From positions 22,942,001 to 23,006,000 of the forward strand of contig NC_087245.1 of assembly GCF_037042905.1 (NCBI RefSeq): DNA of 64,000 bases. The letters are read 5' to 3'. Shown one piece after another: positions 1 to 64,000 of this stretch. The stretch's first letter is position 1, and each line of letters opens with the position of its first letter. The position numbers were made by a program, and so were the translations under genes. This DNA comes from Lytechinus pictus (taxonomy: Eukaryota). The notes beneath the pieces were generated by a model. It made no database searches. It was given only the letters and a program-made list of their open reading frames with translations, and was not told the DNA's origin.

Positions 1-189
1 GTCCTGAAAAAGATAGTAAACCAGAAAAGGTTGAAGAGTTGAAGAGGCTTGAGTAGTTGATAGATGAGTACTCCTGCTCTGCACTCCATTCGCCGACTCA
101 AGCTAGCATCTTCTCATTTATCCAATAATCCAACTACTCAAGCCTCTTTAACTCTTTAACCTTTTCTGGTTAACAGTCATTTTCAGAAC
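1..189. repeat. Foldback/inverted repeat (MITE-like hairpin), possibly truncated by the window edge
   Basis: 1-59 (gtcctgaaaa...ccagaaaaggttgaagagttgaagaggcttgagtagttg) is the imperfect reverse complement of 131-189 (caactactcaagcctctttaactctttaaccttttctgg...tttcagaac). Confidence 0.7.
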
Positions 190-1147
190 TACACACATTT
201 TCAAGAAATATTACTCTAGGACCTATTCTCAATCTTCCAATTTCTCGCCTATCAATTTTACTTCTTCCTCTATCCATTTAGACTCCACTTGGTGTATACC
301 GTAAACCACATCCGCTACACACCACCATGCAAGCCCTCAAACATCATCTAATTATATTCCAGTGTGTTTCTCAAGAATTTGTAGAAGTGTAACACATCTA
401 TTTGTACTCGACTACATACCAGGAAGGGCAAAATAATGAAAATATCAGTATTAGTACGGCTAATATTAAGCCATACGCTACAATATTATTTGTCCAGGCT
501 TGCAACATGGAGATAAATGATTATATAAGGCTATAAAATTATTGTATCATACTGATATCTTGTTTTCATTTCGTAATTATCAAAACATAAGAATATATAT
601 GGGTGAGCTCATTCTACTCTGTACTCAAATACAATCACTCTTCTAAAATGTGTAATGCACACATCGTTTGTCAAAACCACTTGCTTCCCCTCAACGTCCT
701 CCAAGATCCAAAAGATTCCATCCAGATGATATATAAAACGAAAAAATGAAAGAAAATGAAAAGCCCACTTATAGAAAAAATACAAATTATCGGACAAACT
801 TTGAATGTCATGATAATTTCCAATGTTCACTGTCATGACTGTGCTCAACTACTTAGTCCTTTTTAAGATGAGCAAATGTGTTCTTTCTCTTGCTATCTCC
901 ACTACTAATGAACTCATTGACTAGTTCACACATGTCAGCTTTGTCTGCCTTGTCCTTATACAAGGATAAGATCAGAAGAGAGTTCAACCTTCGCTGCATG
1001 CATTGGTGAACCACTTTCAATTTGCCATTCGGTTTTAGTCTGAAATGTATTCATTAAAAGGTTAAACGACTTATCACACTGTAATAAGATGGAAAAGGGA
1101 CTTATCAAAGGTATGTTTTACAGAGGGACAAGTTCGTCAAAAGACAT

Positions 1148-3400
1148 GAATTTGAATTTATTACCAAATATCACTGTCAGGTACAATTACAAGGAATAGT
1201 ACATCACATATAAACAAAACATTTGGTAATTGGAGCTAACATAATAGCAAGATGCTAATTGAGGTTAGCCCCAAATAATGTCATTATCATAGTTTAAACA
1301 ATTAATTTAACTAAATCTTAATATTGTACATCAAATTCAGTACTAATTCTACTTATTACTGTTGCAGAAAATTTCGATCCTTTTCAGTGAACATATTTAC
1401 ACTATTTACAAGAAAAAAAAATCTTAATTATTCACAAAATCTTTATATAGAATTATTTGTTTTCAGGCAGTATTTTACCATACCAAATTGATTATAATCT
1501 TCCAGTAGCATTAATTTTAACGATTTGCTAAATATCTTACGACTGGGGGTGTTTCTAATATTACTTGGCAGATGATTCCATAAAGTAGGACCAGAAAATG
1601 AAATTGATTGTTTTCGCAAATTGGTAATATTTTTGTCAAGATTAACATTTCGCTTTTCTTTATTTCTTGTATTGTAAGGATGGTCTATAAATGAAAAATG
1701 ATAAATAAAACTATGCGGCAACCGATTATTAATTAAATCGTGCATAAATACTCCTATCAAATATTGGTATTGTTTGAAAATATCGAGAATATTTAGATCA
1801 TAAAATAAAGGAGCAGAGTGATATGTATGATGGTTGAACGTCATTATTCTAGATATTCGTTTTTGAAGTAATAATATAGGGTCCAGGGTTGTTTTGCACG
1901 TCCCACCCCCTACTTCCAGACCATACGTTATATGTGGTAAAATAAACGAGTTGTATAACATAACTAAGATTCTCTTTGTTACATAATTCCTCAATCTATA
2001 ATGTATTCCAATTTTTTTGCTTAGCACATTGCAGACAATGTTAACCTGTTTCTTCCATGTAAGGTTTTTGTCGATATATATACCAAGAAATAATGTTGAT
2101 TCAACACACTCTAATAAAGTTCCTTTCAGTGACAATTGTCCTGATATCAAAATATTTTTTCGTCTATTTTTAAACAACATATATTTAGTTTTCGTAACAT
2201 TGATTGTCAATTTTTTGGCATTGCACCATGCTATTATATTGTTTAAATTGAGACTAATTTCTGATAAATCAATATGTTGTTCATCACAATTGAAAGTATG
2301 AAATAAATTTGAGTCATCCGCAAAAAGACGGAGATTGAAATAATTTGATGAGTTTGCCAGATCGTTTATATACAACAAGAACAAAGTTGGACCCAATACT
2401 GATCCTTGTGGAATACCGCATGAAATCGACCTGTATTCGGAATTTACACCGTCGTAATTAACAAATTGCTTTCTGTTTCGTAAATAATCATTAAACCATT
2501 CTACTGCATTACCACGAATGCCATAGTGTTCTAGTTTCTTAATGAGAATAGAATGATTAATCGTATCAAAAGCTTTAGCAAAATCGATGAATATTCCTAC
2601 TTTCACCTTTCCTTCATCAGTATATCTTGTAATTTGATTAATCAGATTTATCAGTGAAAGTTTCGTACTGTATCCATTTCTAAAACCATTTTGGTGTTTA
2701 TACAATATTTTATTCTTTTCTATGAATTCCATCAATCGTGCATTCACTACTTTTTCAAATATTTTGCTAATCGCGGGTAAAATCGATATTGGTATATAAT
2801 TTCCAGGTAATTCTTTATCTCCCTTTTTGAAAACTGGTATAACTCTTGCAACTTTTAATTTATCTGGAAAAATGCCTGTAGTAAATGATAGATTGAATAT
2901 ATGCGAAAGAGGTTTGCAAATACAATTCATAGCATATATCAACAGTCGAACTGATATGTCATCATAGCCACTTGATTTAGATTGATCAAGAGTGTATAAC
3001 ATTTCTTTAATTTCTGAACTTGTTATTGGCAGGAAGAAAAATGTTTGACTAATGAACTCTCGGTAACTAACATTTGGCTCCTCAATTTTCTCAGCTAGAT
3101 TTTTCCCAAAAGTAGAGAAATAATTGTTGAGGGAATTTGCTATATCATCAGATGAAGCAATTTCGGAAGGTTCATTTTCTTGGTTAACAACTAATTTGTT
3201 AATTTTTGAATTCAGATTCGAGCCACTATTTTTATTCAAAAACTCATTGATATGACTCCAAGTTTTCTTTGAATCTTTTTTTGTCTGCTTTAAACTTATG
3301 TTCATAATGCATTTGCTTTGCTTTCCTTAAGACGGTTGTTAACTGATTTCTGTATTTTTTAAATATTTAATCAAACAATCTTTATTATAATTTGATTTTA
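1148..3400 (-). mobile_element. 5'-truncated non-LTR retrotransposon (L2/CR1/Crack group LINE) with 3' UTR
   Basis: Carries the RT ORF. The 3' UTR has a stem-loop (ttggagctaac...gttagccccaa, 1229-1274), then a poly(A)-signal-like AATAAA and a short ATTCAA-like tail near 1148-1162 on the minus strand. The endonuclease domain is absent. Confidence 0.85.
1443..3305 (-). CDS. LINE ORF2 reverse transcriptase fragment (620 aa, RT plus C-terminal region)
   Basis: Motifs KSSGYD, PISILP, DFAKAFDTINH, QGSVLGPTLFLLYIND, FADD, FLGIYID, YNTR, GPTLWNHLP are typical of L2/CR1-group RTs. Confidence 0.9.
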   Translation of the reverse strand: MNISLKQTKKDSKKTWSHINEFLNKNSGSNLNSKINKLVVNQENEPSEIASSDDIANSLNNYFSTFGKNLAEKIEEPNVSYREFISQTFFFLPITSSEIKEMLYTLDQSKSSGYDDISVRLLIYAMNCICKPLSHIFNLSFTTGIFPDKLKVARVIPVFKKGDKELPGNYIPISILPAISKIFEKVVNARLMEFIEKNKILYKHQNGFRNGYSTKLSLINLINQITRYTDEGKVKVGIFIDFAKAFDTINHSILIKKLEHYGIRGNAVEWFNDYLRNRKQFVNYDGVNSEYRSISCGIPQGSVLGPTLFLLYINDLANSSNYFNLRLFADDSNLFHTFNCDEQHIDLSEISLNLNNIIAWCNAKKLTINVTKTKYMLFKNRRKNILISGQLSLKGTLLECVESTLFLGIYIDKNLTWKKQVNIVCNVLSKKIGIHYRLRNYVTKRILVMLYNSFILPHITYGLEVGGGTCKTTLDPILLLQKRISRIMTFNHHTYHSAPLFYDLNILDIFKQYQYLIGVFMHDLINNRLPHSFIYHFSFIDHPYNTRNKEKRNVNLDKNITNLRKQSISFSGPTLWNHLPSNIRNTPSRKIFSKSLKLMLLEDYNQFGMVKYCLKTNNSI

Positions 3401-3439
3401 TAACCCGAGAAAAAGGCTTACAATGATATGAAATTGCCC

Positions 3440-3870
3440 CGTCAGGGGCGATATTTTTTTTTTTTGGACAATGGAAATTACAATTTTTAGGCAGAAAAAG
3501 TGCCTTCATCGTTTACTTTCATATTTTTTCTACTTTTAGGGGGGCACATCGGGAGGGCAAAATCTCGTTTTGCCCCCCAAAAATTATATTTGGGGGGCAA
3601 GTGCCCCCCTGCCCCCCTCCCCCGCTTCCGGTGCCCTTGGTTGAAGACAATTTGTGTAATGGGCGACAATATGTGGTTCTAGGTTTCTTTTTGCCGACAC
3701 AAATTGGCACAATATGCTTAAAAATTGAGACAGGCACGTGCAGCACAAATTGTATTTTGTGTGGGGGTGACAATTTGTAGAGGGGTGACAATTTGTGGTA
3801 TCAGTTTTTGCACAAATTGTCGCAGGGTGACCGCATCAATTTGTGCTGGGATGACAATTTGTAGTGCAAC
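3440..3870. repeat. GC-tract transposon end followed by a gacaatttgt motif array
   Basis: tgcccccctgcccccctcccccgcttccggtgccct terminus at ~3602-3638; gacaatttgt/cacaaattgt recurs several times in 3646-3862. Confidence 0.45.
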
Positions 3871-5121
3871 AAGGAACAGCGGTAAGGTAAGGTAACAACA
3901 TAATACACACACCAATACACAAACTTAAGGCACCCTCTGACACCCTTGCTCACCCAAACACACCAAAACACACCCACCCACGCAAACACATCTCACGCAA
4001 GAACTCAAGAACCCGCACATACATGCAACACATTATCTACACACCTACTAAGGCTACTAATAACACACTCGCAAGAGTTAAACCAGATGATGTGAATGCT
4101 GCTTCACACTTGTTTATGTATAAGCAGAATGTATATCTTTGGCGTAGATCATTCTGAAAAATTGTCATTTCCCCAAAGTAAATACAAAAATTGAATGAAA
4201 ATTTACGAAGTGCTGAGCTGAGATTTTATATATTTTAATAGTACAGACGTCTATTATATTATGGTGGGTAAGGTTCGCCAGCTGAATCTATGCTCAGACT
4301 GGTTATAGTGCCAACTTAATTAGATCCAGGAATTCAAGCTGAACGCATCATCATATGCTTGTTAAGCGCATTTACCGATATATGACATTAGTATCGATTT
4401 GGTATATTAGTGCGCCTACTTGAAGCCAACGGCGGCCTTTACATCGGGAAAGGTGGAAACCAAAATATCTTTGAAAATAGAAGAAAAGATAAAGTAAATG
4501 TACTGACATTAATATTGTTATTTATCTATTTATTTTCTTTCATTCAGACTTCTTTATACGGGGTACTCTTTGCAATATCGTGTATGAAAAATAAATAAAT
4601 GGAATGGGGCATGCAGTAAAAAGTCATGAGAAGGTTTGTTAAAATGCACCTACCCCAAAATGAATTGAATCATTGTACTGCATGGGATGGAAGTGGCAAG
4701 TTAAGGAACACCAAAACCCGAAAGAAGAAAAAAACCCATCAAAACAACATAGCAATACAATTTTTTTATTGCAAATGTACACTAGTGCAAGGATCTAAGG
4801 CCTATCTTTGGTTTTGGTGAAACCTGAAAAAGTGCATTCCAATTTTATATTACTAGATTTTGTAAATGCATGTGCTCTAAAACGGTTATGATGTAAAATA
4901 TTTAAAGTAAATCTTTGTTTTATTGAATAAATTTATCAATTTTAAATTAAAATTCATTTTGATCGGAAACCTAATAAAAATGAAATATCTGCGTCTGCTT
5001 CTCTTGTTTAAATAAACTCCATTCTCAAGCATGGACTAGACTGACAATTTCTGGTCATAATCTTTGCTTGTAGCTTTCTGATATCAAATAACTTAATTCT
5101 TGAAAAAGAGCGCATGACTAA

Positions 5122-5795
5122 AGCCCTTTTACACCTTTAAGGATACAACACGGATCTCAGTCCGTGATGAACCGGGGTGCCAAATTGATACTTTTCTACC
5201 ATTGCCGGAGTGAATACGGGTTTAACTTGGTATTTACACGGAAATGTACGAAAGAGTGCGGTTTCTACAAGGTTAGACAAGGTAGGACTAAGGATCTGCT
5301 TGATTAGCTACAGGGAGTCAACAGGGAGAACACGGACGTTACTGCATGGGTCCTTACACGGACCTTCACGGTGGTTTACGGTCTCTACTGTGACATCTCT
5401 AAAGGATTGGTCTAGATTAAAGTTTCTTGCATTTTTTGCAATGTCTGAAGCGCAGGCCTACACATACATGGCCAAGAACACGGACTATTGTTCATGTACG
5501 CAAACAATGGAAAATTTTCGACTACGGACACAGCCGGTATTAACAAGAACCTCCCGGTTCTTATAAGATGCCCCCGGATGCATTCGGAAGCGACACGGAC
5601 GTACAAGGTAGCTAGCCACAAGGATGAACACGGAGGATTACCCTTCCGTGTACTCCGGGATTAATAATTGAACATGTTCAAGTTTTCTCCAGGATATGCC
5701 GGTACATCAAGGATGGCGCCGGATGAGTTGCCGGTGGGTACACGGAGGACCCCGGATTGAAAATCCGGGATGATCCGTGAAAGTGTAAAATGGGT
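5122..5795. mobile_element. Non-autonomous PIF/Harbinger-like element
   Basis: Imperfect ~40-bp TIRs (agcccttttacac... / ...gtgtaaaatgggt) flanked by TAA/TTA; internal acacgg/ccggat motifs. Confidence 0.65.
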
Positions 5796-5859
5796 TTATT
5801 TTTCACATAGAAATAAATCATCACCGAGAGATGGCGCTAGATGCCAAATGTAAATTGCG

Positions 5860-5985
5860 GAGGTGAATCTGTGGCCGAGTGGTCTAGGGCGCCTGACTAG
5901 CCACATGAAAATCCGGGGATCAATCCCAGGCCACGTCACCTGGTCCATTAGCAAGGCATTTATTCCACAGTTCTCTTTCATCCTA
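5860..5985 (+). mobile_element. tRNA-derived SINE (degenerate)
   Basis: A-box TGGCCGAGTGG (5872-5882) and degenerate B-box GATCAATCCC, followed by a CORE-like gtccattagcaaggcattta segment. Confidence 0.6.
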
Positions 5986-7299
5986 CATTCAAATTATTGG
6001 AAATGCTATCTACAAGCATTCTTGGTATCAAAGCGTGTGTACTTTTGTTTTCAAAAGGCTAACAGATAAAGGATAATTTTCAAATTCTCTCATACCTATA
6101 CTAACAATGACTAGTAAGAAAAAAAAAACATTCCACACCATAACACTTTTGTAATTATTGCAATTTCAAACGATACTCGAGTATAAATTAGATTATGAGA
6201 ATATATACCAAAGCTTTATACATGCTTTAATAACACGGAATCGGCTTATTAGACTGCATTATGTTCAATGTGTATGCGTTTGACCAGCTTGGATATGTTA
6301 ATGTTATCCATTAATTCAGATTCAGTTCGCCCTCTGGTGACAGCAATATCACAACTTCGAGAAACGTTGCCGTCAGACTTCCAGCATTGGTCGTGCGATT
6401 TTTTACACCTTTGTGATCGTGTGCAAAGTAATTTTAGTTCTTTACAAAAGAGGTGGATACATTAAAGCTCCACCCCTATTGTTACCAAAAGAGCCTCTAG
6501 ACGAAAAGAGGTTGGAAAAGACCCCAAGAGAATTTTTGAGAAATTGATAGTTGCCAACTCAACTGAGGATGGCAAAAATGCAAAAATATACAGATGAATT
6601 CGATGATACATGTACATGTAGTTCATTTTGAGAGATTTAGGACATTGTTAGGAACATGGTTTTTGTGTGGACTAAATCAAGGCGGGTGTCTGTGTGTGTG
6701 AGAACACAATTAAATTGGGAATGTTGTGTACCCGTATTTCTCTACCCGATTTCGTTTCTTCCCTCCTTTCCCCTTTGCTGCTTCTATCTCAGATCTATAC
6801 TACCTCAAAATAAATTCTAGAAATAGTGTGCTAGAATTACCCCCACCCCTTCCTAATTTACCTTTTGGGTAAAAATTAATGTGAGCGCTATATGCTAACG
6901 AGGAATGTAAATACTTTTTTTGACATACGACCGTCCAAAGAAATATCTGTTTCTCTCTTTTGGCTTTACGCCACATAATGAAAACCTACTAACCTCCATT
7001 TTTGCACACAAAACGCTTTCTCATTTATTTCATCTCCCGAGAACCTTTCAATTGCGATTCATGTTGGTCCGTTAATTCATTTTTAATGAAAAAAATTACC
7101 CCTGTCATATTTTCTTTCATCCAAATGCCCAGCCAGATTTCATTCATGAGTCAGAATTTGAATAGACACAGTGAATTTCGTAAAATGTTATGTATTAAAG
7201 ATTAAAGGTCACAGTTATTTTGAATACTTCAATGAATTATGTGTTTCTTTTTCGTAAATTAAAATACGTCCCCAGCCACTAGATTTGCTATACTTTCAG

Positions 7300-7370
7300 A
7301 ACGAGAACGAGAGAGAGAGAGAGGGGAGATGAGGGGGGAGATGGAGAGAGAGAGAAAGAGGAAGAGGGAA
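7300..7370. repeat. (GA)n purine microsatellite
   Basis: gagagagagagag...ggagagagagagaaagag. Confidence 0.7.
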
Positions 7371-7854
7371 TTTCACTCTTTTGGGTGTGTTTTGCTTTCA
7401 TTTTTTCCATTAATAGGGATAAGGGAATCTTGAATTCAAACTTTTATTCATTATTTTTTTGAAAATTTCTTATTGAAAACGATACTGTTAAACAAAAGTA
7501 ATTAAATTACATTTTAGGGGATTTTCTAATGTCAACAGTATAGAATGAAATAGCATACGCCCGAGATTGCATAACGGTGTATCACTTTACTATTGCCATG
7601 GCACTTTAATTAAAAACAAAACAAAACAAAAATATTAACATTTAAAGAGATACCTTGTCAGAGGAGCGGTTAATAGAATATTTATCAGAAATTAACATTT
7701 TCTAGTTCATTTTTAAGTAAAAATACTGTACAATTCCTCTCTGGAAGGGTTTGATAGATTGATTTTTTAGTTCAGGTAGATTGTTTTTAGGGTGAACGGA
7801 CATAAATAAGAAATTGCAGATTTTATCTTAGCTTAGATGCTAATTCTAGTAAAT

Positions 7855-8138
7855 TGAGCCCCATCTTTCTAAGAGTTTCGATTGATTTAATCAACGATTG
7901 ATTTAATCAACCACAACTATGGAAAGCCAACAACTTGAACATCTAAAATGCATGTTTGTTCAAAATATTTTATGTATATTCATCCATTAATTGTTTTCTT
8001 AAAAATTCAGTGTGCTTCTCTTTGTTTAAAAATGACATTGTTTAAATTTCTTGTAGAAAATATTATGACAATGATGGACTTCCATAGACTTGCGATTGAT
8101 GGGATCAATCGTAACTCTTTTTGTAAAACGGGACCCTG
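7855..8138. mobile_element. Harbinger-like MITE (same family as 47275-47544)
   Basis: Termini gccccatctttctaagagtt... / ...aactctttttgtaaaacgggaccctg; the internal sequence matches 47275-47544 in reverse orientation. Confidence 0.55.
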
Positions 8139-10054
8139 TTGTTTCAATTATCAAAGGCCGCAATAAGCGAATTTCAAAAATGCTTAGTTAAATAATAGTT
8201 AAAATAAACAAAATCTACCTAATTTGTTATCCATCATTCTCGATTCATCAATAAACAGATTTTTTTCATCAGTTATTGATTCTGGGTAGTCATGATCTTG
8301 ATGATCATTATTTTCGTGAAATCAACAAACAGCCCATAATTATTTTGATGATGAACTTTCAAAGTCAAGAGATTTAAGTGAATTTCCCAAAATAATCTAA
8401 TTCTCTTCAAACAATTTGGCGCCTTCTAATTTAATAAAGAGGAATAAAGGACTTAAGGAATAATATTTAATTCAGGTTGAAAGTAAGAAGAAATATGCAA
8501 TGGGACTACAAAATGATGTATTCAGGTTTATTGAAAGAAATATCAAATTTTATTCAAGTTTATAACAAGAATTCTTTGACGGTATAAAGCTTTCTGCATA
8601 GTACGCTTCATCAAACAACATGAGGAGAAAACGAAGATGCTATGATTAAATTTTAATCGCCATAATGAATATATTCTTGAAGTGTACACTTCCATTAATC
8701 TAAAAGAAAGAAGCTATCGATTAGGGCGCCCAGCAGGCAAATACATCAAAGGTATACCAAGGATATCGTGCGATCACGTGACCTGACTGAAATTACGCCA
8801 TTAATTAACTGCCAGTTCATAATAATTAAAGAAAACACCCCTATTGTGGACACGGTGCTTTTGTTTTGTTTTTCAATTGAAACTGCCCATTGTAAATTTG
8901 AAAACATAAAATTATCAATGGAGTGTTTTGCTTGGTTGGTTTGTTTTGTTTTGTCCATCATCAGATTTTGCTATGCGTCGTACTTCAATAATTGGAAGCT
9001 GTGATTGGATAATAAAACCCCACAATTACTGTTGAACTGCTCACTCTACCTCAAATATTCAGTTAGGCTGATAATGTTCATTAGGTTTGCCCCTTAATAC
9101 GACACCACCACAACTATGACGACACCTTAGGATTAAGCCAGAAAGTTAAATAACGATTCATCGATCAATTCGTCTCAATTTGCACAGGTGTCGAAATTTA
9201 AAAACTTTGAAGCAAAAATAGCAAGAGCATGTCGATATTATTTCTCCTTACTAACTATATGAATATCAATATATACGCCGGCAACTTCGTAGCAATTTTA
9301 TTTTTAATCAAGGTGGTAGGCTGCTGAAGTGAACTTGGTTTTTTTGACAAATTTGATTAGCTAGTCAGATCATCAAGATGCGTTGAAGGTGTGAAACTAT
9401 ATTCATTAAGGTAAGTTTTGATTTCTACTAAATTTTACAAATCTTCGTAGAATACAGGTCCCCTAGCATAGGAGCTGCAGTCTTTAATTCAATGGTAAGA
9501 ATATTTATAATAAGCAGTGTTTGATTAAAGGGTATATAACGAGTAGTGCTTGCTATTATTATAATTGACATCAAACTGAGTAAAAATTCATGGTTGCATA
9601 TTGTGTAAATTTCATAAAAGCAGCCGCGAGAGAAAATAATTGACGTTCCATTCATAAAACCTAGCGACCTTTTCTTAAAACATTTCAAATGTCACATTAT
9701 GGTCATTAGAGATATGCTTACTAAATAGAATTACAAATTATTAATAAAAAGTATTTTCAGCTCGCGCGTTAAAGCTTAGGGTGTCAAACACTTTTAAAAA
9801 TTAGAAGGGTTATGATTGTGTTTTTTTTAATGAAAGAGTCAAAATCAGGGAAGATGTGTGGTAGTGGGGTTTATATACTGAGCGTGTCATTCACTCATAT
9901 TTTCGTGCAATCTGAAATTCCACGAGGGAGGGGTTGGGGCATGTTATATCGAAATTCAACTTGTTTAGGGTCGGGATGCACATACAAATGCTTGAACTGA
10001 ATATCATTTTGACTAAAATAAATCATGTACGTTAATTTACATTAAGAGTTTTAA

Positions 10055-10473
10055 GGGGTAGTCTACCTCAACAAAAAGTTGATTTCAATCAAATAAGCTC
10101 ACTATTTCTTTTGCCTTTTATTATATGAAATATTATATGAAATAAAGTATGAAATGTCTTAAGTTATTCTTCACTTTAATATATAAAAAAAGTTTGATTA
10201 CTCCCTGATATTTTCATTGTTTAAATGAAGAGTCTCCATAATGTCAAATGTTTCAAAACTGAAATATAATATTCATAAATGAAAAACAAAAGTGATAACA
10301 AGTGAGCTTTCTCATATGCACTGTACTGTACAGACCAGTTTTATATAAAAAGAGTAATAAACATTTAAAACGCCATAGCTTTTTTAACATTCAACTTCGA
10401 TTAAATTTTCGCGTTATGCTTCTTTCATTTTCATCTGTTTACTTTCATTGACCATTGGTGTGGACTTCGTCTT
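10055..10473. mobile_element. Degenerate TTAA-flanked (Kolobok-like) MITE, family of 55807-56398
   Basis: ttaaggggtagtctacctcaacaaaaagttgattt ... ggtgtggacttcgtcttt. Confidence 0.55.
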
Positions 10474-10667
10474 TAGGATATTAAAAAAAAAAAAACTTTT
10501 ACAGGTATAATGTTATGTGCCCACGAAAAAGTGTGAGGGAGGGGGCTGGAACCTTATCACTCTACATTACTCCACCTCTCTATTTGCATAATACTATAGA
10601 ACCTGCCCTTTTTATTGTGCGTACACATAAATCATGAATTATATAATAACTTCATATATTTATACAG

Positions 10668-13600
10668 ATGGGAATTCTACAATACTGCATTTTCGTGCTG
10701 TTCAACGTACATGTTTGTCTTTGTGAAATTGCTGTACTTCCAATATTTGGTAAGATATGGTCCACACTCTCAGTTACAGTCTTAAAAGTTTTTAATGATG
10801 GAGGGGGGGGGGGGTTCATTAATTATGGGTATGTATACTGTAAAGGATCATTTAGTATCAATTCATGTTGTAGATAATCTCAATATTCACATTTTTATCG
10901 TATAATATATACGCCTTAATGCATGGAAAAATTTTAATAAATATTCTTATGAATGTTTACCACATCCTCTAAATATATAAACTGATATATTTGTCCATTC
11001 ATAATTCTCGTTTGTGTTTTTGTATCATATTTTTTTAGATTGTTGAATTGGAATATGGAAAATCCTCTTTAAAAAGTGTTAAAGTCACATTGAAATAGTG
11101 ACAGCACCCAAAGAGTAATTCGCGGTTCTTTACCGAGAAAGCAACACAAAATACTGTACATGAAGTATGATATTTAGGCCGAAATACCCATGAAAAAAAT
11201 AACCAATACTTTCCCGCTAGTCTATACATCGTTCAAACCATATCATGCCAAGGGACAAAAGAAATGTAGAAAGCTCCCGAGCACCCGTTTTTAATAAAGA
11301 TCAAATGTCCACCGCATTTTTTTTCACCAGACAAATGAATATGTTCCCAATTGTTTTGTGAAACGGTGTGTATATCAAAACAATCGATGAAGATTGTAGG
11401 CCTTTGGCTGAAGACTAACTTTGTGATTAAGCACCAATTTTTATAAATAAGCCCTGATATTTTTGTTATAATAAAATCACAAAGCGGGTACGGCAGCAGT
11501 GAGTCACCATGCTCGGTTAACTATTGATTTACAAACTGTGTTTTCAGATTTAAACTTAACGTAAAAATTTGTGGTTGTATTGTTACAAGCCACAAGGGCC
11601 CTGGGAACGATTTAGAAAAAAAAGGTATCAATCCAAAATATAGGTGGTTTCGGTCCGGAGAAATTTAACAAGCAAAAGAAAAAAATTCCTTCAAAATGTC
11701 GTTTATTTTCAGTACATTTCTGCCTTTTAAAATACCTACCAGATTTCCAGGGGGTGCTGCATACGGAAAATAGAGATCAATCACATTAGAATGCCTGGTG
11801 GGTGTTTCATAAAGCTTTTCGTAAGTTAAGAACGACTTTAAGAACGACTGGTGACCCTTTCTTGTTTATGGTAGATTCATTGGCGATGGTTTAGCGCGTA
11901 TATAAGGATCACCAGTCGTTCTTAAAGTCGCTCTTAACTTACGAACAGCTTTATGAAACGGCCCCCAGCTTTATTTAATTCATCTCATTGGGGACTATGT
12001 ACCAAAGACTTTAGTTTGCCATTTTCTTGCCATTTCATTTGGAAAATGTATTAAGAACACTTTTCGTTGCAGGATTTAAACATTCTGCACTTATTGAATG
12101 AGGCAGCAACATCAAACAATGCTATGAGAGAATAAACACTGATTCTTCAATTCATATTGTTTGGATGAATATTCAAATTATTACTACATGTATATAGCAT
12201 ACTGACGCATCATCATTGAATTCCAATGTGTGTTTTCATCTTCCCTGTCATTCAGAACTAACATTCATTCTATGTGAACGTGATTCCGGAGCGATCGACT
12301 GCGGCGATGGCGTCATCATCATCTCCACAGCTAACTATGGACGAACTAATTCAGAAACGTGCGGTCAGAGTCACAGCACTAATTGTGTTTCAGACGTTAC
12401 CTCTCTCCTGAGAGCATCCTGCAGTGGCCATAGTACGTGTGCCATTGAAGCCGATAATGACGTTTTTGGAGATCCTTGCGGAGGAGTCCAAAAATACCTA
12501 GAAGTAACATATATATGTATAGGTAATTTCATACACGTTTAACAAACATTTCCTATCCCCGATATGGGAAGGCTATAGTCTAGGAGATAGGGGGCTTTAT
12601 TCAGAATTTTTGGTGGGGAAGGTTTGACAGGTTTATCCGGGGTAAAATTGTGTGCTGATTCCAAAAATGTCAGTCTTATTGACCGTACTCACGACATTTT
12701 AGCCATTTTGGCAAAATTTTGACCAAAAATGACAAATTTGACCACTCTTTGGAAAATGGTCCCTTAACAGAATGCTTTTGTAACCACATCCAATTAAAAG
12801 GTCTATCCTAAGCAAAAATGCACCCAGATTCCAAATAAAGTGGTTTCATTTACCAAATCACACTAGAAGTGGTCATTTTGGCCATGTTTTGACCCAAAAT
12901 GACAATTTTTATGATTTTTTTGTCCGAAATGTGTTACTAACATTGATCAGAACAAAGATTGGATGTCTTTAGAAATCCACACTTATTTTTTAAATGTGCG
13001 CTGGATCACAACAATCAACCTCATATAATTTATTCTGTCAGTTTTGACCTATGACGGTCATTTTGGGTACTTAAGACATAAACTGACCATTCGCGCAGTT
13101 ATGCATTATAAACTGTTCAAATAGGCAGGAAATTGAGGTCTTAAGCATGTATTATCTTCTTCCCTTATTAAATGGTAATGCATTCAGAGGTCCTTCTTGT
13201 GTAGAATTTTATGCTGATTCCAAATATATCAGTCTTAATGACCCTATTCAAAAGCTTATGGTCATTTTGGTCATTTATGTCCCTCAAAATGACCAATAAT
13301 ACAAGTTAAATTTATCCAAAAATACTTTGAATGTTTCCAGAATCGTTACAAGGGTGTGCTGTGACACCTAACATTGATGTATTAATCCTTAAATTGAACA
13401 TCTCAAAATTATTTTGACCTCATGTAACTTATTCCATCAGTTTTGTCCTATGAAGGTCATTTTGGGTATTTAGACATAACTGACCATTTGCGCAACTGTG
13501 CATGATAAACTGTGCAAATCGACAGGAATTGAGGTTTCCAGCGTGTATCTTCTAAATGGGATGTCATTTAAAGGTCTATCCTGTGTAGAATTTTATGCTG

Positions 13601-16600
13601 ATTCCAAATATATCACTCTTAGTGACCCTATTCCAAAGATTATGGTCATTTTGGCCACTTATGGCCCTCAAAATGACCTATAACATCAGTTTAATTTATC
13701 AAAATATATGTCGAATGTTAATACCAGAATCAAGGGTGTGCTGTGACACCAAGCATTGGTTTATTATATCTTTAAATTGAACATCATGAGAGTATTTTGA
13801 ACATCATGAGAGTATTTTGACCTCATGTTACTTATTCCATCAGTTTTGACCTTTGAGTGCCATTTTGGGCACTTTAGACATAACTTACCAGTCGCGCAGC
13901 TTTACATTCATGTTCTATGCAAATACGTACGAACTTAAGATCTCCACCGGGGGTTTCCAGCGTGTTTTATCCTCTTCCCTTATAAAATGGGAATGCATTC
14001 AAAGGTCCATTTTGTGTAGAATTTCATGCTGATTCCTAATGTATCACTGTAAATGACCCTATTTAACAGCTTATGGTAATTTTGGCCACTTATGGCCCTC
14101 AAAATGACCAATAACATCAGTTTAATTTATCCCAAAATACTTCGAATGTTACCAGAATCGTTACAAGGGTGTGCTGTGACACCGAGTATTGGTGTATTAA
14201 TTCTTTAAATTGAATATCTCAAAAGCTGAGTATTTTGACCTCATGTAACTTATCCCATCAGTTTTGACCTATGAGGGTCATTTTGAGTACTTTAGACATT
14301 ACTGACCATTCGCGCAGTTTTGCATAATAAACTGTTCAAATAGGCAGGAATTTGAGGTCTTCAGTGTGTATTATTTTCTTCCCTTATAAGATGGGAATAC
14401 ATTTAAGGTCTATATTGTGTAGAATTTTATGGTTATTAAAAATAAATCAGTCTTATTGACCCTATTTAAGATCTTTTGGTCATTTTGGCCTCTTTTTGGC
14501 CCTCAAAATGACTAATAACATAATTTATCCAATGATACTTGGAATGTTACTAGAATAAAAAAGGGTGTGCTGTGACACTTAACACTGGTATATGAATCAT
14601 TGAAATTGAGCATACCCAAAGTATTTTGACTACCTTGGTCATTTTGGCCACATTGAACCCCGGGCTTTACCCCTGCCCAATGTGTATGTTAATTCACCCT
14701 ATAGCGAACATGGTGAGGATAGATTCAGGATTGCGTTAATATTAGCATCAGTTATTGTTAAATTGGAAAAGTTTGAAAGCTTTTGGGTGAAAATCAATAC
14801 AATGATTTCATATAGTCCAGTGTTATTGGCCTAACTATTGGACCCCGTGGTCCTTTTGACCACTTTTTCCTCAGTGACCTGTGACCACTCATGCTTTGAT
14901 GAAAAAAAAATGCTCCAATGTTGGTCAGTGGCATTATCAGCATGAACTACCAATAATCGGTGAAGAATGTTGATAAATGTGATGAAATCCTTTACATCGA
15001 GTATATATAAGGTTGGCTGAAAAAAAATGGACATTTCTATATAAAGAATGGAAAATTTTGATCAAATTTATAATCGTGAACAAGATAGCTATATAACTAA
15101 ACATTGATGCGAGCGCGAAGCGCGACCAAAAAAAAAATCGAGATTAAGACCTAACAAGTGGAACGCCTCTGGCAGTCTCGCCTGCATTACGCAATTTAAT
15201 ATAGCAGCAGTGCTAACTTTGAAAACTACTATAAAACAATCATTCACAAAAACATTCATATAATGACATAATACCTCGTTCATTGACCATAAATGACATT
15301 TGAACGGAGACTTAAGACTGTCAACTACACCCATGTCCACATTTCATTCACTCTATCCATAAACTTTCAAAGTTATGATGGCACTTCATCAATTACCCCA
15401 ACATGGCCTAAGTTTATTGACCTTAACTGACCTTTGACTTGGTTTTGTGACCTGAAACTCACAGGAGATGTTCAGTGATGCTTGATTACTCTTATATTCC
15501 AAGTTTTATGAACTAGATCCATAAACTTTCAGAGTTAGGATGGTAATTCAACAAATACCCCCTACACGGCCAAAGTTCATTGACCTTAAATGACCATTGA
15601 CCATGGTCCTGTGACCTGAAACTCACACAGGATATTCAGTGGTACTTGAGTAACCTAATGTCCAAGTTTCATGAACTAGATCCATAAATTTTCAAAGTTA
15701 TGATGGTAATTCAACAAATACCCCCAACTTGGCCAAAGTTCATTGATCCTAAATGACCTTTGACCTTGGTCACATGACCTGAAACTCGAGCAGGATGTTC
15801 ACTAATACTTGATTAACCTTATGCCCAGGTTTCATGAACTAGTTTCATATACGTTCTAAGTTATGATGTCATTTCAAAAACTTAACCTTCGGTTAAGATT
15901 TTGAAAATAATTTCCCAACATGGTCTAAGTTCATTGAACCTAAATGACCTTTGACCTTGGTCACATGACCTGAAACTCGAGCAGGATGTTCACTAATACT
16001 TGATTAACCTTATGCCCAAGTTTCATGAACTAGTTTTATATACGTTCTAAGTTATGATGTCATTTCAAAAACTTAACCTTCGGTTAAGATTTTGAAAATA
16101 ATTTCCCAACATGGTCTAAGTTCATTGAACCTAAATGACCTTTGACCTTGGTCATGTGACCTGAAACTCAGGCAGGATGTTCAGTAATACTTGATTAACC
16201 TTATGTCCAAGTTTCATGAACTAGGTCCATATACTTTTTAAGTTATGATGTCATTTCAAAAACTTAACCTTAGGTTAAGATTTGATGTTGACGCCGCCAC
16301 CGCCGTCGTCGGAAAAGCGGCGCCTATAGTCTCGCTCTGCTATGCAGGCGAGACAAAAGCGGGACACTCTATTCGTGTCTTGTAAATCATGAAAAAAATT
16401 AGTAATATGGGATTTTTCTACATTTATAATGCGAGCACAAAGCGCGAGCAGAAAATTTTGATATTGTGATCTGAAACTGGATAATGATTTAAATAAAGAA
16501 CAAGTTGAGTATCGAATAAACATGCGCGCGCCTGTTTCATATTTAGACCTAGAATATAGGCATTCTAAATACATCTTTTATCGTGAAAATCAAAGCGAGC

Positions 16601-19600
16601 GCGAAGCGCGAGCTTAAACTATTATATATTCCGATCTGAAAAAAGTCAATTTCAGCTCTATATTTCAAGCACTTTGTAGGAAAATTGTGAGGTGGATATG
16701 GATCGCACTCAATAAAGAGCTGATATTTTTCATTATTATTACTGTGAGTTTTGACATAGGACCGGCACATCCTTAGGACATGTCATCATATGAAAATGAA
16801 GACTGTCTTCCTATTCCTCTTGCTAAACGCGAGATGAAACAAAAGGGACAATTCAATTATTAAATTAACATCTTATTCATTAATGGCTAATGAGGGCACG
16901 AAATCTGATATGATGGCCTGAAAACTGGACATTTCAAGCACTTTTGTAATTATAACTAGAATGCATCAGTTAATATATTATAAACCATGAATGCGAGCGC
17001 AAATTGCGAGCCTAAATTTTTTATACACTGTCATGAAAAGGGGATTTAAGTAGTTTGTTGTATAATCAATATTGAGACATACATAACTCGCCAATCAAAA
17101 TGCGAGCGTGCAGCACTAGCTGATACGTTTTGACAATCAGACCTGAAAAGGGATATTTTGAAAACTTTATGGAATACACGAAAATAATAGGTACTTGATA
17201 AATCAAAATTTGCGAGCGCGCAGCGCGAGCAGAAAATGTTAATATTTAGACCACAAAACTGATATTTTTACAGAGCACTTTTTAAAAATCAATTTGTAAA
17301 TCACGCAAAATAATGAAAGTTCGATTTCCGAGATGAAATATGTTTTTTTGTGTATTGACTTCCAAACTTGACATTTAAACTGTAAATCACCTAAAAGGCA
17401 ATGCGAGCGCGAAGCGCGAGCGAAAATTTTATATAGTGACATGAACGATTTTCATAATTATTTTCCAAGTCTTCCCCTCATTTTATTCACTCGTCTTCTT
17501 CCTCTTATGTTTCCCCTTCTTTTTTCTCCTCTCTCATCCCTTCTTTTTCTTTTTTTTCTTTATTTCCCTTTTTTTGTTCCGCCAATAGGGGGGGGGGGCG
17601 GGGGCCCGGGCCCCTCCCTGGATCCGCCTATGCTACTACTACTTGTAACATAAAATTAAAATGGCAAATCAACAATATGAGTAAAATACCATTAACGATT
17701 TATGATAATCACACCTAGGCATATTACTACTTCGACTACAACTGATAATAACAATGACATATGAATATTAAAAACATGAATGATAGATAGTGCAAAGAAG
17801 AAAATATTGTTAATATGATCGATGAAAATACATGTTTTGCACACATTAAATGACATCCCTTCTTCGATTTGAAGATTCGGTGAAAAAATATCTGTACTCA
17901 TAACAATACCCACCACCACCACCACCATCATCAACACTTATGTCGGACTAGCTAGATTGAAAAACAAAATGTCAACATAATCAGATTATTTATTGAGGCT
18001 TAAGATATCAAATACCTGATTATTAAATTGCCTCACAACAGGTGAACACTGAGAAGGGGGAAAGAACGGCACGGGGATGGAGCCGGGATTTTCAAAAGTT
18101 TTTTAACCGATGTATAGCAAAAAAAAATGACATATTTAATTGGATTGGCAATGAAGATTTAATATTTTTGTTTCATTTTTGGCATCACTTTCAGGAAGTA
18201 CGACATTGACAACAACGCAAGTCCAAACAATACCACCAACTACTACACCGCAGCAAACTACAACGCAGACGCCATCAACAGCTCAGCAACAAACGACAAC
18301 TGGAATTCCAACTACAACAACAACAACACAGCAGCAAACAACGCATACATCAACAACAAATGAAGAAACAACAGCACAACCATCAACCTTACCGCAACAA
18401 CTAACTACAATACATCCATTGACAACAACACAGCAACAAACTACAGTTAGAAATTCAACAGGGCAGCAGACAACAACGCAAAAATCAGCATCATATGAAG
18501 TAACAACACCGCAGCAACAACCTACAACGCATCCATCTACAACCCCAACGCAACAGCAAACGACGGTAGGCACTTTAACAACAACAAATGAAGAAACAAC
18601 AACGCAACCATCAACACCGCAACAACAACCTACAACGCATTCATCTACAACACCAACGCAACAGAAAACGACGTTAGGCCCTTTAACAACAACAAATGAA
18701 GAAACAACAATGCAACCATCAACACCACAACAGCAACCTACAACGCATCCATCTACAACACCAACGCAGCAGCAAACAACGTTTGGCCCTTCAACAACAA
18801 CATGGCAGCAAACAGCACCGGAGACATCAACATCATATAAAGAAACAACAACGCGACCCTCAACCACACCGCAACAGCAACCTACAACGCATCCATCTAC
18901 AACACCAACGCAGCAGCAAACAACGTTTGGCCCTTCAACAACAACACAGCAGCAAACAGCACCAGAGACATCAACATCATACAAAGAAACGACAACGCAA
19001 CCCTCAACAACACCGCAACAGCAACCTACAATGCATCCATCTACAACACCAACGCAGCAGCAAACAACGTTTGGCCCTTCAACAACAACACGGCAGCAAA
19101 CAGCACCAGAGACATCAACATCATACAAAGAAACAACAGTGCAACCCTCAACACCGCAACAGCAACCTACAACGCATCCATCTACAACAGTGACGCAGCA
19201 GCAAACAACGTTTGGCCCTTCAACAACAACTGGGCAGCAAACAACAACACAGACAACAACAACGCAACCCTTGTCAACACCGCAGCAGAAATCTACAACG
19301 CATCCATCTACAACAGCAACGCAGCAACAAACGACGATTGGCCCTACAAGAACACAACAGCACAGAACAACGCAGATATTAACAACAAATAAAGGCACAA
19401 CACCACAAACCCCAAGAACACAGCAGTTAACTACAACGCGTCCATCGATATCAGCACAGCAACAAACCTCAGTTGGATCTTCAACAACAACACAACGGCA
19501 AACAACAATGCAGACATCAACGGAAATTGAAAAGACAGCGACACAGCAGCAAACGGCATCACAGACATCAAAACAAAATGAGAAAACAACGACTCAACTC

Positions 19601-21901
19601 TCAACAACACCGCATCAGCAACCTGCTACGCATCCATCGACAACAGCACAGCAACAAACGACAGTTGGATCATCAACAACACATGACCAAACAACAACGC
19701 AGCCATCTACAGAAAATAAAGAAACACAATCGTCAACAAGACAGCAGCAAACAACAACATCAAATGAAGATACATCAATGAAACTACCACAAACTACGAC
19801 ACAGCAGCAATCTACAATACATCCATCAATAACAACACAGCAACAAACGAAAACGCAGATGTCAACGGCGAATGAAGAGACAACAACACAGCAGCAAACG
19901 ACAACTCAGACATCAAAACAAAATGAGGATACAGCGACCCAGCTCTCAACAACATCGCAGCAGCAACTCACAACGCATCCATCAACAACAATGCAGCAAC
20001 AAACGACAGTTATATTTTCAACAACAACACAGCCGCAGCCAACAACGCAGATTTCATCATCAAATAAAGAAAGAACAACGCAACCTTCAACAACAACCCA
20101 GCAGCAAACAACAAGACAGCCATCAACAACAGTGAATGAAGAAACAACAACAATAACCCCGACTCATACATCTACAGGAACAAAAGAAACATCACAGCCA
20201 TCAACAACATTACTTCTGCAAACTACACTGCAACCCTTGACAACATTGCAGCAGCAAATTTCTACGGAAAGATTAACAACAAAGGAAGAAACAACAATGG
20301 TAACAGTGATAGCAACAGATCCCTTAACAACAGTGCATGAGGAGACGTCGACACAACATCAAACGACAACGTGGTCATCGACTTCAACGCAACAGCAAAC
20401 AATGCATGCATCAACATTATTGCATGAACAATCACCAACGCAACAATCAACCACATTACATCAGCGAACAACGTTATTCTCATCGTCAATGCAACAACAA
20501 TCGACATTGCATTCATCAGCATCAACGCAACAGCAAACAACATCAGAATCGCAACAAACAAACCATCAGCAAACTACATCAGAGCCAAGAAAAACGACGC
20601 AGCAGCAAACAAGAACGCAGTCTTCGGCACGACAAAGCACAACGCAGCCATCACCCATAACACCGTTGATGCAAACAACGCAGCCATCAACAGCACAAAT
20701 GCAGCAGCTAACGACAACGCATCATTCATCAATCGGACGACAGACAACGTCGGGGACCGCAGAAATATATCAAGCAGGAGCAACACAGAGAAAATTGCCA
20801 TCAAAATGTGAGTTTGCAACTCAAAACAAATATCACATTAAAAAAAATATAATACACGCCACTGCAGGATCACCCAAAGGCAGGGGCGGATCAAGTATTC
20901 GCCAATATCGGGGGAGGCGGAAAATATTTTCATCCATACTTTAAACATCTGCCGCTAAAAGCTGATTTATGTTTTTTTAAGGGGGTATTCCTAGGGAAAG
21001 GCTCCTGTATAGTACTCATTGAGCCTTGCTCAATAGGATATAAAAAAACATTTATAACTTTAATTCCTTTACCGAGAATTAATTTCAACTAGTATATTTT
21101 GTGTTTATTTGTCTGTTTTAAAGGATATAAAATGCGATATGTGGCATCCATATCACGATTTTCAAAAATGTATTTTCCGACCATACTGATTAATTGATCA
21201 ATAGTACACAAAATAATACCCCTTTCATAAACCCAAATTATGCGGATAATATCCGCATAATTTGGTCGTAAAATCGGAGCGGGACCAGAGTTATCCGCAT
21301 TATTTCGATGCTGCAATTATCCGCATAATAGCGGCATCGGGACCAGATTTTGACTTTATCATGAACGCATTTCCAAAGTAATGCGGATAATTGCCATGGT
21401 GTGGTCACAAGGTCACCCTTTTCCAAAACAACCCCATCGGAGGGGGTGTGTGCAGTTGCCATGACAATTATCCGCCTTTTTTAGGTCGGGCGCTCGTAAA
21501 AAATAGTGCAGATTATTTTCGGAGTTGGTGAATGCAATTTTTATTGAATTATCCGCATTACTCTTAGGCGGATAATTGGAAGATGGGTTTATGAAAGGGG
21601 TATTAGTAATACTATGAATGAGTTTCGTTGTATTGAATGTGTGTGATTTACTTTGATTGCAGATAAGACATTCAGAAGATACTGGCTTCTTGCAGACAAC
21701 GCCGTACTCGATGCCTCATACACGCTCCCTGGTGTGACGTCATTCATCCAGTGCAGTCAAATATGCTTCGATGAGGCCTCGTGTCCAGCTTTCACATATA
21801 TCAAAAGTGATAGATTGTGCTTAATAGGCGAGCCCTCAGCCCTGAACATGCTTCAACTACACCAGGGGGCTAAGACATATTCAAGCGAGCTTAATTTGTA
21901 A
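10668..21901 (+). CDS. Secreted SUEL-lectin / Thr-Gln mucin / PAN-apple protein (1066 aa, 4 coding exons)
   Basis: Exons 10668-10749 (82 nt, hydrophobic signal peptide MGILQYCIFVLFNVHVCLC), 12256-12522 (SUEL domain), 18195-20807 (T/Q mucin) and 21663-21901 (PAN-like, stop). All introns are GT-AG phase 1; the joined CDS is 3201 nt and in frame. A probable 5' UTR exon has its donor at 9410 (AAG|gtaagt), since an acceptor AG directly precedes the ATG. Confidence 0.85.
11795..11968. mobile_element. Palindromic MITE with ~65-bp TIRs (Harbinger-like, CTG/CAG flanks)
   Basis: gtttcataaagcttttcgtaagttaagaacgactttaagaacgactggtga pairs with tcaccagtcgttcttaaagtcgctcttaacttacgaacagctttatgaaac; a degenerate second copy lies at ~41177-41357. 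Confidence 0.8.
12256..12522 (+). CDS. Exon encoding a SUEL / rhamnose-galactose-binding lectin domain (gene 1, exon 2)
   Basis: LCE...IDC...ANYGRT...C...C...C.G...C....NDVFGDPCGGVQKYLEVTYIC: 8 Cys plus the ANYGR and DPC-KYL signature motifs; ttcag| acceptor and |gtaatt donor. Confidence 0.9.
12628..14680. repeat. Intronic element with ~4 tandem ~400-420-bp units
   Basis: Unit marker tcagttttg(a/t)cct at ~13038, 13437, 13840, 14259; the units share gtgtagaatttt.tgctgattcc, ggtcattttggcc and agggtgtgctgtgacacc. Confidence 0.8.
15027..17629. mobile_element. Non-autonomous element with repeated GCGAGCGCGAAGCGCGAGC hairpins and a ...ccctggatccgcct terminus (host of the HINE insertion)
   Basis: Hairpin motif at 15109, 16595 and 17403, with variants at 16431, 16993, 17102, 17212; terminus gggcccctccctggatccgcct at ~17608-17629; a related 5' end caggggcggatc lies at 20881. 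Confidence 0.6.
15153..16358. mobile_element. Helentron-associated (HINE/DINE-like) non-autonomous element with ~180-bp internal tandem repeats
   Basis: Subterminal IRs gtctcgcctgca (15175-15186) / tgcaggcgagac (16343-16354); terminal hairpin gtctcgctctgctatgcaggcgagac; tandem aagttcattga.ctaaatgacctttgaccttgg units; inserted in an A-run with no TSD. Confidence 0.75.
18195..20807 (+). CDS. Thr/Gln-rich mucin-like exon (gene 1, exon 3; 871 codons)
   Basis: Open frame dominated by T, Q, S, P with 108-bp and 144-bp tandem units; tttcag| acceptor and |gtgagt donor, phase 1-1. Confidence 0.88.
21217..21602. mobile_element. PIF/Harbinger (Tourist-like) MITE
   Basis: Perfect 19-bp TIR tacccctttcataaaccca / tgggtttatgaaaggggta with TAA/TTA flanks; internal ttatccgcat / atgcggataa repeats. 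Confidence 0.85.
21663..21901 (+). CDS. Terminal exon encoding a PAN/apple-like domain (gene 1, exon 4)
   Basis: S-x2-Q-C-x3-C-x5-C-x-A-F-x-Y-x4-R-L-C pattern (SFIQCSQICFDEASCPAFTYIKSDRLCLI); ttgcag| acceptor. Confidence 0.8.
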
Positions 21902-22951
21902 CTTATTAAAGTTGGAATCCACATGGATTTTAGATCAAGAGGAAAGATGGATGTGAAAGAACACGAAATGTACGAATTAGCCAGTTACTTTATATAAATA
22001 AATATAAGTGTGTGGAGATAAAGATCATTTACTGAATTAAAAAACAACAACCCACAGATAGGAAAATCTAAGTGAGCAAGAACGAATCTATAACCCAAAC
22101 TGGATTCTGGACATCGAGCCTCGTACGTGAGTTATAAAAGGGCAAGAGAATGAAGTGACTCGCCTCGAGGTGCGCGTAGCTGAAATGTGCTACATTCATT
22201 GGAACTCTTCGGTTTGCCAACGTTCTTTTCCGCCATTCATGAGATATATCACCTCTGCCGGGCACCTTCGCTACTTTTAAAATATCTGTAGATATTAGAA
22301 ATCAATCGAACTCTTAATAACAGCGAACTTGTGTATGGATTTATTGACACCGAAATGCAGTTGTCATAGGACTGATAAAATATGAAACTTATTGCATGTG
22401 TACATTTTTCTTCTACTCACGTATTCCGAAATTCATAATAATGTCGTGTAGTGTCATAGCATTAGAAACATATGTACTAGCTCCATTACGAAAAGTGAAA
22501 ATTTATTTTGGAAAATAAATATTTACTTTGAAAATGGGTTGAAAATTATTTAAATTTATCGGTTTATTGAGTTCGCTCTCTTCAAACACGTTTTAAATCA
22601 AATTTAATAACTGCCATGTTATTTTAATTTCCAGTTATTATTATGCAGAGATGTGTGACAAAAATATATGTTACAGTGCAAAAGTACAAGCAATCTTTAC
22701 CATGTTTAGCAGCGGCGTACGCAGAGGGGGTTCAAACCCCCTTAATTTTTTTAAAGCCCATTTTGTACGCAGGGAGGTGGTCACAGAGTTTCAACCCCCC
22801 TAACAAATTAACCCCCAACAATTTTGTTGGTAAAAATGAAATTACGACCCCGAATAGAATTGCAGGGTGTAATTCTTTAATAAATATCCCATCCTTCGTC
22901 CCAAGCCCCCCGCCCCCCATTTTTGCTGAAAGGGGGTGGTAAAAAGTCATT

Positions 22952-23089
22952 CAGGGTCCCTTTACACAAAGGTTAGCGATTAATCGTACGCTTGATTTTG
23001 ATTTTCACAACTGATTTTACATTGTAGTCAATGCAATTAATCATTAAAACTGTTCTAAGGATTGCTAAGATTTGTGTAACGGGCCCCAG
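22952..23089. mobile_element. Small Harbinger-like MITE
   Basis: cagggtccctttacacaaa ... tttgtgtaacgggccccag. Confidence 0.55.
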
Positions 23090-24970
23090 ATTAGTTTAAC
23101 CGAATTTTGACTTTACATTCATCCTTCAAACAGCCATTTCAAAGACCGGTTTGTTACCGCTTGGTCTACAGACTTATAACATAATCCCTCTCATATCCAT
23201 ATTCTTATTTTTTGTTTGAATTCAAGAAAATAGTTTGGTGTTTCTGTGCAAATTTCTGTTGGATACTGACATGACTGTTGCTAATTATGGGAAAATCCAG
23301 AGTTTGAGACTGTTTTTACATGGAAAATGCAAATTTTCAAGGGCACCCTGGCCTTATATCGGCAAAGTACCAAGTGCTGTAGTCAACACGTCTAGTTTGA
23401 AATTCTTAATATGATTATGTAAGAAATTAATATTTGGATTGCAAATCACTTGGATTATGTAAGGGATACTGGTTTATCTAAAGAAAAGAAGGAAAAAACA
23501 GCTTCACTCTTATGCGTTATGATTATGGAAACAAAATTCTCAAAATCAACTCCTTATTGTTGAATATTTCTTCTGGTTTCTCATTTTTTTCTTGTCTCCT
23601 TTTTTTTCATTATACAATGAATTTACATCTTTATCCATATATGTACTCAATAGCTGCTTATACAACGTACATAAACATGATCAGATGAATAAACATTCCG
23701 ATGAGAAATTTTAAATTATTTATCCAATGTTTGTCACTGACATAATTCTCGATGTCATCACCATATGCGGGATTGTCTTAAGACTATTATGCTTATGAGG
23801 ACTTTAAATTTAAATTGAAGGCCCTGTGGACACTTTTGGGGTATACTTTTGTGACCCCCAAAATGCAATTAAATGATAAGCTAGTGAATAAACGGGGGGG
23901 GGGGGGCAGTGCCCTCTCCCTTCTTGCCCTCATTTTATACGACCATACCTGAACTAAAATAACATCAATATCTCGCTGAGTTAAAGACAATATAATATCT
24001 GGCTATTTCCATAATCTAAAATGACTGCATTAGTGCATATAATCACCCCGAGGAAGTGATAATGCTGTCATATCCACTGAACTCAAAACGTGACTAATTT
24101 CTTGCTTCATACGCCTATCCCGAATACGAAACGAAATAATCATAAAAAGAATTAAACGGGACATATTTCGCCGCGCATTTAAAGCTTATTTAAGTAAGGT
24201 AATGATTGAGATAATAAACAGTGCAACGAACCTTTATCTAAAATAGTACACGGTGCCATGCACTTTTTCCAAACTTTGAGATGCAACACATTTTCATTTT
24301 GCGCATACTTCAGATAATGGTTATAGTCGCTGTGACTACAAAGGTCTAAATCAACTTGAGGGATCAGCGAAAAGCAGAACGTCATCTTGTGAATGAAGGC
24401 CGAATCTACAATTCAAAACCCGATTCACTTTTCTCAGTAAGTGGAATATAATTCATAATAACGATAAGTATAGGCAATTAAACAAACAATAGACAAGCAA
24501 TCAGTGATGTATGGAACACTAATTTCGAGTCACCTCGTGGGTCGATCGCGTTCGTCACAATCGCTTCAACATATTTCGAGCGCAATTACCATGATGACCA
24601 TTAACACGAATTCAAATTTGGCAATTTCGTGTGCATTGTCATGTAATTATTTAAACTCTAAACTACAATCCGGTATATCTACTGAAATATACGGATCAGT
24701 GGGTACATCCTACATATTCTAAAAGGTCATAATTTTGAGACGAGTTTATTTTGGGGGTGTTAATCCAATCCCACTTTAAACTCCCCCCTCTCTACCAATA
24801 TTTAGATCATATATATAGAGGATACTGCATTATATTAGGTATCTGCAAACATATTCCTAACCTGGTTCAGTATAATACGCTATTGATCCTCAGGAGAAAA
24901 AAAAAACAATATTCCTCCGAGAAAATTGAAGTCATAATTCTTTTGAGAGCATTTGTAATTTTTACATGAA

Positions 24971-27851
24971 ATGGATTTGACGTTTTATTTCATCCTCTGT
25001 ATGTTCCATATCGTCTTCATACATGCATCGGATGGTCGGGAGCTATGCGGGGGTAAGTTGTTGCGCACTTTAAATAGAATACGTTTATAAAATTAAAATA
25101 GTTTGCACATCGAAAGAAATATCAGTTTTACAAAATAAATAAATAATTAAATAAATAAATGAATGAATGAATGAATACAAATAAATATGATTTTTTTTAA
25201 ATTCCGACCGTTGAATAAACCTTGCTGTCAGATAAAAGCCGTTTTTCAGGAATAATGAATAAAAAATGTATAATCGGGGTAAAACGAATACGATGAACGC
25301 CCTCTAAAAAGGGGAACAAGAAACTAAATAATATACGAATGTAATAATACAAAAGGACACCATAAATATATTTAGATTGTACTTTAGAAAAAAAAAAAAA
25401 AAGTGTACAAGACAGCATCCGATTCGTTTTAGTCTTTAACTTAAATATCGCCTGTTTTGGTGATGTTTAATATAAATTCAAATCGATTCTGCACAGACGA
25501 CACCATTGCTAATTCACTCGTCACTCAACCCCCTCCTTCCCCTTTGTCCAAACCTCTCCCCTCAGGTCCCTAACTACCCCCTATCTCTCCCTAGTCTGCT
25601 ATGCAGACTCTGAATGGCTCGTGAAGTGGGATCTGCAGCTGGTTTGCGAAGCAAACCAGCCTGAAAGGGCGAGCGAAGCGAGCCATTCAGAGTCTGCATA
25701 GCAGACCTAGTAGACCCAGTCTGCTATGCAGACTCCCTGAATCAGCTGTGATACACACACTACAGATGTGGGTCTACAGTTGTAGACTACTATCTCCATT
25801 ACCTGTATGTCTATCACTCTGTCTCCGTCCGTCCGTTCGCTTATCTATTTCTTTCCCTCTCTGTCGAAGCATGCAATTCAAACCATGTGGAACACAACGG
25901 ATCCTGCTATTACTTCTCGACCAGTGTGGCCAACCACTCCGACGCAAACCAATCGTGCCATGACATCGGCCTCTACTTGGTTGCCATAGAAACTCCTGAG
26001 GAACAGGACTTTGTAGTGGACAATCTACTGAACCCCGACGTTAACCACTGGATAGGGTTAACTGCTGATGGTAGCGGAAACCAAGTGTGGTCGGACAGTA
26101 CGAATGTGACATATAGTAACTATGGCATGGATGAAGTTAACGTATTTGATGATGGAGGTCTTTGTTTCAGAATACGACCATCAAACAATTACACTTGGTA
26201 TGACCAGATTTGCTCTAACCTATATCGCTACATCTGCGAAAGGAAAACCAGTGAGTCCATTTTTGCCAATTCGAAGTATTTCTTTAATTCCTACTTGGGC
26301 TGTTATACTGTATATGTATTTTTTAATTATTTTTTTCTTTCTTTGCTGTTGTTATTTATATCTTGAATATAACCTGTTTCACTTTACAAATATGCTTCTG
26401 AAGATGGACTGAAATGAAGATCGAAATAAGAAAATCAAATACGACTTTACGAAGAGTTTGCTCACTCAGATCAGTTTGTCTGAATATAAAGTTACATCCA
26501 TTCTAATGTTCAATCCGCATCAGCTGAAATTTAGCGTTTAGTCAAGCCATGGCAATTTCATTTTCCGTAATTCGTATTGCTCTTAAATTTTAGTGTGCCC
26601 AGATACGTCTGCAGAAACCCCTACTACCACACTTTATACAGGAACATCATCGATAGACCCAATCTCAATTCTTTCATCTGATGCAACTCAGACGATCCAA
26701 AATATGGACACATCTGCATCCTTACATGACAATACGGGTGCTTCTTCTGTGACTTCAGCCAATATGTCAACATTCGCGCCATTGGAGACGACAGATGGTT
26801 TTATCTATGATACAAACAACGCAACCATGGCGACACCCCCATTGTCCTCCTCCACACCAACATCAACTGCACCACGATCATCTTCATCACTTCCATCATC
26901 ATCTTGGACCACAGACGGTGGCTTTACCTCTAAATCTTATCTACTTACAAGCAAGATGACAGCCGCACCTACTACACATTTCACAACCACTTGTCATGGC
27001 AAACGTGGTAAGTACTATACCTGTTTGAAACAGCCGTTTTCAGTCATTTTTAAAATTTTCATTCCAACATGTGAATACAATAGTAAATAGCATTTATTTT
27101 TCCTCCATAAACAAAGATATACATTTGCAGTTTTTGGGTGCCGTACTCATATTTGGATAGCTAAACATGATTCATTATATTTCTATATTGATTTCACCAG
27201 ATAGAAAGCACAGTAAAGGGAAAATACGGTGTGGTGGTGGCGGAGAAAGGTGCTGCTCTAGGGTTATTTTGTTATGCTTAATCATAAGTCAATTAGATGT
27301 CAGTCAACGATGCCATTAGAAAATGATGAAAAAAAGAGAACATTGGATAAAATCGATCCTTTTCTTCATGAAATGGGTTTTTCAATACCCCTCAAGAAAA
27401 ATATGTTGAAAAACTATCAAGTTTATTTGTTTTGAAAGTGGCATTCTGGAATAGTAAACTTACAGACCTTCAAAGAACATAGAAGCATTAGGAGTTCCAG
27501 CATGACACCAAAGTTGTTTTTAATCAAGGCTTTCACTGCCCTGTTCCGAGGCCCAATAAGCATGTTTCTTTGTGTTACTACTTACTGATACTCTTTGAAA
27601 CAGAATACACGAGAAGCACAAATTTCAGACTACTAGCCAGCAATTCAACGATCAACGCTGACTATATTCATTCATCATATTCTGTATCGTCACACATCGG
27701 ATGTGCCCAACAATGCCTCGCAAACGTCATGTGCACGGCTTTTGCATTTCTTCCAACTGAAAGATTGTGCTTGCTAGGTGAAAGAGGTGGGACATCATCA
27801 CGCTTCAAGAGACACCTTGGGGCTACAACTTATTTGATGGTTTCTGTCTAA
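24971..27851 (+). CDS. Secreted C-type lectin / Ser-Thr mucin / PAN-apple protein (374 aa, 4 coding exons)
   Basis: Exons 24971-25052 (82 nt, signal peptide MDLTFYFILCMFHIVFIHASDG), 25870-26250 (CTLD), 26594-27007 (S/T stalk) and 27604-27851 (PAN-like, stop). All introns are GT-AG phase 1; the joined CDS is 1125 nt and in frame. Confidence 0.85.
25591..25790. mobile_element. Two adjacent small hairpin MITEs (AGTCTGC...GCAGAC termini)
   Basis: gtctgctatgcagactctgaatggctcg (25594) pairs with cgagccattcagagtctgcatagcagac (to 25706); inner hairpin gctggtttgc-gaa-gcaaaccagc; a second unit starts agtctgctatgcagact at 25718. Confidence 0.7.
25870..26250 (+). CDS. Exon encoding a C-type lectin domain (gene 2, exon 2)
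   Basis: C-x9-SCYYF, A..SC, LVAIETPEEQ, WIGL, W-SD, C-x10-WYD..C......ICE. Confidence 0.9.
27604..27851 (+). CDS. Terminal exon encoding a PAN/apple-like domain (gene 2, exon 4)
   Basis: SSHIGCAQQCLANVMCTAFAFLPTERLCLLGE; homologous to gene 1 exon 4. Confidence 0.8.
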
Positions 27852-28628
27852 GGATGAAAATATAATACAATGCAAGTCAAGATGTTTGCATTTTACTGCT
27901 GTATATCGAGTAGAGTTCAATTATTTTCATAGCTAGCTGCTACCTCAGTGTCATTACAATCATCAAAATAATCGCTATCAACTCATTCTCATTGTCATCA
28001 TCATCACCATTGTAATCACCATTAATAATACCATTAGCATAATTATGCTATCATTCCCATTAATGCCATCACTTATTTTATCATCACAACTTCACTCATG
28101 ACACAATGAATCACAGAGCTACTAAAGGCACTCTCTGACAAAAATCACTATTACATTCAGGTAAAAAGTTGTAAAAAAAAACTCAAAGTGTTTGTTCGAT
28201 TTTCACATTTAATGAAGTAGAATTTGCACACTATCAAATTTATTGCAATCACGTCACCACTGACATCAGTGTTATTTGGACTTAATGGTGAGAGATCATA
28301 ATTACAACTTCATTGATGAAAAAACATAATTAATTATACACACAAAGTCACTTGAAGTGTTTCAATCAATTTGATGGAATAAGTATGACGAAGAATTGGA
28401 CCATTCTTAGAATAGACTACCAAATAAGGAAACAAGTCTGTTGCAGAAAAAAAATAATGAACAAAACATACAAACAATATCCTAAAAACAAACATGACCA
28501 AAACAAAACATGAAGAACAGATTTCAACCTATGAATTTCAAATCATAACTAAAGGATATACACTGTGTATAGTTGTATAATAATAGAGTATAAATGGAGT
28601 ATATATCTCTTGCATTGTAATTGCTTAA

Positions 28629-29297
28629 CCCTAAAACTCTTGGGGTATTTGATCCTTGTCAATACCAGGGGGGGAGGGGATGGTTCCCCCTAAGATCTCG
28701 GATCGAATGCGACAAAAATTTGCACCATGATAGAGAATGTAATCTACACATTTGCATAGGTAAATATCTCTAAATTTGTATATTCCATTGTATATTCATT
28801 ACGCAGTATTTATGCTAATTTATTCATAAAATCATACTTTTTACTTTAATCAACTAAATAAAATTGGTAGAATGCTAATTTTTGGAGTAAACATTCTTTA
28901 TAGCAATCCTAACAATTTTAATCTTAAAATTTCTGGTATCAAAATCGATTCATGTTTTTTTTTTTTTATTAATTTCTTATATATTTCCCTTTTTTTAATT
29001 TTATATTCTTATTGGTTTTTTGGGACAAAACTTTGTCAATGATATTGTTTTGGTCATAAATAGCATCAAATTGAATGACTGTTGTCAATAAAGGCAAAAC
29101 TAATCACTCATTTATGAATTTTTAGCTGAAAACACAATTTTGGGTTTGACACGCACTTACATAATGTGTAATTTAAAAACTGCATACCCGTGCGTCACAA
29201 ATTTGGTCTCAAAAGTGAGCGAGTGGCACAATCAAATTTTTTTTTATGTGTGTGTGGCAGATTTATAACGAAAAAAACGAGGAGGGGGGTATTAGTG
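28629..29297. mobile_element. piggyBac-like non-autonomous element
   Basis: TTAA|CCCT start and ...agtg|TTAA end; its 3' part is the reverse complement of the element starting ~52390. Confidence 0.55.
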
Positions 29298-29479
29298 TTA
29301 AATGGCCACACACCGGGGAGTAAGAGAGCACCACCCCCCTATTCTTCAAAGTAAATTTTCACAAAATTCTATCCCAAATGTGAACGAAATTCTTTAATTT
29401 GAATTTAAAATTGCAAAAACGCCTGCAGAATTAGCTGGGTTGTTTCATCAATCTCTTGCCTTATATATATTAAAAATAA

Positions 29480-29752
29480 TTACATATTATTATTATTCTT
29501 TCCAAGAAAAAAATCCTGCATATTACCATATGTATTTCTGCACAATAGTATTGTTTCCATTTCCAAGGGGGATCCACACTTTACAAGCTTTGCTTTTTAG
29601 TGGACCCCCCTCATTTCCATTTATGCTCAATATTATACTGTTTATTATACTGTAAGAATGCTCGTCTGTAAAATTGTATTTGATTTGTATCACTTTATAT
29701 TACTTTGTATTATGTTTTGAATGGAAATGGAATAAAGAATTTAATTGAATAT
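29480..29752 (+). mobile_element. LINE 3' UTR remnant
   Basis: Stem-loop ggggatccac...gtggacccc followed by AATAAA and a gaattt/gaat tail. Confidence 0.45.
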
Positions 29753-31253
29753 TGTTGAGTAATACATGTACAAGCAGTTTTTGTGTTCCTGTTAGAAATA
29801 TATCTGTCTGCCCGGTACGTTCATACTGTAAAGATTAACTAAAAGGGCAATTTTAGGATAAGCATTGTTACATTCAAGCCAAATTTAATACCTACTGTTA
29901 CAGCTAATTGAAAGCTATTTCATTTAATATCCGGAGAATTGTAACATAAAGCTTAGTATTAGTTTGTGGGGCCGAAATTTACAATTCATCATCACAATAA
30001 ATCTTAGAATCACCCCCACGATCAATAACCAACCTTTCTACATGCTCAACCCTTCTCTTTCATATCACTAACACAGTTCAATTCAATTTTACTTTCCCAT
30101 CAATTACATTTCTTTTCATGCCCGTTTCATTCATGTTGTGGTCAAGAAAGATCTCGAGAGGCTAATGCAAAAGAAATAGAGAGATACGCAACCAAACACA
30201 TACAGCTACAATGCTAAATTAAATAACAATAAAGGCTGGTTCACAATGAAGGAAAACACAATATTTATCATAAAAAGAAAAGCAAAAATCTTGTAGTGGA
30301 ATATATGGTGGAACGAAGCATGGCTCTTGAACCATAGTGAGATATTGTGACTCATGTAAAAACAAAGTTCGATATATTACTCTGTGTTATGCACTAAAGT
30401 AGGAACAATACCAATTAGAATCCATCGCTCACTATTGAAAATAAATTTGCCAAGTTAGTTTGGGAAAGTAGATTTGTTGAGACAAACGCATGGAACTTTA
30501 TGTCAAGTATGATGGGAAAAATGAAGGCTGTATATATATATAGTTTCAAAATGACACAGACAGGATTGCAGAGAAAAAAAAATTGAGAAGGTTTACTATT
30601 CCAGTATTGTAATTCTGAGGCAATTTTGAAATATTCAGCCAAATTTAACATGTGGTACAGATGATTTGCAAACTGCCCCATGCATTTGCATTCTCTAATT
30701 CCATAATGTTCACCCTCACCTCAATATGGTTTCAATAAAAGCAGAAGAAATGGAAATGATAAAGACATATTGGCAACATACTCCTAAGGGTAATGCAGTT
30801 AAAAAAAATTAGAATTGAATTCTGTGATGTCATATGCAAATACTCCCCTAATATATCATGTGACATATATTCCATACAACATTCCTTATTTAAAGTTATA
30901 TCATCAGAGACAATATTTCAAACATTCTTCAGTCATCATGAACCAGTAAAATATGGGAATTTATGGAATATATATAAAATATGAAAAATGGGTGAGCTGC
31001 CTAAATGTGTCGTCAAATAAAAAAAAATATTCTCAGAAAGATTTTATTTTTCAAACCTTTAGTCGTATGTTACTATCACTGTTCTACATTTATTAAAATC
31101 AACTTGATGGCAGGGTGAACTTTCCCCTTAACACTAATTTGATTTAACTGCACTCTCAAAGAAACAGTTACACAAAAGACTTACAATGACCAAATAAGGA
31201 CTTCTCTGAAAAGAATGATAAGAGAAAGAAACATGGATAATTGTTGTTTGCTT

Positions 31254-34200
31254 TTAGGGCGAGACCTTATTCCTAAGCCACTGACCGATGCTGTCTCCAT
31301 CCCTAGCTAACCATTTGGCCTTGAGTCGGATGTTCTCTAAGGACTGCTGGACGGTTCTTTCAGCTGCAGGGGCAGGATGGGCTTCAAAGAAGGCTTGGAC
31401 CTCCAAGGCCCTCTCTTCCGTGGTGAAACCCTCGGTGCAGGACTGCAATACACAACAAATAATTCGCATTAATGGAAATAAATGTAGGCAGACGAGTATA
31501 GTATACTTCCTTCTCCTCATACAACTGGTAATGGCCCTAATGATTGTGCCATTGATTAATGATGGTACAACTACTGTTGTTATAATACTAATGCTGCTCA
31601 TGCGATTGCTCACACTACTACCAATACTCCTTTAGCTGCTGCTAGTACTATTACCACTACTTTTTCTACTACTACTACTACTACTATTTCTACTACTACT
31701 ACTCCTACTACTTCTTGTACTACCACAACTACTATTGCTGCTGCTACTACAACTGCCACAACTGACACTTTTAGTACAACTAGAACTATCATTGCTTCTG
31801 CTCATTTATGCATGTATTGTTAGATATACATGTAGCAAGTGTTATACAGAATCAAATTTTGTCTAGGACAACTGATATTGTTCATGAATGTAAATTGATA
31901 TCTACTGCATTGTATGCCCAATAAATATACACATTGAGAGCCCAATTTGCAACTTTGTCTCTTAATTGTATCCCCCTCCATGGAATTTTGTAAATACATC
32001 AACTCATCTCAAGTTTACTGAATTCCTGTTCGATAGAATAGTAGTTTTGAAGTCTAGATTTCCTGATTGCCGTTTGTTACCTTCCTGAAGACCCCCCCTT
32101 TCCAGGACAAGAACGTTGCAGAGTTCTAAGAATTCTTCTTAGACCTACCTGTACAAGTCTCGCAAGAAGGAAACCACCAGAGAATCTTTCATGGAGCTCC
32201 GACCATCTATCCTGCAGGAACTGCCATGCCAGCTCTCGCCCCGTCTTTGTACCCGTCACTCCGCTGATCACAAACACGGTGTCTTGTGATCGTACATGCT
32301 CCTGTATACACAACAAGGTAGTGAGGCCAATAGACCACTTCGTATTTTGCTCATGTCTCAAATGACCACTAATATACACATACATTTAAAATATTTAGAA
32401 TGCAGGCACATAGAAACAGATGTGTGTGTAATTGAGATTTTTCAGATATGATTACTTCCATCTGGGACCGACCTTTAACATCACCATCCGAAAGACGGGA
32501 CCAGGGCTCGAACCTTGAAATCAGATGTATCTTACAAATATATCTTAATTCCCTATCAAAATATTAATACCTCTATTGAGATAGGCACCATGTTTGTACA
32601 ATCGATTGCTCTCGGAGAGTAGTCCTATTCCTATTAATTCATGCACATTTCAGGACACCGTAAGAGGAATCATGCCATCTACCACCACACTTTGTAGTCA
32701 ACGAGGCTCAATCTTCAGAATCCAGCTTGATAACATCTCTCTTCATTTTACCATCTGTAGGGAGACTATCCCTTTTTTTCCTTTCTTTGGGCCACCATGC
32801 AAACTTCACAGATCATCTGATTCCAAACAATTTTTAGATCCAATGAAGCCCCATTACTCTCGTATCGCTCATCATAATCTTCAAAATGCCATCTTACATC
32901 CAGGGCCCCGTCACATTAAGTGCAACAATTGATCCCAGGGCTGACGTCTATGATTGATTGCATTGATTATGGTTCATAATCAATCACAAAAAGCAGCCCC
33001 ATAATCAATTACAAAGCTCTATGTAATGAGGACCATTAAATGCTGACTTACCCCCATGGAGAACTCCAACACTCTCTTGATGAGAGCTGGATCTTTGATT
33101 GCACCAAGAGATCTCTGGATGCGATCTTTCTCTTCTTGGAGGTCTTGTGTTTTGAAGAACTGTACAAGAAAAGAGACAGAATGATTCACTGATTAAAGGC
33201 AATAAAAATCACAGAATTAAGAAGTCAAGAATTGTAAAGGTAATTCTGCCCAAGTCAAATCTCTTGGGACCAAACGACTTCGACTTACAAATTACAGAAG
33301 GTAATCAGCGCGTCTTGCATCATCTGGTCTCAAATTTGCTTTGTCTTCCATCATTATTTGACTTACGCAGAGGTCGACTTGGCGAAATTAAGGTTGACTA
33401 ACGCAGACTTCACTGTACTACAATAATATTCTTGAAATCAAGAAAACCTCATGACAAAACAGGATAATTCATTAATCTATGGTCCCAATCAATGAAAAGC
33501 TTGATGAAATGCCCCCTCCCCCTGCCTATTAGAACCTTGAATCTTTGAAGCTTCTTACCTCGATCATCTTATTGAGAGTGTCTTCACCACCATGAGCCAA
33601 CACCGTCAGGTAGACCGAGTTTCTGAGGTCAGCCGGGAGCTGTGCACCTCCTGAGCAATGTGCATCGAAGCGCTTACGGGCTTCCTCGACTGTAGCTTCA
33701 TGTCCGTTGCGTCCCATCACTCTGATCACAAGCGCTCTCAACAAGGCATCCAGGTGATCTGCAGGAAAAGCCAGGAAAACATCCAAACTCACTCGCCTTA
33801 CACAATACCTGCTCAATTTAGATCCATCCAATTACATGTAGAATGTATAGCCATATCATAGAAGGGCATTGTAGAAATCAGGATTGGACTTACCAATGAG
33901 GAGGGGTCAATAATATCTTCAATTGAAATTTCTAGAAATAATTCAATATTAATATCTAATAGTATTTTCTTTATAGAATTCTACACATTTTTATCATCTA
34001 AATATACATAAAATGACATGATGATAAATTTGTGTGAACAATTGTTCATATGCATTGCATCCTTTCATGGCAACAATATTTTATTGATGCAGGTATAGTC
34101 CACACTCCACAGAGTATGTATAGGGATGCCAGTCAAATTTAATTGCTGGACCTGAAAAGAAGCCAGAACATGATAAAGTATATATATATTTGATGAATAC

Positions 34201-37200
34201 TATGAAGCCTGACAAAGCCTGAAGTAGACCTTATGTACAGACGTCATCATGCCGCCATACTAAATGCAGAAGCCATTGCCTTGCATGCATTAGCAATCTG
34301 CAGCTGGAGCATCTCTGATAATTTTGTTTATGTGTATTCCTATAGACTCCGAGGGAGGGGGCAATGAGATTATGACATCACATTTAAGAAATTGACAGGG
34401 CCTGAAATCAGGGAAATCCCTGAAGTCTGACATATGTGATGGTAACATGTCAGGTCATTTGAGTAACTCACTTTCATTTTCCACCGGATCCCATCCAAGC
34501 CTCGCATGAACCTTGCTAAAGAGTTGTTTAGCAAAGGCCTTCAGATGATCAAGGTGATCCGTGCTGGATAGTAAGACCCCAATGGCACCAAGGTTAGTTG
34601 CTAGCTCCGTCCATACGGTATAGTCAGTCTCGTTCTCAAAGGCCTCAAAGAGCTTCAGGACATCCACAGTACTTGCTTGCCCAGTTTTAGCCTAAAATTC
34701 ATGGATAATGGATTGCAGACATCAATAGGAAATTGTTAACATTGTTTTTTTTTAACTAGAATTCATGGATGATGGATTACATCACAAGGGCTTCGGTGAA
34801 CTATTCAATAGTGCAGTTTGTGGAAAAATTAATTCCAGAATGAGATAAGTTAGAACAAATACAGCAATATGATCTCTCAACTAGCTGATGCCTAAAGATA
34901 AATTGTTACATATCTTCTGCGACTCCTCCTATACTTTATTTTTCAACTAAGAAGAATGAAATGAATAAAATGAAAAGACATGAGCGGAAAAATAGCAATA
35001 TGAAGATGCATAGTTTTCAAAATATACAAATAACAGTAGAAATAACAAAATTCATAAAGCACAGAGCTTCTACATGAATATACTCTAATGCATTGTGATG
35101 TAATAAACAAAAGACTCACAAAAGATTTACTGGGCAGAAAACAATCAGAAGCGTTTAAAAAAGTCTTCAATAAGACTTAATGAAACCAAGTGCTGAAGCC
35201 ATTCTTATTTCACACGCTGTTTATTCCAGTGTTTGGAGAATCACAACTGAATAACAAATCCCCAGGAGTTGATTTTTGTTAACAGACGACCCTTTTTCTC
35301 ATACTCACCAGAGCAAATAGATCTGACTCTAATCCTAGTCTGTCCCTGGCTGGAAGGACCTGGTTTCGGATACCAGGCAGGAGTGCTTCTAACATTTCAC
35401 TAGAGTACTGGACACGGTAGAACCCAACTGTTCCTGGGTTTAACTGCAAACAATGTCAAATAGTACAGAACTTATTACATTAATGGTACTGCAGTCTGTA
35501 AACTTGATCATACAAACCAATGGCTCATATTCTAAAATATTGAATTTAAACTTTGGTCTTAAGTTGTGGTTAAACTATGGATAGCTGATCGTGACACAAA
35601 TCTCTATAACAATAGAGTATCAAATTGGCAGCATATTTGGCGCTCAATTAATTCATAACCATCTAGGAATAGTAACTAATATACTTTTCTTCCCTGCTGA
35701 AGTATTGCAGAGAGAATACAGTAAACACTAGAAACATACAATGTACATACAATTTTGGTCATTTTTAGCTTCTCATCATTTTATCAAACACTAATGCTGT
35801 GTAGCCTTATGTTAATTGAACTTCAGAATATGGGCCAATGTCAGAGATGCCAACCTAAAGGGATGGTTGTCAGGAATATTTACCATATTTGTCAGGAACA
35901 AATGGGAGTTTCTCAGGAACATCCCGCGAAGTAGCATCGTTTATACAGGGATGCCACTAGGTGTCCTCCAAAAATACTGAAACTCATCGCGGGCCGGGAC
36001 AGTGTCCAAGAAATTTTTTTTTAGGGGGGTCCACCTTTAATTTTGGGATGGACACATGTCACAGGTAAAAAATTGGACAAGCAAAAAAAAAAAAAAAAAA
36101 AAAAAATTTGGAGGGGGGGTCTGCCCCCACCTCAAATTTAGGGGAGGGGGGGGGGGGGAGGACCAAGTGGCTTCTTACCTTGTTGTGATCGATGACTTTG
36201 AAGTCAATTAGGTTTGAAAAACTGACGGTAGTTAGTTGTGTGTTTCTCATAGGATGCTTGACCAAAAGCTTCAGTCTCTGTATTTCGGTTCATTACGAAA
36301 ATACCCCGTTTGAGGCTTCACCGCAGTTGGGATCTCAAACTGCGGTATTAGACCCCATTTTTCGTTTGAAACTCTCATTTCTCATTTGAACATTTCCAAG
36401 CCCCGATAAACCCATCTTGGCCAGGTAATCCCCGTTGTCTCAATTTTACCTCCACAGGCCAGTAAAGCCAAGGACGAAATGATAACAGCTGTGCTATTAC
36501 GTAAGACTTCTCTGCCTGTAGAAGGAACATCGGAATGAAATTATTGTCTTCGATATTTAATCACGTTTTCAAAGGCATATTGTATTCAGACATCCAATAT
36601 TAGTCCTTTTTCAATTTCGAACGAAGAAAATCGACCTCGAAATAAGAAAAATAAGCGAATAAAAATTAGGGTATATGCTTTGCATGCAGGGACCGCCCTC
36701 AGCGCTGCGATGCATCCCATAGTTTCTGTCCGTCCAGCAAGAAAATATGGGATGCATGCCGTTCACTCGCGCATTGAAAGAAAGAAAGAAAGAAAGAAAG
36801 GAAGGAAGGAAGGAAGAAAGAAAGGAAGAAAGAAGAAAAAAGTTGCACTTCACCGCGTGTATACACGCATGGACCTAGACACGTTGCAATCCATCGTGTG
36901 TGGCCCCCTGCTGTGCTGGGCTGTCGTGTTATCTTCGGACCGAGGTCAAGAAACAGGTGTTTTGATACTTAAATTTCTTGCTTGGGGGCAGTTCGGGCTT
37001 ATAGTGCTTGGAGAAGAGAATTGGTGAAAACGAATCTGGGGTATAGTGTTCTCAAACGGAGGTATTTCGTCATGGTTCAGCTGAACCGCGTTGGCTCCAC
37101 TCACCAATACATAGACTGAAGAGTTGTTGGCCCGTACATTAAGACAACGTATCAGCTAACCCAGGGAGCTCTGGGCTAGCTGATACGTACGTAACCCAAG

Positions 37201-40200
37201 GAGCTCCGGCCCGCTTTTAGGGCCGGAGCTCCCTAAGTTTCGTATCAGCATGCAGCAGTAACGTTCGATCTAACATTCGGCGGAAACCCGATTTTCGGAT
37301 CGTTTTTTGGTACATCAAATGTCACATTATGAAAAAATAATTACATCCAAACTTACGAGAAAATATATAAAATTCAGAAACATCGTACCTTAGACCGCAG
37401 TTACCGCTAATTCCTTTCAAATGATGATCAAAACTTAGTCATCCTCGATTCCTTCGTTGGTCATCGTAAGTTGCCATCTTGTATGACGTCATCATCTTTA
37501 CAGTCGTATTTACCAGTCGCTATTATACCGCGATTCGTGCCGCTGATTTGTGCTTGTCTATGTGCGTGCGTTCGGAACTTGTCGCTCGCATTGATTGGCC
37601 AGGATATCGATAATTCTAATCAGAAAGCCTTGATAAAAGCATAACTCAATGAACGTAGTAGGCAGTGCGCGCGTTTATAAATTATAGTAGAGAAACTCCC
37701 GTTGGTTTACCGTTGGCCACACACACGCTGCATGCATGATACATGTATACACAATACACGCATATACATGCACAATACACAATACACGCATATACACATG
37801 CACAGCAAAGCAATACACAATACACATGTATTGTAGTTGTTTTTTCCGTAACCTTTTTATTGTTGCCGTAACACCGTAATTGGAGGAATAAAATCGGAAC
37901 AAATACGGCGAATCCGTAACGGTTGGCATCTCTGCAATGTATACAATTTTACCTATCAACTGAAAAAATTAAATCACCAGCATCTTTTCAAATTCAGTGC
38001 TTACTGATGGTGTAAAATTAAACTAAACAGCAGAATGGGGTGTCAGTACTAAACTTGAAATCACTCACAGTTCCACAACATCTTGCATTGGTCACTCCAA
38101 TTTTTCAGTTAAAGGTAAATGCTAGTTTTGGTAACGATATCAAAATGAGTTCGTACAGAATCCAATAAAATGACCACCAAAGTGTCTGTTTGTATAAATA
38201 AAACATATGTGCCAAAGGATTCTGGAAGAAATTGTGTAATTGCTGAGAAATCAGCAAATAAGCACAGGATTCGGGTAGAGCGTCGTGCCCGACGCTCAAA
38301 GCAATAATTATACACTGCCCCACGTGCGCTTATCTGTGTTGGTGATCTTTAGCGTGAACATTTTTCAGCGTAGATTTCAAGATTTCACAAAGTTCGGTTT
38401 ATGTAACTGTACCAGATCTAGATCCTCGATGATATACTGACAATTAAGCCTTGTTTTACAGACTTTCTCATGAAATCAGTGTTTACTGCAACTACTGGAA
38501 TTTCTCTTTAACCCATTACCTACTGGAACCTGTTGGTCCCTGTGCAAAATCTATAGGAAATACAGAATTCGCACTTCACAGGTGAAAGGGGTTATCTGGT
38601 TAAATTAAGTTTTATTTTTATTCTTTACCTTGATTCCTTCGCTCTTGTCAGCTACCACTGTGACGGTGGTAGATTCCTTATCAAGAACAACTTTCTCAAT
38701 AGTCTTGGTAGGTTGACTTGAAGTAGCAATGCTGATAGGAACCATCCACTTGAAGTCTCCTTCTGTTCCAGACATAAAAAAAAGCATTTTCTTTACTTCA
38801 CCCTGTCTCATTAATTAATTTATTCAATAGATGGAAAGAAATACAGTACATTCTTGACCCATTTCACATACTGGGAACTGTGAAGTACAAGACACAGAAG
38901 AAATTTAAAGAAGAATTGAAGATGAATTGAAAATGCAGTCTGGTAAAGGGATAAAGCAAAGCAAATGAGACCAGTGGAGAGGATGTGAGTTTTTTTCAAC
39001 AGAGACATGGAAAAACTCATGTTTTGGTGTATTCTGCAATCAAACTTTACTATTCATTTTTCACTTTACTTTTGCTCAAAATAAATGTAATACAAAAATG
39101 CAATATGATCTTAAAATACCTAATGACACAAGTTTCTCAAACCTGTAATTATTTATAGTTAGGTCTATGAACATTGCTAGGCCTTTTTTCCCATGGCTAC
39201 ATAATACACCAATACACAAAAACAATTAAGAGATATTTGGAATCCTTACTTTCCTTTGGTTTTAAATAACCGCCAAACCCCTCGCCAAACAAAAAGCGAA
39301 GAAAAGAAAAGGGAAAAAAAACCCAATAACATACGAAACTGTTTCGATGAATGCTTAACACGATTCTTTGATGCATTTATCATTCTATTGAAGGGGGGGG
39401 GGGGAGTGAGGTTACCACGGACCTTGCTTCTGGCCATCTGCGCAAAACTTCTCCTGAGAGATGCTGAGGACCTGTTTATCTCCTTGCTGCTCTCTGGTTA
39501 CCTTCAGGACGGGGAAACCCATCTGTTTGGTCCAGGTGCCCATGATGTCTTCTATCGGCTTACCACTGGCTTCCCCAAGGGCCTGCCAAAGGTCTTCTGT
39601 GAATGTGTTCTTGTACTTGTGCCTCTCTAGGTATGCATTCATACCTTTACGGAATGTCTGGATGACAAAGAGATGAATGTATCTGTCAATCTATATCCAC
39701 AATAATTGTTAGGATATCAATGGTCTTTAGAGTCAATCCAGCATTTAGGGATTGTACGTCAGGGGATATGCCTCAGGTTTTTTTTTAAAGCTTACTTGGG
39801 TTCGGAATGCCACTGCAGCACTAGTGTTCTTTGGCAAGATATTTATCTACAAGTGCCACCCTCCATCAAAGTGGAATTGGGTACCTGGCAGGATGTGACA
39901 GTTATCATGTTTTGCGAAGCATTATGATAGCCTCACATGGTGACTGGCGGGAAGAGTCCCCAGGGAATGGAGGACTGTACATTCATTGCATGCTGATTGA
40001 ATATGACTCGGGTGATAATAATAATCTGTAGCTCACATGCATATATAGATACAGTTATGTGCTAGATAAAACTGGATGATCATCATGATCACCATTACCA
40101 TCATAATCATCATCATCATCTTTCTTCAGAAAACACCACACACATGAGCAGAACAGGAGAGACTATTAATTTACCTCCAATGAACACTTTATTTACAATA

Positions 40201-43200
40201 AGATATATATAAAAAAAATCTCAATAGCTATATATAGATCACAAGACTAGTGAAATAACAAATGAATACATCACCCACCTGTCAGAAATTTGTCATCAAT
40301 TTATAAGTTTGTCTCTCATCAAAATAAACCCATTCCCTTCATCTAGGTCATTACCTTCGCTATTTCATGCATTGCATTGTATTGCTCTGCCGTGCGCTGC
40401 TACAATGTAGCTACTTTCGCAGCAGTACAGGCACCAGGACCTCTCTCTCTCTCTTTATCCATATCCCACCAGCGCTTCCAAGTTCAGATTTCAAGTTAAA
40501 TCTAAGATTAGGAGACATGGAGGTAGGTGTAAGCTCCTTAGTTCATAACTTCAAAATGCCAATATCAACACAGAAGCATGTGCCGATTATAGACCTAACG
40601 TGAGACCATCCATGTATGTATTTTTAAAACTCTGGTCTGTGTGCACCTAACGGCTCATAATATCCAGCCAGCCATATTCGGACAGCTCTGGGCATCAAAG
40701 CTGTCTTGAAGCTTCAGCTTTATGCTAAATACTGAGGCACTGAATAGCTTGGCAGATACTCTGGAATCGAACTGACCTGATGCCTTTGACATGCTCACAG
40801 ATTGAATATAGCGTATAGAGGTAAACTTGTCTAAGTCAACCTTCTTTAAGTTGAACAGATTTCTGTGGTCCCATAGTGGAGCCTTGTGGCCCAGTGGATT
40901 AGTCTTCTGACTTTGAAACAGAGGGTTGTGGGTTCGAACCCCAGCCATGGCGCAATTTCCTTCAGTAAGAAATCTATCCACAATGTGCTGCACTCAACCC
41001 AGGTGAGGTGAATGGGTACCCGGTATGAAAAAATTCCTTGAATGCTTGAGCGCCTAGGCTGCCCAGCTAAAGCTGGTGTAATAATAATAGCAGGGTCCAC
41101 TGGGAGAAGAGTTTTCGAACTGAAGTGGCTTCCCTAGGTAAATATACCTATATTATTTGACTGAGGCAAAGTTACCCAGTGGGTGTGTCATAAAATGTTT
41201 GTAAGTTATGTGTGACTTTACAAATGACTGGTGACCATTTCTTGGGAACTAAACCAACAGCTATGAAAATCTCATTTATATAATTACCACAAGAAAGGGT
41301 CACGAGCAGTTCGTAGTTCCTTGCAATTTGCAAACAGCTTTAAGAAACACCCACTAGTACTCCTATCAACTCACATCGTCTCCAATGAAATCATGCAGCA
41401 TCCTAATGACAGAAGCCCCTTTGCAGTACGATATCAGATCAAAGATCTCATCTACTTCATCGGGATGGCCAACAGGTACCTACAAAAAAATATAACCACA
41501 GAGAACAAATTCAGAGTAACTCAAGTTCTGTGAATGCTATCCTTTTTTCTTTTGATTTGAGGGTTCCTCACTAATGTGCAAACATTGGATGAAGACAACA
41601 TACAAGGGAATGAGTTCTTGCTGCCAGGAAATATGTCCTCTCAAAAAGGTCTTTCACCTGCAGCAATCGAGTATTCAAAAAAAAAAATTTGTTCAATAAA
41701 TGACAATGATGATCATGGTGGTGATTATATTTGTTTTAACAAAAATAGAGACAGCTGGGAGTTGTGGCTGAAAAAGAATCTATACTATAATAACCACATT
41801 TCTATAACACTATTTCTTCAAAAAATTCAAAGCACATTCTATTCTTATATAAAAAAGAAAAGAACAATTCTTAACAAACAGGGAAGATTTATCATCAAAG
41901 TTGACTTTGAATGGGTTTCAAGTGAATGACAAAGACAAGTACCTCAATAGGATGGCTATTCTTTAGGGCATCCAACTCAAGAGCCCTGGTATAATCATTG
42001 GTGATGAACTGGGTCCAGATATCATACTCTGGGAAGCAATGATCGACGCACAGGTACTCTATCCATGATGCAAAACCTTCATTGAGCCACAGATGTGTCC
42101 ACCATTCCTATGGCCACAAAAAAAGAAATGGAAAATGGGTAATGAATGGATACTGAGCGATCCTCAGGGTTATGTCCACTTGGTCTACTTCTTAGATTGT
42201 TTGAACACCACCATCATGGCTTAACCCATTTGGTCTGCTATCAATTTGGTCTGATTGCCGTTTGGTCCAACCCTCATTTGGTCTAATATTCACTTTGGCT
42301 AACTGTTATTTAGTCTAATTTCCAGATGTATGAATATCCACTTTGTGTTCTTCCTTCTGTTGCATATTGTCAAATGAAAATTTAGTTCACAAGTCATCAA
42401 ATCACATACACTGACACGTCCTAGACCAAGTGAGTAATAGAAAAAATAAGTATAGCCCAAATGTGAATTAGGTGAAATGACAAATGGGTTTATTTGCATT
42501 GATACCAAATGGTTAGAAAATTCTGAACTGGGATTATATCATCTGGGATGAGACCCGATTGAAAGTAGACAAAATGGCCCGTATACTGAACTTGGGTTTA
42601 CATTAAACCCTGGTTTAAAGTTGTGGTTCAACTATGGAGAATCCCTAAGAGTGCACATCCAATTTATTAACTCATATGACAAACAAATTGTCTGGGAATA
42701 ACAACTGAAGTATTTTGAAGTATTTTTCTTCATTATGAAAGCAACAGGAAACTAATTAGTAAACATAAGAAATATACAATATAAACAGAATTTTTGAACT
42801 TTTGGCTCCTCATAAATTTAGTACAGAGTTAGACCATGGTCTAAGTTAAACCCGACTTCAGAATACGGGCCAATGGGTGTAGACCAAGTGGCATCTCATA
42901 ATTTCAAAAGAAGAGGATTGAAAGCATATATCAGGGATGTAGCAATCTAAACTCAATATTTGTTACAAGGTAATATGCAACAGCCACTTTAGACAACACA
43001 AGCTAAAGACTGAAACTACTTAAATAGACCCTGGATCCTTACCCAGCATGCAGCATTCTCTGCTATAAATTCCACACACTAATCAAATTACTAACTTCAC
43101 CCCTGGAATTAACACTATATCCTACCCTAAACCCAAAATAAAACCCTAGAAAACCATAGAAAATTACCATGGTGACCAGGTTTCCAAACCACTGATGAGC

Positions 43201-46200
43201 CAATTCATGACCTGAAAGAAATGAAGAAAAAAATGCAAAGAAACAATGACTCCTCAATCATGGAATGGTCTAAGTCAAATATTTTACAATCCTGTTTTCA
43301 GATTGGATTAAAAGTGAAGATTCTTTGCAAAGCATTGATGAAATAATGTTGAGAATGAGAGACAGGCTTGTTTTCAGAATAAAGAGGGGAAAAATATTCA
43401 CTATGTTGGACAAATTGACTTTCTGGCGAATAATCGTTAGCAATAATACATGTATATCATTATCTGCAAGTTTACCCAAAAATAAACTGGGGGTTGACTT
43501 TGGGTTAAGATAATAGGATACTTTAAATGCTAGGTATCAAATAGTAAAAAATAACAAGTGGAATGCCTCTGGCGGTCTCACCTGCAGCACGCGATTCAAT
43601 ATACAGTGCGTTTAAAAAAAAAGTTTAAACTTAGAAAAAATCCTGTAAAATTGTACATTTGTAATATCCTGAAGATTTTTCCACATTCTAACATTAGTAC
43701 AGATCCATTTAAGCAAATTACGATATAACTGTCGAAAAATATTTCCGCTTGAGTGAGCACCACTTACTTTTGAAAAGTTAGTGAAAAATGATTTGCGCAG
43801 AACTTTGAAATAGTTATGCAGATAAAAGTAACCTTAATCATGAAGATCACGTGGAATATAGCTAGTAAAATTGATTTGAAGATATCTTTTACCTTTTTTA
43901 ACTTGTTTCCTTGCCCAAAACACTTCGAAGAGTGCATTGCACCCCATCCCACTCCCCCACCCATCAAGGCCATCGTGACGATATTTGCTTTACACTGAGC
44001 TGTGATTTACATGAAATGGCTAAGGCTTGATTTTCATTTTGTTAATCATCGTCAAGCTTGGAAAAAGTGTGGAGAAACAAGTATTAAATGATAAAAACTT
44101 AGTGATAAAATGCTGGAGATGTCTGATATAAGTTTTTGTTCAGATTCAGTTAAGTCCTCAGATCCAGCTGGCACAAAAAGGGTAAAGGTTGTGCTTACTA
44201 AGTGTTGAAATTTCAATTTGGGTGGCAAAATTGTTACAAAATGCTTGAATGTATCCGTTTTATTTCAATTAACTAAAAGTGCAAGGTAATTTTATGAGAA
44301 ATGTTTCGCAGGGTAAGTTTGATTTCGCCCTTTCCCCTTGACAGCTTGAAAACCAGCATTTCTGCGCAAACAGATTTCTGCGAGCTTTACAAAAATGGAC
44401 AGTGCTCACTCAAGTGTAACATTCTGTCAAAACTTTTACTTTCATTGGATAGATGAGACCCAACCCAAGATTATATGTGAATAAATTACCCACATGTTTT
44501 ATATTTTTTAATTCCCATGGCTTTTTCAAAGTGTAAACTTTTTTTTGATACGCACTGTATAGCAGCAGTGCTGACTTTGAAAAACAACCTTTTAAGTTTT
44601 CATAATTATTAACAAAAAACACCATTCATATGATACAATACTACGTTCATTGACATTTGACCTTGACAATGTGACCTAAAACTTGTCAGTGATACTTGAT
44701 TACCCCTATATCCACATTTTATACATTATACCTATAAACTTTGAAAGTTATGACAGCAATCTAATAATTACCTCTAAAATGGCCAAAGTTCAATGACCTT
44801 AAATGACCTTTGACTTTGGTCATGTGACCTGAAACTCCCATGAGATGTTCAGTGATACTTGACGACTCTTATGTCCAAGTTTTATGAACTAGACCAATAT
44901 ACTTACAGAGTTATGATGGTAATTCAACAAACACCCCCAACATGGCCAATATCCATTGACCTTTGACCTTGGTCATGTGACCTGAAACTCGCACAAGATG
45001 TTCAGTGAACCTTGGTTACTCTTGTGTCCACGTTTTATGATCTAGACCAATACACTTACAGAGATATGATAATTCAACAAAAAAAACCCAACATGGCCAA
45101 AGTTCATTGACCTTACATGACCTTTGAAAAGCAGCGCCTATAGTCTCACTCTGCTATGCAGGTGAGACAAAAATAATAAAGAACTGAAGAATAAATCTAT
45201 TTATTCACAGAAGTTCAGGTGATAAATCATTTTACATAATTATCTCTTCTGATAAAGAAGTTAACAGGTCAGCAAAAATAATGCAAACAGAAGAAACGAT
45301 TTCCATGGACAAATGTCAGGTGAAGAAAATCTCACAAATTAAAAATTATTGTACATATCAACAAAGATGGACTTTGATATCTCTTAACTTCAATCAACAT
45401 ATAAATCAGTTCTTTTCATGCAGAAAATCTACTCTGAAGCAAATGGATAAAGTACATGTAAATAAAGTAATGTCATGTGATCAGTATCATGTGAGGAACT
45501 GTGAATAAACTTTATCATCACTTTAAGGCCAAGTCTACCCTAACATCGATTTATAAGAAAAATAGGACAAGAAATGACAGTTCATTGAAATCAGTCTAAT
45601 ATCTATACAATTGAGGCCATAAGTTTACATACACCCATGGAATTCAGTGAAATCTGTTCGCTTACCAAACATTGTAAAATTTACTATATCTTCAGAAATA
45701 TAAATACTACCATGACGAATTTGGTATCAAATGAAAGAATGTATTAAGCTTTTCCAAATGATTGGGGTACTGTTGGGATTACAGTATATTTCAGGTGGAA
45801 TTTTCTTTGAAGAAAACAAATATGTTTGTCAAATGTATTTTATTGTTTGTTTTAATTTCAAACATTGTTTTATAGAAATATATAAATGTCAAATCTATGA
45901 TTTATATCACATTTTCTTTCATGATGTGTCACCACTGAACAAAAAGTGTAATCTGAAATGTTTGTGTTGAAAAGTAACAAACACAAATATGAAATGTTTT
46001 TGTCAAGTTTTTATTTTTAATTTGTCTAAAATGTGAAGATTTTTTTTTGATAAAATACAGATAAATATTTGTCAGCTCCTGATGACAAAGCAATGTGATG
46101 AAGGGGCATGACATACTCATTTGTTTGATATCAAATTTGTCAAGATAGCACAAATATTTTATAAGCGACAGTAAATTTTATGATATTTGGCAAGTGTCAA

Positions 46201-49200
46201 CTTTTCTTTGAATTTCCTGGGTGCATGTAAACTTCTAGCCTCAACTGTATTTATCTATCTTAACTTTTCCCTTAATTTCACAAAATGGTCATAAGCATAC
46301 CAAGACCATTATAAAAATGTGGAAACAGATGACATTGCACAATCACAATTTCTGGACTTTGTATTATATCATATTGTATTGCAAATTTTGTAATATAGAT
46401 GTGAAACATGATTTGAATTCTAATTAAGCATGTAGAATCACCATTACTTTAGCTTAATAAGATTCAATCAAGAGCTTCTCTTTGATCAAATCTATAAAAT
46501 TTGAAACCTTCATTCCTTCATTAAAATCCAAAATAGTGTGTGACATCACCAGCTCTTGCTGTTGTCTTAATCCACATTTTGCGTACAACTATTTTGTGAA
46601 ATTATAAAGAAAAATAAAGTGTCAGATTAGGAAAAAACTTGCTAATGACTTACCGACAACGATTGCAACCCACTGTTTTGCCTTGGCAGATGAATTTTCA
46701 GCGTCAACTAGCAAGGCGGTCTCTCTGAAAAATTAAACAAAATCTAAATTGTTAGAAGGCTACACCTGAAATGAAATTTTAAAAAACATAGCAAAGTGAT
46801 AGAAAACATGAGACAAAATCAAATGAAAAAAAATACACATGTCAGAGTGAAATTTCTATATCAAAAGCTTATTCCCTACTTCTGTTAATTTCAAATGCAA
46901 TTACTAGTACATTCAATTCTTTTCAAAAGAGCAATCACTCATTAGAATGGTTCTGCAATTACATGGGTAATTATTTTTAAAACATCACATGCAATACATT
47001 TCTTTGCTCTGTGCATGCTAGAGTATGCAAGGAGCGAGTTCCATACGGCATAAAGAAATAATTATACAATGGAAGGTATACTGGACATTTCAGCCAGTTG
47101 CATACATTGTATGACTCCACCAGCACAAATATTGCACTTCTGTATATGGTTATAGCCAAAAATTAGAACAAAAAAGACAAGAAAATGCAAGAAGTATGAC
47201 CATCACCACCATGACAAAAAACTAAATTGTGGCTTTAAGAAGTACAGAACAGAGTACACGTACTAATATCTTTCTGGGCCCCGTCTATTACAAAGAGTTA
47301 AGATTGACCCGATCAACCACAGCTATATAGAAATCCATCAATGTCATATTTTGTGTACAGGAAATTTGCAGAGTCCATTGTAAAGAAAGAAAAGTACACA
47401 GAATTTTCAAGAAAACAATGTATGTATGAATATACATCATAACTAGAAAATATTTTTAACATACATTTCAGATGGTGCCGTTATTGGCTTTCCATACATG
47501 TGGCCGATTGGATCAATCGCACCCCTTTGTAAGACAGGGCCCTGCTGATCAGAAATGATATTTGTTCATCCTACCTGTATGTGACAAGGCCCCAGTTCTC
47601 CATTGCTCCAGCTGCAAAATCAGGAATGGCTATGAGATCAATCTTTGGTAGTGGGTACGCAACGCTGAAGTAATCTTTGTAGAATGGTAGAGTCTTCAGG
47701 GAAACCTTCATGTACACATAAATGTAATTAATGTAAAATGGGTTACTTGGTTCTGCCATATTGTTTGTGTTTCACTTTCATATTTATAACTGAAAATATC
47801 TGCATGTAGGCTACATGTATTTCAAAGTTTTGAGCTACTTAAGGTACATAAGGGACCCATGATTCTAACCTTGACTGTCAACTATATGACTATGCTGAAA
47901 ATTGAAAAACTTGAAGCACACATTTCTTACATTATGATCTACAAACTTGGTTAATACTTTTTGCACTTATATAATTATTCTCACAGCAATTCAGGTGAAA
48001 TTACTATTAAAAACATTAAAATAAAAAAGTGTGATTTCTCATGGGATTTTTTATATTATTTCTTCTGCTGAGATTGTTTTTCATGATATAAAAGCAGTGA
48101 AAGTCAAGGTTATCTTTATGTTAACCTGAATAAATACACCCAAATCAACAAGACATGCCCAAGTTTCATTCCACTAAATTTACCAGACTATTACAAAAAC
48201 ATAGTAACTTAAAAACTCTTGAATAAGCAAATCTGTAAAGGCTTTGTAATATAGGGACTTCTGGTTCCTGAAAGAAACAAGTTAACTTGATTATTGTCTG
48301 ATGTGAAGGGATAATGGTACATGCACTTAAAGCATGGCATTCAACCAGAATGCGGAAAACTAACTGAGTGAGAATCATAAAAGATAGACACCACACGGTT
48401 CGTTCATTGGATGACCAGTTCTTATTCATCAATGCAAAATTCATGTCCTATTTATTTGTCGCACTGGACTCGCTGCTAAACAAACCTTGGTCATCTTACT
48501 TACTTCCAAAGCAAACCGCCCCTGATCTTCCTTTCCAAGGGGTGTAAAAACCCGAACATCAACCCCATCGGCGGACCTTCCCTCTACAAAGTCAAACTCC
48601 CCTACAACAAACGCGAGCAGGTAGGTTGACATGATTGGAGAGGTGGCAAAGGTCACTACCTTCAGACTTGGGTCGTCAGGGCTTGGTTCATCACTGATGG
48701 AATTCTGATGGAAAATTCAATGATTATAATGATGATGATTCAACAACAAAAAATGGCTTCAAGTAGTCATAATCTAAAGTATAAACAGATGCTGAATTGA
48801 GAGTGTTGAATTCAGAAGAAATAAAAGTTGAGATATCCGAGCGCAAGAGACAGGGATGACAGAGTAATGAGATCATCTGATCATGAGACTCACAAAGTAA
48901 AAATATAATAACCATTATTATATTCATTATTGTCACAAAAATTATTATTACAATATGAATATAACAAAAATAAAACTAATCAGCACTGCATCAAATGTAC
49001 AACTAATGTTACTAGTACAGATTTATGATGACATTGCAGGTGGACTCGGAAACACCGTTCTTTCACATATAAACACCATTCTTTCAGATATAAACACAAG
49101 TACTCGTCATAATGGCTAAGTGGTGAAAGTAAAATCATTTGGCATTGTTAAGTGCACTGAAACAATGAATGGTACACAAATTATTCTCTTCGGCCAAAGG

Positions 49201-52200
49201 GAGTGCAATGTTTTTTTAAAATACATTTCATAACAAATGTTACCTACTTACTACACTAGTAAACATTCAATCATGAAATAGGTCTCACCATGTTTGAAAG
49301 CACTACTCTGTCTTTGGGCGCCACCAATGTGATATCAAAGGTTGCCTTCACCGCAGGCTCATCCCAGCAAGGAAATGCTCTGCGTGCATCAGTTGACTAA
49401 AGTAAATGAGGTTAAAAAAAATATGAACAAATTTCAATGTCCAGTTAAATTCATTTACATGGTCATCATTTACATCCTGCACATTTACAAGTAAATATCA
49501 AGACATGCAAAATGACATATATTAAAAATAAAAACACAACCACACACACAAAAAAAAACATGATACCAGCATTATGCTGAGTAAAGATTCAGAAAAATTT
49601 TATATCCAAAAGTAATTTGACTTCTTCCATGAGTGATAGCAGTCCTGACAATTCATACTATAAAAACTTCACAAATAAATTTGAATCAATGTACAGAATA
49701 TGACTATCACCGACTCAAGCCAGCTTTCTCTGATCTCTCCAAACACTCAAACCTCTCTCTCTTTTTCTGGTTTACAGCCCTTTTAATGACTGCATGCACT
49801 CTTCCCAGAAAAGAAAACTCTACATACCTTCAGTTTTCTTGACTCTCCATTTCCCCTACCAAGAACATACAATCTTGGGTTCGATATCGAAAATTAAAAT
49901 TTCTGGCTTGCTTGTAAATAGGATTGTATACTCTATCTGAAAGATTAGTTCTCAGATCAAGTATAGAGCGATTTCATGTGACGTCATTGATTTCCTGCCA
50001 GCCATTGTGGTGGGCACGCTAAATCACTGCCCACCATAGTTACGTCAGCTGCACTCACCTGGGTTAGCTTGGCTAAGTTGGCTTAGCTGCACTGCAGGTA
50101 CTGACCAAAGGAAGTTCAAAGTTACTCGAGAAACTGTAGCCTATTAGATTTGCTTTATTTTTATTTCGTACTTCTACGCAAAATCATGGTAAATTTATGC
50201 TCAGTTGTTGGTTGTGGAAACAGAGCAGGACTCAGCAGGTAGAGACAAAAAATCTTTCTATCGGCTGCCTGCAGAAATTACGCAAGAAGAAAAAACGCTG
50301 GAACTTTCTCACATACGACAAAGAAAATGGCTTGCTGCAATCAATCCGAATTTCAAGCAATCAAGTCTTAAGAACATTCAGGTTTGCTAAGTTCATTTTA
50401 TTTCAGGTAGGAAATCGACATGTGTGACATAATAATTGTGTGCTTATCACAGTACCGGTAATATGAACAAATATTTGAAGAAATAAGCTTAAAGTTAGAG
50501 CTGGATTAGCCCGTGCTCACTTCCCGACATGCTAGCTCACACTGCACACGGCCTACCCCGGCCAGCGGCCGGGTGGCCACAGCATGCCATTTGTACATGG
50601 TCCTGCTGCGGCATAGCACTGTAGGACTCGGACTGTAGTCCAGAGAGTTCACAATGTCGGGGTAAGTAATCGTTGGTAAAATACTCAGATTATTATTCCA
50701 CTCATTTTGGGGAATACCATCACCATCACTGAACATAAATTTTTCCTCGTATCTTTCTTTCGCTGTCATTTTACGATTGGAAGTAAGGAGAATGCAAAGG
50801 CTGCTGTACATTTTCAGTCGCCATGGTCGATTTGTATGCCCTCCAAAATGGCCGCCGTGTAGTGTTGCAAACAAAAAGATGACGTCACTGGGATCGCACT
50901 ATACGATATCATTTACTGGGTGCAAGCCAAAAATTCAGATTTTCAATATACGTTCTTCTTAGCATATACATGTACCTACCACCATGCAAACTTTCAAACA
51001 CCATCTGAAATATTTACACTGTAGATTTTGAAACAGTACATGATACCAAAATGAAAATGTCAAGTCCCACTCACTTCAAACTGAGTAACAGCACAGTATC
51101 TTTCTTCCCCTGCTGGTGTGGTGTACTTGCTTCGGTAGAACCCTTTCATCTTGTCATTCAGCTCTCCTGTGAATTCTAGAGCCAGGTCACCACTGCCAAC
51201 AGCAATGTTTGATGGGAATCTAATGGTAGCCGTTTCATTTTCTTTGCTGTAATCGATGGATGCTGAGCTTACCTCTGCAAGGGGATAGATAAACCAATCA
51301 CATCAAGACACATGTCAAGCAGCCTGACAAGAACGGGATGAACCAAAACATACTGAAACACCTCTCATATGTGGTTTCAAGTCTAAACTGGGTTTTAAAA
51401 GTAAAAAAAACAAAATAAAATTTCACTGTTTACCACCAATGTGACAGAAAAAATGTGAAAAAAAAGTTCTGTTGCGAGTGCCAATATCAACATTCTACTT
51501 GGAAATCATGATCTGTATTGTGGACATTTAATTGGAATCACAACAAACCATGGAGAGTTAGACATACCTTGCCCATTTGAAGTGTAGACAGCTTTTTGAA
51601 TGGCGATATCCAAACAGTTCACAACCACTGTATCGACATCAGATTTGACCTAGATCAGATATGGAATGAATTTGAAATAAAATGCTAATGATCGACATCT
51701 GCTTACAAACATGTACCTGATATACATGTAGCTTCCTGCAAATGAATAGTGCAAAACTAAAGGGCCCAAATTCACAAAGGTGGTTTGAAAGTGCAGATTT
51801 CATGTAACTGTATAAATTATAGGGGAGACCGAGGTTAGTTGGAACGCGGGGTAAGTTGAAACATTGTAATTTTTTTTAACGTCTTTAAATAAATTTCTGC
51901 AATACTGCCCTCAATTCATTGTCATTATCAACAGCCATCCACCATATTACAGACAACACATGTGCAACAAGCCTGGTGAAGTTAGAAAGGAATTTTTATT
52001 TTTTGACCTTCTGAGTAATTTTTTTCTCTTTCAGAAATGTTTTATTATCTCAGAGAAGTTTATAGATCAAGTTGGCCAGTTTGGGGTATAATAGACACTT
52101 GTACCAAGCTACAAAATTAGGTTATTAATATGCCATGGTGAAGTCCCTTTCTTGTGCTGTAAGCTTATAAACGTCAAATGGGCCTCCGGGGTTAGTTGGA

Positions 52201-55200
52201 ACAAAATTGAAGGGGCTAGTTGGAACATATTCCAACTTACTCCAAACATAATTATGAATAAAAACATTGGATATAAGTATTTCACACTCTTCTGAACATG
52301 TACATGTATGTATACCATGCTTGCTTTGTGTATCAGTTAGGTCTGAGTGTGCATTTAAGGCCTATTGTAGGCCCCTAATGCAATATGAACCCTTATCAAC
52401 TGGGGGGGGGGGGGGGGGGGGGGGGGTCACCGTCATTTTGAGCCCCCCCATCGAGAAATTTTGTCACTTCGCCGTCGCGCAATTTTAATTTTACTTTCAA
52501 GTCTTGCGCATCATTTGAGACAAAATTTGCGATGCCTGTGTGCGTGGTTTCGAAATTACGCAACATTTTGTACTTGCATGTCGGACCAAAAATTGCTCAA
52601 AAATGTGATTCCATACAAGGTCAATGCAAATTGTGTTTTTGAACCAAAAGTCATAAATGTATGATTATTTTTTACTTTTGTTGGTTCAATTAGATTTATT
52701 TTATGCTATTTATGATCGCAAAAGAGTCCCGACAAAGTTCATCGGAAAACACAAAGAAATACAAATAAAAAAAAATACATAAGAATTTTTTTTTGCAATT
52801 TTTGATGGATATTTGTAAACTAGCACATCAATGATGTGGAGCTCATCCGGCATCTCGCAACGAAATTTAACACAATTTTAATTTCAGCCCAGTTGACACT
52901 GTAGTGAATGATATTGGTGACATAAATTGAGGATATAGAATTGAAATTGATGAGGAAATGACATAGAAGCATTGTTTGTGATCTATGAATAAATTTCATA
53001 TAAATTAGCATAAATAATTTTCTAGTCAAAATTTCTAAACTCTTGTGTAGAACCTTGGTGAACCTCATGTAGCTCTCAGATGGAACAAAAATAATAAAAA
53101 TCAATCAACAAATAAATAAGTATTTTTGTGAGTTTTGAAAATATATGAATAAATTAGCATATTTAATAAGTTTCAAAATTCTGTGTTGAAATTTTGTATC
53201 CCCACCTAGAGCTATCATATAAAGCAAACAAAATTGAAATTGATCAACAAATGAAGGAGAAAAAGCATTTTTTTGTGATTTATGAATAAATTTTGCAAAA
53301 ATTAGCATAAATAATTTTCTAGTCAAAATTTCAAAGTTCTGTGTGGAAATTTGGTAACCCTCATGTAGCTCTACCAGATGGATGAAAAAAAAAAAATTGG
53401 TCAACAAATGAAGATGAAGAAGCATTTTTCGTGATTATGAATAGAATTTTGCATAAATTAGCATAAATAATTTCTGGTCAAAATTCCAAAATTCTGTGTA
53501 CAAGTTTGGTGAACCTCATGCAGCTCTACCAGATGGAAAAAAAAATAAATAAAGAGGCATTTTCTGTGATTTATGAATAAATTTTGCATTCAAAACAGTA
53601 AACAGTAATTAAAATAGCATACTCAACCATGGCAACAGGTGTCAATTTGGTACACTGTGAACATTTAAGCATGCCCCAGTATCGGATACTTTGAGCACAC
53701 ACGGTAAATTAAGCGGAGTTTATAAGGGAAATTCTACATAAACCATGGGTTCAACCGATGGTTTTCAAAACCACCTTTGTGAATGTAGGCCCGTATGTTT
53801 TACAGTTCAAGAGAGGCCCAATCTATCCCCAAACAAGCCATGTCTATGGTTAGCATTCTGACCAAACGGTCTTCAAGAATACAGTTGTGAAAAAAATAAA
53901 GAAAAAAAAGGATATTAGTGCAAGGCACTCTCTAATACCAGAAAAACCAGCAGATCAAAAGTATCCATCAGCATCAGCCATGGACATGTGTTATCTGGTA
54001 AGCAGATTGGACAAACTCATGCACACGTGTTTCTTCTAGTGCTCAACATGTCATCAAGTCATTGCAATTTTATTGCTTACCGGTACTTCTATTTTTGATT
54101 TGATAGTGGAAGGAGAATAGGTAAAAATATTCAAAAACTAATCCAAGCAGACGTACATGTATTCCAGCTGCCCTTTTCCGTTGTTTTTTCTTCTTCCCTC
54201 TGGGGCCATCTCTTCTAACTGAATCATATTGAGTCTTATTGGTAGATCGCACTGTAAGTATTACTGTACATGTAACAAGTATGTATACTGATAATTTTAG
54301 ATAATTACTAGATACTAGCCCTACCCCGTTGTTTTTACGGAGATGGTAATTTTAGGAACTTTTGAGATCGATACCATAATTAAAAGACTGAAAGTAATAA
54401 TATCAGACAACATTACAAAGCACAAATATTCACAAGTAATTTTGCTATTGAATGCACAATTTTGAGAAAATCCAAAGCAAAAGAGATCTGATTTCAAGTG
54501 TCCAGACAATGGGCCCCCCCCCCTGCCCCCAGCCATAGCATAGGGGTCCTAAAGCTATAACCATTCTGCGTAAATATTTCAATGGCAAAAAGTGCCCACA
54601 TCTGTGTGACTGTAGTATATGGATGGAAACTGACAACTGTAGTGCAACCGAGTGCAGTTACAGTTTTATTTACTTATTTTCCTGCAATAATATAGATACA
54701 TGGACTGCTTTGAGAGGCATGGTTGTTTCTAGAGGCTCAAGGGGACCGCAACGCGACTATGCCCGAGGGCATGGTCTGGCCGATGCGGTACCCGCGAGCC
54801 GAATTGAACAACCATGTCTCAAATATAAAAGCAGTCCACATATATTTTATGAACTGAATTATTATACATTAGATCTAACATTAGGGCCTAGTCTACATGT
54901 AGGTCTAGATCTAAAAGCCCTGGCCTTAGCCCCAAGCTAACGTTAGGACTTAGGTCTAGGCCCTTACTTAGCCCTGACCCTGAAGTTAGGTCTCAAAGTC
55001 GAATATCAAAGCAGTTCCCGAGCAGTTCATACCGATAGGAACCAAATTACTAATTAGGGTCTGATTCTGAATAGGGTCTAGGCTAGATCTAACGTTCAGA
55101 AATAAATCCCCATTAGAGTGTAATCTACCGTTAGATCTAAATCTAATAACTTCTAAGCTAACTAACGACAATTAACATTTGATCTACCCGTCATAACGTT

Positions 55201-58100
55201 GTCGTTTGTCATGTACCTAAGGCTAAGTAACGAGTAACGTTATGTTAACCTTAGAAAGTGCAGTGACCGTCTAATCTTTTCACCCGACTCACCTTTGCGA
55301 CTGCGAGCATGCATTTGAGCAGTCTACGACAAGACGTGATGATTGATACATCCGTTATGTCCTTAATAAGAAAGTCAAAAAGGGGCCTAAGCTTTCGATC
55401 CTAGCAGAATCTTCGTCGGAGGCAAAATGACAAACATATAAAGTGGAACAACCATAATATAGACCACAAACAAGCTACAGCAACACTAGAAACAAACCTT
55501 AATGTCCTTAATAAGTTAGTTTTCTTTTCAATAAATGCCATATATTTTAACAGGAATTAACAAGCAAAAGTCAAAGATCGGCATCGTTCCATCGATATGT
55601 CATATCCGTTGCGCGCACTTGCGCAATAAGCGCGTAAATGCGCAAATTGTCTAAAACTTTTGATCAAATCGTGCGGATACCTATGGTATCCGCAATCACC
55701 AGAGAAAGCAACATTTTGCATGCAATCAAATGGGGATATCAGCCAAATTTTGCTATGCCCGTCGTTAAGGGGCGGGTCAGGGGGCAACGGGCAGAAATCT
55801 TGTTAAAGGACAAGTCCACCCCAACAAAAAGTTGATTTGAATAAAAAGAGAAAAATCCAACAAGCATAACACTGAAAATTTCATCAAAATCGGATGTAAG
55901 ATAAGAAAGTTATGACATTTTAAAGTTTTGCTAAATTTCACAAAACAGTTATATGCACATCCTGGTGGGTATGCAAATGAGAAGACTGATGACGTCATCC
56001 ACTCACTATTTCTTTTGTATTTTATTGTATAAAATAGGGAATATCCTATTTTTCTCCTCATTGTCAAGTGAAACAACGATTAAATCCTCCCTGAATATGT
56101 GGAATGAGCATTGTTAAATACTATATGATTCAGTCAAGTTGGTCCTTATTGTCAAATCTATGACAAATGAAATATTGTATAATTCAAACAATAAAAAACA
56201 AAAGAAATAGTGAGTGAAGGACACCATCGACTGTCTCATTTCAGTTATGCATATCACTGTTTTGTGAAAAATAAGCAAAACTTTTAAATGTCATAACTTT
56301 TTTGTTTTACATCCGATTTTGATGAAATTTTCAGCGTTTGCTAGTTTGATTTTTCTCTATTTATTCAAATCAACATTTTTGTGGGGTGGACTTGACCTTT
56401 AACTATGCCCGTTGCCCTTGGTTACCACCTTAGTTTGTTGTTTTGAAGGCATGGTCGTTTACATGACCTCAGTTTTGACCAATCAGAGGAACGGATTATT
56501 CGACATTCTTAGAGAGAGGTTTATAATATATTTTAGAAATTGAGGCATGAAATGTAATTTCTTTGCATGAGAAATCAAGTGCGTAGCTGTAGATCTAGAT
56601 CCATATGACCCCTTCCAAATTGGCACCTATATCGAGAAGAGTTCAGAAAAGACGTACAGAATTTTTGTTCTGAGTTTTGTAATATTTTCTCCTTGGCCTT
56701 GGGTACATGTAGGCCTAATGATCTTTAAAATGATTCCCACATATAAAAGCCTTTGGAAAGACTTCCTCATGTCCCCTCCACTAATTTAAAAAATACTTCT
56801 CCAAAACCCCCTTCTTTCGTTCTCTTTTTCTTTCTTCTTACTTCCGGTTGGAACTTGGATTCGAATCTTTCACTGCAAAATGAGGCATCTCTGTCGCCTT
56901 ACTCACTGAGCTAGCAGGAATTGTTGAAAGCCATGGGTTTCATAACGGTTATCATTTATCAACCAATTTTACAACTAGTCTAATCTCCAAGAGTATATTG
57001 GGTACCGTACCTATTTTTCTAACTGAATAAACCGATGCCATTGGGAATTACACACACTTGAGATTTTGACGTAGTAAAGCCATATTTTGGTATGTATCCA
57101 ACTTTTCCTTCTTGATAAACCTTCTCCATATTTTTTTTTCAATTTTAGTGGAGGGGACATATGGAAGTCTTGCCAAGCCTTTAAATGCTGAAGGCAAATA
57201 GAGGGGCCTCAGTTGGGAATTTTTGTGTTGCCGGACGCGAGAGCTAGTGAGTTTCCACGCACAGCCAGTGTGGCATTGCTACTTTTGTTCCTGTTAACTT
57301 GATTTTTTTTCTGTTTTTGTGCATTTAGGCCCTATAATGCCAAGTCGGAATAACAAACTTTATTTAGGCCTAGGCCTAGGTCGTTTTTTTCATAAATTTT
57401 CCTTTAAGATGAAAATCGAAGAGCCACAATAGGGTTTTTTGTGTTGTTAACCCCTAATGTAATGGCGGCTGCACGATATCGTGCCGTCTGTGTACGAGGA
57501 GAAATAAAAAAAATCAAAAAATCCTCGCGAAACAGACGGCTGCCAGCACTGGCAGCAGATTACCTTTTCCCCATCCATCTGTGTAGAACAGGAGAGAAAA
57601 ATATACACTGAGAAATATAAGAAAATAGCAACTATAAGTATAAAGTTATGACTCTTCTAGGCCTAACGTTAGGGCCTAACTAAAATTTAACGAGATCTAA
57701 TTCTAAGTCTAGTATTAAGTAATTTTATTAATATTATAAATTAATAATATTATTAACACTATTATTACTAACCACACCACACTCAGTCTCAGCTGCTCAG
57801 CAGATTCATTATTTCATCATCATTTTCTTACATCATACTTAGTTCGTACACGTGACATTATCTTCATGCCATGGCATGCATGGTCTAACTTATTTTCATG
57901 CAATTGAAAATGAAGCATACTAACTGTAGTGTTTAGACTTTAGTTAGAGAAAATATTCGAATCTTTTGATTTCCCACCTGGACTGAAATGGTCTCTTTGC
58001 CAGCGAAGGTGAACTTTTTCAAATCTGGTTGAAGCTGAATCTTGTAATTGACTGGAATGACGGACGTTGGGAGACGTTCAAAGGGCTTAGAACCCGGCAT
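31254..58100 (-). CDS. NPEPPS: Puromycin-sensitive aminopeptidase (M1 family), 18 exons, 867 aa
   Basis: Exons (minus): 58100-57978, 51649-51568, 51274-51075, 49396-49289, 48704-48504, 47705-47575, 46724-46654, 43211-43168, 42107-41943, 41479-41375, 39657-39423, 38762-38629, 35443-35309, 34691-34472, 33758-33559, 33159-33052, 32301-32149, 31442-31254; total 2604 nt in frame. Motifs [41 protein letters not shown]-x18-E (WLNEG), [23 protein letters not shown]. Confidence 0.96.
31612..31800. repeat. (CTA/CTG)n trinucleotide microsatellite
   Basis: ctactactactactact... imperfect array in the last NPEPPS intron. Confidence 0.8.
35842..37934. mobile_element. Composite non-autonomous DNA transposon with CAGAGATGCCAAC TIRs and 6-bp TSD
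   Basis: caatgt|CAGAGATGCCAACC ... GGTTGGCATCTCTG|caatgt; contains an internal inverted pair (36269-37121) and GC-rich hairpins (37150-37250). Confidence 0.75.
38113..38507. mobile_element. TTAA-flanked Kolobok-like MITE
   Basis: ttaa|aggtaaatgctagttttgg ... actactggaatttctct|ttaa. Confidence 0.55.
39790..40110 (+). mobile_element. Degenerate SINE (CORE-like central domain, (CAT)n tail)
   Basis: gtgttctttggcaagatatttatctac...gggtacctggcagga, ending ...ataaaactggatgatcatcat. Confidence 0.45.
40878..41157 (+). mobile_element. Full-length tRNA-derived SINE
   Basis: A-box TGGCCCAGTGG, B-box GGTTCGAACCC, CORE-like cactcaacccaggtgaggtgaatgggtacc, AT-rich tail. Confidence 0.8.
42575..42872. mobile_element. 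MITE (TGGCCCGTATTCTGAAG family; degenerate copy at ~35521-35837)
   Basis: tggcccgtatactgaac ... cttcagaatacgggcca. Confidence 0.65.
43553..45173. mobile_element. Second HINE/Helentron-like copy (same family as 15153-16358), interrupted by a Tc1/mariner MITE
   Basis: aacaagtggaatgcctctggcggtctcacctgca ... gtctcactctgctatgcaggtgagacaaaa; tandem gacctttgaccttgg units. Confidence 0.75.
43604..44557. mobile_element. Tc1/mariner-type non-autonomous element
   Basis: TA|CAGTGCGTTTAAAAAAAAAGTTTAAAC ... GTGTAAACTTTTTTTTGATACGCACTG|TA; the empty site is visible in the paralogous HINE copy at ~15197-15210. Confidence 0.85.
45608..46247. mobile_element. Tc1-like MITE with Sleeping-Beauty-like termini, nested in a Kolobok-like MITE (from ~45526)
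   Basis: TA|CAATTGAGGCCATAAGTTTACATACACCC ... GGGTGCATGTAAACTTCTAGCCTCAACTG|TA; long imperfect TIRs. Confidence 0.8.
47275..47544. mobile_element. Harbinger-like MITE
   Basis: ctgggccccgtctattacaaagag ... ctttgtaagacagggccctg. Confidence 0.6.
50186..50406 (+). pseudogene. THAP zinc-finger exon of a transposase (frameshift plus stop)
   Basis: [15 protein letters not shown] / [10 protein letters not shown]...RQRKWLAAI...IQVC*VHFISG|gtag: C2CH THAP pattern with a small duplication (agcaggactcagcagg) causing a frameshift. Confidence 0.75.
50625..50769 (-). pseudogene. N-terminal remnant of the second (YqaJ-exonuclease-type) ORF of an ISL2EU-like element
   Basis: [10 protein letters not shown]...[27 protein letters not shown] resembles the RYxxK..W....LP.v.y.DI..yL...PSP N-terminus of such ORFs (recalled pattern, not searched). 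Confidence 0.55.
51761..53792. mobile_element. Nested MITE stack (outer GGGCC-TIR element containing a GGGGAGAC-type element and a piggyBac-like element with ~115-bp tandem units)
   Basis: Outer TIR gggcccaaattcacaaaggtggtttgaaa / tttcaaaaccacctttgtgaatgtaggccc; inner tataggggagaccg (51818); aaccctt...poly-G (52388); tandem aaattagcataaataattttctagtcaaaatt units in 52930-53590. Confidence 0.7.
54695..54845. repeat. Palindromic element with central ATGCCCGAGGGCAT hairpin (Crypton-like non-autonomous?)
   Basis: tggactgctttgagaggcatggttgtt pairs with aacaaccatgtctcaaa...aagcagtcca. Confidence 0.6.
55807..56398. mobile_element. Kolobok-like MITE (well-preserved copy)
   Basis: TTAA|AGGACAAGTCCACCCC ... 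GGGGTGGACTTGACCT|TTAA with ~130-bp TIRs; other family copies at ~10055, ~45526, ~61479. Confidence 0.85.
56748..57180. mobile_element. TTAA-type MITE carrying a tRNA-like Pol III box cassette
   Basis: agcctttggaaagacttcctcatgtcccctccactaa / ttagtggaggggacatatggaagtcttgccaagcct|ttaa; minus-strand TAGCTCAGTGAG...GATTCGAATCC at ~56856-56914. Confidence 0.6.
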
Positions 58101-58420
58101 TTTGATTCTCTTTTGCTATCTGGATTTGAAAATCTGTTTAACCTGTCCTATATTAATGCCGTTTATATGACGCAGATTGAAATAAGGCCCTCTGAAAAGT
58201 CGAGACTAGGTTCTAGCAGCTGGCTCTCACGGCTGGGTCAGTTCGGTTTGAATTTGGACAGCAGTGTAGTCTCTTTGACGTTGACTGCATGCAGTGCAGT
58301 ATCTATATTTATATAGTGTACGCGTACGTACGTGTAGAGCAGTTATAACTCAGCGCATAGAGATACACGTGACTATGTCACGATCCGTCGTTTTGTGGAA
58401 ACGCCATCTCTCGGCAGGGG
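58101..58420 (-). promoter_or_regulatory. Probable NPEPPS 5' UTR / core promoter
   Basis: CpG-richer island directly upstream of the ATG; E-box CACGTGAC at 58366-58373; palindromic tacgcgtacgtacgtgta. Confidence 0.4.
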
Positions 58421-58476
58421 AGCGACAGGGGATAAGATCACTACAGTAACTTGGGTTACCCCCCCCCCTTCTTCCT

Positions 58477-58672
58477 ATCATCATCACCATCATCCTCCTC
58501 CTCCTCTTCCACCAACCCAGGCTACCACCACCATCATCATCATCATCGCCTTCATCATCACAACCACCACCACCATCATCATCCTTCTCGTACCAACCTG
58601 GGCCACCATCACCATCATCATCATCATCATCGCCTTCATCATCACAACCACCACCACCATCATCATCATCAA
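58477..58672. repeat. (CAT/CAC)n microsatellite with an internal ~78-bp direct duplication
   Basis: ccaacc..ggc.acca.caccatcatcatcatcatcgccttcatcatcacaaccaccaccaccatcatcatc occurs twice. Confidence 0.8.
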
Positions 58673-59119
58673 CATGATTATGGATGACAATGTCTAGCAA
58701 TTTGATGACAAGGACATTTTACTGATGTGATAGCGGATGCCCAGATGGTTGCTACAAACAAGAGGTAAAACAAGGAATACACAAGAAAAAAATGATACAT
58801 AGATGGAATTTTCATTTATTTTCCATCAATAAAATACAAACATTTAAAATAATCACATAAATTTTAGTCAAACAAAGCATATTCTTAGGATGAAAGTGAA
58901 TTGAAACATGGGAATAAAAATAAAACAAAACGGGCCAGTAGTATAATGCTGAAAAAGACAATTTTATGTTCGGGGGGAGGGGGGGGGGATATTCCTATCC
59001 CATAATCAAGGTAGAAGCTACAGCTAGTCATTGCCTTTACAAATCTGACCTGAAGCTGATATACAAAATGCAAGCGTTGAAGACCAAGATCAGACCCAAA
59101 AGTGAAACTGACAAATCAT

Positions 59120-59880
59120 ATACCAAATCGAGAGCTTAACACAGCAATGCAATTTTTATGCATATTCACCGCTTTCCAGCCAAGTATTTTGCTTAAACAA
59201 TAACTCCAATTATCGGGCTTTGAAAATAAGCTTACGGTCTGTGCTTTCACCGGCCTCGAGACCATGATGGCATGTTGTGATTCCATTGGTTTGTACACAG
59301 TAATAAATGTTAATTTTTCTGCTTTTCAGATTTTGATTTTGATTTTTTCTTTAATTAGCAGAAAAAATGTCACTGAGAAGTGAGAACTATGTGCTCAAAT
59401 GGATGGCCCTATTTTGTGATTTTTTTTTGGGGGGGGGGGCTCTTATTTGGCCTAAATTTCTAGGGCAGGAAAAGTGGTACACATAATTTGAATGCAGATA
59501 GAATTGGAAAGCTGAGCCAAATACCTGTAGGCAGAAAATAAAGTTTGGTAAAAAGTTTTCAAAAGCTATAGATTTTGTCAATTCAAGCTTGTAGGAGAGA
59601 TATTAATGACATCTCTTTGTGATAGTGAAGTGAAGAAATTAAATTACGTAATCTGAAAAGCGGAAAAAATCCCATTTTTTTTAAGTACAAACCTATGGAA
59701 TCGCAACACTTCTAAACCAACATAATGTCATGTTCTTGTCGAAACTGGTGAAAGCACGGACAAGAAAGCCTATTTTCGAAGCCCGATAAATGGAGCTATT
59801 CTTAAGCAATATGCTTAGCTGGTAAGCAGTGAAAATGCATAAAGCTTGCATTTCTGTGTTAAGTAGTTTATAAGCTTTTG
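59120..59880. mobile_element. Foldback element with long imperfect TIRs
   Basis: tgcatattcaccgctttccagccaagtattttgcttaa...tatcgggctttgaaaataagctt (59159-59233) pairs with aagcctattttcgaagcccgataa...gctggtaagcagtgaaaatgca (59766-59839). Confidence 0.65.
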
Positions 59881-60089
59881 ACTATGAAAGTCAGAGATAC
59901 ATAAAAAAATAGATATACAAATAAATAATTAATAAATGAACAAATAATTAAATATATAACATAAAATAGATGAATGAATAAATTGATAAATTAATAAAAA
60001 TGTTTTTAAAACACAATAATCCAATTTAATTTTTTTTCCGTTTGTCTCTTTCTGTCTTATTTGTAATTGAAATCTTCTCTTCTTTTTAA

Positions 60090-60560
60090 GGGGAAGTTCA
60101 CCCTAACAAAAATTTTCTTGTATGAATACCAGATAAAAATAATATAAATTATTGGTGAAGGTTGGAGGAAAATCCATTTAAAGAAAGTTATTAGAATTTC
60201 AAGTTTTTTTTAGATATCATAAACGAGAAGCTACCCCATATGTTATATAATATAAAATGCATGCATTTATTTTTAATATTTCATGATGATTTATTTTTTA
60301 TTTTTTTTTAGGAGCAGGTGTGAAATAATCTGTGTATCAATATAGTGAAGGTAAAACCATTTTTAATTTTCTGAGAAAATTACATTTCATTAATTTTTTA
60401 CCAAATGATATATGTAGGAAAGCTGCTCGCATTGTCATGTCACAATTCAAATAATTCAAATTCTAATAATTTTTTTATCCTTGGATGGATTTTCCCCAAT
60501 TCACCAATACTTATTCATTTTTTCTGCTTTTTTTATTATAAACTTTCCGTCATGGTGAAA
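60090..60560. mobile_element. Kolobok-like MITE (GGGGAAGTTCACCCT family; another end at ~31090-31131)
   Basis: ttaa|ggggaagttcaccct start; internal inverted ttagaatt..aa / tt..aattctaa arms. Confidence 0.5.
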
Positions 60561-61747
60561 TATGGCCACACGTACATCCATGGAAATTAAATTTGAATTC
60601 AATCACTTGAATAAATGATAATCAAAGGAGTTGAACTATTACAAAAAAAATCAAAATCAGATAAAATTACATGGCATTTTAAAGTTTGCAAATTAATCAA
60701 AAATGAAAAATGCATATCACAGTCTGTAGATAAATTTATGAGCAAAATTTACCATTACTCCTTGTTTTCTTGGATGGTTTATTACATCATACTACAAATA
60801 TAACTTTTTGTTTCAAGAATGTGAAATATACATACAATCTTTCAAAATACTATATGAGACCCAGCACCACAAAACCCACAAAAAGTAGCACTGTGTTATT
60901 TAAAAAAAGAGCCAATTAAGAGCATTTTGGTTAGAATGTTTAAATTTCAGGTTTTTGTGTTTTCTGAAAGAGTATACTCTCCTCTATTTACTGTAAAGAA
61001 ATTGGATGTACAAATCAAACCTTAAGTTTCGTTTTTGAGTGCTTTTATTAGATCTATTTTGTCTTTTTGAGTTAATTGTAATCATGTTTTTGTTTTCACG
61101 AATACCTGAAAATTAATCTCTCTTTGAACTCCTATAAATTCAAAACAGGATTTCTTCTAACATTGATACTTATTCAAACAAATGGACAGGATGTACCTTA
61201 TTAGTGTGTGAACTTTAGGGGCAAGCTGATAATTCCTTCCATCAAAATTCTATTGATTTTTAATCTACCTTTTGTCTACAATACACAATAGTGGAAGAGT
61301 GAGCGCTCTTCAATAGACTAGTAATTTTTAATCCCCCTTTTCTCAAAAGGAGTGTTCCATGGTAGTGAACATTCTCCTCTTACTTGTGTGGGTTAGGATC
61401 ATGAGTTATATATCATTATAAAGCTTAGAATCTCCTCTTATAAAGCTTAGTATCTCCTCTTTCAGAAGGGCTATTTAAAGGTCAAGTCCACCCCAGAAAA
61501 ATGTTGATTTGAATAGAGAAAATCAAACAAGCATTATGCTGAAAATTTCATCAAAATCAGATGTAAAATGAGAAAGTAATGACATTTTAATGTTTTGCTT
61601 ATTTGTTCACAAAACAGTGATATGCACAACTCAGTGACATGGAAACGAGACAGTCGAAAAACAGGTGGTCTTACCCCCCCCCCCACCACCATCAAAACAT
61701 CCTGGCGACCCCTGTGTGCATGTATAATTCATTTGTTCTTAATATTT

Positions 61748-62137
61748 CTGGTTTTACAGTGCATTAAGTATCCAACATATCCTAAGACCATACGGTACAT
61801 GTATAAAGAGATAATAATTTCCATTTAACATTTGAAAGAAAGAAAAATCTGCAAATGCAGTAAATTAATGATATCATGAACTGTTTATGTTTCACATTTT
61901 GCAAGGGTCATTTTATAAGAAGTAAAATTAAATTCTGGTTTTACAGTAAATCATTAAAGTATCTGACACAAAGAGCTAGAGAATAAATTTCCATCTAACC
62001 CTTGGAAAGAAAAAAAAAAAATCAGTTTTGAAAATTATCATATGACCAATCTGCAAATGCAGTAACTTAGTGATATTATGAACTGTTTATGTTTCACATT
62101 TTGCAAGGGTTATTTTGTAAGAAGTACAATTCAATTT
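61748..62137. repeat. Tandem direct duplication (~190 bp x2)
   Basis: ctggttttacagt...atctgcaaatgcagtaa...tgaactgtttatgtttcacattttgcaagggt.atttt.taagaagta repeated. Confidence 0.8.
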
Positions 62138-64000
62138 CATATCAAAGATATGATTCCCTTTCCTAGTTTTGATACCAAAGTTTAGAAACTGATAACATTA
62201 TCACTGAAACGATACAAAAAATTAACTCTTTGTGATTATGTTAATAAAGAGCAATGTAATAAAATAAATCACTTTGAATAAACGTCATAACAACTAAACC
62301 AGAATAAACCAGATATACAACCAAACCACGGCCGTGCAATTTTTATTGATTTTTCTTCAAACTCTTCATCTGAAATGTATCTAGGTTTCAAACAATAGCA
62401 ACGACAGCTGTCACGTGCAATGGCAATGATTCTTTTTAACGTTTAGTTTGTCTGAGGCAATATTCAGCATCGGTTGTGAAGGTGAACAAATTGTACTTCA
62501 ACATCAATATCCCAAGAGATTTAATGAAATTCATTGAAGAGAGAATGAGTGATCGAGGACGACAGTTTCATCCAAAAGGATGAGATCCCCCCCTTAGAGA
62601 AGGGGGGGGGGGGATCTAACCTTTTGTAATGAAAATACAAAAGCAAACCAAAAGATAACATATCCTTAAATTCATCCAAAAACAGCTGAGTAATATTTCT
62701 TGTTTATCCCCATATTATAAAGATACCCCTGGTATGGCCTTGATCAATTAGTGGATTTGAATTAAATGGAGAGAAATCAAAGTATCAAACAAGCAAATAT
62801 TAATATAATTTGAAAACATCAACCACTTGTAAAAGGCCACTGCTTTGGTATTTCAAGAAAATTCCTCTGCCACTGTCAGATCAGAAATATGTCACATACC
62901 TATTATTTCAAAACTTATCACCTCTGTAATTTTAGACCTTGTAACCCCAAATTCTAACCAGATGACTGCACATGATCCAAGTTTGTCCCACAAAGGATTA
63001 TTTGGTTATCACAAGAATATATTTTCATGGATATAAAGATCTACAGTATGTGACCATCTTCCTAACTCACATATTCATATGACTGAGGTGTGAAATTAAT
63101 CCTTCGAACAGTTTTTCAGTTGAGATATTAGAAGAAAGATTTACTTTCTAATATATACTAAGTATGTAATAAGTTTATGACCTTTGCTATCTTGGACCTT
63201 TGAACCTAGTCTGAATGAACAGACTTTGATTGAAACTTTGATCAAAAAGGGGATCTTGGCACCAGACTAGCAAAACACAACTTGCTGTTTTCAGAGGGAC
63301 CTTCTGTGCCCAAGTCACAGTCGGGGATTTTAGGCTGCATTTTCAGACCACTTTCCACATAGGATTTGCAAAGCAAACTTCTGTGACAAAATGACCTGTA
63401 TTCTAATCAGGCAGTTGTTTCACAAAGATTCAAGTGTGACTTCAAGTTGCATTTAAATTTCCAGCAAGCATACAGTATAAAAGGCATCACCGCATTGGTC
63501 AAATCATGCTGAGAAGACAATATGCATGTTTACCGAATGTAAATGAGCCAAGATCGAAGTCAAACCCTTAAACAGTACAGGGTATTTTCAGGAATGGCAT
63601 ATGTGACCTTTGACCTTATGACCCCAAATCAGATCAAAATTACTCCCTTACATGTACGTATACACAAGCAAAGTTTGAAGTTGAATAGTTCTAATTTAGT
63701 TACTTGCAAGAAGAGATACTTTCAGGAACTTAATGACACTTGGGACCTTGACCTTGTTACCCATAAATCTATGATCATGCACAATGATCATGCAAAAATG
63801 CAAAATGTTGATCCTGCAAAATGCTTCTTCAGTCATCAATAGAATGAAATAAGTTAATGTACAGATACACATCATGACCTTGATACCCCAAACTATTCTG
63901 AGCATTACCAGTGCTACAAATGATTACTTGGACCATGTTTGAAGTGGATTCATCAAAGTGTTCTTCCACTATCATGGAAACAAAAACAGGACGGATGGAC

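Follow-up and report, generated by a model that had tools for sequence, protein, structure and literature searches.

The window, a 64,000-nucleotide stretch of the Lytechinus pictus genome, carries two adjacent genes on the same strand, which we read from the sequence as four exons each: gene 1 (10668-21901), encoding 1066 amino acids, and gene 2 (24971-27851), encoding 374. In both, a hydrophobic 82-nt exon is followed by one lectin exon, a Ser/Thr-rich exon and, last, a PAN exon. The six introns all run from GT to AG and interrupt a codon behind its first base (phase 1), and every internal exon has a length divisible by 3. This confirms the plan drawn in the earlier note, with the exons placed as follows.

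10668..10749, + strand: gene 1 exon 1, ATG and 27-codon hydrophobic leader (MGILQYCIFVLF...), 82 nt, donor GTAAGA, phase 1
12256..12522, + strand: gene 1 exon 2, one SUEL / rhamnose-binding lectin (RBL) domain, 267 nt, phase 1-1
18195..20807, + strand: gene 1 exon 3, Thr/Gln/Ser/Pro-rich mucin-like stalk, 871 codons, tandem repeats, 2613 nt
21663..21901, + strand: gene 1 exon 4, terminal PAN domain and stop codon, 239 nt including the stop
21902..22538, + strand: gene 1 3' untranslated region, contig ends at 22251 (run X1) and 22538 (run X5)
24971..25052, + strand: gene 2 exon 1 (putative), ATG and hydrophobic leader (MDLTFYFILCMF...), 82 nt, donor GTAAGT, phase 1
25870..26250, + strand: gene 2 exon 2, one C-type lectin-like domain (CTLD), 381 nt, phase 1-1
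26594..27007, + strand: gene 2 exon 3, Ser/Thr-rich stalk, 138 codons, 414 nt
27604..27851, + strand: gene 2 exon 4, terminal PAN domain and stop codon, 248 nt including the stop

Pfam identified the two heads as they had first been named, with SUEL_Lectin in gene 1 (2.7e-19, 69.7 bits; cut-off 31.4) and Lectin_C in gene 2 (1.5e-14, 55.0 bits; cut-off 22.6), and PAN_1 in the terminal exons of gene 1 (4.5e-5, 23.6 bits) and gene 2 (4.9e-7, 30.0 bits; cut-off 21.4 for both). The SUEL domain retains its full set of eight Cys together with the motifs YGR, DPC and KYL, and matched the L-rhamnose-binding lectin 5h4s (3e-45) and CSL3 (9e-31) in the PDB. The gene 1 mucin exon, which matched no Pfam family, encodes 870 residues (T+S 44.7%, T+S+P 53%, Q 19.7%) with zero Cys and zero stops, and contains tandem units of 108 and 144 nt that match at 84-92%.

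RNA-derived contigs from runs X1 and X5 contain two splice junctions of gene 1. Positions 12255-12520 are joined to 18193-18602, a join equivalent to the predicted 12522/18195 SUEL-mucin junction because the letters AG fit on either side, and the mucin-PAN junction lies at 20807/21663. No other in-frame ATG lies between the upstream stops and the ATG of exon 1, and the leader reaches a top 12-residue Kyte-Doolittle mean of 2.46. Exon 1 itself is backed by reads indirectly: the SUEL-bearing contigs extend 73 (X1) and 431 (X5) letters 5' of the SUEL exon, and depth in the bin 10400-10993 is consistent with about 73 and about 130 nt there. Of the eight-exon structure that the earlier note had proposed checking against RNA, these contigs thus bear out the SUEL-mucin and mucin-PAN junctions, whereas the exon 1-exon 2 joint of gene 1 was not directly seen in contigs of X1 and X5, nor was any splicing of gene 2. 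The 3' untranslated region contains an AATAAA at 22514; X1 pieces reaching 23455 may represent a longer form of it. Word-indexed searching found neither an orthologue of gene 1 nor its own protein model, which is weak evidence in either direction.

The absence of spliced reads raises the question of whether gene 2 is silent, decaying or mis-modelled, such that the pair would be one real gene beside a relic. No spliced cover of gene 2 was seen in any of six contig runs or two raw RNA runs, although missing cover in a few runs of unstated tissue carries little weight. The NCBI L. pictus model P0001 ('mucin-5AC-like') uses the same exons 2-4, with both junctions of exon 3 matching exactly, but has an odd, different 5' end that lacks the leader exon, which no read covers. 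The start of our putative leader nevertheless resembles those of four complete CTLD-PAN models of other, expressed-looking urchin genes (MDFSFH, MEISCY, MELSFF and MEISCY), the compared start being an internal Met of the NCBI model in three of the four. An unspliced 2622-nt contig (26345-28966; X5, X6 and X7) spans the last two exons and adjoining introns; however, it stops sharply at 26345 next to an A-rich stretch on the minus strand and lies downstream of a minus-strand aminopeptidase gene, so it may belong to a different transcript, as that gene's 3' UTR. All four exons are open in frame with canonical splice sites, and the L. variegatus orthologue has an intact reading frame in which the CTLD (122/127 residues identical, 96%) is better conserved than the stalk (112/132, 85%, plus 6 gap columns), with the PAN at 73/82 (89%). 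We consider it quite unlikely that gene 2 is silent, decaying or mis-modelled.

The PAN exons of the two genes are homologous, as originally proposed (37% identity over 70 amino acids, pairwise E 1e-14). An AlphaFold2 model of the gene 2 PAN, built on the family alignment, reached a pLDDT of 88.1 and superposed on the HGF N domain, SML-2, MIC4 and the factor XI apple with TM 0.63-0.75. The two PANs are 37-38% identical, while comparisons with further family members reach 42%, and the PAN tree is star-shaped; the closeness anticipated in the earlier note thus holds as membership of a real shared PAN family and not as a special affinity of the pair, and the sequences do not support a recent duplication of one gene from the other.

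A search of the L. pictus genome returned 24 PAN exons of this type (20 + 2 + 2), to which we assigned heads upstream on the same strand using Pfam or a local CTLD profile. Of the 24, 17 follow C-type lectin heads (1-4 CTLD exons each), two follow F5/8C discoidin, one a CUB domain and one, gene 1, a SUEL head, with no head recognisable by either means for the remaining three. In all 19 PAN exons examined, the acceptor is phase 1 and sits at one fixed position, about 8 nt before a conserved RST, and all four introns resolved exactly in NCBI models of other members are phase 1 (20 junctions tried, 16 unresolved). The family PAN has four invariant Cys, and a profile of 19 members matched the apple domains of Toxoplasma gondii MIC4 (5.6e-10) and factor XI (2e-6) and S. 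muris SML-2 (9e-6). The earlier note had not recognised the architecture as a named family, and we found no description of a CTLD-mucin-PAN family in the literature searched, yet the NCBI pipeline already annotates CTLD(n), S/T linker and C-terminal PAN models in three urchin species, including L. variegatus and S. purpuratus, under assorted, mutually unrelated automatic names. The proposal of a constant mucin and PAN scaffold with exchanged heads stands insofar as unrelated folds lie upstream of the same PAN, but not as free exchange: CTLD heads make up 17/24, SUEL occurs once and the discoidin genes lack the stalk. The proposal is thus supported in part, and the genes form a CTLD-mucin-PAN family in which head replacement is rare.

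We consider it probable (roughly 60%) that this adjacent pair belongs to a family with a leader, a lectin-type head, a Ser/Thr stalk and a C-terminal PAN, and that gene 1 arose by exon shuffling. Each part of the protein would be carried by its own phase-1 exon, and the family's usual C-type lectin exon would have been exchanged for a SUEL exon. The suggestion that symmetric phase 1-1 exons served as the substrate for shuffling fits the three closest SUEL paralogue exons in the genome, each likewise a single phase 1-1 exon. The genome contains 18 further SUEL exons, and no PAN exon lies near any of them.

In the reverse history, the mobile piece is the last exon with its PAN domain, alone or together with the stalk exon, and already existing SUEL, discoidin, CUB and C-type lectin genes each acquired it at their 3' ends in separate events; the PAN would then be a popular C-terminal module and not part of a constant scaffold. 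It would account for the two discoidin genes, in which F5/8C joins PAN directly with the Ser/Thr exon missing, and for the CUB gene, a marginal member with a very distant PAN (tree branch 3.99; E 0.008 against the gene 2 PAN). The M-[DE]-x-[ST] start of CTLD members is also absent from the gene 1 leader, and similarity between the two 82-nt first exons is undetectable (29/82 bases identical, reached in 3158 of 20000 shuffles), so a family origin of the 5' end of gene 1 is no more than putative. The PAN of gene 1 sits on a long branch (1.48) inside no CTLD clade of an unresolved tree, so the tree does not decide between replacement of the head and capture of the tail. Against tail capture, gene 1 directly adjoins a CTLD-stalk-PAN member with equal exon count, phases and first-exon length, and CTLD heads prevail in all resolved PAN clades, so that the simplest ancestor is CTLD-headed. 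We regard tail capture as unlikely and retain head replacement as the preferred reading.

The gene 1 head is a full RBL domain like those of SUEL-type lectins, which include sea urchin egg lectin, SUL-I from Toxopneustes pileolus pedicellarial venom (PDB 5h4s) and chum salmon CSL3 (PDB 2zx0). Lytechinus and Toxopneustes belong to the same urchin family. SUL-I is a 32 kDa protein with three RBL domains, according to the available text of PMC12193733. Known RBLs are small, with one to three such domains, whereas gene 1 places one before an 870-residue mucin-like stalk and a PAN.

For gene 2, the best solved relatives of the CTLD are those of the mannose receptor family (MRC1, PLA2R, DEC-205/LY75 and FcRY; E 2e-33 to 1e-28, several repeats). 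Names such as 'macrophage mannose receptor 1-like' and 'lymphocyte antigen 75-like' stand on several of the family's NCBI models, and multi-CTLD members have 2-4 CTLD exons in tandem. Mannose receptors, however, have 8-10 CTLDs and are not known to carry a mucin-like linker or a C-terminal PAN, whereas the urchin family has both, with 1-4 CTLDs. There is no membrane span, and Pfam detected neither ricin-type nor fibronectin type II domains among the exons of the window.

The PAN fold is common to MIC4, SML-2, the factor XI/prekallikrein apples and the HGF N domain. Of these, MIC4 and SML-2 are galactose-binding, and heparin is the ligand of the HGF N domain; by analogy, the family PAN tail could therefore bind sugars itself. 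Here, a single PAN lies at the extreme C-terminus of a predicted secreted animal protein, behind a mucin stalk, in contrast to the tandem arrays and protease fusions of PAN/apple proteins. Joining of PAN to a Ser/Thr-rich spacer also recalls Caenorhabditis elegans LET-653 and Drosophila NompA, secreted apical-matrix proteins whose PAN domains accompany Ser/Thr-rich, presumably O-glycosylated spacers. These have a ZP domain and N-terminal PANs, whereas the urchin pair has no ZP domain by Pfam and a C-terminal PAN behind a lectin head. The likeness to gel-forming mucins (MUC5AC and MUC2) lies in the Ser/Thr/Pro-rich repetitive region; none of the exons of either gene gave a Pfam match to VWD, C8, TIL or cystine-knot domains, and, judged by domain content, the NCBI mucin naming of gene 2 (stalk of 137 amino acids, T+S 41.6%) and its relatives is a matter of composition alone.

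Both proteins are predicted to be secreted: each carries a hydrophobic leader, and behind the PAN there is neither a membrane span nor a long hydrophobic tail. The stalk is expected to be extended, with dense O-glycosylation, and the protein would act as a two-ended bridge with the head at one end and the PAN tail at the other. The gene 1 head may bind a glycan of rhamnose or galactose type, the gene 2 head a putative, possibly non-sugar ligand, and the PAN tail a matrix, mucus or cell-surface partner; within a secretion or on an epithelial surface, such bridging would tether glycosylated material or cross-link it, with defence, adhesion and mucus as candidate roles. The family could instead be structural and not recognitive, supplying parts of an adhesive, a cuticle/hyaline matrix or a gamete coat in which heads and PAN cross-link self-assembling material and do not sense foreign glycans, a role we find rather doubtful. 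The gene 2 CTLD is compatible with it: the canonical sugar site is missing, with EVN and WYD in place of the EPN and WND of sugar-binding CTLDs and the motif's N replaced by H in L. variegatus, and 'lectin' may be a misnomer for this head. Stalk lengths range widely (46 to >800 residues), and lectin-like, discoidin and mucin-like proteins are listed as candidate components of echinoderm temporary adhesives in the available text of PMC7037938. However, the portions of the echinoderm adhesive literature examined name none of the family's domain combinations, and the gene 1 RBL domain retains every motif of active rhamnose-binding lectins.

Two neighbouring plus-strand genes, gene 1 (10668-21901) and gene 2 (24971-27851), are alike in exon number, intron phases and first-exon length. 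Stop-to-stop frames combined with splice-site inspection reproduced the two four-exon plans drawn in the earlier note at the same coordinates, giving products of 1066 aa for gene 1 and 374 aa for gene 2, and Pfam was run on the lectin, stalk and PAN exons.

Exons of the two genes and their Pfam matches
10668-10749, plus strand: gene 1 exon 1, leader
12256-12522, plus strand: gene 1 exon 2, SUEL_Lectin (PF02140), E 2.7e-19, 69.7 bits against a cut-off of 31.4, profile positions 2-80 of 80
18195-20807, plus strand: gene 1 exon 3, stalk
21663-21901, plus strand: gene 1 exon 4, PAN_1 (PF00024), E 4.5e-5, 23.6 bits against a cut-off of 21.4, partial, profile positions 20-51 of 76
24971-25052, plus strand: gene 2 exon 1, leader
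25870-26250, plus strand: gene 2 exon 2, Lectin_C (PF00059), E 1.5e-14, 55.0 bits against a cut-off of 22.6, profile positions 4-107 of 107
26594-27007, plus strand: gene 2 exon 3, stalk
27604-27851, plus strand: gene 2 exon 4, PAN_1 (PF00024), E 4.9e-7, 30.0 bits against a cut-off of 21.4

Every intron of both genes is GT..AG and phase 1, as had been claimed, the internal exons are all multiples of three in length, and each start ATG is the first in-frame ATG downstream of upstream stops. Both proteins stop 5-10 residues past the PAN motif GAxTY, and no membrane span follows the PAN in either. All four domain matches exceed the curated cut-offs, upholding the proposal that a SUEL head and a C-type lectin-like domain (CTLD) head of unrelated folds sit on PAN tails; the PAN exons themselves are homologous (37% identity over 70 residues, E 1e-14). 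The exon plans, domain matches, stalk composition and PAN likeness are not due to chance.

Mucin-like (PTS) regions are long, Ser/Thr/Pro-rich, repetitive and Cys-free, and the stalks are of this kind. The gene 1 stalk, with zero Pfam matches, has 870 aa (T+S 44.7%, P 8.3%, Q 19.7%, 0 Cys) and is encoded in part by tandem units of 108 and 144 nt with 84-92% matches; that of gene 2 has 137 aa (T+S 41.6%), and Pfam gives only a chance-level Myc_target_1 match (E 0.17), far under its cut-off. For the tail, an AlphaFold2 model of the gene 2 PAN from 19 family sequences (pLDDT 88.1; the gene 1 PAN was not folded separately) has five strands and one helix and shows the PAN/apple fold, a sheet packed against one helix with a hairpin secured by two disulfides. 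Foldseek matched this model with probability 1.00 and TM 0.63-0.75 to HGF N, SML-2, the MIC4 apple, the factor XI apple and the plasminogen PAN, and an ESM Atlas look-up returned only 'PAN domain'. Four Cys are invariant among the family PANs. By profile, the nearest solved relatives are apple domains of micronemal proteins, some of which, judging partly from structure entry titles, bind galactose.

The two heads differ in what they are predicted to bind. Rhamnose-binding lectins (RBLs) are marked by eight conserved Cys and the motifs YGR, DPC and KYL; the gene 1 SUEL exon encodes 8 Cys with ANYGRT, GDPC and QKYLEV, which align with their counterparts in all three domains of 5h4s, its nearest solved RBL (3e-45; CSL3, 9e-31). 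Binding of rhamnose- or galactose-type sugars by this head is a fair prediction from sequence. The gene 2 CTLD lies nearest to those of the mannose receptor family. A canonical Ca2+/sugar site consists of EPN or QPD plus WND; gene 2 lacks it, reading EVN where FcRY domain 2 has EPN (EVH in the L. variegatus orthologue) and WYD at the place of WND. The head is thus a CTLD, yet sugar binding through the classical site is doubtful, and with these substitutions its ligand may be non-sugar. At that place the family-wide motif is FDDGGxCF, read FDDGGLCF in gene 2; a CTLD exon of this type lies upstream of the PAN in gene 2, and SUEL is the sole head exon of gene 1.

Public RNA bears out part of the proposed eight-exon structure: two gene 1 junctions appear in contigs, whereas gene 2 has no spliced record. 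Gene 1 is spliced as predicted in contigs of two runs (X1, X5) from two studies. In each run one contig passes directly from the SUEL exon into the beginning of the mucin exon; the aligner puts this cut at 12520|18193, which is equivalent to 12522|18195 because AG fits either side. A second contig joins 20807 to 21663 and continues into the 3' UTR to 22251 or 22538, with an AATAAA at 22514. The contigs extend 73 and 431 letters past the SUEL exon on its 5' side, and depth in the exon 1 bin fits ~73 and ~130 nt, the exon 1-2 joint itself being absent from the listed junctions. In the ~6% sampled from each of two raw RNA runs (X9, X10), zero reads fell on exons of gene 1 or gene 2, which carries no weight for or against expression.

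The gene 1 introns also hold repeats with very high RNA cover (15152-16933, 11588-12181 and 21092-21685), with summed contig depth up to 185,000; over 15152-16339 the two raw runs give 400-670 reads, the first mate almost always on the plus strand. Rfam has no match to these repeats, and many loose ends continue into sequence that does not match, the pattern that a transcribed repeat dispersed in the genome would give. Upstream of both genes, a 627-aa open frame at 1446-3326 on the minus strand (RVT_1, 8.9e-32) belongs to a LINE-like retroelement.

The protein database holds an exact product of gene 2 exons, the NCBI model P0001, 'mucin-5AC-like [Lytechinus pictus]'. Its exon 2-3 and 3-4 junctions are identical to ours; at the 5' end it has a short start and a CTLD exon lengthened upstream in place of the leader exon. 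This extension (25767-25869) runs over a tract rich in pyrimidines and over a repeat, at 25569-25902, that RNA covers deeply. Its best 12-residue hydrophobicity mean is 1.53, against 2.48 for the leader exon, which starts MDLTFY. Other urchin genes have four complete CTLD-PAN models, whose leaders read MDFSFH, MEISCY, MELSFF and MEISCY, with the leader Met internal to the NCBI model in three of the four. The start of P0001 is probably an artefact of modelling, and exon 1 as first proposed is probably the better 5' end. The L. variegatus orthologue is frame-intact (identities: CTLD 122/127, stalk 112/132 plus 6 gap columns, PAN 73/82), with CTLD and PAN more conserved than the stalk, as a functional gene should show.

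Over gene 2, runs X1 and X8 give no cover and X5-X7 leave exons 1-2 without cover, which again carries no weight for or against expression. A 2622-nt unspliced contig (26345-28966) in X5, X6 and X7 spans the stalk and PAN exons and adjoining introns; it starts exactly at 26345 in all three runs, which come from one study, and cover continues to at least 29400. At 26345 it stops sharply next to an A-rich stretch on the minus strand. Just downstream of gene 2 lies a multi-exon M1 aminopeptidase gene (minus strand, about 31257-48716), by eye of puromycin-sensitive aminopeptidase type, with the following Pfam frames:

31257-31631, minus strand: ERAP1_C
32080-32385, minus strand: ERAP1_C
33532-33831, minus strand: ERAP1_C
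39415-39690, minus strand: Peptidase_M1

Because a minus-strand gene adjoins and the contig ends sharply at an A-rich stretch, this RNA, whose contigs have no strand information, is more likely a long 3' UTR of the aminopeptidase gene, antisense to gene 2.

To place the two genes, we searched the 812 Mb L. pictus genome with the gene 2, gene 1 and discoidin-type PANs and found 24 PAN exons of this type. We define the family by a terminal PAN exon with a phase-1 acceptor ~8 nt before RST, the spacing C-x3-C-x5-7-C-x11-C and GAxTY near the stop. Both window PAN exons have these features; the acceptor, with two leading bases, lies ~8 nt 5' of the conserved RST in 19 of the 19 PAN exons examined, and most family exons have an open frame ending a few residues past GAxTY. 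NCBI models of members resolved intron phase exactly at 4 of 20 junctions. Heads were sought in the 20-40 kb upstream of each PAN exon by comparing same-strand frames with Pfam and a local CTLD profile. The scan covered 150 of 156 upstream ORFs (>=70 aa, >=4 Cys) and, at eight loci, 118 ORFs with fewer Cys; Cys-poor heads could have been missed outside those eight loci.

Head types upstream of the 24 family PAN exons
C-type lectin exons, 1-4: 17 PAN exons, four of them in genes that lie in tandem on contig 8
SUEL: 1 PAN exon, gene 1
F5/8 type C discoidin: 2 PAN exons, on contigs C16 and C2; the phase-1 discoidin donor fits the PAN acceptor, without a stalk exon between
CUB plus large mucin exon: 1 PAN exon, C1:10.65 Mb, NCBI 'mucin-2-like'
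Unrecognised: 3 PAN exons, C11:400092, C11:924570 and C15:9924151

The earlier note had envisaged one scaffold with exchangeable heads. SUEL, discoidin and CUB heads do occur, but CTLDs predominate (17/24, against 1/24 for SUEL), and a freely interchangeable system is not borne out. Membership of the CUB gene is doubtful because its PAN is so distant (tree branch 3.99; sole match the gene 2 PAN, E 0.008); apart from it, the gene 1 PAN is the most divergent. Among the loci with unrecognised heads, the 40 kb upstream of C11:400092 contains, apart from a retroelement ORF, only repeat ORFs rich in Ser/Thr, its near-copy C11:924570 has no head within 20 kb, and upstream of C15:9924151 there are just Cys-rich ORFs without a Pfam match.

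In L. pictus, L. variegatus and S. purpuratus a family profile matched NCBI models that run from a leader through CTLD(n) and a Ser/Thr linker to a C-terminal PAN. The family thus goes back at least to the divergence of these genera. Such models are named 'macrophage mannose receptor 1-like', 'lymphocyte antigen 75-like', 'cell wall protein DAN4-like', 'serine-rich adhesin for platelets-like' or 'A-agglutinin anchorage subunit-like': the family is held in databases without recognition as a family. The profile also matched P0006, a Logan-assembly protein of 1047 aa with multiple PANs, which was rejected as a member. As weak evidence on gene 1, its protein or an orthologue is absent from the 3 listed SUEL-exon matches (all fish RBLs), and no SUEL occurs among the 18 listed matches of the profile of the family PAN alignment.

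Several family loci are repeated. The contig 8 cluster (G000:C8:1016001-1072000, loci L021-L026) holds four CTLD(n)-PAN genes with 4, 4, 4 and 2 CTLD exons in ~45 kb. On contig 11, the PAN exons at G000:C11:4523753 and 4553208 are separated by 29.5 kb and have identical sequences, each preceded by four CTLD exons, and G000:C11:400092 and 924570 are near-identical PAN exons 524 kb apart; both pairs are recent segmental duplications or assembly duplicates.

How gene 1 came by its head can be approached from its SUEL relatives. It is the only SUEL-PAN gene detected in the genome, none of the 18 other SUEL exons lying near a PAN exon. The three closest paralogue exons are each single, phase 1-1 and about the size of that in gene 1, a kind of module that can enter between phase-1 introns and leave the reading frame intact. 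The simplest history, on sequence evidence short of proof, is that a SUEL exon replaced the CTLD exon of a CTLD-stalk-PAN gene to give gene 1. Alternatively, a SUEL gene may have acquired the stalk and PAN exons, as would suit leader exons that, when compared, show no detectable similarity between gene 1 and gene 2, and a PAN tree that is a star with gene 1 on a long branch, not sister to gene 2. The PANs of the two genes are as distant as those of any two members, so the event was not recent. Replacement of the head remains our preferred reading.

The architecture differs from those of the proteins whose names it borrows. Gel-forming mucins of the MUC5AC type carry VWD-C8-TIL and a C-terminal cystine knot, none of which Pfam finds on the lectin, stalk or PAN exons of either gene. 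The mannose receptor family has ricin-type and fibronectin type II domains, 8-10 CTLDs and a membrane span; Pfam finds neither of the former two domains in the window genes, which have one lectin exon and a PAN. The open full-text literature, a source that excludes subscription journals (for example, the 2006 urchin immune gene survey), yielded no account of proteins built as CTLD-mucin-PAN or as SUEL-mucin-PAN, and the family, SUEL-headed gene 1 especially, appears undescribed.

Each protein would act as a secreted two-ended bridge, with a binding head and a binding tail spaced by a predicted O-glycosylated stalk, and might anchor glycosylated material or link it together, whether in mucus, in a matrix or in a secretion. 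A broader proposal, to which we give roughly one chance in five, is an echinoid plug-in array of surface-tethered glycan binders, in which one conserved PAN anchor, usually on a mucin stalk, would have been joined through phase-1 exon shuffling to three or more unrelated folds that bind sugars (C-type lectin, RBL and discoidin); the PAN would perhaps itself be a lectin, as in apicomplexan micronemal proteins, and the whole would form a diversified mucus-anchored layer for recognition or cross-linking, with no described counterpart.

If head replacement holds, gene 1 offers a clean, transcript-backed case of it by exon shuffling within a living gene family, where a single genome shows the module boundaries, the intron phases and the likely donor exon class together. 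That phase 1-1 exons assemble into mosaic extracellular proteins is textbook material, and every domain here is well known; no general principle is altered. About two dozen likely secreted lectin-stalk-PAN urchin genes, unnamed and under misleading automatic names, are flagged as testable candidates for urchin immunology, adhesion and mucus biology, with a predicted glycan-binding head and a possible second site across a glycosylated spacer.

SUEL modules also occur in other settings in this genome. The closest paralogue of the gene 1 SUEL exon (55% identical) is G000:C2:51816578-51816832 (L052:4578-4832, minus strand). A CTLD-like frame (L052:2319-2528; Lectin_C, 2.3e-5) lies on the same strand ~2 kb downstream, so that modules of both types, SUEL and CTLD, may be combined in one gene there; no PAN exon was detected near these frames. 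On contig 4, an open frame of 432 aa at G000:C4:26620256-26621425 holds four SUEL domains and another of 293 aa at G000:C4:21363011-21363850 holds three, each without introns between domains, the three-domain RBL frame having a layout like that of the venom lectin SUL-I.
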